The notes beneath the pieces are model-generated. The model saw nothing but the letters and a program-made list of their open reading frames with translations, did not search any database and was not told the DNA's origin. 38,182 nucleotides of DNA from Oscillospiraceae bacterium (GTDB lineage Bacteria > Bacillota > Clostridia > Oscillospirales > Ruminococcaceae). The translations under genes were made by a program, and so were the position numbers. The stretch lies in contig CAAGDZ010000015.1 in NCBI GenBank assembly GCA_900768735.1, positions 1 to 38,182 on the forward strand, given 5' to 3'. Below, piece by piece: positions 1-38,182 of this stretch. Within the stretch, counting starts at the first letter, position 1; every line of letters begins with the position of its first letter.

Positions 1-1
1 A

Positions 2-376
2 ACCGTTATTAATAGCGCTATAGCCTCTACAGAACTTGAAAAGGGATTTAAGCTTGAGAAATCGCATATATTATATTTCCTTAAAAAATTCCAAACGGCA
101 GATTACACAGATAGAGAGGCGCAGAAAAGGCTTGTTCAGACATTCATCAATTCCATTTATGTATATGATGATACATTGACTATAAGCTATAACTATTCGG
201 ATAACGGAAATAGCAGGACCTTAACGCTTGACGATATGGCGCGTATTGCCGATATGCAAGAGTTAAATGTGTTCGACTGCCGCGCTCCTAAGTCCACCAG
301 AGCGCGCGCATACGAACATAGTATAATTTGCTACGGTTCCATATTCGCAGTAAAAATAAACCTCCGGGGAGAATAA
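2..376 (+). CDS. Large serine recombinase (integrase), C-terminal part; 5' end outside the window
   Basis: Frame 2 is open from base 2 to TAA at 374-376 and reads ...FQTADYTDREAQKRLVQTFINSIYVYDDTLTISYNYSD..., a C-terminal signature I recognise from Firmicutes large serine recombinases. It converges on the phage operon. The catalytic domain is not visible. Confidence 0.75.
   Translation, partial: TVINSAIASTELEKGFKLEKSHILYFLKKFQTADYTDREAQKRLVQTFINSIYVYDDTLTISYNYSDNGNSRTLTLDDMARIADMQELNVFDCRAPKSTRARAYEHSIICYGSIFAVKINLRGE
270..318. other. Candidate attP site (imperfect inverted repeat) inside the integrase 3' end
   Basis: TGTTCGACTGCCGCGCTC (270-287) and GAGCGCGCGCATACGAACA (300-318) form an imperfect inverted repeat around CTAAGTCCACCA. 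Confidence 0.45.
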
Positions 377-393
377 CTCTCGGAGGTTTATTT
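354..393. terminator. Bidirectional intrinsic terminator between the convergent integrase and accessory operon
   Basis: AAATAAACCTCCG...CGGAGGTTTATTT inverted repeat with A/T tails on both sides. Confidence 0.8.
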
Positions 394-442
394 CTTTCGT
401 GTGTAGCTCAGCGACGTTTGAATTGCTCAAAAGCTTATATAG

Positions 443-463
443 CCGCGCCCACAAGGGGCGCGG
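443..463 (-). other. DGR target-recognition hairpin downstream of VR2
   Basis: CCGCGCCC-ACAAG-GGGCGCGG (8-bp GC stem, 5-nt loop), identical to 9487-9507 and 24 nt from the VR2 end. Confidence 0.85.
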
Positions 464-468
464 ATTTT

Positions 469-1272
469 TTATAAGGATTTAGGAATACGGAAGCAGACGG
501 GCGCGGCAATGTTACCGTTGGAGGCGTAGTAGGTGGCGCAACTGCCGCCGGTGTGGACACCGCACCAAACCGAGGAGTTACCCGAATAAGGTGAGTCCGT
601 CCAGTACCATTCTGTTTCAGCACCGCCCATAATATCAGACCGTACTCGATTATGCACATCTTTGTAGTATTCAAGCTGCTCATATACTCCTTTATCACCA
701 AAGCATTTATCCGCAGGGAATATTTCGGAGGCGGCGGGTAAAAATAATAACTGGCCGCGGCTATATTTCTCACCGCTGCTTTTGATATGTAGTCTTTCGG
801 TAGAAATTATAAACTGCTTTAAATCCGGGTGAAGTCTTTCCAAAACTGAATTCAGAAAATCATCAACACCTGTATGCGGACCGCGCCAACCGAGGCAATC
901 CCGGCTTTCAAAGCGATAAGCTCCATTATCAACATCTGTAACAACCCATTCGACAGGCGTTGAGTCCTCAAGGGTGTTATAAATTATATCGCCTACTGAT
1001 AAAAAGAGGACCCCGCTTTTAATCTGCTCAATAACCGCCGGCCACGGGTTAGATATGTACTTATTGCCGTTGAAAGGAACCGTTGGGGTACATTCTGATT
1101 TATTTTCCGCCTGTATAGTAATTCCTGACATAGCGCACTCCATTTTTTCAATTTTACCAAGCGTTTCTACAAAAAGCTTGAAAGAGTCACGCACTACATC
1201 TTTGGCGCCCTCGGCCTCAAAAACTATGCGGTCGGAAACAGAGAAAGCTATTTTTAATTCGGAATTTGACAT
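469..1272 (-). CDS. DGR target protein 2 (remote target; C-type-lectin-like/DUF6273-like domain with C-terminal variable region)
   Basis: 267-aa ORF with an RBS. The C-terminus SPYSGNSSVWCGVHTGGSCATYYASNGNIAAPVCFRI is encoded by VR2. The core (NPW..VGD..LFLPAASEIF..QLEYY..WYWT) parallels target 1. Confidence 0.88.
   Translation of the reverse strand: MSNSELKIAFSVSDRIVFEAEGAKDVVRDSFKLFVETLGKIEKMECAMSGITIQAENKSECTPTVPFNGNKYISNPWPAVIEQIKSGVLFLSVGDIIYNTLEDSTPVEWVVTDVDNGAYRFESRDCLGWRGPHTGVDDFLNSVLERLHPDLKQFIISTERLHIKSSGEKYSRGQLLFLPAASEIFPADKCFGDKGVYEQLEYYKDVHNRVRSDIMGGAETEWYWTDSPYSGNSSVWCGVHTGGSCATYYASNGNIAAPVCFRIPKSL
488..595 (-). repeat. DGR variable repeat VR2
   Basis: Ungapped alignment to TR 8837-8944 over 108 nt with 15 mismatches, all at TR adenines (T on the plus strand). 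Confidence 0.95.
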
Positions 1273-1307
1273 GTTATTTTTACCTCCAATTATTTTTTAT
1301 AAAATTT

Positions 1308-1901
1308 TTATATGCCTAATTGATTGCAAGCCATGTAGAACCCTGTGGACCAAAGATACACCCTCGGGTGAATTCTTCTGCCGCAGCAATACAGCCACTC
1401 GTAGCTATCAGACATAATTTGCTCAATTACTCTTGATAAGCTTTCACTCGGAATAAAACTGTTTGACGTACTGTTGATTACCTCAGCCTCGATAAATTCC
1501 CACAATTCTTGTTCACTGCTAAACTCGTCGCTGCTTTTTAAATATTCATCAATGCAGTCTTTATCAAGGTAGCTTTTTATATCGGAAACTACATCATCAC
1601 TGTAATAGGTGTATATGTTGGACGCACACTGTATTTTTCCGATATAATAATCAACGTTATTATGAATAAAGCCTTTTATTTTTGCAGGAGTCAAGGGATT
1701 GTACCAAGTAGCTATTGAATCGCCTATATCTCCGCTTACGATTAAAGAGCCTCTTAACTTGTCAACAATATAATTGGCGTAGTAATCGCCGCTGCCGTCC
1801 TCTCTGCGCCAATCAATGATTGTGTACCTGTCGCTGTCTTGAATAAGTGTAGCCTTATGGTTTTTAAAAGCTTCCTCGTACTGATTTTTAATCTCGCTCA
1901 C
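1308..1901 (-). CDS. Hypothetical phage protein
   Basis: Part of ORF 1308..1988. The likely start is GTG at 1901, preceded by GGAGG and overlapping the upstream gene. Confidence 0.7.
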   Translation of the reverse strand: MSEIKNQYEEAFKNHKATLIQDSDRYTIIDWRREDGSGDYYANYIVDKLRGSLIVSGDIGDSIATWYNPLTPAKIKGFIHNNVDYYIGKIQCASNIYTYYSDDVVSDIKSYLDKDCIDEYLKSSDEFSSEQELWEFIEAEVINSTSNSFIPSESLSRVIEQIMSDSYEWLYCCGRRIHPRVYLWSTGFYMACNQLGI

Positions 1902-2226
1902 AGTATTCCTCCATTTTTGCTCCGCAGTTCGGGCAGTATTTAAAAATTTTTGATACTCCTGACCCCTTAAATTTGTATAATTTTCCACACACAGAACAAC
2001 TATACACCCTCACCCAATCACCCCATATATTCTTTTTTTTATTATGGAGCCATTCCCCATGGTTAACAGGTGCAACGTCGGCGGAGGGCTGTAAATAAAT
2101 AAGACTTTTGACAGACAGCAAGGCATCTCTATATCCATTTATATATCTGCTGTTATTTATGCTCTCAGTAGGTATAAGTTCATCTATCAGTTTTTTCAGC
2201 GTTTCAACGTCTTTATATTCAGCCAT
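1888..2226 (-). CDS. Hypothetical protein with C-terminal zinc ribbon (DVAPV..HGEW..CSVC..CPNCGAKM)
   Basis: Two CxxC pairs. ATG at 2226 with a GGAG RBS. Common accessory family in clostridial phages. Confidence 0.75.
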   Translation of the reverse strand: MAEYKDVETLKKLIDELIPTESINNSRYINGYRDALLSVKSLIYLQPSADVAPVNHGEWLHNKKKNIWGDWVRVYSCSVCGKLYKFKGSGVSKIFKYCPNCGAKMEEYCERD

Positions 2227-2590
2227 TTTTACTCCTATCCATTTTTGCTCCGCAGTTCGGGCAATAACTGAACCTGTAATCTTGTTCGTTTGAATGCGTA
2301 CATTCTCCGTTTTCAAAGAAATACCCATCTGGAAATAATCCAAATCCACAGATATTACATTGAACAAGCCCTTTATTACAAACCCAATTCCCGTGACGAA
2401 CAGGTGCAACGTCTGATTTTATAACGTCAAAACACGTCCTTAACCATTCGGTAACGTTTTTCAGTTCAAATGAACCGTATCCAATATGCCATGTATTATC
2501 TGCTGTGTCATAATATTCTATTGAATAATAGGGCTTATCAACATTACCATTAACAACAATTTTGGGGTCTATTGCTTTAATCTTATCCAT
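2219..2590 (-). CDS. Hypothetical protein with C-terminal zinc ribbon (paralogous C-terminus to 1888-2226)
   Basis: DVAPVRHGNW..CNIC..YCPNCGAKM; ATG at 2590 after AAAGGA. Confidence 0.75.
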   Translation of the reverse strand: MDKIKAIDPKIVVNGNVDKPYYSIEYYDTADNTWHIGYGSFELKNVTEWLRTCFDVIKSDVAPVRHGNWVCNKGLVQCNICGFGLFPDGYFFENGECTHSNEQDYRFSYCPNCGAKMDRSKNG

Positions 2591-2603
2591 TGAATTTCCT
2601 TTC

Positions 2604-3104
2604 TCAGCATTTATGCGTTTTGACATTTTTTCCCTCCGTCATTTCTTTTGCAAGATTATCAATAATTTCAGGAGTAAACTGATAAGCTTTGACAAATTCA
2701 CAATCGCCTGAATACGAGAAGTATGTTCTTGACGCCCTCTTTTTAAGCTCCTCTACATACTCCTCTATAGCTTCCGCTCTTATGTTATTGACCTGTTTTT
2801 GAGGTCCTTTTTGTACTTTTTCTGTAAGTTCCCTCAATATTTCAGCTGCACGGCGGAATGGGATCTCCCTTGGGTTATCAAGCGGGTCCTTTACATAATC
2901 GCCAATCATAAGTCCGTCACTGTGTTCTATCGCGTATGCCCCCGCCCGCATAGCGAGTTCTGTTTCTTCGTCGATTAAGATTACATTACTTGCAGTGAGA
3001 AAATCCGCTATAAAATCGTAAATAGCTACGGGGTTTTCGCCCCCTGTACCGTATGCCGCTATAGCATTTTTTATAAGCCAAGATAATTTTTGATTATCAG
3101 CCAT
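2604..3104 (-). CDS. Hypothetical phage protein
   Basis: 166-aa ORF, GGAGGG RBS, packed in the operon. Confidence 0.7.
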   Translation of the reverse strand: MADNQKLSWLIKNAIAAYGTGGENPVAIYDFIADFLTASNVILIDEETELAMRAGAYAIEHSDGLMIGDYVKDPLDNPREIPFRRAAEILRELTEKVQKGPQKQVNNIRAEAIEEYVEELKKRASRTYFSYSGDCEFVKAYQFTPEIIDNLAKEMTEGKNVKTHKC

Positions 3105-3109
3105 AATAT

Positions 3110-3412
3110 TTAACCCTCCTTTTTCTTAGTCACTTTTTCCAGTAGAACGCCGTTCATATCCCACAATCTGTCATTGTTCGTATTATTAACGCGTCCAAGT
3201 TCTGAAATTATTGTATCTTTTACGGCGATTTGGCTTTCAAGGGCGCTTATTTTTTCCTGTAAGGATTTTATTTCGTCGTCCTTAAAGCCGAGCAGCATAT
3301 CACTATGCCATTTCAGCTCTTTTTTCTCACCCTTGCTTGATAAGAAAATTACTAAAATAGCAATTATGCTGACAGCCATAATCGCCGCAGTCGTTTGCAT
3401 TTCAGGGGTCAT
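3110..3412 (-). CDS. Hypothetical membrane-anchored coiled-coil protein
   Basis: N-terminal hydrophobic helix (AAIMAVSIIAILVIFL) followed by a heptad-like segment. ATG at 3412 after GGAGG. Confidence 0.65.
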   Translation of the reverse strand: MTPEMQTTAAIMAVSIIAILVIFLSSKGEKKELKWHSDMLLGFKDDEIKSLQEKISALESQIAVKDTIISELGRVNNTNNDRLWDMNGVLLEKVTKKKEG

Positions 3413-3417
3413 TATTC

Positions 3418-3681
3418 TTAAGCCTCCTTTCTTCTGAACGCCCATACAGGGCAGCCCTTTTTAGGCTTTGACATCTCAAGCCACCAAGTATTACGCGGTC
3501 CCGCACCGGGGTCGTCATCATCAATCCCATATCCGTAACGAACATAAGCATTGGTTTTTTCGACCTCCTCAACACCGAGTTCTCTTTTCGCTATTTCGGT
3601 TGCCTCCTGCTCCGTGTAGCGCTCCTTGCTGACCGCTACCGGGTAATCTCCGGTAAACGCGTCATAATCAAATTTGCTCAT
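3418..3681 (-). CDS. Hypothetical phage protein
   Basis: 87-aa ORF with ATGA overlap with the upstream gene and an AGGAGG RBS. Confidence 0.7.
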   Translation of the reverse strand: MSKFDYDAFTGDYPVAVSKERYTEQEATEIAKRELGVEEVEKTNAYVRYGYGIDDDDPGAGPRNTWWLEMSKPKKGCPVWAFRRKEA

Positions 3682-4676
3682 TCTTTTAAGTCCTCCTTTT
3701 CAAGTTTTACTCCGATTTTATATTGCAGTTCCCGATAACCTAAACCGTTCTTAGGCTTAAAAACCCCGTCCACATACTCCCCGCCGCGCATGCAGTAATC
3801 GTACAATTTCGGGTGTGTTACAGCCATTCTTTGAAACCTATTAGGTTCTTTTTCCATGTGGACGCCGAATAAGCAGAACATACAGCCTGTCCGTTCTACG
3901 CCTGTATTGAAATACTCGCCGTTTTCGTTCTGTTTTATCTCCCCGTATATAGAGCAGTAGTCAAGATTATTTTCCACGATATAACGCAGTATGTCCTGAC
4001 TCGTCCAAAATCCGAGCGGTTTGCTCTGTGGGTGTTTGCCCTTGATAATGTTGCAGCCGGTTTTTTCATAGGTTCTCCGGCGCATAATGCTTTCATCTTG
4101 AACAATGCCTAAGAATGGCCGCCGCCCCGTTTCGCGTTGGTATTTATACATAGGGCGCTTTTTCATAACATCACAACATTTTTCGGAAAAATCAACATCA
4201 CCGTTTATAAGCGGTTTCCAACATTCGGGCAGTTTTCCCATTTTCCCGCGTTCATCACCATACAGTAGATAATTGCGGAACCGTTCGGATAAATTTCCAT
4301 GCCGCAGCTTTCGTATTTTTGCGGCGGTTTCCTTTGAGGGAAAAGGATAACCATATTTTTGCAGAACTTGAATAAAGCTCATTTCGGGTTTAATCTCTAC
4401 AATATTTTTCTGCCTGCGGACAAATTCAACGATTTCAGGATATTCCAACCCTGTGTTTACAAAAACAGCGGGTATATCTTCGCCAATCGTCTTACGGACT
4501 AAGTGTAGCAGTACCGTACTGTCCAAGCCGCCCGAAAAAGATATGTACGTTTCAAATTGCTTGTTAAAATCAACAATCCGCGTTTCAGTAAGATTAAGCT
4601 TTGCCTCATACGGCAAATTTTTTCTTTGCGCAAAAGCCCAGTCTTTTAGTTTTAAATCTACATCTTGAATATACAA
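3678..4676 (-). CDS. Phosphoadenosine phosphosulfate (PAPS) reductase family protein
   Basis: PP-loop SFSGGLDSTVL, NTGLEYPE, KCC and RTGCMFC cysteine motifs. TTG start after AGGAGG. Confidence 0.85.
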   Translation of the reverse strand: MYIQDVDLKLKDWAFAQRKNLPYEAKLNLTETRIVDFNKQFETYISFSGGLDSTVLLHLVRKTIGEDIPAVFVNTGLEYPEIVEFVRRQKNIVEIKPEMSFIQVLQKYGYPFPSKETAAKIRKLRHGNLSERFRNYLLYGDERGKMGKLPECWKPLINGDVDFSEKCCDVMKKRPMYKYQRETGRRPFLGIVQDESIMRRRTYEKTGCNIIKGKHPQSKPLGFWTSQDILRYIVENNLDYCSIYGEIKQNENGEYFNTGVERTGCMFCLFGVHMEKEPNRFQRMAVTHPKLYDYCMRGGEYVDGVFKPKNGLGYRELQYKIGVKLEKEDLKE

Positions 4677-4725
4677 ACAGCTAACCTCCTTTTATTTATA
4701 GCTAAATAAATTTAGCCTTGTTCTT

Positions 4726-4754
4726 AATATAGCATAAAAAATTATACTTGTCAA
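4726..4754 (-). promoter_or_regulatory. sigmaA promoter of the accessory operon, with a palindromic operator in the spacer
   Basis: Minus strand reads TTGACA-17nt-TATATT with an extended TG. The spacer palindrome AGCATAAAAAATTATACT (4731-4748) recurs at 28936-28953. Confidence 0.75.
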
Positions 4755-4819
4755 TTGCTTTAGTATATTTTTTTAACGAGTATTAAAAATAAATTATACT
4801 GATATAACAACCCGCATTT

Positions 4820-5075
4820 TTTGTAACAGTTACGCGCACGCGCGTATATACACCCGTAACAGGCGGAATAGAGAGAACAGGGAGTATATTTCTCTCTATT
4901 CTCTCTAATTTACCCTTTAATAGAGTTTTTTTGTAACATTGTAACACTATGTCAAAATCCCCTTTTGTAGTGCGTATTTGCTTATAATTTATCAGCCGTA
5001 ACATTTTGTAACTTTGTAACATTAGCAGACGTAACATTTTTTGAATGTTACGGCATTGTTACGCTAATGTTACAT
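4820..5075. repeat. GTAAC/GTTAC iteron-hairpin element, copy A
   Basis: 12 GTAAC/GTTAC pentamers and a GAATAGAGAGAA..TTCTCTCTATTC hairpin. Blocks 4905-4946, 4995-5021 and 5031-5062 are identical to copy C at a constant 31400-nt offset. Confidence 0.85.
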
Positions 5076-5085
5076 GATTTTGAGC

Positions 5086-5124
5086 ATAAAAAAATAACGG
5101 CGGTCTTATCCTGACCGCCGTTAT
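5086..5124 (-). terminator. Intrinsic terminator ending the lysis operon
   Basis: ATAACGGCGGTC..GACCGCCGTTAT stem followed by a T-run on the minus strand. Confidence 0.85.
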
Positions 5125-5130
5125 CGTTTA

Positions 5131-5895
5131 TTATTTTATTGCAGATTTGACAATCCATTGGTCCTTGTCACCTGCGAGTTTAACATAGGTGTATTTTGTA
5201 TCAGCGTCTACAGTGTCGGAGCCGATTACTATTACGCATTTACTACCAACTTTAAGCAATCCGAGGTCGGCTCCTTTAGTGGAGGGCTTACTACGAATAA
5301 CAGCATTGTAGGCAAGCGTTACCGGTTTCAGCTGCGGGGCGTTATCCTGAGCAGCGTACTCAATATAGGGGCATTTGAACCAGTGGGTCCAACCGTTCCA
5401 GTCTGAAACTTTGGCCTTACTTACTCCGTCCCCTCTCGCAGACAAAGTGCTTTCGATTAACCACCCGTCCCCGATATAAACTCCCACATGAGGATGGGTT
5501 TTACTGTATAAAATTAACCCCGGTATTTCGGGCAGGGTATTAATTGGCCCTTTTTCGGTGGCGCGTTGGAACATAAGATTAGCGTTTATATCGGGAGGAT
5601 AGCCCGATTTACCGTACATAGGAGAACCGGTACCGCCATTTTCTTTGCCGCTCCATAAATACGATTTTACTAAGCCGACGCAGTCAACTCCATAGCAGTC
5701 TTTTCCGAAAAGTTCAGAAAGCTCTTTCCACCGCGCCTCTGTATATCCGGTTCCTGCTTTAGTACCGTATATCTTTTTGAGGGTTGCATATTGCTTTTCG
5801 ATTGTTCGGAGAATGCCGCCCCACATATATTTGGTACGCAGATTAAGCGCCATTTTTACATGCTTGACAAGCCCTGTATTTGTATGCTTTTCCAT
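5131..5895 (-). CDS. Endolysin (NlpC/P60-CHAP-like peptidase plus SH3-like cell-wall-binding domain)
   Basis: Y.WGG, DCVGL (catalytic Cys), HVGVYIG (His) and a C-terminal AVIRSKPST SH3-like segment. Lies downstream of the holins. Confidence 0.85.
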   Translation of the reverse strand: MEKHTNTGLVKHVKMALNLRTKYMWGGILRTIEKQYATLKKIYGTKAGTGYTEARWKELSELFGKDCYGVDCVGLVKSYLWSGKENGGTGSPMYGKSGYPPDINANLMFQRATEKGPINTLPEIPGLILYSKTHPHVGVYIGDGWLIESTLSARGDGVSKAKVSDWNGWTHWFKCPYIEYAAQDNAPQLKPVTLAYNAVIRSKPSTKGADLGLLKVGSKCVIVIGSDTVDADTKYTYVKLAGDKDQWIVKSAIK

Positions 5896-5897
5896 AA

Positions 5898-6260
5898 TTA
5901 CGACTCCTTTTCAGCCTCTTTTTGCTTTTCCTCTGCATTCATAATATATTCGCCTATTTGGTTGCCGTCTTCAATCCATTTGCGCATGGTACGCAGCGCA
6001 ATATCTACCCACCGTGAAAAAGTTTCGGGCGAAATAACAGTAGCAATTTTAGGGAAAGCCTTAATAAATTGGTCGTACACCAATCTTAATTTGTATTGTC
6101 CTGTCTTTGCCCCGAGCTGCTTTTCAGCCTCGGAAACGGCATAGGTGAGCCACATTATAATACGCTTTTTCTGATTAAGAACCGCCCATATTATAACTAC
6201 GGCAGCACACATTGCGGCGATAATGTAAGCAATAATAACTATTATGTTTTCAATCTGCAT
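5898..6260 (-). CDS. Holin-like protein (LL-H-like, one N-terminal transmembrane helix)
   Basis: TM helix then AVSEAEKQLGAKTGQYKL; directly upstream of the endolysin. ATG at 6260 after GGAGG. Confidence 0.7.
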   Translation of the reverse strand: MQIENIIVIIAYIIAAMCAAVVIIWAVLNQKKRIIMWLTYAVSEAEKQLGAKTGQYKLRLVYDQFIKAFPKIATVISPETFSRWVDIALRTMRKWIEDGNQIGEYIMNAEEKQKEAEKES

Positions 6261-6573
6261 TTTGTTCCTCCTTTTCCTGATTAATGGTTTCAATCAGCCC
6301 GAATTTTGCGGAGGTGTATGCACGGACAGAATTCTGTATTGCGTAACCCACAAAGCTTATGCCTGACGCACCCCAAAGACTGTCTATTATAGCAATAGAT
6401 AATTCCGAAACAGGGTTTTTATCAAACCAAGCTAAAACAAAGCTTGCAGACGTATATATAATTGAGATTATAATACACGCTGCAAGCCATATTTTAGAAA
6501 ATTCGCGCTTCTTTTTGGTGCATTTTACAGGCTTTTTCTTTCGTGCGTTACCGGTTTCGATATTTATACGCAC
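6250..6573 (-). CDS. Two-TM membrane protein of the lysis module (holin-like)
   Basis: Basic N-terminus, EFSKIW, and two hydrophobic segments. Confidence 0.65.
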   Translation of the reverse strand: MRINIETGNARKKKPVKCTKKKREFSKIWLAACIIISIIYTSASFVLAWFDKNPVSELSIAIIDSLWGASGISFVGYAIQNSVRAYTSAKFGLIETINQEKEEQNAD

Positions 6574-6579
6574 AATAAT

Positions 6580-6864
6580 TTAACCCCCGAATACTAATTG
6601 AACTATCGCCATACCGAGTGCGCCTACGACTGCACTTATAAGCCCGGTGCCTACAAGCTCCCATTTTTTGGCAGGTTTTTGCTCAATCTCGGTAACCTTG
6701 CTTTCGATTTTGTTTAAATCTTCACGCATGTATTTAACCTCTTCAACAATACTGCGTATATTCTCAATAAGCGATTCCTGTTTATCCACGCGTTTATGTA
6801 AGGATTTTACCGAGCTTTCAACTGCGGTTATTCGTTCCCGTATTTCTACGTCGTTCTCGTCCAT
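6580..6864 (-). CDS. XhlA/holin-like protein (coiled coil plus C-terminal TM)
   Basis: ERITAVESSVKSLHKRVD coiled coil and a C-terminal hydrophobic helix. Confidence 0.7.
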   Translation of the reverse strand: MDENDVEIRERITAVESSVKSLHKRVDKQESLIENIRSIVEEVKYMREDLNKIESKVTEIEQKPAKKWELVGTGLISAVVGALGMAIVQLVFGG

Positions 6865-6900
6865 TTATATCACCCCCGCCGTGTAGCAATACACCTGTTA

Positions 6901-7368
6901 TTATTCCGTTTCCTCTGCGGCAACTACCTCGCTGTTGGTACTGTCGCCGCCGTTGTCCTCCTCGGTTTCGGCGGAAACCTCACCGTCGGTACTGTCAATA
7001 CTGTTTTCCTCGGAGGTTTCGGCAGGAGCCTCGCCGTCGCTGTTATCGTCTGCTGTGATGTCGCTATCTTCTGTTTCGACATTCATTACAGCAGTTTCGT
7101 CGGCTTCGGCGGATTCCTCGGTATCAAACATAGGCGGCTCCGGCTCGGGTTCAGGTTCGGGCATTTCCTCAAGCAGCTTTTCAAGCTCATTGAGTTTTGC
7201 ACGCCATTCTTTACGGTCGGCAATCTTCTCTGCGAAAGGGGCGGTTTCCTCCCCGTTCATTAAAGCCTCGGTGACCTTTAATGCAATATAATCGCTGTCC
7301 TTAAGCAGGATTTTGAGTGCATTAATCTCCCCAATGATTTCCTCGCGTGTCATTGTTGTTTCGTTCAT
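6901..7368 (-). CDS. Putative tail-fibre assembly/chaperone-like protein with acidic repetitive tail
   Basis: LLKDSDYIALK..RKEWRAKLNELE motif of the kind seen after tail-fibre genes in clostridial phages. The C-terminal half is D/E-rich with ~17-aa repeats. Confidence 0.55.
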   Translation of the reverse strand: MNETTMTREEIIGEINALKILLKDSDYIALKVTEALMNGEETAPFAEKIADRKEWRAKLNELEKLLEEMPEPEPEPEPPMFDTEESAEADETAVMNVETEDSDITADDNSDGEAPAETSEENSIDSTDGEVSAETEEDNGGDSTNSEVVAAEETE

Positions 7369-7374
7369 GGTTTT

Positions 7375-8547
7375 TTACCTCGTTTCTTTTTTTATTGCCC
7401 ATGGTTTATAGCCAAAAAGACTATAAAACAATTGGTCCATACTGTGGATTGAACGGTACGCATCGCGCGTTTTCATAGAACCGCGCCAAGACATATAGGA
7501 TTGTGATACCTGCTCAAGGGTCATTTCTCCTTTGTCGTACAGGCGCTTTTGTTTTTTAAGCTTTCGCCGCTCCCTGACTATTGCGCTATGGTCCGGCTTT
7601 TTAATAACCTTTCCTGTTTCGGTCAAAAAGTATTTGGTTTTCAAAAAGGTGAAACCGTGCGAAAGCTTAATGATTTGAGTTTTCTTAGGATTTACAATAA
7701 TGCCCCATTTTTCGTATTCTTCAAAAAGCTTTTTCAGAAAATATCTTGCTTCCTCTTTGGTACGAAAAATGTCATAGCCGTCGTCCATATAACGGTTATA
7801 GTATTTATGGCGCCATTGGTCTTTAATCGTGTGGTCGATTTGATTTGGAAAAGCTATTGCAAATATCTGACTGTCCTCAGGTCCGATATACAGCCCGCGT
7901 CCTTTGTCGGCGTCAGATTTATATGGATTAGAGGAGTGGACAAAACTTTTTGCAAGAGCATTAAGCTTGTTATCTTTAATGTAACGGTCGATATGTAAGC
8001 ATAATTTATCGTGAGGTATATTACCGAAATAGTTCTTGAAATCTATCACTACAATATACCCCTCATTACTGCCCGTTTCATTGTAATATCTATGTAGGTG
8101 AGTTTCGCACCTATCCGCAGAAAATGATACGCCTTTTCCTTTTAACGACGCGCCATTATCGTATATCAAATTGTGTGAAAGAATTGGAACGAGCGCATTA
8201 GTGCATACGGAGCGCCTTAATACACGGTCAGAATAGTGCAGACTATGAATATCGCGGCGTTTACCGCGTTCAATTATCGAAAAGGAATAATATCCCTTGC
8301 ACTGATACTTTCCGCTGTAAAGTTCTCTTGACTGCATAGCCGAATATTTAAGCATATTTGCCTCATATCGGGCAACAGAGGCTTTCCATAATACGCCTCT
8401 GCGCGACTCTAAATGTGCCTGTAACAGCGCACCCGGACTTGCGACAACATCAAAATTATCATATTGTGCAATTGCCTCGCGCCGTTTTTGTTCGCGTGCA
8501 GTTTTTCGGCGCCAATAACGGGCTTCGTGTCGTTCTTCAGATGTCAT
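7375..8547 (-). CDS. DGR reverse transcriptase
   Basis: ERGKRRDI, DRVL, IDFKNYFGNIPH, GLYIGPEDSQ (the SQ motif typical of DGR RTs), YNRYMDD, GFTFL. No maturase or endonuclease domain. Likely start MTSEER at 8547 (GAGGT RBS); the ORF extends to 8613. Confidence 0.95.
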   Translation of the reverse strand: MTSEERHEARYWRRKTAREQKRREAIAQYDNFDVVASPGALLQAHLESRRGVLWKASVARYEANMLKYSAMQSRELYSGKYQCKGYYSFSIIERGKRRDIHSLHYSDRVLRRSVCTNALVPILSHNLIYDNGASLKGKGVSFSADRCETHLHRYYNETGSNEGYIVVIDFKNYFGNIPHDKLCLHIDRYIKDNKLNALAKSFVHSSNPYKSDADKGRGLYIGPEDSQIFAIAFPNQIDHTIKDQWRHKYYNRYMDDGYDIFRTKEEARYFLKKLFEEYEKWGIIVNPKKTQIIKLSHGFTFLKTKYFLTETGKVIKKPDHSAIVRERRKLKKQKRLYDKGEMTLEQVSQSYMSWRGSMKTRDAYRSIHSMDQLFYSLFGYKPWAIKKETR

Positions 8548-8836
8548 ATAATTTATACCTCGCGGAGTGTTATTGTAGGGGCGCATTGTGTTCTCCTTTG
8601 CGATAATAGCCATGTAAACGGGTACTCGCCGGGGTTCCTCCGGCTCTATCGCCTATCCCCGCCCATGCAAGCAGCGTCCGGCTAATCGCGTCAAGAAAAG
8701 CGCCGTTATATGACAAGCGGCGCTGTATATATTTATCCTTTTCGGGACGGTTATCCTCTCCTTCCGTAAATAAAAAAAATAACGAGCTTGATTTCAGCTA
8801 TAAGCTTACTTTAAACTTGCAAGGCCGTTGGTATTT

Positions 8837-8970
8837 CGGAATCAGACGGGCGCGGCAATGTTACCGTTGGAGGCGTTGTTGTTGTTGCAATTGCCGTTGT
8901 TGTTGACATTGCACCAATTCGAGGAGTTACCCGAATAAGGTGAGAGCAACCACCAATTGTTACGGCTGCC
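8837..8970 (-). ncRNA. DGR template repeat (TR)
   Basis: Non-coding copy of the VRs between avd and RT. In the VR frame it has 15 AAC/AAT codons and 35 adenines, and ends GTC TGA TTC CG (IMH*-like) where both VRs read GTC TGC TTC CG. Confidence 0.95.
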
Positions 8971-9006
8971 AAAGCAAAGAGTGCAGAGAATAACCACTGA
9001 AATATT

Positions 9007-9468
9007 TTATTGTCTTAGTAATTTGGTTTTGCGCTTGCACCCGCGTAAAAGTTCTTCCTCGCGGATCATCAAGGCAGTTATAAGCGCAATATGTTTATTT
9101 ATGCGGATTTTATTATTATACCTCGCGTCGGTTTTATCGACTACAAGTAATGTGTCTTTCCACAGGTCGTTTACCGCACTTTGCAGTCGTAAATAAATCG
9201 GGTCGAGATAATCAATAGCCGCCTGAAATAAATCTTTGCGCTGCATAACTTGTTCGGGAGTGTATGCGTATATCTTATTTGCTTTCACATAAGTATCAAT
9301 CATACACTGCATAAGGTTTATAATCGGGTAGGTATATATCATACGCTGCCGCTTCGGTATATTCTTTTCGTTCATGAGGAAAGAACGCAGTTCGTGTAGC
9401 AAGTCCTGACCTGTTTTGAAAAATTCCATATCAGATGTTTTTCTGAATCTTGCAAGAACATTACTCAT
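9007..9468 (-). CDS. avd: DGR accessory variability determinant (Avd)
   Basis: 153-aa basic helical protein between the target gene and TR (IPKRQR..Y..PI..KANKIY..R..L). ATG at 9468 with AGGAGG. Confidence 0.8.
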   Translation of the reverse strand: MSNVLARFRKTSDMEFFKTGQDLLHELRSFLMNEKNIPKRQRMIYTYPIINLMQCMIDTYVKANKIYAYTPEQVMQRKDLFQAAIDYLDPIYLRLQSAVNDLWKDTLLVVDKTDARYNNKIRINKHIALITALMIREEELLRGCKRKTKLLRQ

Positions 9469-9486
9469 ATAGTTTTTACCTCCTGA

Positions 9487-9507
9487 CCGCGCCCACAAGG
9501 GGCGCGG
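9487..9507 (-). other. DGR target-recognition hairpin downstream of VR1
   Basis: CCGCGCCC-ACAAG-GGGCGCGG, 19 nt from the VR1 end and identical to 443-463. Confidence 0.85.
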
Positions 9508-9519
9508 AACCTAAAAGAT

Positions 9520-10422
9520 TTATACACGGAAGCAGACGGGCGCGGCAAGGTAACCGTAGGAGGCGCTGCTGTTGTAGCAAAGGCCGTCGCCGTAGACAGC
9601 GCACCAACCCGAGGAGTCACCCGAATAAGGCGAGAGCAACCACCAATGGCCACGGCTGCCGTTTCTGAATTTAAGACGGTTCATATTTCCTGCGAAAAGA
9701 GGGTACTGCAAGCCTGAGCCGCCTGCCGAAAAGCCCTTGCCGCCCCATATAGGAGTACCGTACACCTCGCACTCGTCGGGGAGCCATAACTTACCGATAT
9801 TAGCCCAGCCCCATTGATTATCGTCGGTAAGCAAGCCAGACGCACTATATCTTTTTGGCAGTAAAAATCGCTTTTCGATAATAACGTTTTTAAGCGCCTC
9901 GGGTAAGTAATAATATACGCCGTCTGCGGTATAATCAACATCAACCGTTTCAGGATTTACAGCAGTTCCATTAGGTACGCTGCCCGATAACGAGTTGAGG
10001 TAAAGATAAAAGTCAGAAGCGAGCCACGGGTGATTTTGATTTGTGGTACCGTTGTTGTAGTTGACCTTATTTATGGGGTGCAGGGTAGGCCATAATTCTT
10101 TGCATATAAAGTCGATATGCGAGCCTACAGTAGTATCGCTGTAATACTTGTATGTGTTAATTCCCGCTATCTGCGCATTTAAGGTTACGCCGTTTGTGGT
10201 AGTAAAGGGGATATAATCTCCTACATGAATTCCTGTAAAATCCTCTGCGGATATACGAGCTTTTATCCAAGCCCACGGATTTCCGTTATAAGGAGCCGCC
10301 GCAATTTCATTCTCGAATTTTGTAGCAAGATTTTCACCTGCATAAACACGGTCCTGTCCTGCTCCTAAAAGCGAGTGCTGTTCTCCGCCATTAATCGTCA
10401 TACGATCAACATAAATAGCCAT
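9520..10422 (-). CDS. DGR target protein 1, putative receptor-binding tail protein (C-type-lectin-like/DUF6273-like)
   Basis: Last gene of the tail-fibre cluster. The C-terminus GSRGHWWLLSPYSGDSSGWCAVYGDGLCYNSSASYGYLAAPVCFRV is encoded by VR1. Confidence 0.9.
   Translation of the reverse strand: MAIYVDRMTINGGEQHSLLGAGQDRVYAGENLATKFENEIAAAPYNGNPWAWIKARISAEDFTGIHVGDYIPFTTTNGVTLNAQIAGINTYKYYSDTTVGSHIDFICKELWPTLHPINKVNYNNGTTNQNHPWLASDFYLYLNSLSGSVPNGTAVNPETVDVDYTADGVYYYLPEALKNVIIEKRFLLPKRYSASGLLTDDNQWGWANIGKLWLPDECEVYGTPIWGGKGFSAGGSGLQYPLFAGNMNRLKFRNGSRGHWWLLSPYSGDSSGWCAVYGDGLCYNSSASYGYLAAPVCFRV
9527..9660 (-). repeat. DGR variable repeat VR1
   Basis: Ungapped alignment to TR 8837-8970 over 134 nt with 22 mismatches, all at TR adenines. 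Confidence 0.97.
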
Positions 10423-10425
10423 TTT

Positions 10426-10947
10426 TTAAACCTCCGTATTCTTAATATTTATGCTTAATAACCCGTTGCTTATTGTAGCTGATACGGGTAATTGTGATAC
10501 GGGGATTTCCCCGTTATCGTTCAGACTTGCAACATATCCTGCTTGACCGATATTATCTTTTACAAGAATATCCTCCGCAGCTATGCCGCCGTTTGCTATG
10601 CCGCCGCCTGAGTTAAATACCGCAATTCTGCCCTCGGGAACGCCCGGCAGCTTATCGACTTTACCGCTTATGTCAGGTCCGAGCGGAATCCATTGAGCTG
10701 TACCCTCGTATTCGCCCCATGCATATTCTGAGCCGCTAATTTCCGTACCCTCTGTGCCTTTATACTTGACCGTGTATGTGTAACCGAGTTCCTTTTCCAC
10801 ATTATCAAGGTCTGCATAATAGTCAACCTGTCCTATATACCGCATACCTTTAGGAAATGCGGCAATTATCGTGTTGACATAAGCCATAGCGCGTTTATAC
10901 GCATTCTCTGCCATAACAATTGCGTATAAAACTGACTGCTGATCCAT
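10426..10947 (-). CDS. Putative tail-fibre/adaptor protein
   Basis: GMRYIGQV..L..GYTYTV..EYAW..WIPLG..GKVDK and GYVASLNDNGEIPVSQLP motifs common in phage tail fibres. Confidence 0.65.
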   Translation of the reverse strand: MDQQSVLYAIVMAENAYKRAMAYVNTIIAAFPKGMRYIGQVDYYADLDNVEKELGYTYTVKYKGTEGTEISGSEYAWGEYEGTAQWIPLGPDISGKVDKLPGVPEGRIAVFNSGGGIANGGIAAEDILVKDNIGQAGYVASLNDNGEIPVSQLPVSATISNGLLSINIKNTEV

Positions 10948-10963
10948 GGTATAGCCTCCTTTC

Positions 10964-11197
10964 CTATTGAGCTACGAATTTTCCCGATTCGTCAGCAAGA
11001 TAAACCTTGTTCGGGGAGCTGTTTACAACATACAGCATTGACATAGGCGCAAAAGTATCTTTTGCGGATAAGCCCTCGACATTGGAACCGTCCACGGGTA
11101 AAATAGCGGGTAACGTATCAGCTGCTATTATAACGCGCACAATTCGGTTTCCCTGCGGTCCTATGCTTACGACCTCAACGGGTGCTGCGAGTTTCAT
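10964..11197 (-). CDS. Small tail-region protein
   Basis: 77-aa ORF starting MKLAAP after AAGGAAG. Confidence 0.65.
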   Translation of the reverse strand: MKLAAPVEVVSIGPQGNRIVRVIIAADTLPAILPVDGSNVEGLSAKDTFAPMSMLYVVNSSPNKVYLADESGKFVAQ

Positions 11198-11216
11198 AAT
11201 AATCTTCCTTTCTTGT

Positions 11217-11585
11217 TTATTCCTCATCAAGCTCCTGCAATTCGATAAAGCCGCTTAATAAATCAAGGTCCTTATAGGAAAGCCGGATATTTTCTGTTGT
11301 AGGTATTGATATTACGGGAATATCTTCCTCCGTATCAACATCAAGTATCTCATTCAGCCTTTTGACGAATTCGGTTAAGTTTTCGTCCTTAACTTTCCAT
11401 TCTCCCTCGCTTATTTCCTGACCTAACTCCTGTATGAGCTTGTTACGGTTTTCGTCAATAAACTTTAACTCCTTATTTACCTTTGAGAGCATTTTGCTTA
11501 CTCTGTAAAGATATTTAGGGGAAAGTTCGCACCCTGCCAACTTATCAAGTGCAGGTCTTGCTTGTAAGATTGTTCCTAATTTCAT
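11217..11585 (-). CDS. Conserved small phage tail-region protein (DUF1617-like)
   Basis: 122-aa helical protein directly after the tail-tip gene, GGAGG RBS. Confidence 0.6.
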   Translation of the reverse strand: MKLGTILQARPALDKLAGCELSPKYLYRVSKMLSKVNKELKFIDENRNKLIQELGQEISEGEWKVKDENLTEFVKRLNEILDVDTEEDIPVISIPTTENIRLSYKDLDLLSGFIELQELDEE

Positions 11586-11599
11586 ATTGTGTAGCCTCC

Positions 11600-14248
11600 T
11601 TATCCGGTCATAAGACCGAGATGTATTAATATGTTTGCTAATTTTGATACAGCAGCCGTAACATTAGAACTGCTTATAGAAGAGTACCCAAAAGACTCAC
11701 GAGAGCGCGGGGAATGCCCGAAAAATCCTATAGAGCTATAACTTGAACCGATTGTTGCATTTCCGCTTACTGATAAATTACCCGAGGAGTAAATATTTCC
11801 TGCGTATAATGAGAGGGAGCCGAAATCAACGCTGGATCTTGATAACGAATAGCTGCCGCCGCCAAAATATAGAGTGTTTGCGGTAACACCGCCCGAAACG
11901 CTAAGGGAAGATAAACCGCTGATTGATGATGTGGAAATACTATTAACGCTCAATGTGGTAGCGTTTATTGTTGACGCTGAAATAGTAGTGACGTTAAGAG
12001 TTTTTATGTATGCGGCTGTCCACCAATAGTAATACTCGCCAAGCGACCACCCGGAGTCATTAACGTTAGGGCTAAAGGATTTACTGTTAAAATTCACAGC
12101 TATGCCTGTTGTACCGTTGTAATCATACCCCATATAAATGGTTGCCGAAGAAAACAATTGAATATGACTGAAACATTGATTTGATACGCCGTCGCAGCCG
12201 ATATACAACCTGTTAAAATAGGACCCGGTAATAACCGGATATGACGTATCTCCGACTTTTGTATATAGCGTATACATTTTTATATTCGACGCATCAATTA
12301 AATCTGCGCGGATAGTACCGGAGGTTATATTTGACGCATTTAAATTGGTGATATTAACTATAGAGGCGTCAATTGTACCTGTTTTGATATTATCCCCATT
12401 TATAGTAGTGCTTCCTGCGTTAGAAAGAGAGTCGAATGTAACCATACCTGAAAACTTTATCGTCTTGCTTGATAATTCCGTACCGTTTGCAGATAGGGTT
12501 AAAACCGAGGATTCCTCGCCGTTTTTTACCGAAAGGGAAATGCCGCTAATGGCATTTGCTGTTATCATTGCCGCTTGTTCAGCGGTAGTACCTGTAATTA
12601 CTCCATGGGATAGTACAGCACCGCCGCTTGACAGCTCTATGGTTGATACTAAATTTTGCCCTTTTTGTTTTGTATCAACCAATATTTCAAGACCGTCAAT
12701 AGTGTGCTGAATGGCGGAGGTAATTTTATTTTCGGTTTCCTCGGTAGTAGAATAATCGGTTAGGTCAATTCTGTTTGCGGATATTGTACCCGTCTTTATA
12801 TTATCTCCGTTGATTATCGTTGCACCTGATGTAGATAGGTCATTAAAAGTAACCATACCCATTATGTCAACATCTGCGGTAATGGTATATTTACCTGTTG
12901 TAGTGTTGAAATATATACGGTCAACCCAGCCCGATTCCTCGTCGTATGACTGCATAGAGAACGTGGAGGCGTTTGCGGTAAGCCGGGCAGTTATAAGGTC
13001 ATTTACAACAAGTTCGCTTACAAAGCCCTCCGCGCGCGTTATGCGGTTGCCGAAATAAGTCTGATTAGTCTTAAGGGTGCGCTTTAAGCTTAAATCCCGC
13101 GGAGATATGAAAGGATATTCTTCTTCCGTTTCCTCTTCTGCGCCCGCCGATATATTGCAGGTGCAGCTTACGGAACAATTCATCACAATGGTTTGCAGTA
13201 CAACGGTATGTAAAGTGCCGTCCCGCGCATTAAATGAGATTGTGTCGCCCAATTCCAAGCAGGGATTGAGATATGCGGTTTGTAAATCATACGGCTCATA
13301 AACTGCCCCGTACAGCACCGACTGATTTGGTATGTTAAGGTTTCCGTTTATTATTTCGCCGTATAATAATTTAAGGCAGCCGTTTTGGATTGCCGCGGCG
13401 GCTATGTCAAGACAGCCATTATTCACAGAACTGCTTGACGGATTGCAAAGCGCCGCCGCTACCCCCTGTGTAGCGTAGTCACACCGAACGCTTATAGTCA
13501 TTCCCGTGTCGTCGCCTGATGTGAATTGATTTTCCGCATCATCAACAAGAATTACCCTCGTTATGGTTTGGGGCTTACCCTGTTTTGTGTACGTCCCGTG
13601 CGATAAACCGAGAACCTGCAACGGCTCCAAATCAGGAGCGGTAAATGGTACAAGCCGCAGCTTTCCCGCCTCCGTCATTATCCAACTGCCGCCGTGTACT
13701 GCCGCTATCATTCCGAGAACCTCTGAAATTAAGGTATCATCATTCGGATATGATACAACATAATCTTTTCCTGTGTGGATTTTTGTTCGGGAATCGACAG
13801 GCACTCCCATTATTGAGGATATTTCATTTACAACAGCCGACATGCTCTGCGGCCATTCCGTAAAAACAGATTTATCGCGGTATGTCTGACCTGCCTTTAT
13901 CATATTATCAAGGCAGGTCAGCTTTAACGGGCTTGTACCGCTGCGGGAGGTAATATAGAATTTGCCCTGCGGAACCCAATCTGTTGTTGTGGTACCGTCC
14001 GGGGATTTAAGGCGGCAGTAGGCATTTACAGGAGCCGCTTTAGGTATATCCTCAACCGGGAAAATCGTAACTTGCAGCTGCCCCGTACATACTCTGCCGA
14101 ATGTCGGCGAGTCAAGCAGCGGTTTTGTAATAACGGGCGTGTCTTTTATTCGGTCGTTATAATATACAATACCGTTTATATCGAAACGGTATTCGGTAAC
14201 GTGAGCCGAGGCAAAAAGCGCCGCCCATTTTGCAGGTTGATTTTGCAT
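11600..14248 (-). CDS. Tail tip/baseplate hub protein with fibre-like C-terminal region
   Basis: 882 aa following the distal tail gene. Carries NPCLELGD, a duplicated GMVTF..INGDNIKTGTI segment and an S/T/G-rich beta-type C-terminus. Confidence 0.75.
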   Translation of the reverse strand: MQNQPAKWAALFASAHVTEYRFDINGIVYYNDRIKDTPVITKPLLDSPTFGRVCTGQLQVTIFPVEDIPKAAPVNAYCRLKSPDGTTTTDWVPQGKFYITSRSGTSPLKLTCLDNMIKAGQTYRDKSVFTEWPQSMSAVVNEISSIMGVPVDSRTKIHTGKDYVVSYPNDDTLISEVLGMIAAVHGGSWIMTEAGKLRLVPFTAPDLEPLQVLGLSHGTYTKQGKPQTITRVILVDDAENQFTSGDDTGMTISVRCDYATQGVAAALCNPSSSSVNNGCLDIAAAAIQNGCLKLLYGEIINGNLNIPNQSVLYGAVYEPYDLQTAYLNPCLELGDTISFNARDGTLHTVVLQTIVMNCSVSCTCNISAGAEEETEEEYPFISPRDLSLKRTLKTNQTYFGNRITRAEGFVSELVVNDLITARLTANASTFSMQSYDEESGWVDRIYFNTTTGKYTITADVDIMGMVTFNDLSTSGATIINGDNIKTGTISANRIDLTDYSTTEETENKITSAIQHTIDGLEILVDTKQKGQNLVSTIELSSGGAVLSHGVITGTTAEQAAMITANAISGISLSVKNGEESSVLTLSANGTELSSKTIKFSGMVTFDSLSNAGSTTINGDNIKTGTIDASIVNITNLNASNITSGTIRADLIDASNIKMYTLYTKVGDTSYPVITGSYFNRLYIGCDGVSNQCFSHIQLFSSATIYMGYDYNGTTGIAVNFNSKSFSPNVNDSGWSLGEYYYWWTAAYIKTLNVTTISASTINATTLSVNSISTSSISGLSSLSVSGGVTANTLYFGGGSYSLSRSSVDFGSLSLYAGNIYSSGNLSVSGNATIGSSYSSIGFFGHSPRSRESFGYSSISSSNVTAAVSKLANILIHLGLMTG

Positions 14249-14637
14249 TAAACCGTTGCCTCCTTTATGCTGATTAGCGAGAAATTCACATTGTCAACTA
14301 AAACACCGTCTGCGCGAAACTGTTCAATGGCGGCGTCAATAGAGGTATTATAAAAAAGCCGGGTGCATATACCGTCAAGTAAATCAGGGTATGTAACACG
14401 CACGCCATTATCGCCGCCTTGCAAATCCTGTTCAAGCTGCATAGCGATTTCAATAGGCATAGGTCCCATTTTTACCTGTAATTTACGTTGGTGCGAGGTT
14501 ACATTTGTGTGCATAACCTCGCCGTCGTCGCGCCCTGCGTCCTCGTCGTTTGTGTTCTCACGGCTCCACGAAAGACCCGTTTTTTGTTTCACATACGGGG
14601 TATAATCATGACCGTTGATTGTGAATTGACCTGTCAT
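14248..14637 (-). CDS. Distal tail protein-like
   Basis: Directly after the tape measure gene; FTING..DAGRDDGEVMH..RKL..FY..NFSLI. ATG at 14637. Confidence 0.7.
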   Translation of the reverse strand: MTGQFTINGHDYTPYVKQKTGLSWSRENTNDEDAGRDDGEVMHTNVTSHQRKLQVKMGPMPIEIAMQLEQDLQGGDNGVRVTYPDLLDGICTRLFYNTSIDAAIEQFRADGVLVDNVNFSLISIKEATV

Positions 14638-14638
14638 A

Positions 14639-17600
14639 TTAAGCACCTCCATATTGGCGGCTAAGACCGTGAATCGCTCTTGCCAATGATTGAATATCAG
14701 CATCGGATAATTTAACTTTGAACTTACGCATAAAGTCAAGAATTTGCTTTAAAATATACGTTTGGTCCTCAAGCGTTTCATCTAAATCGTCCGATAATGC
14801 TAATGTGGCGGCGGGAGTATCGGCGGCAATCCTTGTCTTGTAAGGTGCCTCCGTACCTGCCGCCATAACAGGTATTGAAATACCGCTTGCCCGTTCAACG
14901 AATTCACCTATTGAGCGGAAACTTGACGCTATATCGGAAAGCCTATCAGCAATAAGCGTCAGCTGTGATATAGCTCTGTCCCCGTCTGCGTTTATATCGA
15001 GTGTAGCTGTATTTTCCGCCAACGTTTTATTGGTATCTTTTGCGATATTATTAACCGAGGCAATTATTCTTCGCTTGTTGGCGTCAAGACCTTCTGCAAG
15101 ACCTTCATCAAGAAATTCACCGGTTTTAGCCCATACTTTGGACGGGGAGTGAATACCGAAAACGTTGTTAAGCGTATTGGTAAGATTACTTGCGGCGTTA
15201 CTAACCCACGAGGTAAGACCATTCCACGCATTACTTATTCCCGTTTTCAATCCGTCAACAAGATTAGAGCCGACCGATAAAAACTCCGAGCCGCTTAAGG
15301 TCTGCTTTAAGCCGTCCCACAGATTTGATACCGTTGATGTGATATTATTCCATGCGGTACTTGCACCGGACTTAATTTCCTCCCATTTTTTGCTTACGGT
15401 TGTTGAAATATTGTTCCAACCAGTTTCCCAGTTCTTAGCAAAGCCTTTAACACCGTCAGAAACACCTTTTGATATGCTGTCCCATGTGTTGGAGGCAGTT
15501 TTAGAGATATTATCCCAAGTGTCTTTTGCAAATTTCGTTATGCTGTTCCAACCGGTTTCCCAGTTTTTAGCAAAACCTTTAACACCGTCAGAAACACCTT
15601 TTGATATGCTATTCCATGTGTCAGAGGCGGTTTTAGATATACTGTCCCATGTGTCTTTTGCGAAATCCGTTATATTATTCCAACCCGTTTCCCAGTTCTT
15701 CGCAAAAGACTCAACACCGTCCGATACGGTCTTTGAAATAGAGTCCCATGTTTCTGAAACAGTTTTAGTAATGCCGTTCCAAGCATCTGAAACTCCTGTA
15801 GTTATAGTTTCCCAACCGGTTTCAAAAAAGTCGCAAAGACCTGATATTGCGGAGTCGAAAAATTCTGTTATTGATTTCCAAGCGTCCGAAATTCCGTTGA
15901 ATAAACCCTGAATAACAAAATCGCCTATTTCCGCAAATACAGTTGACGGAGAATGGATACCGAATAGCTCTTTTACAGAATTTACAACAGGGTCTACTAC
16001 ATTTTCTTTCAGCCAATTACCGACATTTGCTAATGCGTCACCTATGCCCTCGAAAAATCCCGCAATACCGTCCCAGCCTATTGATTTGAATAAACCTGCT
16101 AACAAGTCGGCAATGCCGCCTATGAGTCCGGCAAGAATACTCGGTATTTCAGCTACTACCGATGCTAAAAGCCCCGTCAAATCGACTAATATTCCTGCTA
16201 AATCTGCATTTGCAAGAGCCTCACCGATTCCTCCTAAAAGCCCCTGAATCGTTTCCGCCCAATCTACGCTTGTAAGCAGTCCAAAAGCAAACCTAATAGC
16301 TCCGTCTAAAGTATTATATAGTAATTGTCCTAACTCCGCCCAGTCAATGCCACCGTTTCCCTCGCCGTCACCTATGAGCGCAGTTTTAATTGAGGTCATT
16401 ATACCTGCACCGACATTTTGCCAGTTAATAGTACCTATAAACTCCGACAGAAAAGCTACGGCGTTATTAAATCCGCTGATTAGCAACGCACCCATTTCCG
16501 ACCAATTTATAGTGCTGAATGTTTTATTTATGCCCGTTGCTAATTTCATACCAACATTGCCGAAATTGATTTGCTTATTAATTTCTGTAATCAGAGTAAC
16601 AATACTGTTAATACCTATACCTATATTTTCGCCTGCGGTTTCAAAATCTACCGAGTCAAAAATACTTTGTATTGCTTTTCCTATATCGGCTCCGATTTTG
16701 TCAAAATCCGTGTTCTTAAGAAATGAGTTTATGGCATATCCTATTTCGTTCAGACCTTTAGATACCATTTTTGCGGCGTTCTCTAAATTCAGTTTTTCAG
16801 AAAAACTGTTTACGAAAAGCGCTAATTTCTCTCCTACGGTTGCTCCGTCAAATTCGCTTACTATGCCATATATAAAGTTTATAAGCGCATTCCACGCATT
16901 TGCGAATGTTTCACCGACTAACGCCCAATCAATGCCTTTTATCCAAGACATTATTGCATTACCAAGACCGCTGCCTAATGCAAAAAAGTCATAGTTAGAA
17001 AGAAAAGTATTGGCTATATCAAATACAGCATTGAAACCGTCTGCAAGAGTAGCCCCCAATGCGCTCCAATCAACACCCGCGGTTAGCCCGTTTAATATGC
17101 TTGCAATATTTTTAGCCCATTCTACTCCTTTAGGGCGGAGGACATTATTTATCCAATCGTCGATTGCTTTTATGGCATTATTAATACCGGAGGCTATAGT
17201 TAAACCTATGTCTGCCCAATTCTTATTTTGTATATCGTCTTTGAGCTTGTCAAAAATCGTTTTAATAGAATCGGGTAAAATACTTTCAATAGGAACCTCT
17301 TCAAATAAATTGTCCGAGGCACCCGAACCGTTGCTTTTGCTTGAGCTACGTTTGTTAAGTTCGTCAAATCCGTAAACCTGTTGTTTTAGTTCCTCCGCGG
17401 AATCCGAGGCTTTATCAAGCGATTTTGCGTAAGAGTCTGTTTGCTTTTTTGCTACCGTAACAGTAGATTTTCCACCGAGCATAGCAAGGAACGCATTGAA
17501 ATATGTTATCGCTCTTGAAATAGCGTCCAAAACCGCAGTAATAAGCGGCTCAAGAGATTGTATAACTCCGCTTAAGGAAACCGCAAAATTTGCACCTATT

Positions 17601-19051
17601 TCTTTTGAACGGTTCTTTATATTCGATATAGCGTCGTCAAAGGAGGCGGAAAACTTAGCAAGCGCTTGTATTCCAGTTTTTATGCTTTCTATTATGGAGC
17701 TGATAAGCATATTCTTAACGCGGGCTATTAGCATGCGCTTTAAACCAGTGAGCGTTTTTGCCATTTTTGAGGTTATAGCGTTCGTCTGTGTAGCCTGACG
17801 CGCAAACCCTTTGAGCCGAGTTGTGGCGCTTTTGATACCGTTTGCCAAAGTATTAAACGCCATTCGACCTAATGAACCTACAACGCGTACAGCTGCACCG
17901 CCTACCTGCCGTAATACAGAGCCGAAAGCCGCCCACCCATTAACTGTGCTGCGCGCAGGGGGCTGCGGCTGACTGCTTGGGGTAGCCATTGAATCGGCAA
18001 GACCGCGTAAATTAGATTGCGCGGCTTGCAGCTCGCTTAACGCTTTTTGGCGCTCCGCTGTTGTCCGGGCATTAAGTAAAGCCTCTTGTGCAACCTGAAC
18101 ATTTAACCGTGCCTGTGCAAGGGCTTCTTGGTCTATAAGAGCCTTATTACGATTAAGAGTTTCGGTTGTACGCGCGAGGCTTTGTTCCATTTGCGCATAT
18201 TGCGAGGTATTAGAACCCATAACAAATGCTTTGTCGGAATTTTCAAGCGCCGCCAAATCCTGTTTATAGGTCTGTAGCATTTGTTCTGTCAGCGATATAT
18301 CATAAGTAAGCTGTTTCCATGATTGCGAACTTTCTTTAACGCCTAAAGCCTGCATTTTCGATTGACGGTCAATCAGCTTGTCTAACTGCGTTTCGGTCTT
18401 TTGTATGGCTTCTTGAATCCATATATAATCCTCTGTGGGGATTTTTGTATTCCCGAATTCCTCAAGCTTTGTGCGCGCTTCTGCAATCTTATTCTCCATT
18501 TCGGAAAGCTTGGAGTCAAAGGTAAGTACCGCCTTACCGTTTGCAAATCCCATTTCCGCGCTTGAGGATATTGACTGCATAGAGGTTGACAGAGAACTAA
18601 CCTCTTTTTCAAGCGCGGACATACTTGTGGTAGCCGTTTCTGTCTGATTGGAAAGCTCTAAAATACCGCTTGTTTGCTGCTGTACCGCGGCTGTTGTCTG
18701 CTGTACGGTAGTCGCGGTGTGCTGCTCAGCATTTGCCTGTTGTTCAACAGCCTGTGCAGCTTGCTGTGCGGCGTCGGTTATCTGCCGTTCGGTATTTACA
18801 ACCTGTTCATTAACCTGCGCCGCCTGTGTAGCAGAATTTTCAAGTTTCGCATTGACCGCTGCCGCCGAGGACGCTATACTTGATAATAAAGGTGTAATTT
18901 TGCCGAAAGAATTCATCATGTTGTCGCCGAGATTATCTACGGCATTACCTAAATCTTTTATGGCGCTCAACAGCTTGTCCGAGCCTTTTTCAAAGCCCTC
19001 GTTATCGAGTTCGGTATCAATGATAATGGAACCGTCATTATTATCAGCCAT
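14639..19051 (-). CDS. Tape measure protein
   Basis: 1470 aa, coiled-coil N-terminus, GFDELN, 11-aa-periodic Trp repeats, FGIHSPS motifs. Confidence 0.95.
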   Translation of the reverse strand: MADNNDGSIIIDTELDNEGFEKGSDKLLSAIKDLGNAVDNLGDNMMNSFGKITPLLSSIASSAAAVNAKLENSATQAAQVNEQVVNTERQITDAAQQAAQAVEQQANAEQHTATTVQQTTAAVQQQTSGILELSNQTETATTSMSALEKEVSSLSTSMQSISSSAEMGFANGKAVLTFDSKLSEMENKIAEARTKLEEFGNTKIPTEDYIWIQEAIQKTETQLDKLIDRQSKMQALGVKESSQSWKQLTYDISLTEQMLQTYKQDLAALENSDKAFVMGSNTSQYAQMEQSLARTTETLNRNKALIDQEALAQARLNVQVAQEALLNARTTAERQKALSELQAAQSNLRGLADSMATPSSQPQPPARSTVNGWAAFGSVLRQVGGAAVRVVGSLGRMAFNTLANGIKSATTRLKGFARQATQTNAITSKMAKTLTGLKRMLIARVKNMLISSIIESIKTGIQALAKFSASFDDAISNIKNRSKEIGANFAVSLSGVIQSLEPLITAVLDAISRAITYFNAFLAMLGGKSTVTVAKKQTDSYAKSLDKASDSAEELKQQVYGFDELNKRSSSKSNGSGASDNLFEEVPIESILPDSIKTIFDKLKDDIQNKNWADIGLTIASGINNAIKAIDDWINNVLRPKGVEWAKNIASILNGLTAGVDWSALGATLADGFNAVFDIANTFLSNYDFFALGSGLGNAIMSWIKGIDWALVGETFANAWNALINFIYGIVSEFDGATVGEKLALFVNSFSEKLNLENAAKMVSKGLNEIGYAINSFLKNTDFDKIGADIGKAIQSIFDSVDFETAGENIGIGINSIVTLITEINKQINFGNVGMKLATGINKTFSTINWSEMGALLISGFNNAVAFLSEFIGTINWQNVGAGIMTSIKTALIGDGEGNGGIDWAELGQLLYNTLDGAIRFAFGLLTSVDWAETIQGLLGGIGEALANADLAGILVDLTGLLASVVAEIPSILAGLIGGIADLLAGLFKSIGWDGIAGFFEGIGDALANVGNWLKENVVDPVVNSVKELFGIHSPSTVFAEIGDFVIQGLFNGISDAWKSITEFFDSAISGLCDFFETGWETITTGVSDAWNGITKTVSETWDSISKTVSDGVESFAKNWETGWNNITDFAKDTWDSISKTASDTWNSISKGVSDGVKGFAKNWETGWNSITKFAKDTWDNISKTASNTWDSISKGVSDGVKGFAKNWETGWNNISTTVSKKWEEIKSGASTAWNNITSTVSNLWDGLKQTLSGSEFLSVGSNLVDGLKTGISNAWNGLTSWVSNAASNLTNTLNNVFGIHSPSKVWAKTGEFLDEGLAEGLDANKRRIIASVNNIAKDTNKTLAENTATLDINADGDRAISQLTLIADRLSDIASSFRSIGEFVERASGISIPVMAAGTEAPYKTRIAADTPAATLALSDDLDETLEDQTYILKQILDFMRKFKVKLSDADIQSLARAIHGLSRQYGGA
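15410..15750 (-). repeat. 132-nt (44-aa) tandem repeat within the tape measure gene
   Basis: FAKNWETGWN occurs three times, with matching positions at 15414, 15546 and 15678. Confidence 0.85.
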
Positions 19052-19635
19052 TAATTACCGCCCCCTTTTTCTTTCAGCGAATTATATATATCCATAATGG
19101 CTTTATCCGTTTTGGTGCGAATATCTTTAGGCTTATCCACCATACATAATGAGGTATTTGCGCTAAAAAAAGCTTGCTCGTGCTTTTCGAGCTTTTTTCC
19201 GCGCGCTCTTTTTTGCCTGATACCGAGTATAAATCCCCATGTGTCATTAGCGTCTATGCCCTGAAAATATCCTATAAAAGTCCACCAGTGCATATATTCA
19301 ACTGCGCGGACCTCAAATCCTGCAACTTTGTTTATTGCAGGGAAAATAAGCGGCTCGTCTTTCTTCCAATTGATTAAACGCGGCTTGGATTTTTTATCCG
19401 GTTCCATATTGCAATCAATAAAAGCAACAGCCGCTTTATAAGCTTCTTCTAAGCACTCCGAGGGTATGCCCTCCAAATCATAATAAATTTGTTTCAGACA
19501 TACATAAACTTTTTCCCTGTCCGTCATTTCATTATCGTTAAATGCGAGAATTATTCGCAGTATATCGCGATAATCAGTACGGATTTTGTATTTTTCGCCG
19601 TTAATTTCAATTGCTTTCGGTAAATACCCCAGCAT
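19051..19635 (-). CDS. Gp15-family tail assembly protein
   Basis: LPKAIEINGEKYKIRTDYRDIL..D..LIFPAINK..MHWWTF..IR motifs; directly before the tape measure gene. Confidence 0.85.
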   Translation of the reverse strand: MLGYLPKAIEINGEKYKIRTDYRDILRIILAFNDNEMTDREKVYVCLKQIYYDLEGIPSECLEEAYKAAVAFIDCNMEPDKKSKPRLINWKKDEPLIFPAINKVAGFEVRAVEYMHWWTFIGYFQGIDANDTWGFILGIRQKRARGKKLEKHEQAFFSANTSLCMVDKPKDIRTKTDKAIMDIYNSLKEKGGGN

Positions 19636-20110
19636 CTACATCACCCTCCGTAGGCGGTGTTATGTACTTGTTAGCCTTTTTCAAGGCTTTTTCAGACTCC
19701 GTATTAATGGCTGACGCAATCACATTGCCGATTGCCATTAATACCTTTGTGCAAAAGAACTCGCCGCCGATAGAGGAAAACGCGCTGCGTGTCTTGAAAA
19801 TCTCGTCAGCTTCGTCCATATCGAAAAGCTCATTAAAGCGGTTTTTAATTTCTGCCTCGACTGATTTAATAATCTCCCAGTCGTTTTCGAATTTCGCGTT
19901 GCCCTCGCGGTCTATATCCATTCCTGAGAGCGGGGCAATAATTGTGTTGAAATCCTTAACAAATTTGTCATATCTGTCAAGGATTGAAAAATCGGTAGGC
20001 CGTATGTAGATATTACAAATCAGCTTACCGAATTTATTTACAACAGGTATTTTCTGTGTGCCGTCATCAACGATTACGCTTAATGCCTTTTTAGGCTCAT
20101 TCTTTAACAT
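19607..20110 (-). CDS. Tail assembly chaperone
   Basis: Position between the major tail and Gp15 genes. ATG at 20110 after GGAGG. Confidence 0.7.
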   Translation of the reverse strand: MLKNEPKKALSVIVDDGTQKIPVVNKFGKLICNIYIRPTDFSILDRYDKFVKDFNTIIAPLSGMDIDREGNAKFENDWEIIKSVEAEIKNRFNELFDMDEADEIFKTRSAFSSIGGEFFCTKVLMAIGNVIASAINTESEKALKKANKYITPPTEGDVDAGVFTESN

Positions 20111-20131
20111 ATTTACCTCCATTTAAACTGA

Positions 20132-20164
20132 ATACCTGCACCTTTTCGAATAAGGTGCAGGTAT
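20132..20164 (-). terminator. Hairpin after the major tail gene (terminator or RNA-stabilising stem)
   Basis: Perfect 13-bp stem ATACCTGCACCTT..AAGGTGCAGGTAT; weak U-tail. Confidence 0.6.
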
Positions 20165-20175
20165 CATAATTTCAC

Positions 20176-20808
20176 TTAAGCTGCGGATGTAACTTTAACA
20201 TCACGTGTAGCTATGGTATAAACCACATTTACCGCGGTCATAGCACCTACAGGGTTAACGGTGAACGGAATACCAAGACCTGAGGTATCACCGCCCGTAG
20301 ACTGCGGTACAATATAAGCGTCGCGCTTATAGCCTGTACCTGACATTGTTCCTGCCGCGGTATCAACCTTGTCAAAAATTACCTCAATGAAATAACCCTT
20401 GATGTCCTCGTCGCCGTACTTTTCCTGAATTGCAGCAGTACATAACTTTTCGTACAAGGTTGATTCGGTGTCAGCATAATACGGGTCAACCGATACCTCG
20501 GGTTCATATCCGTTATGCTTAAAAGTAGCCTCGCCTAATACATTCTTTGAGGTTTCGGTGTCAGGGTTAAGCTCCTTTGAGAGGTCGTCGTTATCTCTGC
20601 CGAGAACTTCCCACGCCGTGCCGTCGAATGAGGCAAAGTACATTAATCTGTTACGATCCTGTTTCATAATAGATCTCCTTTCGAGTATAAATAATGCTCC
20701 GTTTGAAATATCGAAAGATGCTGTGCTGCCGTTACGCAGAATTAAAGCACCGTTTTCGATTTTGCCAAAAGGTATATTGAGTATGCCGTTATCAGCTGTA
20801 ACCGTCAT
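20176..20808 (-). CDS. Major tail (tube) protein with two possible in-frame starts (20808 and 20667)
   Basis: Core W..LG.D.DDLS.ELNPDTET.KNVLGE..GYEP..S.GGDT.G..IPF. There is an RBS before both MTVTAD (20808) and MKQDRN (20667). Confidence 0.85.
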   Translation of the reverse strand: MTVTADNGILNIPFGKIENGALILRNGSTASFDISNGALFILERRSIMKQDRNRLMYFASFDGTAWEVLGRDNDDLSKELNPDTETSKNVLGEATFKHNGYEPEVSVDPYYADTESTLYEKLCTAAIQEKYGDEDIKGYFIEVIFDKVDTAAGTMSGTGYKRDAYIVPQSTGGDTSGLGIPFTVNPVGAMTAVNVVYTIATRDVKVTSAA

Positions 20809-20831
20809 ACATTCATACCCCCTCCTTTTTA

Positions 20832-21275
20832 TCACGAATTAGTGCGCTTATAGGTAAGCTTAAGCTGTATTTGGTATTTAGCGGAGTCCGCCCCTACCTC
20901 CGCGGGGTATGCGGTGAGAGTTGGAACTATTGATTTTACTTTGCCGTTATTTATGGTCGGATAATTTCGCAACGAATTCTGCTCTATTATCCAAGCTATA
21001 ACTGCGTCATAAAAAGCAAGGTTATCCGCATTTTGTGCAGAGTCGGCGCCGTATGGCTCTTTGGAGGCAAAAATGAAATTAAGCGTCTGAATATCCGTAG
21101 GAATTTCTTCGCCTAAAACATTTTCGCGATAATTTATTGTTGAGGGTACGGCGTATATCGCATATTCCGTTGGTTCTTTTGCGATATAATCTATACCGAA
21201 ACGGTATTCCGCATTAATTGCAGGGCATTCGCGAAACCAAGCCCGTAAATGCTCCACGTTGCTTAACTCCGACAA
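20832..21275 (-). CDS. Tail terminator / minor capsid-3-like protein
   Basis: Position before the major tail gene; C-terminal AKYQIQLKLTY. Confidence 0.7.
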   Translation of the reverse strand: MSELSNVEHLRAWFRECPAINAEYRFGIDYIAKEPTEYAIYAVPSTINYRENVLGEEIPTDIQTLNFIFASKEPYGADSAQNADNLAFYDAVIAWIIEQNSLRNYPTINNGKVKSIVPTLTAYPAEVGADSAKYQIQLKLTYKRTNS

Positions 21276-21721
21276 GCTGATTTCGCCTCCTTAAGTATGT
21301 CGTTCTTATGGTCTGCTTTCATACGCTCAAACCAAAATGAACCTGCAAGAGGATTTACGTCTGTGCTGTATGTAAGCTTACGCCCTGTAAGGTGCTTTTT
21401 CTGCCCCGGCGGAGAGTAATACCGTGTAGGTATGCCCGAATTGTCCTCGAATATAGGGATATTCGGCCCCATTATCTCCCCGTAATACAAGTACCGCGCT
21501 TGAGGTCCGGGATAAACGACTTTACCGCTGCCTATGGTAGTTGCACCATAAGCGGATTTTGCTAAAGTTCCCGTTTCCCACGGGCAGTATTGCATATTCC
21601 AATCTATTACCGATTTATCAATTACCTGTTGTACCTTTCCGCCTTTTTCAAGATTATATTTTTTTAGCAGCTCGTTGCCGCCCTTAAAAACAATCTTGCA
21701 TTTAAATGCGCCGTTACTCAT
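21263..21721 (-). CDS. Minor capsid-2 / tail completion protein
   Basis: YCPWETGTL..YPGPQARYLYYG..AGSFWFERMK. Confidence 0.8.
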   Translation of the reverse strand: MSNGAFKCKIVFKGGNELLKKYNLEKGGKVQQVIDKSVIDWNMQYCPWETGTLAKSAYGATTIGSGKVVYPGPQARYLYYGEIMGPNIPIFEDNSGIPTRYYSPPGQKKHLTGRKLTYSTDVNPLAGSFWFERMKADHKNDILKEAKSACRS

Positions 21722-22128
21722 GAGCCAACCACTCTCCAATGCTTAGCGTTAGGCGCTCGGCCGTTATCGGTTACGCCAAGAATAGTAATAGTTTCATGGT
21801 ACGTCCTCTGCAAATCCGCCGGCCGAATATTTTCGGCATTTACTGCACCCTTAACGATAATATCACCGTTTTTTAAGGTGAAAAAAGTTGTAGGATTGCT
21901 CGTTTTATATGAAATAGGATTTATATAGGACTTACCGCTGAAATCGGCATTATATGGAATGCGAATTGTAACTTTATCCGCAGCTTTAAGCCCGGTTCCG
22001 TCAACAGTTGAGGCTATCTCGCTGTGCCAAGAGACCCCGCGAATAACGGTTCCCGTATATACGTCATTTTCTTGCCCTATTACGCGCTGTGAATTAAATA
22101 CCGTAATAACATCATTACACAATTTCAT
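21718..22128 (-). CDS. Head closure-like protein
   Basis: ITVFN..GVSW..FTLKNGDIIVKG..HWRV; neck position. Confidence 0.7.
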   Translation of the reverse strand: MKLCNDVITVFNSQRVIGQENDVYTGTVIRGVSWHSEIASTVDGTGLKAADKVTIRIPYNADFSGKSYINPISYKTSNPTTFFTLKNGDIIVKGAVNAENIRPADLQRTYHETITILGVTDNGRAPNAKHWRVVGS

Positions 22129-22514
22129 ACGCCCACACCTCGATATAGCAAAGGAACCCCATTATCGTCAAGCTCGCCATACAGATTGCTTTTTATAGTT
22201 GCTACCATACTTGCTTCTGCGTCAGCCACGCCGATTGCTTTTCCATAGCTCTCTGAATAACCGTCTGTGTTAAATGAGGTCACTACAGGGTTGGCAATTT
22301 GAGCCTCAACACCTGAATTTGAATCGATATTTATAAGCGTTATCATGCACAATTTAACAGCAGTAGGTACGTTAGCCATATTTTGTACTCTACTGTCTGT
22401 TAAATAATCAATGCGCTTACGGCATTTAAATTCGTACAGCGTAAATTCGTTTTGTGGTAAAGTACCGCCGTACTTTTGATATTCCTCATACGATAAATAT
22501 ACTTTGTCTGCCAT
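22125..22514 (-). CDS. Head-tail connector (adaptor)
   Basis: YLSYEEY..GG..IDYLT..SFNTDGYSESY..LLYRG. Confidence 0.8.
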   Translation of the reverse strand: MADKVYLSYEEYQKYGGTLPQNEFTLYEFKCRKRIDYLTDSRVQNMANVPTAVKLCMITLINIDSNSGVEAQIANPVVTSFNTDGYSESYGKAIGVADAEASMVATIKSNLYGELDDNGVPLLYRGVGV

Positions 22515-22534
22515 ACTCTACCTCCGAATTCTCG

Positions 22535-22810
22535 TTATGACTTAGTGACAACAACCGTATATGTCTTAGTAGCCGCACCGTCCGTTACAATTATCGACAG
22601 CACGTTTTCACCCGCCGACCATGTTATTGGGGAGGTTACTACCGTGTCGCCTAATTTGATAACTACCTTTGCAGAACTGCTTACGGGAACTGCTGTAACC
22701 GTATTAGTTGCATTGGTAGTTGCTGCTGTATATGTTGTTGTACCCGTATCAAATGCGGGCGTTAATGATAGCGAACCTATCCGCAGCTCTGACAGGTCCG
22801 CATTTAAGGG
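22535..22810 (-). CDS. Cadherin-like/Ig beta-sandwich extension of the major capsid protein (reached by -1 frameshift)
   Basis: 91-codon open frame PLNADLSELRIGSLSLTPAFDTGTTTYTA..W..GEN..IVTDG..KTYTVVVTKS with no start codon or RBS of its own. It overlaps the capsid stop at the slippery A-AAC-CCT. Confidence 0.8.
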   Translation of the reverse strand, partial: PLNADLSELRIGSLSLTPAFDTGTTTYTAATTNATNTVTAVPVSSSAKVVIKLGDTVVTSPITWSAGENVLSIIVTDGAATKTYTVVVTKS

Positions 22811-23715
22811 TTTGTAACGTTAAACTGGAGCGCGTCCGCCTTTTTGTTGAGAATGAACACGTCCTCAAACGACTCCTCGTAATAAATGTACTTACCCTCT
22901 GTTACCGCTGAGGGAGGGTCAAGCTGTGAGAACTGATAAGATACCGGGGTAATAACCGCGGAGGGGTGAACGAGGAACATGTTAATCTGCGCCGCACCCT
23001 CTTTTACCTGCCAACCTGTTGTAAAGTTGTAAAGGGTTTTCATAAGGGTTGCAGGAACGCCGTAAACAATTACCTCGCCGATACGATTTACCGTGCGGTT
23101 AATGGCTCCGTTGCCGTTCTGCACATCAAAATTACGGGTGATTTCCTTTGCCTGTGCAATCAGCGTCTTGACCTCATTTGTAACGTAAAGAATTCTGCCG
23201 TTGGCAGGTACTCTTGCGTTATCCATTTTCAGCATGAGCGCATCAAATACCGACAGGACATTAGCCGCGGTAAGCTCTGTGGTATCAGCAGTTTTTCCAA
23301 CATAGCCTGTATTGGAGTCTGTAGTAGTCCACTGCTTATACAGGGTTGAGATACAATACGCGTCCATTTCGGGGAATTTCTGTTCCTCGTTAAATGTCTG
23401 CGTAATGTTGGTTATAGACGCGACCTCGTTTGTCTGGTCAATGTCTTTGGGGTGTACGAGCGTACTCCACTTACGCTGATTGGTGAGCAGCTTAGGCTCC
23501 CAAGCGTTGTCATAATTGCGTGTAGCAGTAGCGATAGTGTCGCGGTCTGCTGCAACTCTGCCCGTTGTAGAAACGGACGGGATATAGATTGTCTTACCGT
23601 CCTCGCCCATACGGTAACGACCATTGTTGGGTGTGCTATAGAGCGCACCGAAATTGAGGGCATAAGGATATGCCTGTGCGAGTGCCTGACTGTACTGTGC
23701 TGCATAGTTCGGCAT
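22804..23715 (-). CDS. Major capsid protein
   Basis: 303 aa after the scaffold gene; NYA..Y..L, GKTIYIP, VHPKDIDQTN, PEMDAY, INMFLVHPSAV. Confidence 0.9.
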   Translation of the reverse strand: MPNYAAQYSQALAQAYPYALNFGALYSTPNNGRYRMGEDGKTIYIPSVSTTGRVAADRDTIATATRNYDNAWEPKLLTNQRKWSTLVHPKDIDQTNEVASITNITQTFNEEQKFPEMDAYCISTLYKQWTTTDSNTGYVGKTADTTELTAANVLSVFDALMLKMDNARVPANGRILYVTNEVKTLIAQAKEITRNFDVQNGNGAINRTVNRIGEVIVYGVPATLMKTLYNFTTGWQVKEGAAQINMFLVHPSAVITPVSYQFSQLDPPSAVTEGKYIYYEESFEDVFILNKKADALQFNVTNP

Positions 23716-23734
23716 AGTGTTTCACTTTCCTTTC

Positions 23735-24418
23735 TTATTCTGTGGGTTTAGCGCGGACGCCGTTAAAGTTGAAATTAAACGGGGATTGTCCTGCCGCGCC
23801 TTGCTGTTGTGCATTGGGGAGAACTATTTGAGGGGGCTTATTGCCCGAATTAGGCGCGGGCGCGTCGTCTTTATTTTCTTCAACCACAATTGCGCCGGGG
23901 TTTTCCTCCATATACACCTTAAGAAAATCCCCGTAGCCTATGAGGTTTTCACCGTCAACCTTTAAGTCTTTGCTTATAGCTTGACTGATAAAGTCGCGCC
24001 TTGCGGCGTTAGAGCTGAATTTATGACCGTTTGCTTTTTCGCGTATCATAAATTCATACGCCTGCCGCTGATTTTTGGCTTCCCACGCCTTTTGATCTTC
24101 CGAATACTTTGTTTGCAAGTCGGATAACGCTTTTTGCGCGTCCGTAAGCTTTCCTGCGTCACTCTGCGCAGCAGTTAACTGCTCGTTCAGCTTCTTCATA
24201 TCTGAATCGCGCTGTGTAATCTGTCCGCGTAAGTCGTTGACCTGCTGAGTAAGTGCATTAACCTGAGAATTGTATTTATCGGTGGAAATATATCCTCCCT
24301 CCGATAAATCGGCAAATCTTACGCATTTTGTTTTGTCGGTCTGCCCTTTGTTCACCTCGTCAATGCGGTTTTTAACCTGCTCGTAAAGTTCCGGTGATAA
24401 AAGTTCTTCCAGTTTCAT
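23735..24418 (-). CDS. Capsid scaffolding protein (GP20-like)
   Basis: Coiled-coil protein between the minor capsid and MCP genes; FADLSEGGYIS..KY; C-terminal FNFNFNGVR. Confidence 0.8.
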   Translation of the reverse strand: MKLEELLSPELYEQVKNRIDEVNKGQTDKTKCVRFADLSEGGYISTDKYNSQVNALTQQVNDLRGQITQRDSDMKKLNEQLTAAQSDAGKLTDAQKALSDLQTKYSEDQKAWEAKNQRQAYEFMIREKANGHKFSSNAARRDFISQAISKDLKVDGENLIGYGDFLKVYMEENPGAIVVEENKDDAPAPNSGNKPPQIVLPNAQQQGAAGQSPFNFNFNGVRAKPTE

Positions 24419-24428
24419 AAATCCTCCT

Positions 24429-24511
24429 GCAACAATAGCTGTGTGCTATTGCCGCGGCAGTTTAAGCCTCATACCGGGGAGGTAATATATTAAAAGCTGT
24501 GTGCTTTTAAT
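24429..24511 (-). promoter_or_regulatory. Twin stem-loops with identical GC-ACACA-GC loop in the scaffold mRNA leader
   Basis: ATTAAAAGC-ACACA-GCTTTTAAT (24489-24511) and CAATAGC-ACACA-GCTATTG (24433-24451); the second abuts the AGGAGG RBS. Confidence 0.6.
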
Positions 24512-24515
24512 GGCA

Positions 24516-24552
24516 ATAGAAAAGCGCCCTATGGAATTTCCATAAGACGCTT
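24516..24552 (-). terminator. Probable intrinsic terminator after the minor capsid gene
   Basis: AAGCGTCTTATGGA..TCCATAGGGCGCTT followed by TTCTATT. Confidence 0.6.
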
Positions 24553-24603
24553 GCCCGTAAAGGGTAATATTATAATCAACAGTTTTTAAGACTTTTACTC
24601 ATA

Positions 24604-25782
24604 TCAGCCAACTTTAATCGCCCTGAAACCCTCCACCGATAATCTGTCGCGTCGGGGTGTAATGCCCGCTGCTTGTGCGACTTTACCGTATTTTGCGGAT
24701 AGAGCGTTTATGCGCTGTTGGCATTCCTTTTGTAATTCTTTGTCGTTTGCTTTTCGCGCCGCGACAGCTGTATCTTTTTCGCGGCGTACCTGTGTTTCTA
24801 TTTTTCGCATAAGCTGTACTGCTTGATATGTGGTATAATGCTTTCCGTCAATGGTACAGCCTTTATTGTTAAGTTCTTTCCATTCACGCAATTGCTTGTC
24901 TGTATATTTGCGAACAGAATGCTGCGTTGAGAATGACATAGCAAAGTGCATGCAGTTCCATTCACCTATGGGGCGTTTAAAACCGCTGTATCTGTGTCCG
25001 CTAATATCAACGAAATCCCGCCCGTCCTGCATTTTGTGGTATTCCTCTAAAAGAAATACCCTGCCTTGCACGGGTTCATGATCCGGCGCGGAGCGTAAAT
25101 GGGCTGAAATCTCAACTGCGTCATAGCCTAACTCCTGTCCGATTATCATTGAGGCGTTTTGAGCAATTTGGTTGGTACCGTCAATAATATTCTGCCTGAT
25201 AGCAGTATCAAGCCGCCTGTGATAGCCGCTTTCATACTGAACCTGCATACCGTTATAACCTAAATTGCGTATTGACGCCCGCATAGCTGTTTTGTAATCA
25301 TCAACTCCTGACGATACCGCGACAATCGCTTTATCTACCGTTTCTTGATACGTCTGTGATATAGCCGTAGTATTTGATAAATTATACATTGTTTTTGCAG
25401 TCTGTACGCTGACATTACGGACAAAGCGGTTTAACCGCTCCTTACTTTCGGCCGGCAGGGGGTTTTCGGTCATATATTCTTTAAATCGCGGGTCTGTATA
25501 GGTATCATCAAGCGCTTGCTGATATATTTTGAAAATCTCCTTTAGATTTAAGTTGGTGGCTGTTTGCAGTTTCAAATTTATTTCTGCAATATCTGCACCC
25601 ATATCTGCTAAAATAAGCATACGATTTATGCTCGACTGATTAAGTTCACCGATTTTTTTAATCTGTGTAGCAATCTTGTCAATATATAAATCGTTTATTT
25701 CGTTTATGCGGTCAAGTATTCGCTGTATAGCCTCCTGCATATCCGATTCTGACATGCTTTTATTAAGTTTATCGCCCCGCAT
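24604..25782 (-). CDS. Phage minor capsid protein 2 (MuF-like head morphogenesis protein)
   Basis: Follows the portal gene; Y.SG..RRLDTA.R, EISAH..APDH..QG, GEWNCMH; no toxin extension. Confidence 0.85.
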   Translation of the reverse strand: MRGDKLNKSMSESDMQEAIQRILDRINEINDLYIDKIATQIKKIGELNQSSINRMLILADMGADIAEINLKLQTATNLNLKEIFKIYQQALDDTYTDPRFKEYMTENPLPAESKERLNRFVRNVSVQTAKTMYNLSNTTAISQTYQETVDKAIVAVSSGVDDYKTAMRASIRNLGYNGMQVQYESGYHRRLDTAIRQNIIDGTNQIAQNASMIIGQELGYDAVEISAHLRSAPDHEPVQGRVFLLEEYHKMQDGRDFVDISGHRYSGFKRPIGEWNCMHFAMSFSTQHSVRKYTDKQLREWKELNNKGCTIDGKHYTTYQAVQLMRKIETQVRREKDTAVAARKANDKELQKECQQRINALSAKYGKVAQAAGITPRRDRLSVEGFRAIKVG

Positions 25783-25785
25783 ATA

Positions 25786-27264
25786 TTATTCCTCCGGGGT
25801 TACTTTCGGCATAAGCTGTTCAAGACCTTGCATTTCCTGCATACGTTCGTCCGTAACAGCGGCAATAGCCTTTTCAGCCTGTGCTTGGGTTTCGCCAAAA
25901 TACCATTTGCGCAGCTCCGTCTTGCTGTAAATCCCCGCATTAAGCATTTGCAGCCTGTCAGCAAGCTGCTGTGATGTGTCAGTAATAATGCTGTCGTCCC
26001 ACTCAAATGATACGTCATAATCGCCCTCGGGAGCCAAATTATACAACGTAGCATATTTGTCCATAGCCCGCACGACATCTCTTAAGCATTGTTCAAGCGC
26101 AGCCTGATTTTCTGCTATAGTTGTATATGTGCGCTGCCTTAAAATATTGAGTTCTGTTGCTGTGCGAGCTTCCGAGGCGGCTATTGACATGGTACCGCGG
26201 GCTAAGCCGCATAGGTCCTCAATTCGCATGAGCATTTGATTAAGACCATTAAAAAGAGCTGAATCACGAATAGCAGGTGAAAATACTTTATAGGTATCGT
26301 CTGCACCGGTGTCAACCGCCCTGAAAAGCCGCTGATTTAATTTCGGGAGTTCTTTGCCCTTACCGTCTTTTTTGTCGTACAGAACCGTAGGGTCAACGTC
26401 AATTGCAAGCTCCGACCCCTCATATTCCCACAATATTCTTGAATACTGCAAATCGGCTTGCTTTATAACATCTTTCGCCTTTGCGAAAACAGAGGAACCC
26501 ATTGGGCTGTCAACATCAATGTTGTTTGCAATAGCGGCTTTAAACCAGCCGAACATTTGCCCCTCTGACTTGGTTACAATAGCCTCAGGTACAAGAGTTT
26601 TCCACGCCTCAACCTCTGACAAGGATATTTCGGTACCTAAATTATCACTGTTGTTTGATTTGAATGCTTTCTGCGTTATTTTAACATCTTCTCCGATAAC
26701 TGTATGCCGCTCAAGGCGCGTATAAATCATTTTGCCCTGCGTGTATGTATCTCTGAAAATAACGTCGGAAAGATAGCCGTCATCATCAAAGGCGATAGGA
26801 TATATAGCCCAGTCCATAGACCAGTCAAAGTATATGTGACTTCCCTTTGGGTACGGCTTTATAGTCATACCGCCTGCGGCGCAGCCCTGCTCAAGCTTCT
26901 TTCTTAAGGCAGTAACGCACTTTCCGAATTCCGCTTTAAGAAAATCCGCACGAGGACTTGATATAATTTCATCATTGGCTCCATTTTGCTTTCCTGTGAT
27001 GTTCCATTTCATTTCAAGCGTAACCTGCCGTGCGATTTCAGAACTTATAAAAGCGGGGAGGTTTAAGGACTCCACACCGGGCTGACCTAACCACGGCGCT
27101 TTATTGGTATACATTTTTTGCCATAACTCAAGCGCGTTTTTCATCTCGGTTGATAACGGCGTTTTTATGTTCTCGATATTTTCAACGTCTTTATATGGCA
27201 GCATACGTTTAAGTACCCCCTGAATAAATGATTGAATTGCAGTAAAAATGTTAATGTTAAACAC
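25786..27264 (-). CDS. Portal protein (SPP1/A118 type)
   Basis: ~490 aa; YTRLERH, SPMG.S.F, SP.IR, ARTATE, FEWDDSII. The true start may be the ATG at 27204. Confidence 0.9.
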   Translation of the reverse strand: MFNINIFTAIQSFIQGVLKRMLPYKDVENIENIKTPLSTEMKNALELWQKMYTNKAPWLGQPGVESLNLPAFISSEIARQVTLEMKWNITGKQNGANDEIISSPRADFLKAEFGKCVTALRKKLEQGCAAGGMTIKPYPKGSHIYFDWSMDWAIYPIAFDDDGYLSDVIFRDTYTQGKMIYTRLERHTVIGEDVKITQKAFKSNNSDNLGTEISLSEVEAWKTLVPEAIVTKSEGQMFGWFKAAIANNIDVDSPMGSSVFAKAKDVIKQADLQYSRILWEYEGSELAIDVDPTVLYDKKDGKGKELPKLNQRLFRAVDTGADDTYKVFSPAIRDSALFNGLNQMLMRIEDLCGLARGTMSIAASEARTATELNILRQRTYTTIAENQAALEQCLRDVVRAMDKYATLYNLAPEGDYDVSFEWDDSIITDTSQQLADRLQMLNAGIYSKTELRKWYFGETQAQAEKAIAAVTDERMQEMQGLEQLMPKVTPEE

Positions 27265-27274
27265 CCCTTTTTAT

Positions 27275-27540
27275 GTGTGTAACAATTATTTTTCCGTAAC
27301 TTATGTAAAATAGGCAGATAGAGAGAATAGGGAGTATATTTACTCTCTATCTCTCTGTTTTACCTACTCTATAGACTTTTTTTGTAACTGTAACACTATA
27401 CAGCCTATAAACCGCATAACAATGCGGTTTTTTGTTCAAAAACAGGCGTAACATTTCTGTAACAATCAACGTTACAAATTTTTTCGGATTGAGCCGTAAT
27501 TTTTTGTAACGTTGATTGTAACATAACTTTGTAACGCATA
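27275..27540. repeat. GTAAC/GTTAC iteron-hairpin element, copy B (diverged)
   Basis: 10 GTAAC/GTTAC pentamers, an AGAGAGAATAGGGAGTA..TACTCTCTATCTCTCT hairpin, and a perfect 17-bp inverted repeat (27462-27478 / 27503-27519). Confidence 0.8.
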
Positions 27541-27545
27541 TTTTT

Positions 27546-27580
27546 AAATCAAAAAGGACGCTTTTCAGCGCCCTTTTCGG
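27546..27580 (-). terminator. Intrinsic terminator after the antirepressor gene
   Basis: AAAAGGGCGCT-GAAA-AGCGTCCTTTTT. Confidence 0.8.
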
Positions 27581-27589
27581 TGGTATGTT

Positions 27590-28360
27590 TTAGTCGTTTT
27601 TGATTTCATCTGCGAGTGCAGGGATAGCATTTGTAAGTGCATTAATGATTATTGACGCACGAGGCTCGCGGGGGAATATCCTGCCGTGCCTGTACCTGCA
27701 TATCTGAACACGGTCAAGCCCCACAAGCTGACCTATGGCGGCAGCCGACCAACCGTAACGATTTATAGCAGTATTGATATAATCAACTGCTTTTAACCCG
27801 TTTTCACGGTCCTGCGGGAATTTGCTTAAGTCAATACCGCCTCCGGTAACTGCACCGGGGATAACCTCGATTCCCGCCTTGCTCAACATCATTGTGACAT
27901 ACGGGAGCCGCTCATTACGGCAGCTTGCTATAATCTGCGCGGCTTTCATATAATCATCAACGGTTAAATTCCTCTGCGGTTCCGCAAAGCTGTCATCGTC
28001 ATTATCGGAGCGATATGCGCCCGTTCTGCGGATTGCGGGTAAAACCTCGCTTGTTATCCACCGCTTGAATTTCTTAGCGGAGGGCAGCTTGCTCGACAAG
28101 ATAAGGCTGTATAACCCGCTTTCGTTGATTATATTGGTTTTACTCTGTCCGATAGGCACATTCCCATTTTGGGAATCTGCTATGTCAAGCATAACAAACT
28201 GTTTATCCTCAGGCTCAACGTGAGTAGATACCGCCTTACTACTGTTGCTATACCCCAAAGCATTTGCAACATCTTTTCCTACGAACCACGTTACCTCATC
28301 AATGTCGATTGTGCGGACGCGCCCGAATTCGGGATTTGTAAATGTAATAACCTCATTCAT
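27590..28360 (-). CDS. Bro-N domain antirepressor with C-terminal HTH
   Basis: FTNPEFGRVRT..WFVGKDVA.ALGY..INESGLYSLILSSKLPSAKKFKRWITSEVLPAIR; C-terminal Xre-like helix-turn-helix. Confidence 0.9.
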   Translation of the reverse strand: MNEVITFTNPEFGRVRTIDIDEVTWFVGKDVANALGYSNSSKAVSTHVEPEDKQFVMLDIADSQNGNVPIGQSKTNIINESGLYSLILSSKLPSAKKFKRWITSEVLPAIRRTGAYRSDNDDDSFAEPQRNLTVDDYMKAAQIIASCRNERLPYVTMMLSKAGIEVIPGAVTGGGIDLSKFPQDRENGLKAVDYINTAINRYGWSAAAIGQLVGLDRVQICRYRHGRIFPREPRASIIINALTNAIPALADEIKND

Positions 28361-28518
28361 GCCGCCTGCACCTCCTTGATTAATTCGGTAAGCATGCGGA
28401 TAGCCTCGAACAAATCCGCGTAAATCTCGGACGGCATACCGCCGTTTTCTGCGCTCTCCTGACCTAACAGCGCCAAGCTGTCAATAATGCGCTTTACATC
28501 TGCTGTTGTGTGTACCAT
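28357..28518 (-). CDS. Small hypothetical protein coupled to the antirepressor
   Basis: 53 aa, AGGAGG RBS, ATGA overlap with the Bro-N gene. Confidence 0.65.
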   Translation of the reverse strand: MVHTTADVKRIIDSLALLGQESAENGGMPSEIYADLFEAIRMLTELIKEVQAA

Positions 28519-28550
28519 AGATTGTTTTCCTCCTAAAATTATAAAAATCC

Positions 28551-28579
28551 TTGACAAAGAAACCAATCTAATGTATAAT
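28551..28579 (+). promoter_or_regulatory. Consensus sigmaA promoter firing antisense to the RHH-antirepressor operon
   Basis: TTGACA-17nt-TATAAT. Confidence 0.8.
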
Positions 28580-28585
28580 AGATTT

Positions 28586-28660
28586 TAGATAAGGTTTTCC
28601 TTGTCTTAATGATTTACGGTAACTGTACGATCTTGCAAGTTAGTAGCAGTTGCCGTTTTT
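28586..28660 (+). ncRNA. Putative ~75-nt antisense RNA
   Basis: Lies between the consensus promoter and a terminator hairpin ACGGTAACTG..CAGTTGCCGT-TTTT; no ORF. Confidence 0.6.
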
Positions 28661-28839
28661 CATTGTTGGCTTATTTCGGCATATTGCTTTTCAATACCGT
28701 CACGGATTATTTGAGCTTTTGTTTTATTTAATTTTTCACAAAGAAAATTTAATTTTTTCTTTGTGTTTTCGTCCATGCGAAATTTCAGCTCATAATCTTT
28801 AGGTGTATCGGTAAGCTTTGTGCCTTTATGAATACCCAC
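28660..28839 (-). CDS. Ribbon-helix-helix (Arc/CopG-like) transcriptional regulator
   Basis: 59 aa from a GTG start with an AAGGGGG RBS; PKDYELKFRMD..KKL..LC..KTKAQIIRDGI. Confidence 0.75.
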   Translation of the reverse strand: MGIHKGTKLTDTPKDYELKFRMDENTKKKLNFLCEKLNKTKAQIIRDGIEKQYAEISQQ

Positions 28840-28873
28840 ATTTACACCCCCTTTTCTTTTCGGGTACAAACAA

Positions 28874-28959
28874 ATTATAGCATACCCACAAAGAAAAGTC
28901 AATAGGTTTTCAAAAAGTTAAAAAAATTATATTATAGCATAAATTTTTATACTTGTCAA
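28874..28959 (-). promoter_or_regulatory. Tandem sigmaA promoters for the RHH-antirepressor operon
   Basis: TTGACA-17-TATAAT (28931-28959) and TTGACT-17-TATAAT (28874-28902), both with an extended TG. TACCCACA is repeated at 28833 and 28883. Confidence 0.8.
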
Positions 28960-28983
28960 TGGTTATGGTAAAATATATTTGAC

Positions 28984-29043
28984 TAAATAGGCATAACAAA
29001 AGCGTGATAGTTTAATTTATCACGCTTTTATTATGCCTATTTA
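28984..29043. terminator. Long inverted repeat terminating the lipoprotein moron
   Basis: TAAATAGGCATAA-C-AAAAGCGTGATA..TATCACGCTTTT-A-TTATGCCTATTTA. Confidence 0.75.
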
Positions 29044-29826
29044 AAACTGATAGTGTGTTTTTCTTGCTATTACCTCAAATTCTGCAATACTGTCAAAATC
29101 AACAGAACTGTTTCCGAACGTACCTGCTTCAAAGCTTCCTGTAGAACCTGCGGAAATATCCATTACATTTGTTCCCGTTATGGAGAGAACTTTTCCCGCC
29201 GTATCTTTGAAAATAACTTGAACATAAAGTAAATTTATATCCTCGTCAGTTGTATTTGTTATTCTTCCGGTTACTTTTGCATAGCCGAAATCATCTTTGC
29301 GGAGCGACGTATCAGATACCTCATAATCGACAATATCTCCCTTGCCCTCTTCTAACTTGAACTGTGGAACCAAATTCAAGCCGTTATCGGTAGAAACCTC
29401 TTTGTCGAGCTGCGTTGAACCTATGCTGTTGTAAAAATAACCCTTTTCGCCGGGGGCGATAATGTCAGGGCAGCTTGAAATAAATGACGCGCTTTGCAGT
29501 AAATGACCGTCATTATCTTCAAGGTCAAATGTGCAGTCCTTTAAGTAAATGTTAGTGCTGCCCGTGTTTGTTATTTCGACAATACCGTAATATTCAACAT
29601 TACCGATTGTATTTGTGTAATAGTTGAAACTTGTATCGGTATTCTCATACGACATTTTAAGCTTTTCTTCGGCAGTAGTTGCCTCCGTTTCGGCGGCGGC
29701 TTCTGCCTCCGTCTTTTGTGTAGCTATGCCCTCAGCTGTCTGCTTTTTACCGCCGCTTGACGCGCACCCTGCCGCTCCTATCAGGAGCAGAGCCGACAAA
29801 AGCAAAGATAAAATTTTGCGTTTCAT
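29041..29826 (-). CDS. Lipoprotein with tandem FxLYD-like beta-sandwich domains (moron)
   Basis: Signal peptide MKRKILSLLLSALLLIGAAG-C (lipobox), an A/E/T linker, then two repeats of G.(V/I)TNT..(F)..D.(D/A)G.(L/V)L. Confidence 0.8.
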   Translation of the reverse strand: MKRKILSLLLSALLLIGAAGCASSGGKKQTAEGIATQKTEAEAAAETEATTAEEKLKMSYENTDTSFNYYTNTIGNVEYYGIVEITNTGSTNIYLKDCTFDLEDNDGHLLQSASFISSCPDIIAPGEKGYFYNSIGSTQLDKEVSTDNGLNLVPQFKLEEGKGDIVDYEVSDTSLRKDDFGYAKVTGRITNTTDEDINLLYVQVIFKDTAGKVLSITGTNVMDISAGSTGSFEAGTFGNSSVDFDSIAEFEVIARKTHYQF

Positions 29827-29857
29827 GTTTATACCTCCAGTTGTTATATGATAATTT

Positions 29858-29886
29858 ATTTTACCATATAACAGCAGAAAAGTCAA
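29858..29886 (-). promoter_or_regulatory. sigmaA promoter of the lipoprotein gene
   Basis: TTGACT-17nt-TAAAAT with an extended TG. Confidence 0.7.
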
Positions 29887-29895
29887 TATTTTTAA

Positions 29896-30261
29896 CTAAA
29901 TCGCCCCGGCTTCTAACCACGCATTATAGAGCTTTAAGCCCTGTTTAGCAATCCAGTCAACCATTTCCTCATTAATCGCCCAAGCCCCCGAATAGGTGTT
30001 AGAATTGCACGCCAAGCCGCTTTCATAATAAAACGCATGTACTATCTCGTGCCTGAGCGTTTCCTTTTCAAGTTCCCGCTTATATTTTTTGGACTCGTTC
30101 TTATAGTCGCTGAATGTGGAGAGATTACCAACCGATATAGTGCGCGTGTATTTTGAGCATAAACCTACGACGTCATTTTCAAATGCAGGTTCGTCCTCAT
30201 AATCAAGATACTTGATACGGTATTTTGTACCGAGGATATTAACGCTTTTTGCAAATTTCAT
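29896..30261 (-). CDS. Small HExxH-motif (zincin-like) phage protein
   Basis: VNILGTKY..G.C..TLRHEIVHAF.YESGL..NEEMVDW. ATG at 30261 after GGAGG. Confidence 0.7.
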   Translation of the reverse strand: MKFAKSVNILGTKYRIKYLDYEDEPAFENDVVGLCSKYTRTISVGNLSTFSDYKNESKKYKRELEKETLRHEIVHAFYYESGLACNSNTYSGAWAINEEMVDWIAKQGLKLYNAWLEAGAI

Positions 30262-30271
30262 ACAGCCTCCG

Positions 30272-31531
30272 TTATTGTCCCTTTCGCCGCCATACGCGCT
30301 CCATAGCATACCGTACACTGTCGATACTGTGATTATTCGCGTCAGGATAGGCGCTAATAATCTCATTTTCGGGTGTGCGCTCGTATTCGTATTTAGTGAA
30401 TTCCTCCATAGTTGCAGGACAGCGGGTAGGGTCAATTACAATTTTTTTCAAGGATTGCAGCCATTTCAAGCCATATTTAACGCTGTCGGGACCCTTAATC
30501 GCATTACGGCAGTTAGAACCATAGCTGCGGTAGTCGCTCACAGATTTTGGCTCCGCGCTGTCTGCGGTTATCAGGTCATAGTCTTTTACGCCCTTAATGA
30601 TTTTAAGTGCATTCCAAGTAACAGAATTGCTTTGCTTGTTGGCGCGATACTCGTCATATATGTATAACGTTTGACGGGCGGAGTCATAGTGCATTTTGCT
30701 CCAATGGAATGGGTCAGGGTACCAACCCCAGTCTATACCCATATAGATGTTATCGAAATGCGAAATTTCCTCGTCTGTAATAGCACGGATTTCAAGGTTT
30801 TCAAAGACCTCACCTCCCGCGCCTGTTGCCTCGCCTAAGTATTCGTGTTGATAAGCACGAGGATTTGTTTCCTTAAGAGCTTCCGCATCGTCAAAAAACT
30901 GCTGACCTAACCACTCAGGCGGTACATCAAGATAGCAGGATTTATGCCGCAGGGAATCTTTGTGAGGCTTCATTACATACTGATTAGCCCAATTGGATTT
31001 GGATATAGGGGGATTGAATGTCTTAAAAACAACAAACTTTTCTCCGCCGCGCATTACCGACTGCTGAACAGAACGTATTTCCTCCTCGCCCGCAAACTCG
31101 TCAAGCTCCTCAAACCAAATAAATTTGAAATAGCCTTTTGAAACCTTAATTGATTTCATTTTCTTTGCTTTATCAAGTCCACGAAAAAGAATAACCTGCT
31201 TTGTCGGCGTGTAGGTCATTTTGTACGGGCTTGTTGTGCATTTCCATAAATCCCTTACGCCGAGAGCCTCTAAGGTCCATAACATCTGCTCATATACGCT
31301 TGCGCCTATCGTATTGCCGACTTTGCGGAATATAACGGCGTTGGCATTCTTGTCCTGCATTATGCCGAGGGCAATTTCCGCACCTGCAAATGATGATTTG
31401 GTACTGCCGCGCCCGCCTGATAAATCGTAATAAGTATGCCGGCCGTCCATTATATCCCAATGTACCGGGTAAAATGCGGGAGCAATTACATTTGTTAAGC
31501 GTACCGTATTGTCATTACTGCGTGTCGGCAT
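30272..31531 (-). CDS. terL: Terminase large subunit (PBSX family)
   Basis: Walker A GGRGSTKS, Walker B WFEELDE, TFNPP, nuclease GIDWGW.PDP, ADSAEPK, NHSIDSVRY. Confidence 0.95.
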   Translation of the reverse strand: MPTRSNDNTVRLTNVIAPAFYPVHWDIMDGRHTYYDLSGGRGSTKSSFAGAEIALGIMQDKNANAVIFRKVGNTIGASVYEQMLWTLEALGVRDLWKCTTSPYKMTYTPTKQVILFRGLDKAKKMKSIKVSKGYFKFIWFEELDEFAGEEEIRSVQQSVMRGGEKFVVFKTFNPPISKSNWANQYVMKPHKDSLRHKSCYLDVPPEWLGQQFFDDAEALKETNPRAYQHEYLGEATGAGGEVFENLEIRAITDEEISHFDNIYMGIDWGWYPDPFHWSKMHYDSARQTLYIYDEYRANKQSNSVTWNALKIIKGVKDYDLITADSAEPKSVSDYRSYGSNCRNAIKGPDSVKYGLKWLQSLKKIVIDPTRCPATMEEFTKYEYERTPENEIISAYPDANNHSIDSVRYAMERVWRRKGQ

Positions 31532-32012
31532 TGTCTGCACTCTCCGAGCTGTTGTCCGTAGCAGGAGGTTGCCGCGGTATATCGTTTATGATTTTTACTG
31601 TCGCCGCTGCCGCCGTAGCTGTTTCCTTTGCGGCGTCGTTCCAACCGGAAAAATTATTCTGTAAGCTGAATTTTGCTCCGTTGGAACCGTCTTTATCGAA
31701 AAGCCTTTCCTCCGCGTACATTTCGATACGCGTCATAGCTTCCTCTAAAATCTCCATAAAAGGCTGTTTAGCCTTATAGTTATATAGCCCTTTGCGGCTC
31801 TTAAAGCCAAGTGCCAAAGCCAACCCAGCCGTAGTGTACGGGCGCATACGGACGATTATAGGCCGACCGAATTTATCAAGCACCGGGTTTCCCTCGTTGT
31901 CGTACAGTATCTCGCCGTCGCATTTTTCAAAATAGGCGTCAACTAACTCTTTCATTTCGGCAGGGTCAGTAAATTTAGGCGGGCGCCCGCCTTTGTTTTT
32001 AATTTCGGACAT
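31515..32012 (-). CDS. terS: Terminase small subunit
   Basis: GGRPPKF..YF..PYTTAGLALALGF..GAKFSLQNNF; overlaps the terL start. Confidence 0.85.
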   Translation of the reverse strand: MSEIKNKGGRPPKFTDPAEMKELVDAYFEKCDGEILYDNEGNPVLDKFGRPIIVRMRPYTTAGLALALGFKSRKGLYNYKAKQPFMEILEEAMTRIEMYAEERLFDKDGSNGAKFSLQNNFSGWNDAAKETATAAAATVKIINDIPRQPPATDNSSESADNADTQ

Positions 32013-32043
32013 TGATTGGCTCACCTCGCTTTTTGTGGAATAG

Positions 32044-32079
32044 CAAAAATCCCCCGTTGTTTCCTACGGAGGATTTTTG
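32044..32079 (-). terminator. Terminator-like hairpin between the toxin cassette and terS
   Basis: CAAAAATCCTCCGT..ACGGGGGATTTTTG. Confidence 0.7.
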
Positions 32080-32108
32080 AAAATAATTAAAACAAAAAGA
32101 TATTTCTG

Positions 32109-32342
32109 TTAGTCAAATACCTCAAAAGCGCGTAACTCTGCTGTTCTTGAACGCTGTGTGGCATAAGCAATCATAGAAATTGCACGCCCCGTATCTTTTA
32201 ATACTACTACGGGAGAGTCCCCGCCGTTATTTTCCTGTTCGTTTTCACAGCTGAATGTATATGCGTCCTCGTACTCAATACAGTAATTGATATTGGTTTT
32301 TAACGCTTTTGCTTTTTTTAACGCTTCCTCATAAGTAATCAT
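32109..32342 (-). CDS. Small protein, candidate immunity partner
   Basis: 77 aa directly downstream of the toxin-domain gene. The function is inferred from position only. Confidence 0.55.
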   Translation of the reverse strand: MITYEEALKKAKALKTNINYCIEYEDAYTFSCENEQENNGGDSPVVVLKDTGRAISMIAYATQRSRTAELRAFEVFD

Positions 32343-32362
32343 AGTTTAGCCTCCTATTGATT

Positions 32363-33058
32363 TTATTTTCTGCGTTTTTGGTGATTTTGCCATACAAAAT
32401 TAGTTATACGGCCTGAAATACGCAAATTGTCGGTGCGCGTCAATCCGACGCTTTGTGTTTCGACTATTGCAAGCAGATTGTGCATGCTCGCAGTATTATA
32501 GCGTTCTCCTGTTTGGGCGTCAACAAATGTAATGTGTCCTTTTTGATTTTCTACGTTGAACACATGACCGCTACCCCTGCCGCGATATTGAATATTAACA
32601 ACCGCTCTTGCACCGCTGCCATATTCGCGCATTTTGGTTTTGATATTCTCTAATACTTTTTTCTCTGCGCTACTGTTGTTGCCCGCCGCGCCAACTCTAT
32701 CAGTAACAGCATGTCTAAAGGCTCCGCGCCAACGACCTAATCTTTGACCGTTTACGGGAACAACCATAGGCCATTTATCACCTGCGTATGTCGGTTGAGC
32801 TTCTACGTCATAGCCGCGGCGCTGCATTTCATAAGCAACAACGCACCTCTGACAGTTTTCCGAATATTCGCTATAATCATAAGAATGAAACGGATTGACC
32901 GTTTGTATGGCCTCGCTGATAGACCTTTCTTTACCTTTATCGCCTAATGCCTCCTGTACGGTTTTAGGTAACTGATCTATTAAGGCGTTTTGCGAATAAT
33001 TTTTCTGCTCCGGGGGAATTGAAAATGATAGACCGCTTTGACTGCCTCTACCACCCAT
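32363..33058 (-). CDS. Papain-fold (glutamine deamidase-type) toxin-domain protein with MGGRG N-terminus
   Basis: Cys-His-Asp triad motifs ENCQRC, GHVFN and FVDAQ. Confidence 0.75.
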   Translation of the reverse strand: MGGRGSQSGLSFSIPPEQKNYSQNALIDQLPKTVQEALGDKGKERSISEAIQTVNPFHSYDYSEYSENCQRCVVAYEMQRRGYDVEAQPTYAGDKWPMVVPVNGQRLGRWRGAFRHAVTDRVGAAGNNSSAEKKVLENIKTKMREYGSGARAVVNIQYRGRGSGHVFNVENQKGHITFVDAQTGERYNTASMHNLLAIVETQSVGLTRTDNLRISGRITNFVWQNHQKRRK

Positions 33059-33094
33059 ATTATAACACCTCCTATAATTTAAATCAATATAATT

Positions 33095-33820
33095 TTACTG
33101 TTTCTGTAAAAATTTTTTAACTGCTGATAAATCAATGCTCTTTATTGCATTTGCGAGTGTCGGAGAATCAAGCGTAATTCGCCAAGCATTATTGTGTAGC
33201 CGTACCCGCTCGCGCATTTGAGATTGGAATGATTTAACGGGTATGATATTCCCCGTACACCCCTCGGGTACCGTGCCATACATTATGACGGCTGTCGGCT
33301 GTAATCTCCTCAGCATTTCCTTATACCCTGACAAAAAATACTCTTTGGATTTGCTGTCTGCCTGTGTTCCAACACTCGATACAGCAACCATACTCTTTGC
33401 AGGCTCTCCGTCAAAACACCAATCATAGCTGTTATAGTCAGACCATGATATAGTTGGAATAACTGTTATCCCGTGCATCTGCCAATACTTACCGAGCCAG
33501 TGTTTACGGTAATGGTTGTAAATCTGTAACGCTAACGGGAAATCGGTGTATGTGGAGAAATCGGGAGTACATACCGCCTGAAACTGTCTTAAACGTTCTA
33601 TATATGCGTCCGGCTGTTTCCATACCCTCTCAAATTGGTAATCATCAACGAAAAAGTGAATACCGTGTATTTCGGGTTCCTCACAGGTCCGCATATAATT
33701 AAAGCCTATCCAGTTATCAACCGTGCATTGTGTCGCTTTAAGCTGCGGTATGCCATAAGGCGGAACCCCGCGGTATAAAGCTTTGTTTATGTTCTCATAA
33801 TTTCTTTGCTGCCTATACAT
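33095..33820 (-). CDS. DUF4417 family protein
   Basis: IHFFVDDYQFERVW, TPDFSTY.DFP, NHYRKHW, VIPTISW, WCFDGEP. ATG at 33820 after GGAGG. Confidence 0.85.
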   Translation of the reverse strand: MYRQQRNYENINKALYRGVPPYGIPQLKATQCTVDNWIGFNYMRTCEEPEIHGIHFFVDDYQFERVWKQPDAYIERLRQFQAVCTPDFSTYTDFPLALQIYNHYRKHWLGKYWQMHGITVIPTISWSDYNSYDWCFDGEPAKSMVAVSSVGTQADSKSKEYFLSGYKEMLRRLQPTAVIMYGTVPEGCTGNIIPVKSFQSQMRERVRLHNNAWRITLDSPTLANAIKSIDLSAVKKFLQKQ

Positions 33821-33854
33821 ATAGCCTCCTAATAATAATACGGGTATTAAACAA

Positions 33855-33990
33855 ATACCCCTATCCAATGCTGCCAAACAGCGCATTGAATAGAGGATTT
33901 TTAACTGTGGGAATAACGGAGCGAATGGGCGCCCGCTGCGGGAGGAGGCCGTAACCCGCAAGCCCTGCACCGTTTTACATTCTGCCACGT
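33855..33990 (-). ncRNA. Putative structured late-leader RNA
   Basis: Long stem 33907-33988 with an apical loop containing CCUCCU, then a second hairpin 33858-33896 followed by a U-rich tail. Confidence 0.45.
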
Positions 33991-33994
33991 TATC

Positions 33995-34027
33995 ATTATA
34001 TCATACCAAAAAGGGACATTGGGGACA
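33995..34027 (-). promoter_or_regulatory. Putative activator-dependent late promoter
   Basis: TGTCCC direct repeat (34022-34027, 34013-34018) in place of a -35 box, with an extended -10 TGATATAAT, right after the activator gene. Confidence 0.6.
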
Positions 34028-34032
34028 ACTTT

Positions 34033-34434
34033 TCAATGTTTGCGTATATATCTATAACACGCCTTTTTGCAAGCGTCTATTGTGGTACCTCCTCCTATTG
34101 AGGCGGCGACCTCGTTCCACCCCAAATCCCGGTCAAATCGTAAGTAGAAAATATTCCTCAAATAGCTATCAGGAATAGAGGCTATGTATTCTTGCAATCG
34201 TTGCCGCTCACAAATACATTGAATTTGTTGTGCGGCTATGAGCATTAATAAGCGCTCTTTTTCCTCGTATAGCTTCTCCTGTCTGCTTGCTCTATTACCT
34301 GTTGAGCGCGATGCGTCGGACAGCTTAGGCCCCGCAGGTTGCAAGGACAAAATCTCTAATTCTTTTAGCCTTTGCTGATTCGTTTCTATTTCCTTTCGCA
34401 AATGATGTAATTGTGATAACTCTTTCAGAGTCAT
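34033..34434 (-). CDS. RinA/ArpU-like late transcriptional activator
   Basis: MTLKELSQ..coiled coil..I..IPDS..R.IF.LRF..GWNEVA..IGG C-terminal HTH; precedes the packaging genes. Confidence 0.8.
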   Translation of the reverse strand: MTLKELSQLHHLRKEIETNQQRLKELEILSLQPAGPKLSDASRSTGNRASRQEKLYEEKERLLMLIAAQQIQCICERQRLQEYIASIPDSYLRNIFYLRFDRDLGWNEVAASIGGGTTIDACKKACYRYIRKH

Positions 34435-35816
34435 AAACTGCCTCCTTTAGCTTGTTCAATTCTGACCTTAAGTGATTGCAAAAGACTTTCCTGCACGTCG
34501 TTTTTGTCCGACAAAGACTGTATAACATCTTCATCACGCCCGCCCTTAACAATCAAATGATGCACAATAACAGGTTGTTGCTGCCCCTGTCTGTGCAATC
34601 GTTTATTAGTCTGTTGATATTCTTCAAGGTTCCACGTCAGCCCGAACCAAATTATGTGATGCCCGCCGTCCTGCAAATTAAGACCATATCCGCACGAGGC
34701 AGGGTGTACGAGCAGTAAATCAATTTCTCCTGCATTCCAGTCGATTTTATCTTGTGCGCAGTTGTAAACGCGCACCCGGAGTTTTGTGCTGCTTAATGCA
34801 GATAACAACCTGTCGCGGTCATGATTGAAATAATAGCATACAAGCGCATGCTGACCGTTAAGGCGTTCAACTGTTTCTAAAAACGCATCTATTTTGCAAT
34901 CGTGAACAGGTACAACATTGTGTTCTTCATCATAAACTGCGCCATTACAGAGTTGCAACAGCTTTCCTGACAGCGCCGCGGCGTTTACCGCCGTTATTAT
35001 ATCCTCGTCAATTTCAAGCAGCGCCTCCCGTTCAAGCTGCTTATATGCCCGATATGCCGCTATGTCAAGGGTAACGGGAATATCTTCATATATAAGCTCC
35101 GGCAGGTCTAAATAATCGTCGGCTTTCATTGAAATACATATATCGGAAATAGCTTGCTGTATAGCAATATCCGCTCCCTCTTTCGGCGCGTAAGAAAAGA
35201 CTGTTGTGCGGTTACGCTTGTCAGGCACAAAGTACATATCGCGATATACGGATATTGTTCTGCCTAACCTCGCCCCACCGTCAAGCAGGTATATTTGCGA
35301 CCATAAATCAAGCAGCCCGTGAGGGTTCGGCGTACCCGTCAACTCGATTAGACGGTTTATCCTGCACCGAACTCTCTTTAAAGCCTTAAATCTTTTTGCC
35401 TGCGGATTTTTAAAACTGCTGCTCTCGTCAATAACAACGGTATCAAAAGGCCAGTTCCTCCCGCAATAATCTACGAGCCATTGAACATTTTCCCGGTTTA
35501 TAACATATATATCGGCGTTAGTATGTAACGCATTAATACGCTGTGCGGCGTTTCCTAATACGCTGACAATTCGTAAGCCCTGTAAATGCTCCCATTTGGA
35601 GGCCTCATTCTGCCAAGTGTCCTCAGCCACCTTTTTGGGAGCTATTACGAGTGCCTTAATCATCTGCCAGTAATATAGCTTTAAGTCGTGCAGCGCAGTA
35701 AGCGTTATTACAGTTTTACCAAGACCCATATCGACAAACAAGCCAATAGCGGCGCTGTTTATAATGCGGCTGTAACAGTATTTTTGATAGGCATACGGGA
35801 CGTATTTTTTAGGCAT
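34431..35816 (-). CDS. SNF2-family helicase
   Basis: DMGLGKT, IDESS, LTGTP, G.GLNLQ, RLHRQGQ. Confidence 0.92.
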   Translation of the reverse strand: MPKKYVPYAYQKYCYSRIINSAAIGLFVDMGLGKTVITLTALHDLKLYYWQMIKALVIAPKKVAEDTWQNEASKWEHLQGLRIVSVLGNAAQRINALHTNADIYVINRENVQWLVDYCGRNWPFDTVVIDESSSFKNPQAKRFKALKRVRCRINRLIELTGTPNPHGLLDLWSQIYLLDGGARLGRTISVYRDMYFVPDKRNRTTVFSYAPKEGADIAIQQAISDICISMKADDYLDLPELIYEDIPVTLDIAAYRAYKQLEREALLEIDEDIITAVNAAALSGKLLQLCNGAVYDEEHNVVPVHDCKIDAFLETVERLNGQHALVCYYFNHDRDRLLSALSSTKLRVRVYNCAQDKIDWNAGEIDLLLVHPASCGYGLNLQDGGHHIIWFGLTWNLEEYQQTNKRLHRQGQQQPVIVHHLIVKGGRDEDVIQSLSDKNDVQESLLQSLKVRIEQAKGGSL

Positions 35817-36111
35817 ATTTGAAAATCCTTTCATAATCGCTTATTATAATATCAACTTTTTCAAACGTATCTACGGAGCTATATACTATAAAGCCGAGCG
35901 ACCGCAAAAGCGATTGAACATATTCCTGCCGTTTCCGTTCTTTCTTTCCGGGCTTTTTCAATTCGGCAAAACAGCAGTACCCGCCCGGCAAAAGAATTAA
36001 TCTGTCCGGCATACCCGTGTAGCTCATAAGCTCAAGCTTAATGCACATTCCGCGTAAAGCTGTTATCTTGTTCTTTAGCCGCCGCTCAATATCCTTTTCT
36101 TCAAGTGCCAA
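35809..36111 (-). CDS. VRR-NUC domain nuclease
   Basis: EKDIE..G.PDR..FAELKKPG..Q PD-(D/E)xK motif. Likely TTG start at 36111 after GGGAGG. Confidence 0.88.
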   Translation of the reverse strand: MALEEKDIERRLKNKITALRGMCIKLELMSYTGMPDRLILLPGGYCCFAELKKPGKKERKRQEYVQSLLRSLGFIVYSSVDTFEKVDIIISDYERIFKYA

Positions 36112-36219
36112 TTTCAGAACCTCCCGAACTCTCGCGCGTGCGAGTGTAAAAACTGCGATTCCTGCCGCGCTCTTTTCCTTATCGTCCATAGAGTAAACAG
36201 AGCATTATTCAACCGCCTA

Positions 36220-36490
36220 TGTTACATTCACGCGCACGCGCGTATTATGTACCCGCATCAGGCGGAATAGGGAGTATAAATACTCTCTGTTCTCTCTATT
36301 CTCACTAATTTACCCTTTAATAGAGTTTTTTTGTAACATTGTAACATTTTATTAGAATTGCCGCATTTTATAAGGCTTTGCGGCTATTTTGTCTGCCGTA
36401 ACATTTTGTAACTTTGTAACACCTGCAAATGTAACATTTTTTGAATGTTACGGCATTGTTACAGCATTGTTACGCCATTTGTAACGGCAA
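36220..36490. repeat. GTAAC/GTTAC iteron-hairpin element, copy C (candidate replication origin)
   Basis: 11 GTAAC/GTTAC pentamers and a GGGAGTAT..ATACTCTC hairpin, directly downstream of the primase-helicase gene. Confidence 0.85.
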
Positions 36491-36493
36491 ATT

Positions 36494-38182
36494 TTATATT
36501 TTAATATATCCGCGCTGTACCCCATACGGACCAAAACGTAAGGGCCTGTCCGCACGTTTCCAACCGCGCATATTTGCCAAAATAGCGTTAATTTCCCGCG
36601 TGTCCATATTCTTTATATCCTTTGCGGAGCCGTGGAAAACCTCGCACCATACCTCTAATGCGCATATTCTGTCGCGCTCGACGAGATTTATTTCACCGTG
36701 AGCCGTTTGCGCCCAAAAGTCATAACGACGGTCAATAGGCCATTTAGCCCAATCATCGGGGACCTGTTTTGCAACAAAATCTAAAATCGGTCCCTCTTTA
36801 ACCGAAACCTCCCTGTGCTGTTCCTGCCGCTCCCGCGCCTGTTCTTCTATCTTATCTGTAAGATAGAGAATTTCGCCCATTTGCCACCGCGCCACAGCTT
36901 CCGCCCATACTTGGTCTATTTCACTATCAGTCAGGTCTTTAAATACACTGCGCGCAGGCTTTGATATGCCGACATCAACAGGCCAAAAGCGGCGGTTTCC
37001 CGTAGTATCTTGCAGAAAATCGGATTGATTACAGGTGCCGAAAAATACACAGCAGCGGGGCAGTTCTTTAACATTCCTGCCGTATGCCGCACGGTACCGG
37101 TCACTGCGCAGGGATAAAAATTGCTTAATTCGCGCGACGTCTGTTTTCCGAAAGGCGTCAAGTTCTGCAACCTCTACCACCCACACGCCTTGTAATAACT
37201 CGGAGGCTTCCTTGCCCTCGAAAGTACGGATTGAATCATTGAACCAACCGCGGGACATTTTATCAAGAATAGTCGATTTGCCTATGCCCTGAGGCCCACA
37301 GAGTATTAGCATATTATCGTACTTGCACCCCGGTGTCATTGCGCGGGCTACGGCGGCTGTAAACGCTTTGCGGCATACCGCGCGGTTATATTCGTTTTCC
37401 TCTGCGCCGAGATAGTCAATAAACAGCGTATCAAGACGGGGAACACCGTCCCAGTGCAGCCCGTTAAGATAATCCTGCACCTCGTTAAAAGCGTGTAAAG
37501 AAGAGTGAATATCAAGCGCAGAGTCGATTTTATCACGCCCTGTAATGCCGTAAACCCTCTCCATGTACCAATATACCCCGTTATTATCGGTATCAGCCCA
37601 CAAACGGCGCTTACTATCGTAGCACCACGGCAGGGAGCCTAATACCTCTCCGCGACCTGCAAATCTATTAAGTGCAAATTTGCCTTTTAAAAGCGAGTCG
37701 TTTTCAAGGATAATCAATAGATTATCAATAGTGGATTTTATAATACCCGTTTGGGGGTTAATCTGCAAGCGCTGTTTCCAGTCGGATTCGGGTGTATCTT
37801 CCACGGGCGAGTCGGTATCACCATTCCGATTGTTTATAATATCCACAAAATCAGTCATAGCCTGTTGTGTGCGGTCCTGTATAAGTGCGGCTGAAACAGC
37901 GGAGTCCTGTATAGCAAACTGGCACATAGCAGCATAAGAGGGCAGACGGTTGATAGGTGTATTAAAAGCTGAGCTATCGTCCATATCACCAAATTTATGC
38001 AGACGAACAAGGTCAAAAGCGTTTACTAATTTACCGCTGCACGGGTCTGTTGCATGGTGCGAATACAAGAACCGCCCGTTATCATATATTACCGCACCTC
38101 CGGCAGTAGAGCCATTAAGATAGGTATAACGGTTGCTGTCATTATCACATTGCGCATATATTCCGGGCAGAAACTCGTCCAT
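36494..38182 (-). CDS. VapE (virulence-associated E) family primase/helicase; probably 5'-truncated by the window edge
   Basis: YSHHATDP..LVNAFDLVRLH, WDGVPRL, Walker A GPQGIGKS, VEVAELD, R.AYGR..PR.CVF.GT.N, TGNRRFWP. Confidence 0.92.
   Translation of the reverse strand: MDEFLPGIYAQCDNDSNRYTYLNGSTAGGAVIYDNGRFLYSHHATDPCSGKLVNAFDLVRLHKFGDMDDSSAFNTPINRLPSYAAMCQFAIQDSAVSAALIQDRTQQAMTDFVDIINNRNGDTDSPVEDTPESDWKQRLQINPQTGIIKSTIDNLLIILENDSLLKGKFALNRFAGRGEVLGSLPWCYDSKRRLWADTDNNGVYWYMERVYGITGRDKIDSALDIHSSLHAFNEVQDYLNGLHWDGVPRLDTLFIDYLGAEENEYNRAVCRKAFTAAVARAMTPGCKYDNMLILCGPQGIGKSTILDKMSRGWFNDSIRTFEGKEASELLQGVWVVEVAELDAFRKTDVARIKQFLSLRSDRYRAAYGRNVKELPRCCVFFGTCNQSDFLQDTTGNRRFWPVDVGISKPARSVFKDLTDSEIDQVWAEAVARWQMGEILYLTDKIEEQARERQEQHREVSVKEGPILDFVAKQVPDDWAKWPIDRRYDFWAQTAHGEINLVERDRICALEVWCEVFHGSAKDIKNMDTREINAILANMRGWKRADRPLRFGPYGVQRGYIKI

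Follow-up and report, generated by a model that had tools for sequence, protein, structure and literature searches.

In the DGR of phage BPP-1 a GC-rich IMH and then a hairpin follow the VR, and the roles of both elements are known from that system. The same arrangement after a VR is found at the locus described here. The spacer RNA between the TR (template repeat) and the RT of BPP-1 is assigned to family RT-10 (PMC5737381). DGRs of gut phages with two DUF6273 targets are already in print (PMC11792537; PMC10743442; bioRxiv 10.1101/2024.10.15.618418). The Faecalibacterium phages Lelie and CP11 carry one DGR with two VRs, one in a large and one in a small target, both bearing DUF6273 and carrying the VR at the C-terminal end of that domain, and both VRs of CP11 vary among cognate genomes (PMC11792537). 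The gut phages nd4 and nd12 (tentaclins) have one TR and two DUF6273 C-lectin targets, with VR2 shorter than VR1 (PMC10743442), and a Toutatisvirus hotspot likewise combines one TR with two DUF6273 C-lectin targets, the second VR gene lying 17,480 nt from the TR (bioRxiv 10.1101/2024.10.15.618418).

The window examined here, i.e. the whole 38,182-nt stretch of DNA that was analysed, is considered with a probability of roughly 85% to contain an intact DGR of a temperate phage in which one TR serves two VRs.

The element and its phage

The DGR cassette, in the order target 1, accessory gene, TR, RT-2 RNA and RT, lies with both targets on the minus strand, so that TR adenines appear as T on the plus strand. 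The features are as follows.

2..376, plus strand: serine integrase gene, 3' part, truncated where the contig ends; it and target 2 are convergent
443..463, minus strand: GC hairpin 3' of VR2, 8-bp stem and 5-nt loop, candidate DGR target-recognition hairpin
469..1272, minus strand: target 2, small DUF6273 protein, 267 aa, residues 83-267 with a predicted C-type lectin fold
488..595, minus strand: VR2, residues 227-261 of target 2, GC-rich IMH-like block at 494-507
7375..8547, minus strand: DGR reverse transcriptase (RVT_1, E 2.2e-15; phrog_1423, E 1.7e-68)
8535..8759, minus strand: structured RNA, Rfam RT-2 (RF03077), between TR and RT, full model matched
8837..8970, minus strand: TR, ungapped alignments to both VRs, TGA in the VR frame where both VRs have Cys TGC
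9007..9468, minus strand: accessory protein, predicted Avd-like four-helix bundle, 153 aa, behind an AGGAGG site
9487..9507, minus strand: GC hairpin 3' of VR1, identical to 443-463
9520..10422, minus strand: target 1, large DUF6273 protein, 300 aa, final gene of the tail module
9527..9660, minus strand: VR1, C-terminal end of target 1, GC-rich IMH-like block at 9533-9546

The open reading frames of the RT, the accessory protein and both targets were checked, and the contiguity of RT, TR, the frame at the avd position and target 1 described in an earlier note was confirmed at every coordinate. That note had also called the element a complete phage DGR, a description borne out by an RT with its motifs, a TR, two VRs, an Avd-like bundle (by fold only), an RT-2 RNA and hairpins.

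The motif (I/L/V)GxxxSQ is a mark of DGR RTs, and the RT of the window carries both IGPEDSQ (IGxxxSQ) and YMDD intact. Its best sequence match in the PDB is the BPP-1 bRT (8ub7_A, E 1.7e-13), which outranks group II (5.8e-07) and retron-type RTs. Judged by its sequence, the product of 7375-8547 belongs to the DGR clade of RTs and has kept its catalytic motif intact. The reading frame is open up to 8613 and matches in relatives begin at residue 23. At E<=1e-40, no match to this RT was found in 107 other genomes of the genus. The RT-2 RNA scored 76.9 bits where the gathering score is 40 (E 5.5e-16). An RNA of the same family was located between TR and RT in all seven relatives scanned, and it probably corresponds to the spacer RNA from which cDNA synthesis is primed in BPP-1.

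The AF2 model of the accessory protein (pLDDT 86.7) superposed on bAvd (4dwl, 8ub7, 8ub8, 8ube, 8ubb) with an rmsd of 2.3-2.6 A across 106-109 residues and VIA-align Z of 12.0-12.8, and matched the Avd-like 2gsc with Z 14.6, all within the range of Z 12-15 that helical bundles can reach by chance. Sequence and profile searches, bAvd included, yielded no sequence-family match, and the gene is kept at the equivalent position in relatives. The label avd given earlier thus fits in predicted fold, position and conservation but finds no counterpart among sequence families, and the product is termed Avd-like on the first three grounds only.

The DGR resides in what looks like a temperate, gut-type, siphovirus-like phage. 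One end of the contig falls within the integrase gene and the other within a primase/helicase gene. The translation of 2..376 shares 44% identity (E 2e-29) with residues 413-528 of the integrase of the relative L103 (532 aa, phrog_95), which occupies the equivalent position; taken alone, it had no match in Pfam or PHROG. A tape measure gene (14639-19051) and a tail gene (11600-14248) precede target 1.

Template repeat, variable repeats and target-site signals

The TR aligns without gaps to VR1 over 134 nt with 22 mismatches and to VR2 over 108 nt with 15, as previously claimed, and homology is lost abruptly at each end of both alignments. All mismatches fall on TR adenines (22/22 and 15/15), of which there are 35 in the 134 nt and 30 within the 108 nt common with VR2; by chance, such an outcome has a hypergeometric probability of 1.6e-16 (VR1) and 1.8e-10 (VR2). 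The VR sequences derive from a metagenome assembly, in which several variants may have been merged into each of them. The TR contains 15 AAY codons in the VR frame, 13 of them within the VR2 span, in agreement with the earlier counts. The genome (2.3 Mb, 79% complete) yielded no third TR copy.

The two targets are paralogues across the whole DUF6273 domain, as would be expected were the repeats ordinary paralogous sequence that had diverged through drift or gene conversion without the action of a retroelement. This explanation is exceedingly improbable given that the odd copy is non-coding, with an in-frame TGA, and is flanked by an Avd-like gene and a DGR-type RT, and that the pattern recurs in 16 other genomes. 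The mismatch spectrum, with 37/37 differences on adenines of one copy, rules it out.

One mismatch in each VR differs in nature from the rest. At position 8842, on the 3' side of the GC-rich block GCCGCGCCCGTCTG, the TR has A and both VRs have C. Comparison of 13 genomes revealed CTG-C-TTCC in 26/26 VRs and CTG-A-TTCC in 13/13 TRs, and this invariance identifies 8842 as a fixed IMH/IMH* marker rather than a product of mutagenesis. The earlier statement that all 37 mismatches lie on TR adenines stands, but this one site in each VR is not mutagenic, leaving 21 mutagenic differences in VR1 and 14 in VR2. Ten positions are mutated in VR1 and VR2 alike, four of them to the same base; without 8842, the same base occurs at 3/9 shared positions, close to the expectation for independent hits. 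VR1 and VR2 have been mutagenised independently from one TR, as had been proposed.

The IMH block is present in three copies in the window, namely in the TR, VR1 and VR2, while the hairpin 21-mer occurs exactly twice (443-463 and 9487-9507) against zero expected. Across the 13 genomes a GC hairpin follows 13/13 VR1 and 12/13 VR2, and a script search detected none after the TR in 12 of the 13, the remaining genome having just a 6-bp stem that is weak and AT-rich. In the window, the 70 nt after the TR (8837-8970) contain no hairpin with a perfect stem. The stem is kept across lineages and its sequence differs. By analogy with BPP-1, we infer that the GC block and hairpin mark target sites for transfer from the TR. 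On the plus strand a T run comes after 443-463, where a terminator-like site was called; the hairpin also resembles the terminator of the integrase gene.

If the steps run in the same order as in BPP-1, the TR and the RT-2 RNA that follows it would be transcribed together, and the RT with the Avd-like bundle would copy this RNA into cDNA, misreading adenines. The cDNA would then replace a DNA stretch that ends in an IMH-like GC block followed by a GC hairpin. Two such stretches are present: VR1, at the end of a tail-module gene by the cassette, and VR2, 8.9 kb off in a small paralogue beside the integrase gene. Each gene would thereby gain its own, independently varied version of one ligand-binding tip of 35-44 residues.

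Relatives and probable present-day activity

The same layout, in which one TR serves a VR beside it and a distant one in a target-2 homologue, was found in 16 other genomes, comprising 11/11 testable IMG/VR contigs, Roseburia phage Shimadzu, L051, L089, L096 and L103, and including prophages in Oscillospiraceae and Anaerovoracaceae MAGs. In all 16, a large adjacent DUF6273 target is paired with a small remote one. Together with the published gut-phage cases, these genomes contradict the earlier view that the pairing of targets is unusual; the two-target layout is the usual and already described design in this phage group. No near-identical phage was detected by megablast among phages, and a TR/VR pattern search of viral and metagenome contigs found nothing.

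A comparison of relatives for an invariant TR and variable VRs had been suggested. Adenine columns were variable at 1/34 positions of the TR (10 relatives), 32/34 of VR1 (nine of the 10 relatives, the row with a 3-nt indel being excluded) and 25/25 of VR2 (10 relatives), compared with 5/91, 7/91 and 7/67 non-adenine columns, respectively. Where a TR had naturally changed to a non-adenine base, the change was always found again in the VR1 of the same genome and, in 3/4 cases, in its VR2.

VR2 might be a frozen relic that selection on the protein has preserved, with VR1 alone still live. Several relatives conform to such a state: contigs 168540, 061827 and 077031 share one identical VR2, a C-to-T marker in the TR of 061827 is present in its VR1 and absent from its VR2, GTTTG replaces GTCTG in the VR2 IMH of three relatives, and one has a degenerate hairpin. 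By these sequence signs the remote VR can fall out of use, and the VR2 of some relatives looks frozen. In the window itself, 15/30 TR adenines are left unchanged in VR2. Against this, the IMH block and hairpin of VR2 are letter-identical to those of VR1, and 78/78 of its non-adenine positions are the same as in the TR although the targets are only 40% identical over their best-aligning 91 residues and hardly alignable elsewhere, which argues for recent rewriting from the TR. Furthermore, the homologue P0014, 91% identical to target 2, differs within VR2 at 10/13 AAY codons and at 0/22 other codons, and outside VR2 at 15/232 residues. A frozen VR2 in the window is very unlikely.

Somewhat less improbable, though still unlikely, is an element that is intact but silent, e.g. 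unexpressed in the lysogen, with VRs that record past activity. The VRs of Lelie, Lagaffe_CP and CP11 showed no read-level variation while cognate genomes varied (PMC11792537). At the present locus, however, the open frames and motifs are all intact, the RT-2 RNA is matched over the full model, and non-adenine drift is absent from both VRs. The zero non-adenine mismatches, together with the differences of P0014 in VR2 solely at AAY codons, suggest that the DGR is probably still active.

Target proteins and comparison with known systems

The AF2 model of target 2 (pLDDT 84.2) predicts an N-terminal beta-hairpin and helix of its own followed by a domain (residues 83-267) that matched the 9qa6 N-domain with VIA-align Z 15.1 and TvpA (2y3c) with Z 8.2; that to Mtd (1yu0) was 5.4, and many CTLDs lie near Z 6. 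The 9qa6 N-domain is described as a DUF6273 domain in PMC12402451. Target 2 scored 23.5 bits for Pfam DUF6273, right at the cutoff, and nearly all of its 93 homologues carry a precomputed PF19789 assignment. According to the model, target 2 is a C-type-lectin-fold DUF6273 protein whose VR makes up the C-terminal surface element. Target 1 scored below the cutoff (19.0 bits), and its residues 45-300 aligned to the target-2 family with a probability of 99% (hhalign, E 2.4e-18), a link by which it is assigned to the same family, with a putative lectin fold, and by which the two sequences appear as paralogues over the whole DUF6273 domain. Target 1 is probably a receptor-binding tail protein. Shimadzu orf22, which corresponds to it, bears the annotation tail fibre.

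Target 2 could conceivably be a non-virion, cytoplasmic lectin-fold binder encoded by an accessory gene of the prophage end, which may, for example, sense or block other phages or bind a variable host or environmental ligand; this is quite doubtful. Hints in its direction are that the gene adjoins the integrase gene, here and in L103, that the Shimadzu homologue sits among early genes, and that the gene lies behind a terminator-like site (5125-5093) following the endolysin gene and behind the region's best promoter-like site (4754-4726, 11/12 matches). No obvious signal peptide was seen in target 2 by eye. If this were true, one TR would tune a structural and a non-structural protein simultaneously.

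The locus resembles the BPP-1 DGR (mtd-avd-TR-brt) in the order of target, accessory gene, TR and RT, in TR/VR differences on adenines alone, in a VR at the C-terminus of a protein with the (here predicted) C-type lectin fold, and in a structured RNA between TR and RT, and bRT is the best solved match of its RT. It differs in having two targets rather than one, an RT-2 instead of an RT-10 RNA, an accessory protein without detectable sequence similarity to bAvd, and DUF6273 targets, of which target 2 matches Mtd weakly. With Lelie and CP11 it shares two VRs in a large and a small DUF6273 target, while the Lelie RT is only 28.5% identical. In nd4/nd12 and Toutatisvirus, one target is a tentaclin or Hoc-like protein, its VR being followed by Ig-like domains or, in nd4/nd12, located near the 5' end, whereas here the targets are of single-domain type and carry the VR at their 3' end; the RTs of nd12 and nd4 are 33% and 30% identical to that of the window.

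The closest named genome is Roseburia phage Shimadzu (LR596903.1), with an RT 46% identical and an orf43 34.5% identical to target 2. Its gene order is the same (tail fibre orf22, Avd as annotated, TR, RT-2 RNA, RT); its TR differs from VR1 in orf22 at 18 of 129 nt, 17 on A, and from a second, terminal VR in orf43 at 15 of 111 nt, 15/15 on A. Unlike the siphovirus-like phage of the window, Shimadzu encodes a tail of myovirus type (baseplate J, P2 gpU), and orf43 lies 13.8 kb downstream, beyond the integrase, among early genes with methyltransferase and Erf flanks. The locus is a new member of the already known two-target DUF6273 DGRs of gut phages.

Template, variable regions and genomic setting

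The window carries a real and complete diversity-generating retroelement (DGR), which judging from its sequence is probably functional, and the earlier note was right that both of its targets are bona fide. The gene order of the surrounding phage genome is as follows.

Features of the window in minus-strand order, ending with the opposing integrase fragment
(-), primase/helicase gene truncated at the contig end, then helicase and nuclease genes
(-), small and large terminase, portal, head and major head protein genes
(-), tail completion gene, tape measure gene (14639-19051) and tail protein gene (11600-14248)
(-), three small genes, then target 1 (9520-10422), a large DUF6273 protein with variable region VR1
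(-), accessory gene (9007-9468), template repeat TR (8837-8970) and reverse transcriptase gene RT (7375-8547)
(-), XhlA-like gene, then holin-like gene
(-), NlpC/P60-like gene, endolysin candidate (weak match, under the Pfam cutoff)
3678-4676 (-), PAPS-reductase-like gene (Pfam PF01507, E 4.8e-20; phrog_424), between the lysis genes and target 2
469-1272 (-), target 2, a small DUF6273 protein with variable region VR2, closing the series after the PAPS-reductase-like gene and several unknowns
2-376 (+), C-terminal fragment of a serine integrase (44% identity to residues 413-528 of the integrase of related locus L103, E 2e-29), convergent with target 2

Read on the minus strand, which is the coding one, the TR (8970 to 8837) gave ungapped alignments with VR1 (9660-9527; 134 nt, 22 mismatches) and VR2 (595-488; 108 nt, 15 mismatches), homology ending sharply at either side, and the coordinates and alignments first proposed were borne out at each position. 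All 37 mismatches fell on TR adenines, as had been claimed; adenine accounts for 35 of the 134 TR nucleotides, and the chance of exclusively adenine mismatches was 1.6e-16 for VR1 and 1.8e-10 for VR2. The count of 15 AAY codons in the VR frame of the TR, 13 of these inside VR2, was likewise reproduced. Adenine mutagenesis of AAY codons gives access to 15 amino acids and no stop codon.

Ten positions were mutated in both VRs, four of them to an identical base. One of these is position 8842, which is A in the TR and C in both VRs. This puts a TGA in the TR at the VR codon for the Cys of a conserved CFR ending. The site lies directly 3' of the GC-rich, IMH-like block GCCGCGCCCGTCTG common to TR, VR1 and VR2. 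Across 13 genomes compared for IMH and hairpins (the window, Roseburia phage Shimadzu (LR596903.1), and 11 IMG/VR contigs), 26/26 VRs read CTG-C-TTCC or TTG-C-TTCC and 13/13 TRs read CTG-A-TTCC. The C/A difference at 8842 is read here as the IMH/IMH* difference that would distinguish acceptor from donor, a fixed marker and no mutation, leaving 21 (VR1) and 14 (VR2) mutagenic differences. The view of all mismatches as mutagenic was therefore retained as to their confinement to adenines and given up for this one site per VR. With 8842 removed, the base was identical at 3 of 9 common mutated positions, as expected from independent hits and in agreement with the proposal that each VR was mutagenized independently. 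In the large terminase gene, 31406-31419 (+) matches the 14-nt IMH block with one mismatch; no TR homology surrounds this site, and it was taken as chance. The window is an entire contig (38,182 bp) from a genome bin of 2.3 Mb and 79% completeness, in which no third VR was found.

A 21-nt perfect hairpin (8-bp GC stem, 5-nt loop) occurred in exactly two copies in the window, with 0 expected by chance: at 9487-9507, 19 nt past the end of VR1, and at 443-463, 24 nt past the end of VR2. With a script scoring perfect stems only, none was present within 70 nt after the TR of the window. Among the 13 genomes a GC hairpin was found 3' of VR1 in all and of VR2 in 12, the exception being IMG/VR contig 168540 with a degenerate copy; after the TR, again for perfect stems only, 12 genomes had none and the 13th had a weak AT-rich 6-bp stem. 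The stem sequence varied among lineages, and even between the two VRs of Shimadzu and of IMG/VR contig 029848_3, with the stem-loop form retained. Bordetella phage BPP-1, the reference DGR, requires a hairpin/cruciform at its target site, and the hairpins following the VRs here are consistent with that requirement. Because an identical IMH and hairpin lie at both VRs, the element offers a clean, intact example of one TR serving a distant site.

The window has a G+C content of 43%, lacks a terminal repeat and encodes nearly all of its genes on the minus strand, among them the NlpC/P60-like gene, a probable endolysin. The integrase fragment indicates a temperate phage whose assembly ends within the integrase gene, and with this break the lysogeny/early region between integrase and primase/helicase is absent from the assembly. 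Ant-like anti-repressor and repressor-like genes were located between portal and terminase (27590-28902, -), an odd location for regulators. A strong terminator-like hairpin (5093-5125, -; 13-bp stem and T run) follows the endolysin gene, and the best sigma-70-like site of the region (4726-4754, -; TTGACA-17-TATATT with TG, 11/12) precedes the PAPS-reductase-like gene, both being consensus matches only. Target 2 is situated at the integrase end, behind these two consensus matches, and the block from 4676 to 469, with target 2 last, may form a separate transcription unit. In related prophages, tmRNA genes lie a few kb past the DGR-side or target-2-side end (L096, 13757-14105; L032, 17944-18296), which suggests ssrA as the integration site of this phage group.

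Target proteins and retroelement components

In the predicted structure of target 2 (pLDDT 84.2), residues 83-267 adopted a C-type lectin fold. The best structural match of residues 87-267 was to 9qa6, the IgA peptidase of Thomasclavelia ramosa, in its N-terminal DUF6273 domain (Z 15.1; 163 residues at rmsd 2.1 A); the corresponding domain of a homologous enzyme is named DUF6273 in PMC12402451. Classical DGR targets scored far below this (TvpA, Z 8.2; Mtd, Z 5.4), and some forty lectin domains gave Z values of ~5.3-6.6. Residues 45-300 of target 1 aligned to the target-2 family (hhalign probability 99%) with a ~50-residue insertion, which makes the two targets paralogues. By BLASTP, they shared 40% identity across the last 91 residues and little elsewhere, and given this poor similarity, the identity of VR2 to the TR at 78/78 non-adenine positions is best explained by rewriting from the TR.

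The RT matched RVT_1 and phrog_1423, and contained the YMDD and IGPEDSQ motifs. Among solved structures its closest relative by sequence was the BPP-1 RT (8ub7_A, E 1.7e-13), with group II and retron-type RTs ranking lower. The 153-aa product of the accessory gene matched no family in Pfam, PHROGs or NCBIfam; searches of PDB sequences with a single query and a 16-sequence profile returned unrelated proteins only (E 0.1 or worse), and the best Foldseek E was only around 1. Its model was a helical bundle (pLDDT 86.7), with closest VIA-align chains including 2gsc (Z 14.6) and 2rld (Z 12.8). Five entries of bAvd, the BPP-1 accessory protein, matched with Z 12.0-12.8 and rmsd 2.3-2.6 A over 106-109 residues; de novo designed bundles scored equally high, so the fold match falls short of proof. 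Homologues occupy the equivalent slot in relatives. The avd assignment of the earlier note thus stands on fold and conserved position and not on a sequence-family match, and the modelled structure supports an Avd-like protein. In the RT group at 57% identity (L009, L010 and similar loci), the accessory protein is 211-216 aa long with an added ~60-residue Pro/Ala-rich C-terminal tail, which the window protein does not have.

The two-target layout among related phages

IMG/VR relatives with RTs 45-57% identical to that of the window had the same cassette, with one adenine-type TR/VR pair in 29 of 35 loci and none in six. In self-BLAST, none of these 35 RT loci gave two VRs within its flanks. The second VRs are located farther out and were recovered only by pairing target-2 loci with RT loci, an alignment of target-2 homologues used as viral-contig query having returned many contigs common to the RT search. 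The 3' end of the remote gene matched the TR in 11/11 contigs with an identified TR (97-113 nt, 13-18 mismatches, 13-17 on A), a count that omits two further contigs common to both searches. On the two contigs with contiguous genes, the remote gene shared the strand of the RT and lay 15-16 kb downstream of it; it lay 10 kb downstream in the 45% group, and the linear gap was 40-44 kb on contigs starting elsewhere. Related loci L051, L089, L096 (Oscillospiraceae MAG) and L103 (Anaerovoracaceae MAG) had both VRs, 8-9.5 kb apart as in the window. The L103 RT, 63% identical, was the closest found, and L103 is syntenic with the window (RT, holin, endolysin, phrog_5051 gene, target 2, convergent integrase, repressor). 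At 29 of 34 further target-2-family loci, TR and RT were absent within 10 kb.

Positions 1-12000 of the window had no megablast match in the phage collection, target 2 as a single-protein query gave 0 loci in viral contigs, and a degenerate TR/VR pattern gave 0 matches in viral and 0 in metagenome contigs. The RT had no match at E<=1e-40 in 107 other genomes of the genus, and target 2 a single weak match (G019, E 1e-6) in the genomes of 60 relatives.

The adenine-biased VR2 variation that the earlier note had sought among relatives was seen. P0014, a protein 91% identical to target 2, differed at 10 of 13 VR2 AAY codons, 0 of 22 other VR2 codons and 15 of 232 residues outside VR2, from which it follows that the remote VR was rewritten after these two phages split. 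Ten closely related IMG/VR phages combined TR adenines that hardly vary with VRs that vary at nearly all adenine columns.

Varying alignment columns among 10 closely related IMG/VR phages (VR1, 9 rows, one with a 3-nt indel dropped)
TR: adenine columns 1/34, non-adenine columns 5/91
VR1: adenine columns 32/34, non-adenine columns 7/91
VR2: adenine columns 25/25, non-adenine columns 7/67

In the 200 nt upstream of the VR, 32 (VR1) and 51 (VR2) columns varied. Every private TR change to a non-adenine base was also present in VR1 of that genome, and in VR2 in 3 of 4 cases (087016, twice, and 029494_331; not 061827). VR2 was identical among contigs 168540, 061827 and 077031 (L073, L074, L076), and the VR2 IMH of 083022, 061827 and 077031 had GTTTG in place of GTCTG, 168540 being also the contig with the degenerate hairpin; on these grounds, some remote VRs in relatives may have fallen out of use, with no further rewriting.

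Comparison with known systems

The comparative result contributes more than the window itself: natural TR markers are carried into both VRs, and the DGR clade has an Rfam RT-2 element between TR and RT. RT-2 matched in full length at 8535-8759, between TR and RT (76.9 bits; gathering score 40), and was found in that spacer in 7/7 relatives scanned. Weinberg et al. place RT-10 in the spacer between TR and RT of BPP-1 and guess that further DGRs are served by other RT motifs (PMC5737381). RT-2 appears to be the spacer RNA element of the window's clade, a counterpart to RT-10; a literature search for RT-2 together with DGR found no paper.

The pairing of targets, previously regarded as unusual, is not: adjacent and remote DUF6273 targets recur in the IMG/VR contigs, the four related loci, Shimadzu and published gut phages, the layout being conserved in phages of Lachnospiraceae, Oscillospiraceae and Anaerovoracaceae. 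Of the named phages, Shimadzu is the closest; VR1 lies in its annotated tail fibre gene, and orf43, located 13.8 kb downstream in a group of early genes, ends in a second VR. In their Faecalibacterium study, Buttimer et al. report that Lelie, Lagaffe_CP and CP11 have two variable regions, the targets in Lelie and CP11 being one large and one small DUF6273 protein; both VRs vary across cognate genomes, and no read-level signal is described for Lelie (PMC11792537). DUF6273 DGRs with two targets are also described in gut phages nd4 and nd12 by Baykov et al., who, citing earlier work, put two-target elements at ~13% of prokaryotic DGR cassettes (PMC10743442). The Toutatisvirus DGR has a second VR gene 17,480 nt from its TR (preprint 10.1101/2024.10.15.618418), and the term 'remote target' is already in use in the survey of Wu et al. 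(PMC5758913). The DGR of the window is one more example of this known, lineage-typical design.

Follow-up and report, generated by a model that had tools for sequence, protein, structure and literature searches.

The remote second target of a phage DGR is probably a non-virion protein encoded in a putative early operon

Phage DGRs are usually seen as host-range devices acting on tail proteins. The phage described here carries a second candidate target gene, T2, far from its tail genes, and raises three questions: is T2 a genuine DGR target, is its product part of the virion, and, if not, what might it bind? The window—the whole stretch of DNA analysed, 38,182 nucleotides long—is contig C15 of a 2.3 Mb genome in 497 contigs, and its minus strand holds most of one temperate phage of gut type. 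The phage genes include a primase-helicase, an SNF2 helicase, terminases, portal, capsid, a 1470-aa tape measure and tail genes; the window also contains the DGR, lysis genes, an accessory operon, and the 3' end of an integrase. A second contig, C322, encodes homologs of a repressor, an exonuclease, SSB and DNA polymerase. We assign C322 to the same phage, as a probable further part, from its synteny with related phages and a shared promoter motif; the two contigs have no overlap. The DGR features of the window are as follows.

7375..8613, minus strand: DGR reverse transcriptase (RT), with RVT_1 and phrog_1423 matches
8837..8970, minus strand: template repeat (TR), located by repeat comparison
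9007..9498, minus strand: Avd-like accessory gene, named by position, with homologs at the same place in seven loci
9487..9507, minus strand: GC hairpin after VR1, 21 nt
9520..10422, minus strand: DGR target 1 (T1), a 300-aa DUF6273 protein whose gene ends the tail module, with VR1 at 9527-9660
469..1272, minus strand: DGR target 2 (T2), 267 aa, DUF6273, with RBS GGAGG
488..595, minus strand: VR2, with 15/15 mismatches to TR at adenines
443..463, minus strand: GC hairpin after VR2, 21 nt, identical to the hairpin after VR1

A 134-nt repeat is present in three copies (starts 488, 8837 and 9527). VR1 differs from TR at 22 positions, every one a TR adenine. The corresponding comparison for VR2 covers 108 nt (488-595 against TR 8837-8944, which contains 30 adenines); again, all 15 mismatches fall at TR adenines (hypergeometric p 1.8e-10, with boundaries picked by eye after inspection), and non-A mismatches are confined to the sequence 5' of this stretch. 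Hairpins of about -12 kcal/mol (as DNA) follow VR1 and VR2, while none is found 3' of TR (-2.2). By analogy with other DGRs, we take the hairpin at 443..463 to be a target-recognition hairpin. The RT reading frame (412 aa) is open, and the Avd-like gene has no Pfam or PHROG match.

Close relatives of T2 are also diversified. Its 90% identity cluster has four members carrying four different VR2 alleles; comparing the three relatives with T2 gives 15 variable positions within residues 232-255, and at 14 of these the TR codon has A as its first or second base. The gene at 469-1272 is a true remote DGR target: the differences between TR and VR2 are at adenines only, the hairpin is shared with VR1, RT, TR and accessory gene lie in the same element, the protein ends in a C-type lectin fold, and its close relatives are diversified. 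A single RT/Avd/TR cassette rewrites two hairpin-bearing genes, those of the tail-tip protein T1—a close relative of which is recorded from an Acutalibacteraceae bacterium—and the remote T2. A search of the same genome for a third DGR target found none.

T2 is predicted to be a soluble C-type-lectin-fold binder with a small, swappable N-terminal domain. Structure prediction, as proposed in an earlier, sequence-only reading of this DNA, was run for T2, and the model (pLDDT 88.7) consists of (i) a beta-beta-alpha domain at residues 6-48, (ii) a flexible linker at 50-61, and (iii) a DUF6273 C-type lectin domain ending in VR2; the Pfam match to DUF6273 is at the cut-off. The best fold matches are 9qa6, an IgA peptidase domain (Z 15.0, rmsd 2.1 over 163 residues), Lcl of Legionella (Z 8.7), TvpA (Z 8.0) and Mtd (Z 5.4). 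Foldseek against the PDB gave one match at E < 0.001, and tail proteins are among the structural neighbours in BFVD. That reading had given T1 and T2 a common lectin-like core and T2 no transmembrane (TM) helix, and both statements hold: both proteins contain DUF6273 and are 40% identical over their last 91 aa (further upstream the match is weak, E 0.04), and the 19-residue hydropathy maximum of T2 is 1.37, with values above 1.8 in none of 93 homologs. Charged residues are more frequent in the T2 family than in the T1 family (0.28 versus 0.16), but portal and tail tube are high too, and the measure was dropped as a test of location.

The N-terminus, for which a homolog search had been suggested, yielded little: it belongs to no Pfam or PHROG family, has no usable Atlas match, and finds P0001-P0003 as its only BLAST relatives. 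In 62 sequences the core is preceded by 35 residues or more, and BLAST sorts these N-termini into 10 classes; that of T2 has four members. Its likeness to a 21-member class is weak (hhalign P 0.022, probability 2%), so dimerisation of T2 is only a guess. Translation could also start from an in-frame ATG at window position 1131, which has a GGAG motif; the 220-aa product would lack the N-terminal domain and match stand-alone homologs like Shimadzu orf43 in size, and the domain may be a fused upstream gene.

The surroundings of T2 bear on when it would be made. The features of the accessory operon and its borders are listed in the direction of its transcription.

5093..5125, minus strand: intrinsic terminator after the endolysin gene, a terminator-like stem
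4726..4754, minus strand: sigma-70-type promoter of the operon, a near copy of the early promoter on C322 (about 258-286)
4731..4748, no strand: operator-like imperfect palindrome, 18 bp, between -35 and -10
4700..4717, no strand: second operator-like palindrome, just downstream of the promoter
3678..4676, minus strand: PAPS-reductase-family protein, first operon gene (PF01507, E 4.8e-20)
3418..3681, minus strand: operon gene with a PHROG match (phrog_13489)
3110..3412, minus strand: operon gene with a hydrophobic N-terminus and no family
2604..3104, minus strand: operon gene with no Pfam or PHROG family
2219..2626, minus strand: zinc-ribbon protein, by CxxC pairs and a weak Pfam match
1888..2226, minus strand: zinc-ribbon protein, paralog of the preceding one, on the same grounds
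1308..1901, minus strand: operon gene with a PHROG match (phrog_5051)
354..393, no strand: long inverted repeat between T2 and the convergent integrase gene, flagged on the plus strand, with two-way use inferred from sequence
2..376, plus strand: 3' end of a large integrase gene that runs off the contig (it matches a member of neighbour family F1, the phrog_95 integrase, at E 3e-29)

T2 had been placed beyond the lysis terminator (then put at 5086-5124), at the end of an operon with its own promoter and a PAPS-reductase-family gene. Each of these points stands. Eight co-oriented genes with RBSs run from 4676 to 469, with T2 last and the convergent integrase 3' end next; the inverted repeat at 354..393 is likely the terminator that closes the operon, and two weak terminator-like matches lie inside it (3386-3359 and 2404-2390). 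The zinc-ribbon proteins are a partial case: the CxxC pairs are present, but Pfam supports them weakly (E 0.007-0.03). The ends of this gene pair (window 1888-2626) are near-identical, 29 nt at 97% and 42 nt at 76%, marking a tandem duplication. At the other border, T2 abuts the integrase 3' end within window 1-470, while some related loci (e.g., L044, L109 and L125) have no integrase after the homolog; the contig may perhaps be the excised form, with an attachment site near window 1-470.

The operon promoter (4754-4726) matches 11/12 consensus positions, has the TG element, and ranks first among 29 sites, where chance alone would give 24.8. It differs at 4 of 29 positions from the early-promoter 29-mer beside the repressor gene on C322. 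Elsewhere in the 2.3 Mb genome, that 29-mer recurs with up to four mismatches at two sites only: 4755, before the T2 operon, and 28960, in the antirepressor cassette (the next-best sites, on other contigs, have 6, 6 and 7 mismatches). All three promoter copies hold the 18-bp imperfect palindrome between -35 and -10, and second copies of it lie at window 4700 and C322 296; these sites make up five of the eight genome matches to a pattern that was itself derived from them. Eight related loci contain both a repressor gene and a T2 homolog. In seven, the homolog has its own early-promoter copy upstream (3-8 mismatches, versus 10-13 in shuffles); the eighth offers just 249 nt of upstream sequence. 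The T2 operon thus has the look of a repressor-controlled early operon moved away from its usual place, and an early-promoter copy with operator-like repeats implies that it should be off in the lysogen and on early after induction or infection. We infer from these sequence features that T2 would be silent in the lysogen and produced early in the lytic cycle.

Is this placement peculiar to one phage? Scanning viral contigs with the T2 protein alone returned 0 loci; scanning with an 88-row alignment returned 147. A target ORF was called in 144 of these; at 85% identity they fall into 44 clusters. One locus per cluster was mapped with a simple ORF caller and PHROGs, and classed by hand reading of the gene maps: 23 clusters lie in early or replication operons, 12 are post-lysis or integrase-adjacent, 6 are partial prophage ends, and 3 are unclassifiable. 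Arrangements in replication operons include SSB-homolog-DNA polymerase, homolog-Erf-SSB, and antirepressor-homolog-ParB. In none of the 44 clusters is the next neighbour an annotated structural gene, many neighbours being unannotated. One 'tail' match, 2 kb upstream of the homolog in L068, was set aside because it looks repeat-driven; we take the C-terminus of that protein to resemble DUF4942 proteins. Together with the promoter copy, the homologs in replication operons point to expression outside the late programme, as had been proposed.

Remote targeting is also widespread in the family. An RT is in view in 10 of the 147 loci; a TR was found in seven of these, with no non-A mismatch in six and three in one. 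For the more distant cases, an RT match was obtained in 25 of 36 records, and 22 of these 25 homolog/RT pairs show remote, A-specific targeting (0-2 non-A versus 11-20 adenine mismatches). The three failures are L036 (with a fragmentary RT), L060 and L062. Early or replication operons house 18 of the 22 remotely targeted homologs, including seven from a single cluster, and 17 of the 22 RT loci have a VR beside the cassette as well. Targeting persists between phages that share 33-51% identity. The largest cluster comprises 55 distinct sequences with 48 distinct VR peptides, and none of its invariant VR columns is an A. Two kinds of exception were seen. Firstly, five RT matches (L157, L163, L164, L166 and L167) contain one in-frame stop while their TR-VR pairs are still nearly A-specific; these may be recently broken or recoded DGRs. 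Secondly, some homologs lack a matching TR or have decayed VR ends (L060 9842-10654, L062 9767-10567, P0090 and P0093, one type being NADAR-fused), and are possibly fixed derivatives in which diversification has ended.

T2 and T1 homologs also differ in their fusions, which suggest cytoplasmic partners for the former and tail-type partners for the latter. Extra named domains occur in 4 of 35 T2 homologs scanned (dGTP_diPhyd_N, MazE/AbrB, and NADAR twice), a DUF6378 fusion in 1 of 66 profile matches scanned, and a DUF4406 fusion in one Atlas cluster; since most N-terminal domains have no family, the argument stands on these few proteins. Three distant matches among the 66 carry tail-collar, Ig or N-methyl domains (the tail-collar fusion being P0376, E 1e-21). 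Among 29 T1 homologs chosen for length, 7 have tail-tip, collagen, BppU_N or CBM domains and 1 more has DUF2460 only. A search of 913 candidates for longer fused T2 forms (469-2000 aa) found none, which is weak evidence; those long proteins that the profile search returned carry DUF6273 in several repeats. In a quick tree built from 60 rows without their VR, T2-like and T1-like rows separate (SH-aLRT 100). The rows were drawn from searches started with one or the other target (every third T2 match and three fusions; every fifth T1 match), so what is informative is the placement of two proteins of Roseburia phage Shimadzu: orf43 groups with T2 and the tail fibre with T1, both on long branches.

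Core and VR differ in pN/pS. Core pN/pS is 0.18 (52 sequences) and 0.06 (20 sequences), indicating purifying selection, and VR pN/pS is 3.3 and 50, respectively; no internal stops occur in 54 and 20 distinct sequences. VR residues are skewed (Tyr 98 observed versus 71 expected, Cys 4 versus 37, Pro 0 versus 9), with the caveat that the sequences are non-independent and RT bias is possible.

The sequence-only reading had regarded a diversified cytoplasmic phage effector as poorly described, and this overstates the novelty. A tblastn search of 50,697 annotated phage records with T2 has a sole match, Shimadzu orf43 (LR596903.1), a direct homolog (34.5% over residues 77-263, E 8e-19) already published as a second target. 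The accessible text of Cornuault et al. (10.1101/575076) describes orf43 as a VR2 target mutated by the DGR, its function not known, and reports DGR mutation in 2% of virion reads; in mice, VR2 alleles were less strongly selected than VR1 alleles and the authors judged the gene less essential. Like that of T2, the Shimadzu TR-VR2 pair has no non-A difference among 15 mismatches, and orf43 occupies a non-structural position, between a DNA methyltransferase gene and Erf. T2 resembles it in core homology outside the VR and in its site outside the structural module, in an early-type operon. The two differ in that Orf43 (209 aa) lacks the N-terminal domain of T2, and in that orf43 belongs to the main early operon of a myovirus while T2 sits in a post-lysis operon with its own early-promoter copy; the T2 type is common to that myovirus and the present long-tape-measure phage. 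The arrangement itself is therefore already in print, and T2 adds another case.

Other reports, as far as their accessible parts go, describe comparable genes. The second target of Quimbyvirus was proposed to be non-structural and tied to phage-host conflict (Benler et al. 2021, PMC8008677); by its description it is, like T2, a C-type lectin target remote from the structural module, but it belongs to a Bacteroidota phage, on the opposite strand, in a methyltransferase-rich island. In four induced gut prophage species, a second VR lies far from the RT and close to counter-defence genes (Dahlman et al. 2025, PMC12629997); by description, the distance from the RT is common to these and T2. Many phage targets are non-adjacent, within 50 kb (PMC5758913), while viral targets are mostly structural (10.1101/2020.04.01.020958; PMC12636319). 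Toutatisvirus, Lelie/CP11 and nd4/nd12 have two DUF6273 targets per DGR, one of them small, as here (nd12_tgt2 has an extra DUF3310-like N-terminus); no Toutatis record appears in the T2 tblastn search at E 0.01. Such small second targets have been taken as receptor-binding (PMC10743442; 10.1101/2024.10.15.618418) or left undecided as to function (PMC11792537), and the accessible text of PMC12694917 and PMC11661182 has nothing further on them. The literature searched, mostly outside subscription journals, yielded no report of second targets controlled by early promoters or looked for in virion proteomes; among the details of the T2 arrangement, the promoter copy alone had no published counterpart that we could find.

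The promoter, the homologs in replication operons and the cytoplasmic fusions support the non-structural role first proposed for T2, and we consider it very probable that T2 is a non-virion protein. As to its function, our best guess, put forward tentatively, is an intracellular anti-defence binder. The T2 operon would be kept off in the lysogen through putative repressor control and switched on early in the lytic cycle; each phage lineage would present a different T2 binding surface; and T2 would bind and block a host protein inside the cell, with a variable anti-phage defence component as the most plausible candidate. Several points count against a role in defence: the neighbours are generic early genes rather than a clear anti-defence island, PADLOC finds no match in T2, selection on Shimadzu VR2 was weaker than on VR1 according to the accessible text (10.1101/575076), and similar DUF6273 genes have been called receptor-binding, as cited above. 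The fuller version—an old, dedicated lineage of DGR targets, apart from the tail adhesins, wired to the early lytic switch and acting as an antibody-like intracellular inhibitor of a fast-changing defence protein—is possible, but more doubtful still.

The same early-promoter and operon evidence would fit an early cytoplasmic hypervariable binder of an ordinary host protein or metabolite (in replication, transcription or nucleotide metabolism) that tunes takeover across strains. Homologs between SSB and DNA polymerase or beside Erf/SSB, and fusions to nucleotide-handling domains, agree with this; but housekeeping targets presumably change slowly and would not call for constant diversification, and the 48 VR peptides of the largest cluster sit poorly with such a ligand. 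We regard it as unlikely. Less likely again is a non-virion protein at or outside the envelope, either a receptor mask (superinfection exclusion) or a decoy released on lysis. The nearest solved folds are indeed surface proteins (the IgA peptidase domain, Lcl and TvpA), and since VR1 and VR2 derive from one template they could reach similar surfaces; however, T2 and the 93 homologs have no TM or hydrophobic signal, and control by a repressor would keep the promoter shut in a lysogen.

T2 might also be a weakly selected bystander, a folded accessory protein mutated because its hairpin is kept and gaining little from diversification. The weak selection of Shimadzu VR2 alleles in the accessible text (10.1101/575076) and the homologs without a matching TR (L060 and L062) are what such a protein would lead one to expect, but purifying selection on the core, the skewed VR residues (Tyr up, Cys and Pro down, within the caveat given above) and targeting retained between divergent phages make this improbable. 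An alternative receptor-binding subunit or virion decoration, as the earlier reading had allowed and loaded, for example, via the 173-aa protein at 10426-10947, seems to us the least probable: it would explain the fold shared with T1, the tail proteins in BFVD, the P0376 fusion and the receptor-binding interpretation of similar genes in the accessible parts of PMC10743442 and 10.1101/2024.10.15.618418, but T2 is encoded outside the late tail module behind an early-type promoter, groups apart from tail targets, has homologs with no annotated structural next neighbour in 44 clusters and, with at least 10 unrelated N-terminal classes in the family, probably no conserved docking domain.

A widespread, early, intracellular second class of targets would extend the reach of phage DGRs to intracellular conflict. 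T2 yields a concrete prediction—repressor-controlled, early and non-virion—and the culturable homolog, Shimadzu orf43, is a place where it can be tested.

Three further observations concern the phage at large. A GTAAC/GTTAC-rich repeat occurs three times, after the endolysin gene (window 4860-5080), after the antirepressor gene (27300-27520), and after the primase-helicase gene (36270-36480); two copies are 81% identical over 191 nt, and the repeat may be an origin-like or regulatory element. The interval between terminase and portal genes (27590-29043) holds a cassette with a long inverted repeat, a small repressor-like gene, the antirepressor gene and the third early-promoter copy (28959-28931). 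Finally, the tape measure gene contains three tandem 132-nt repeats at 15412-15807.
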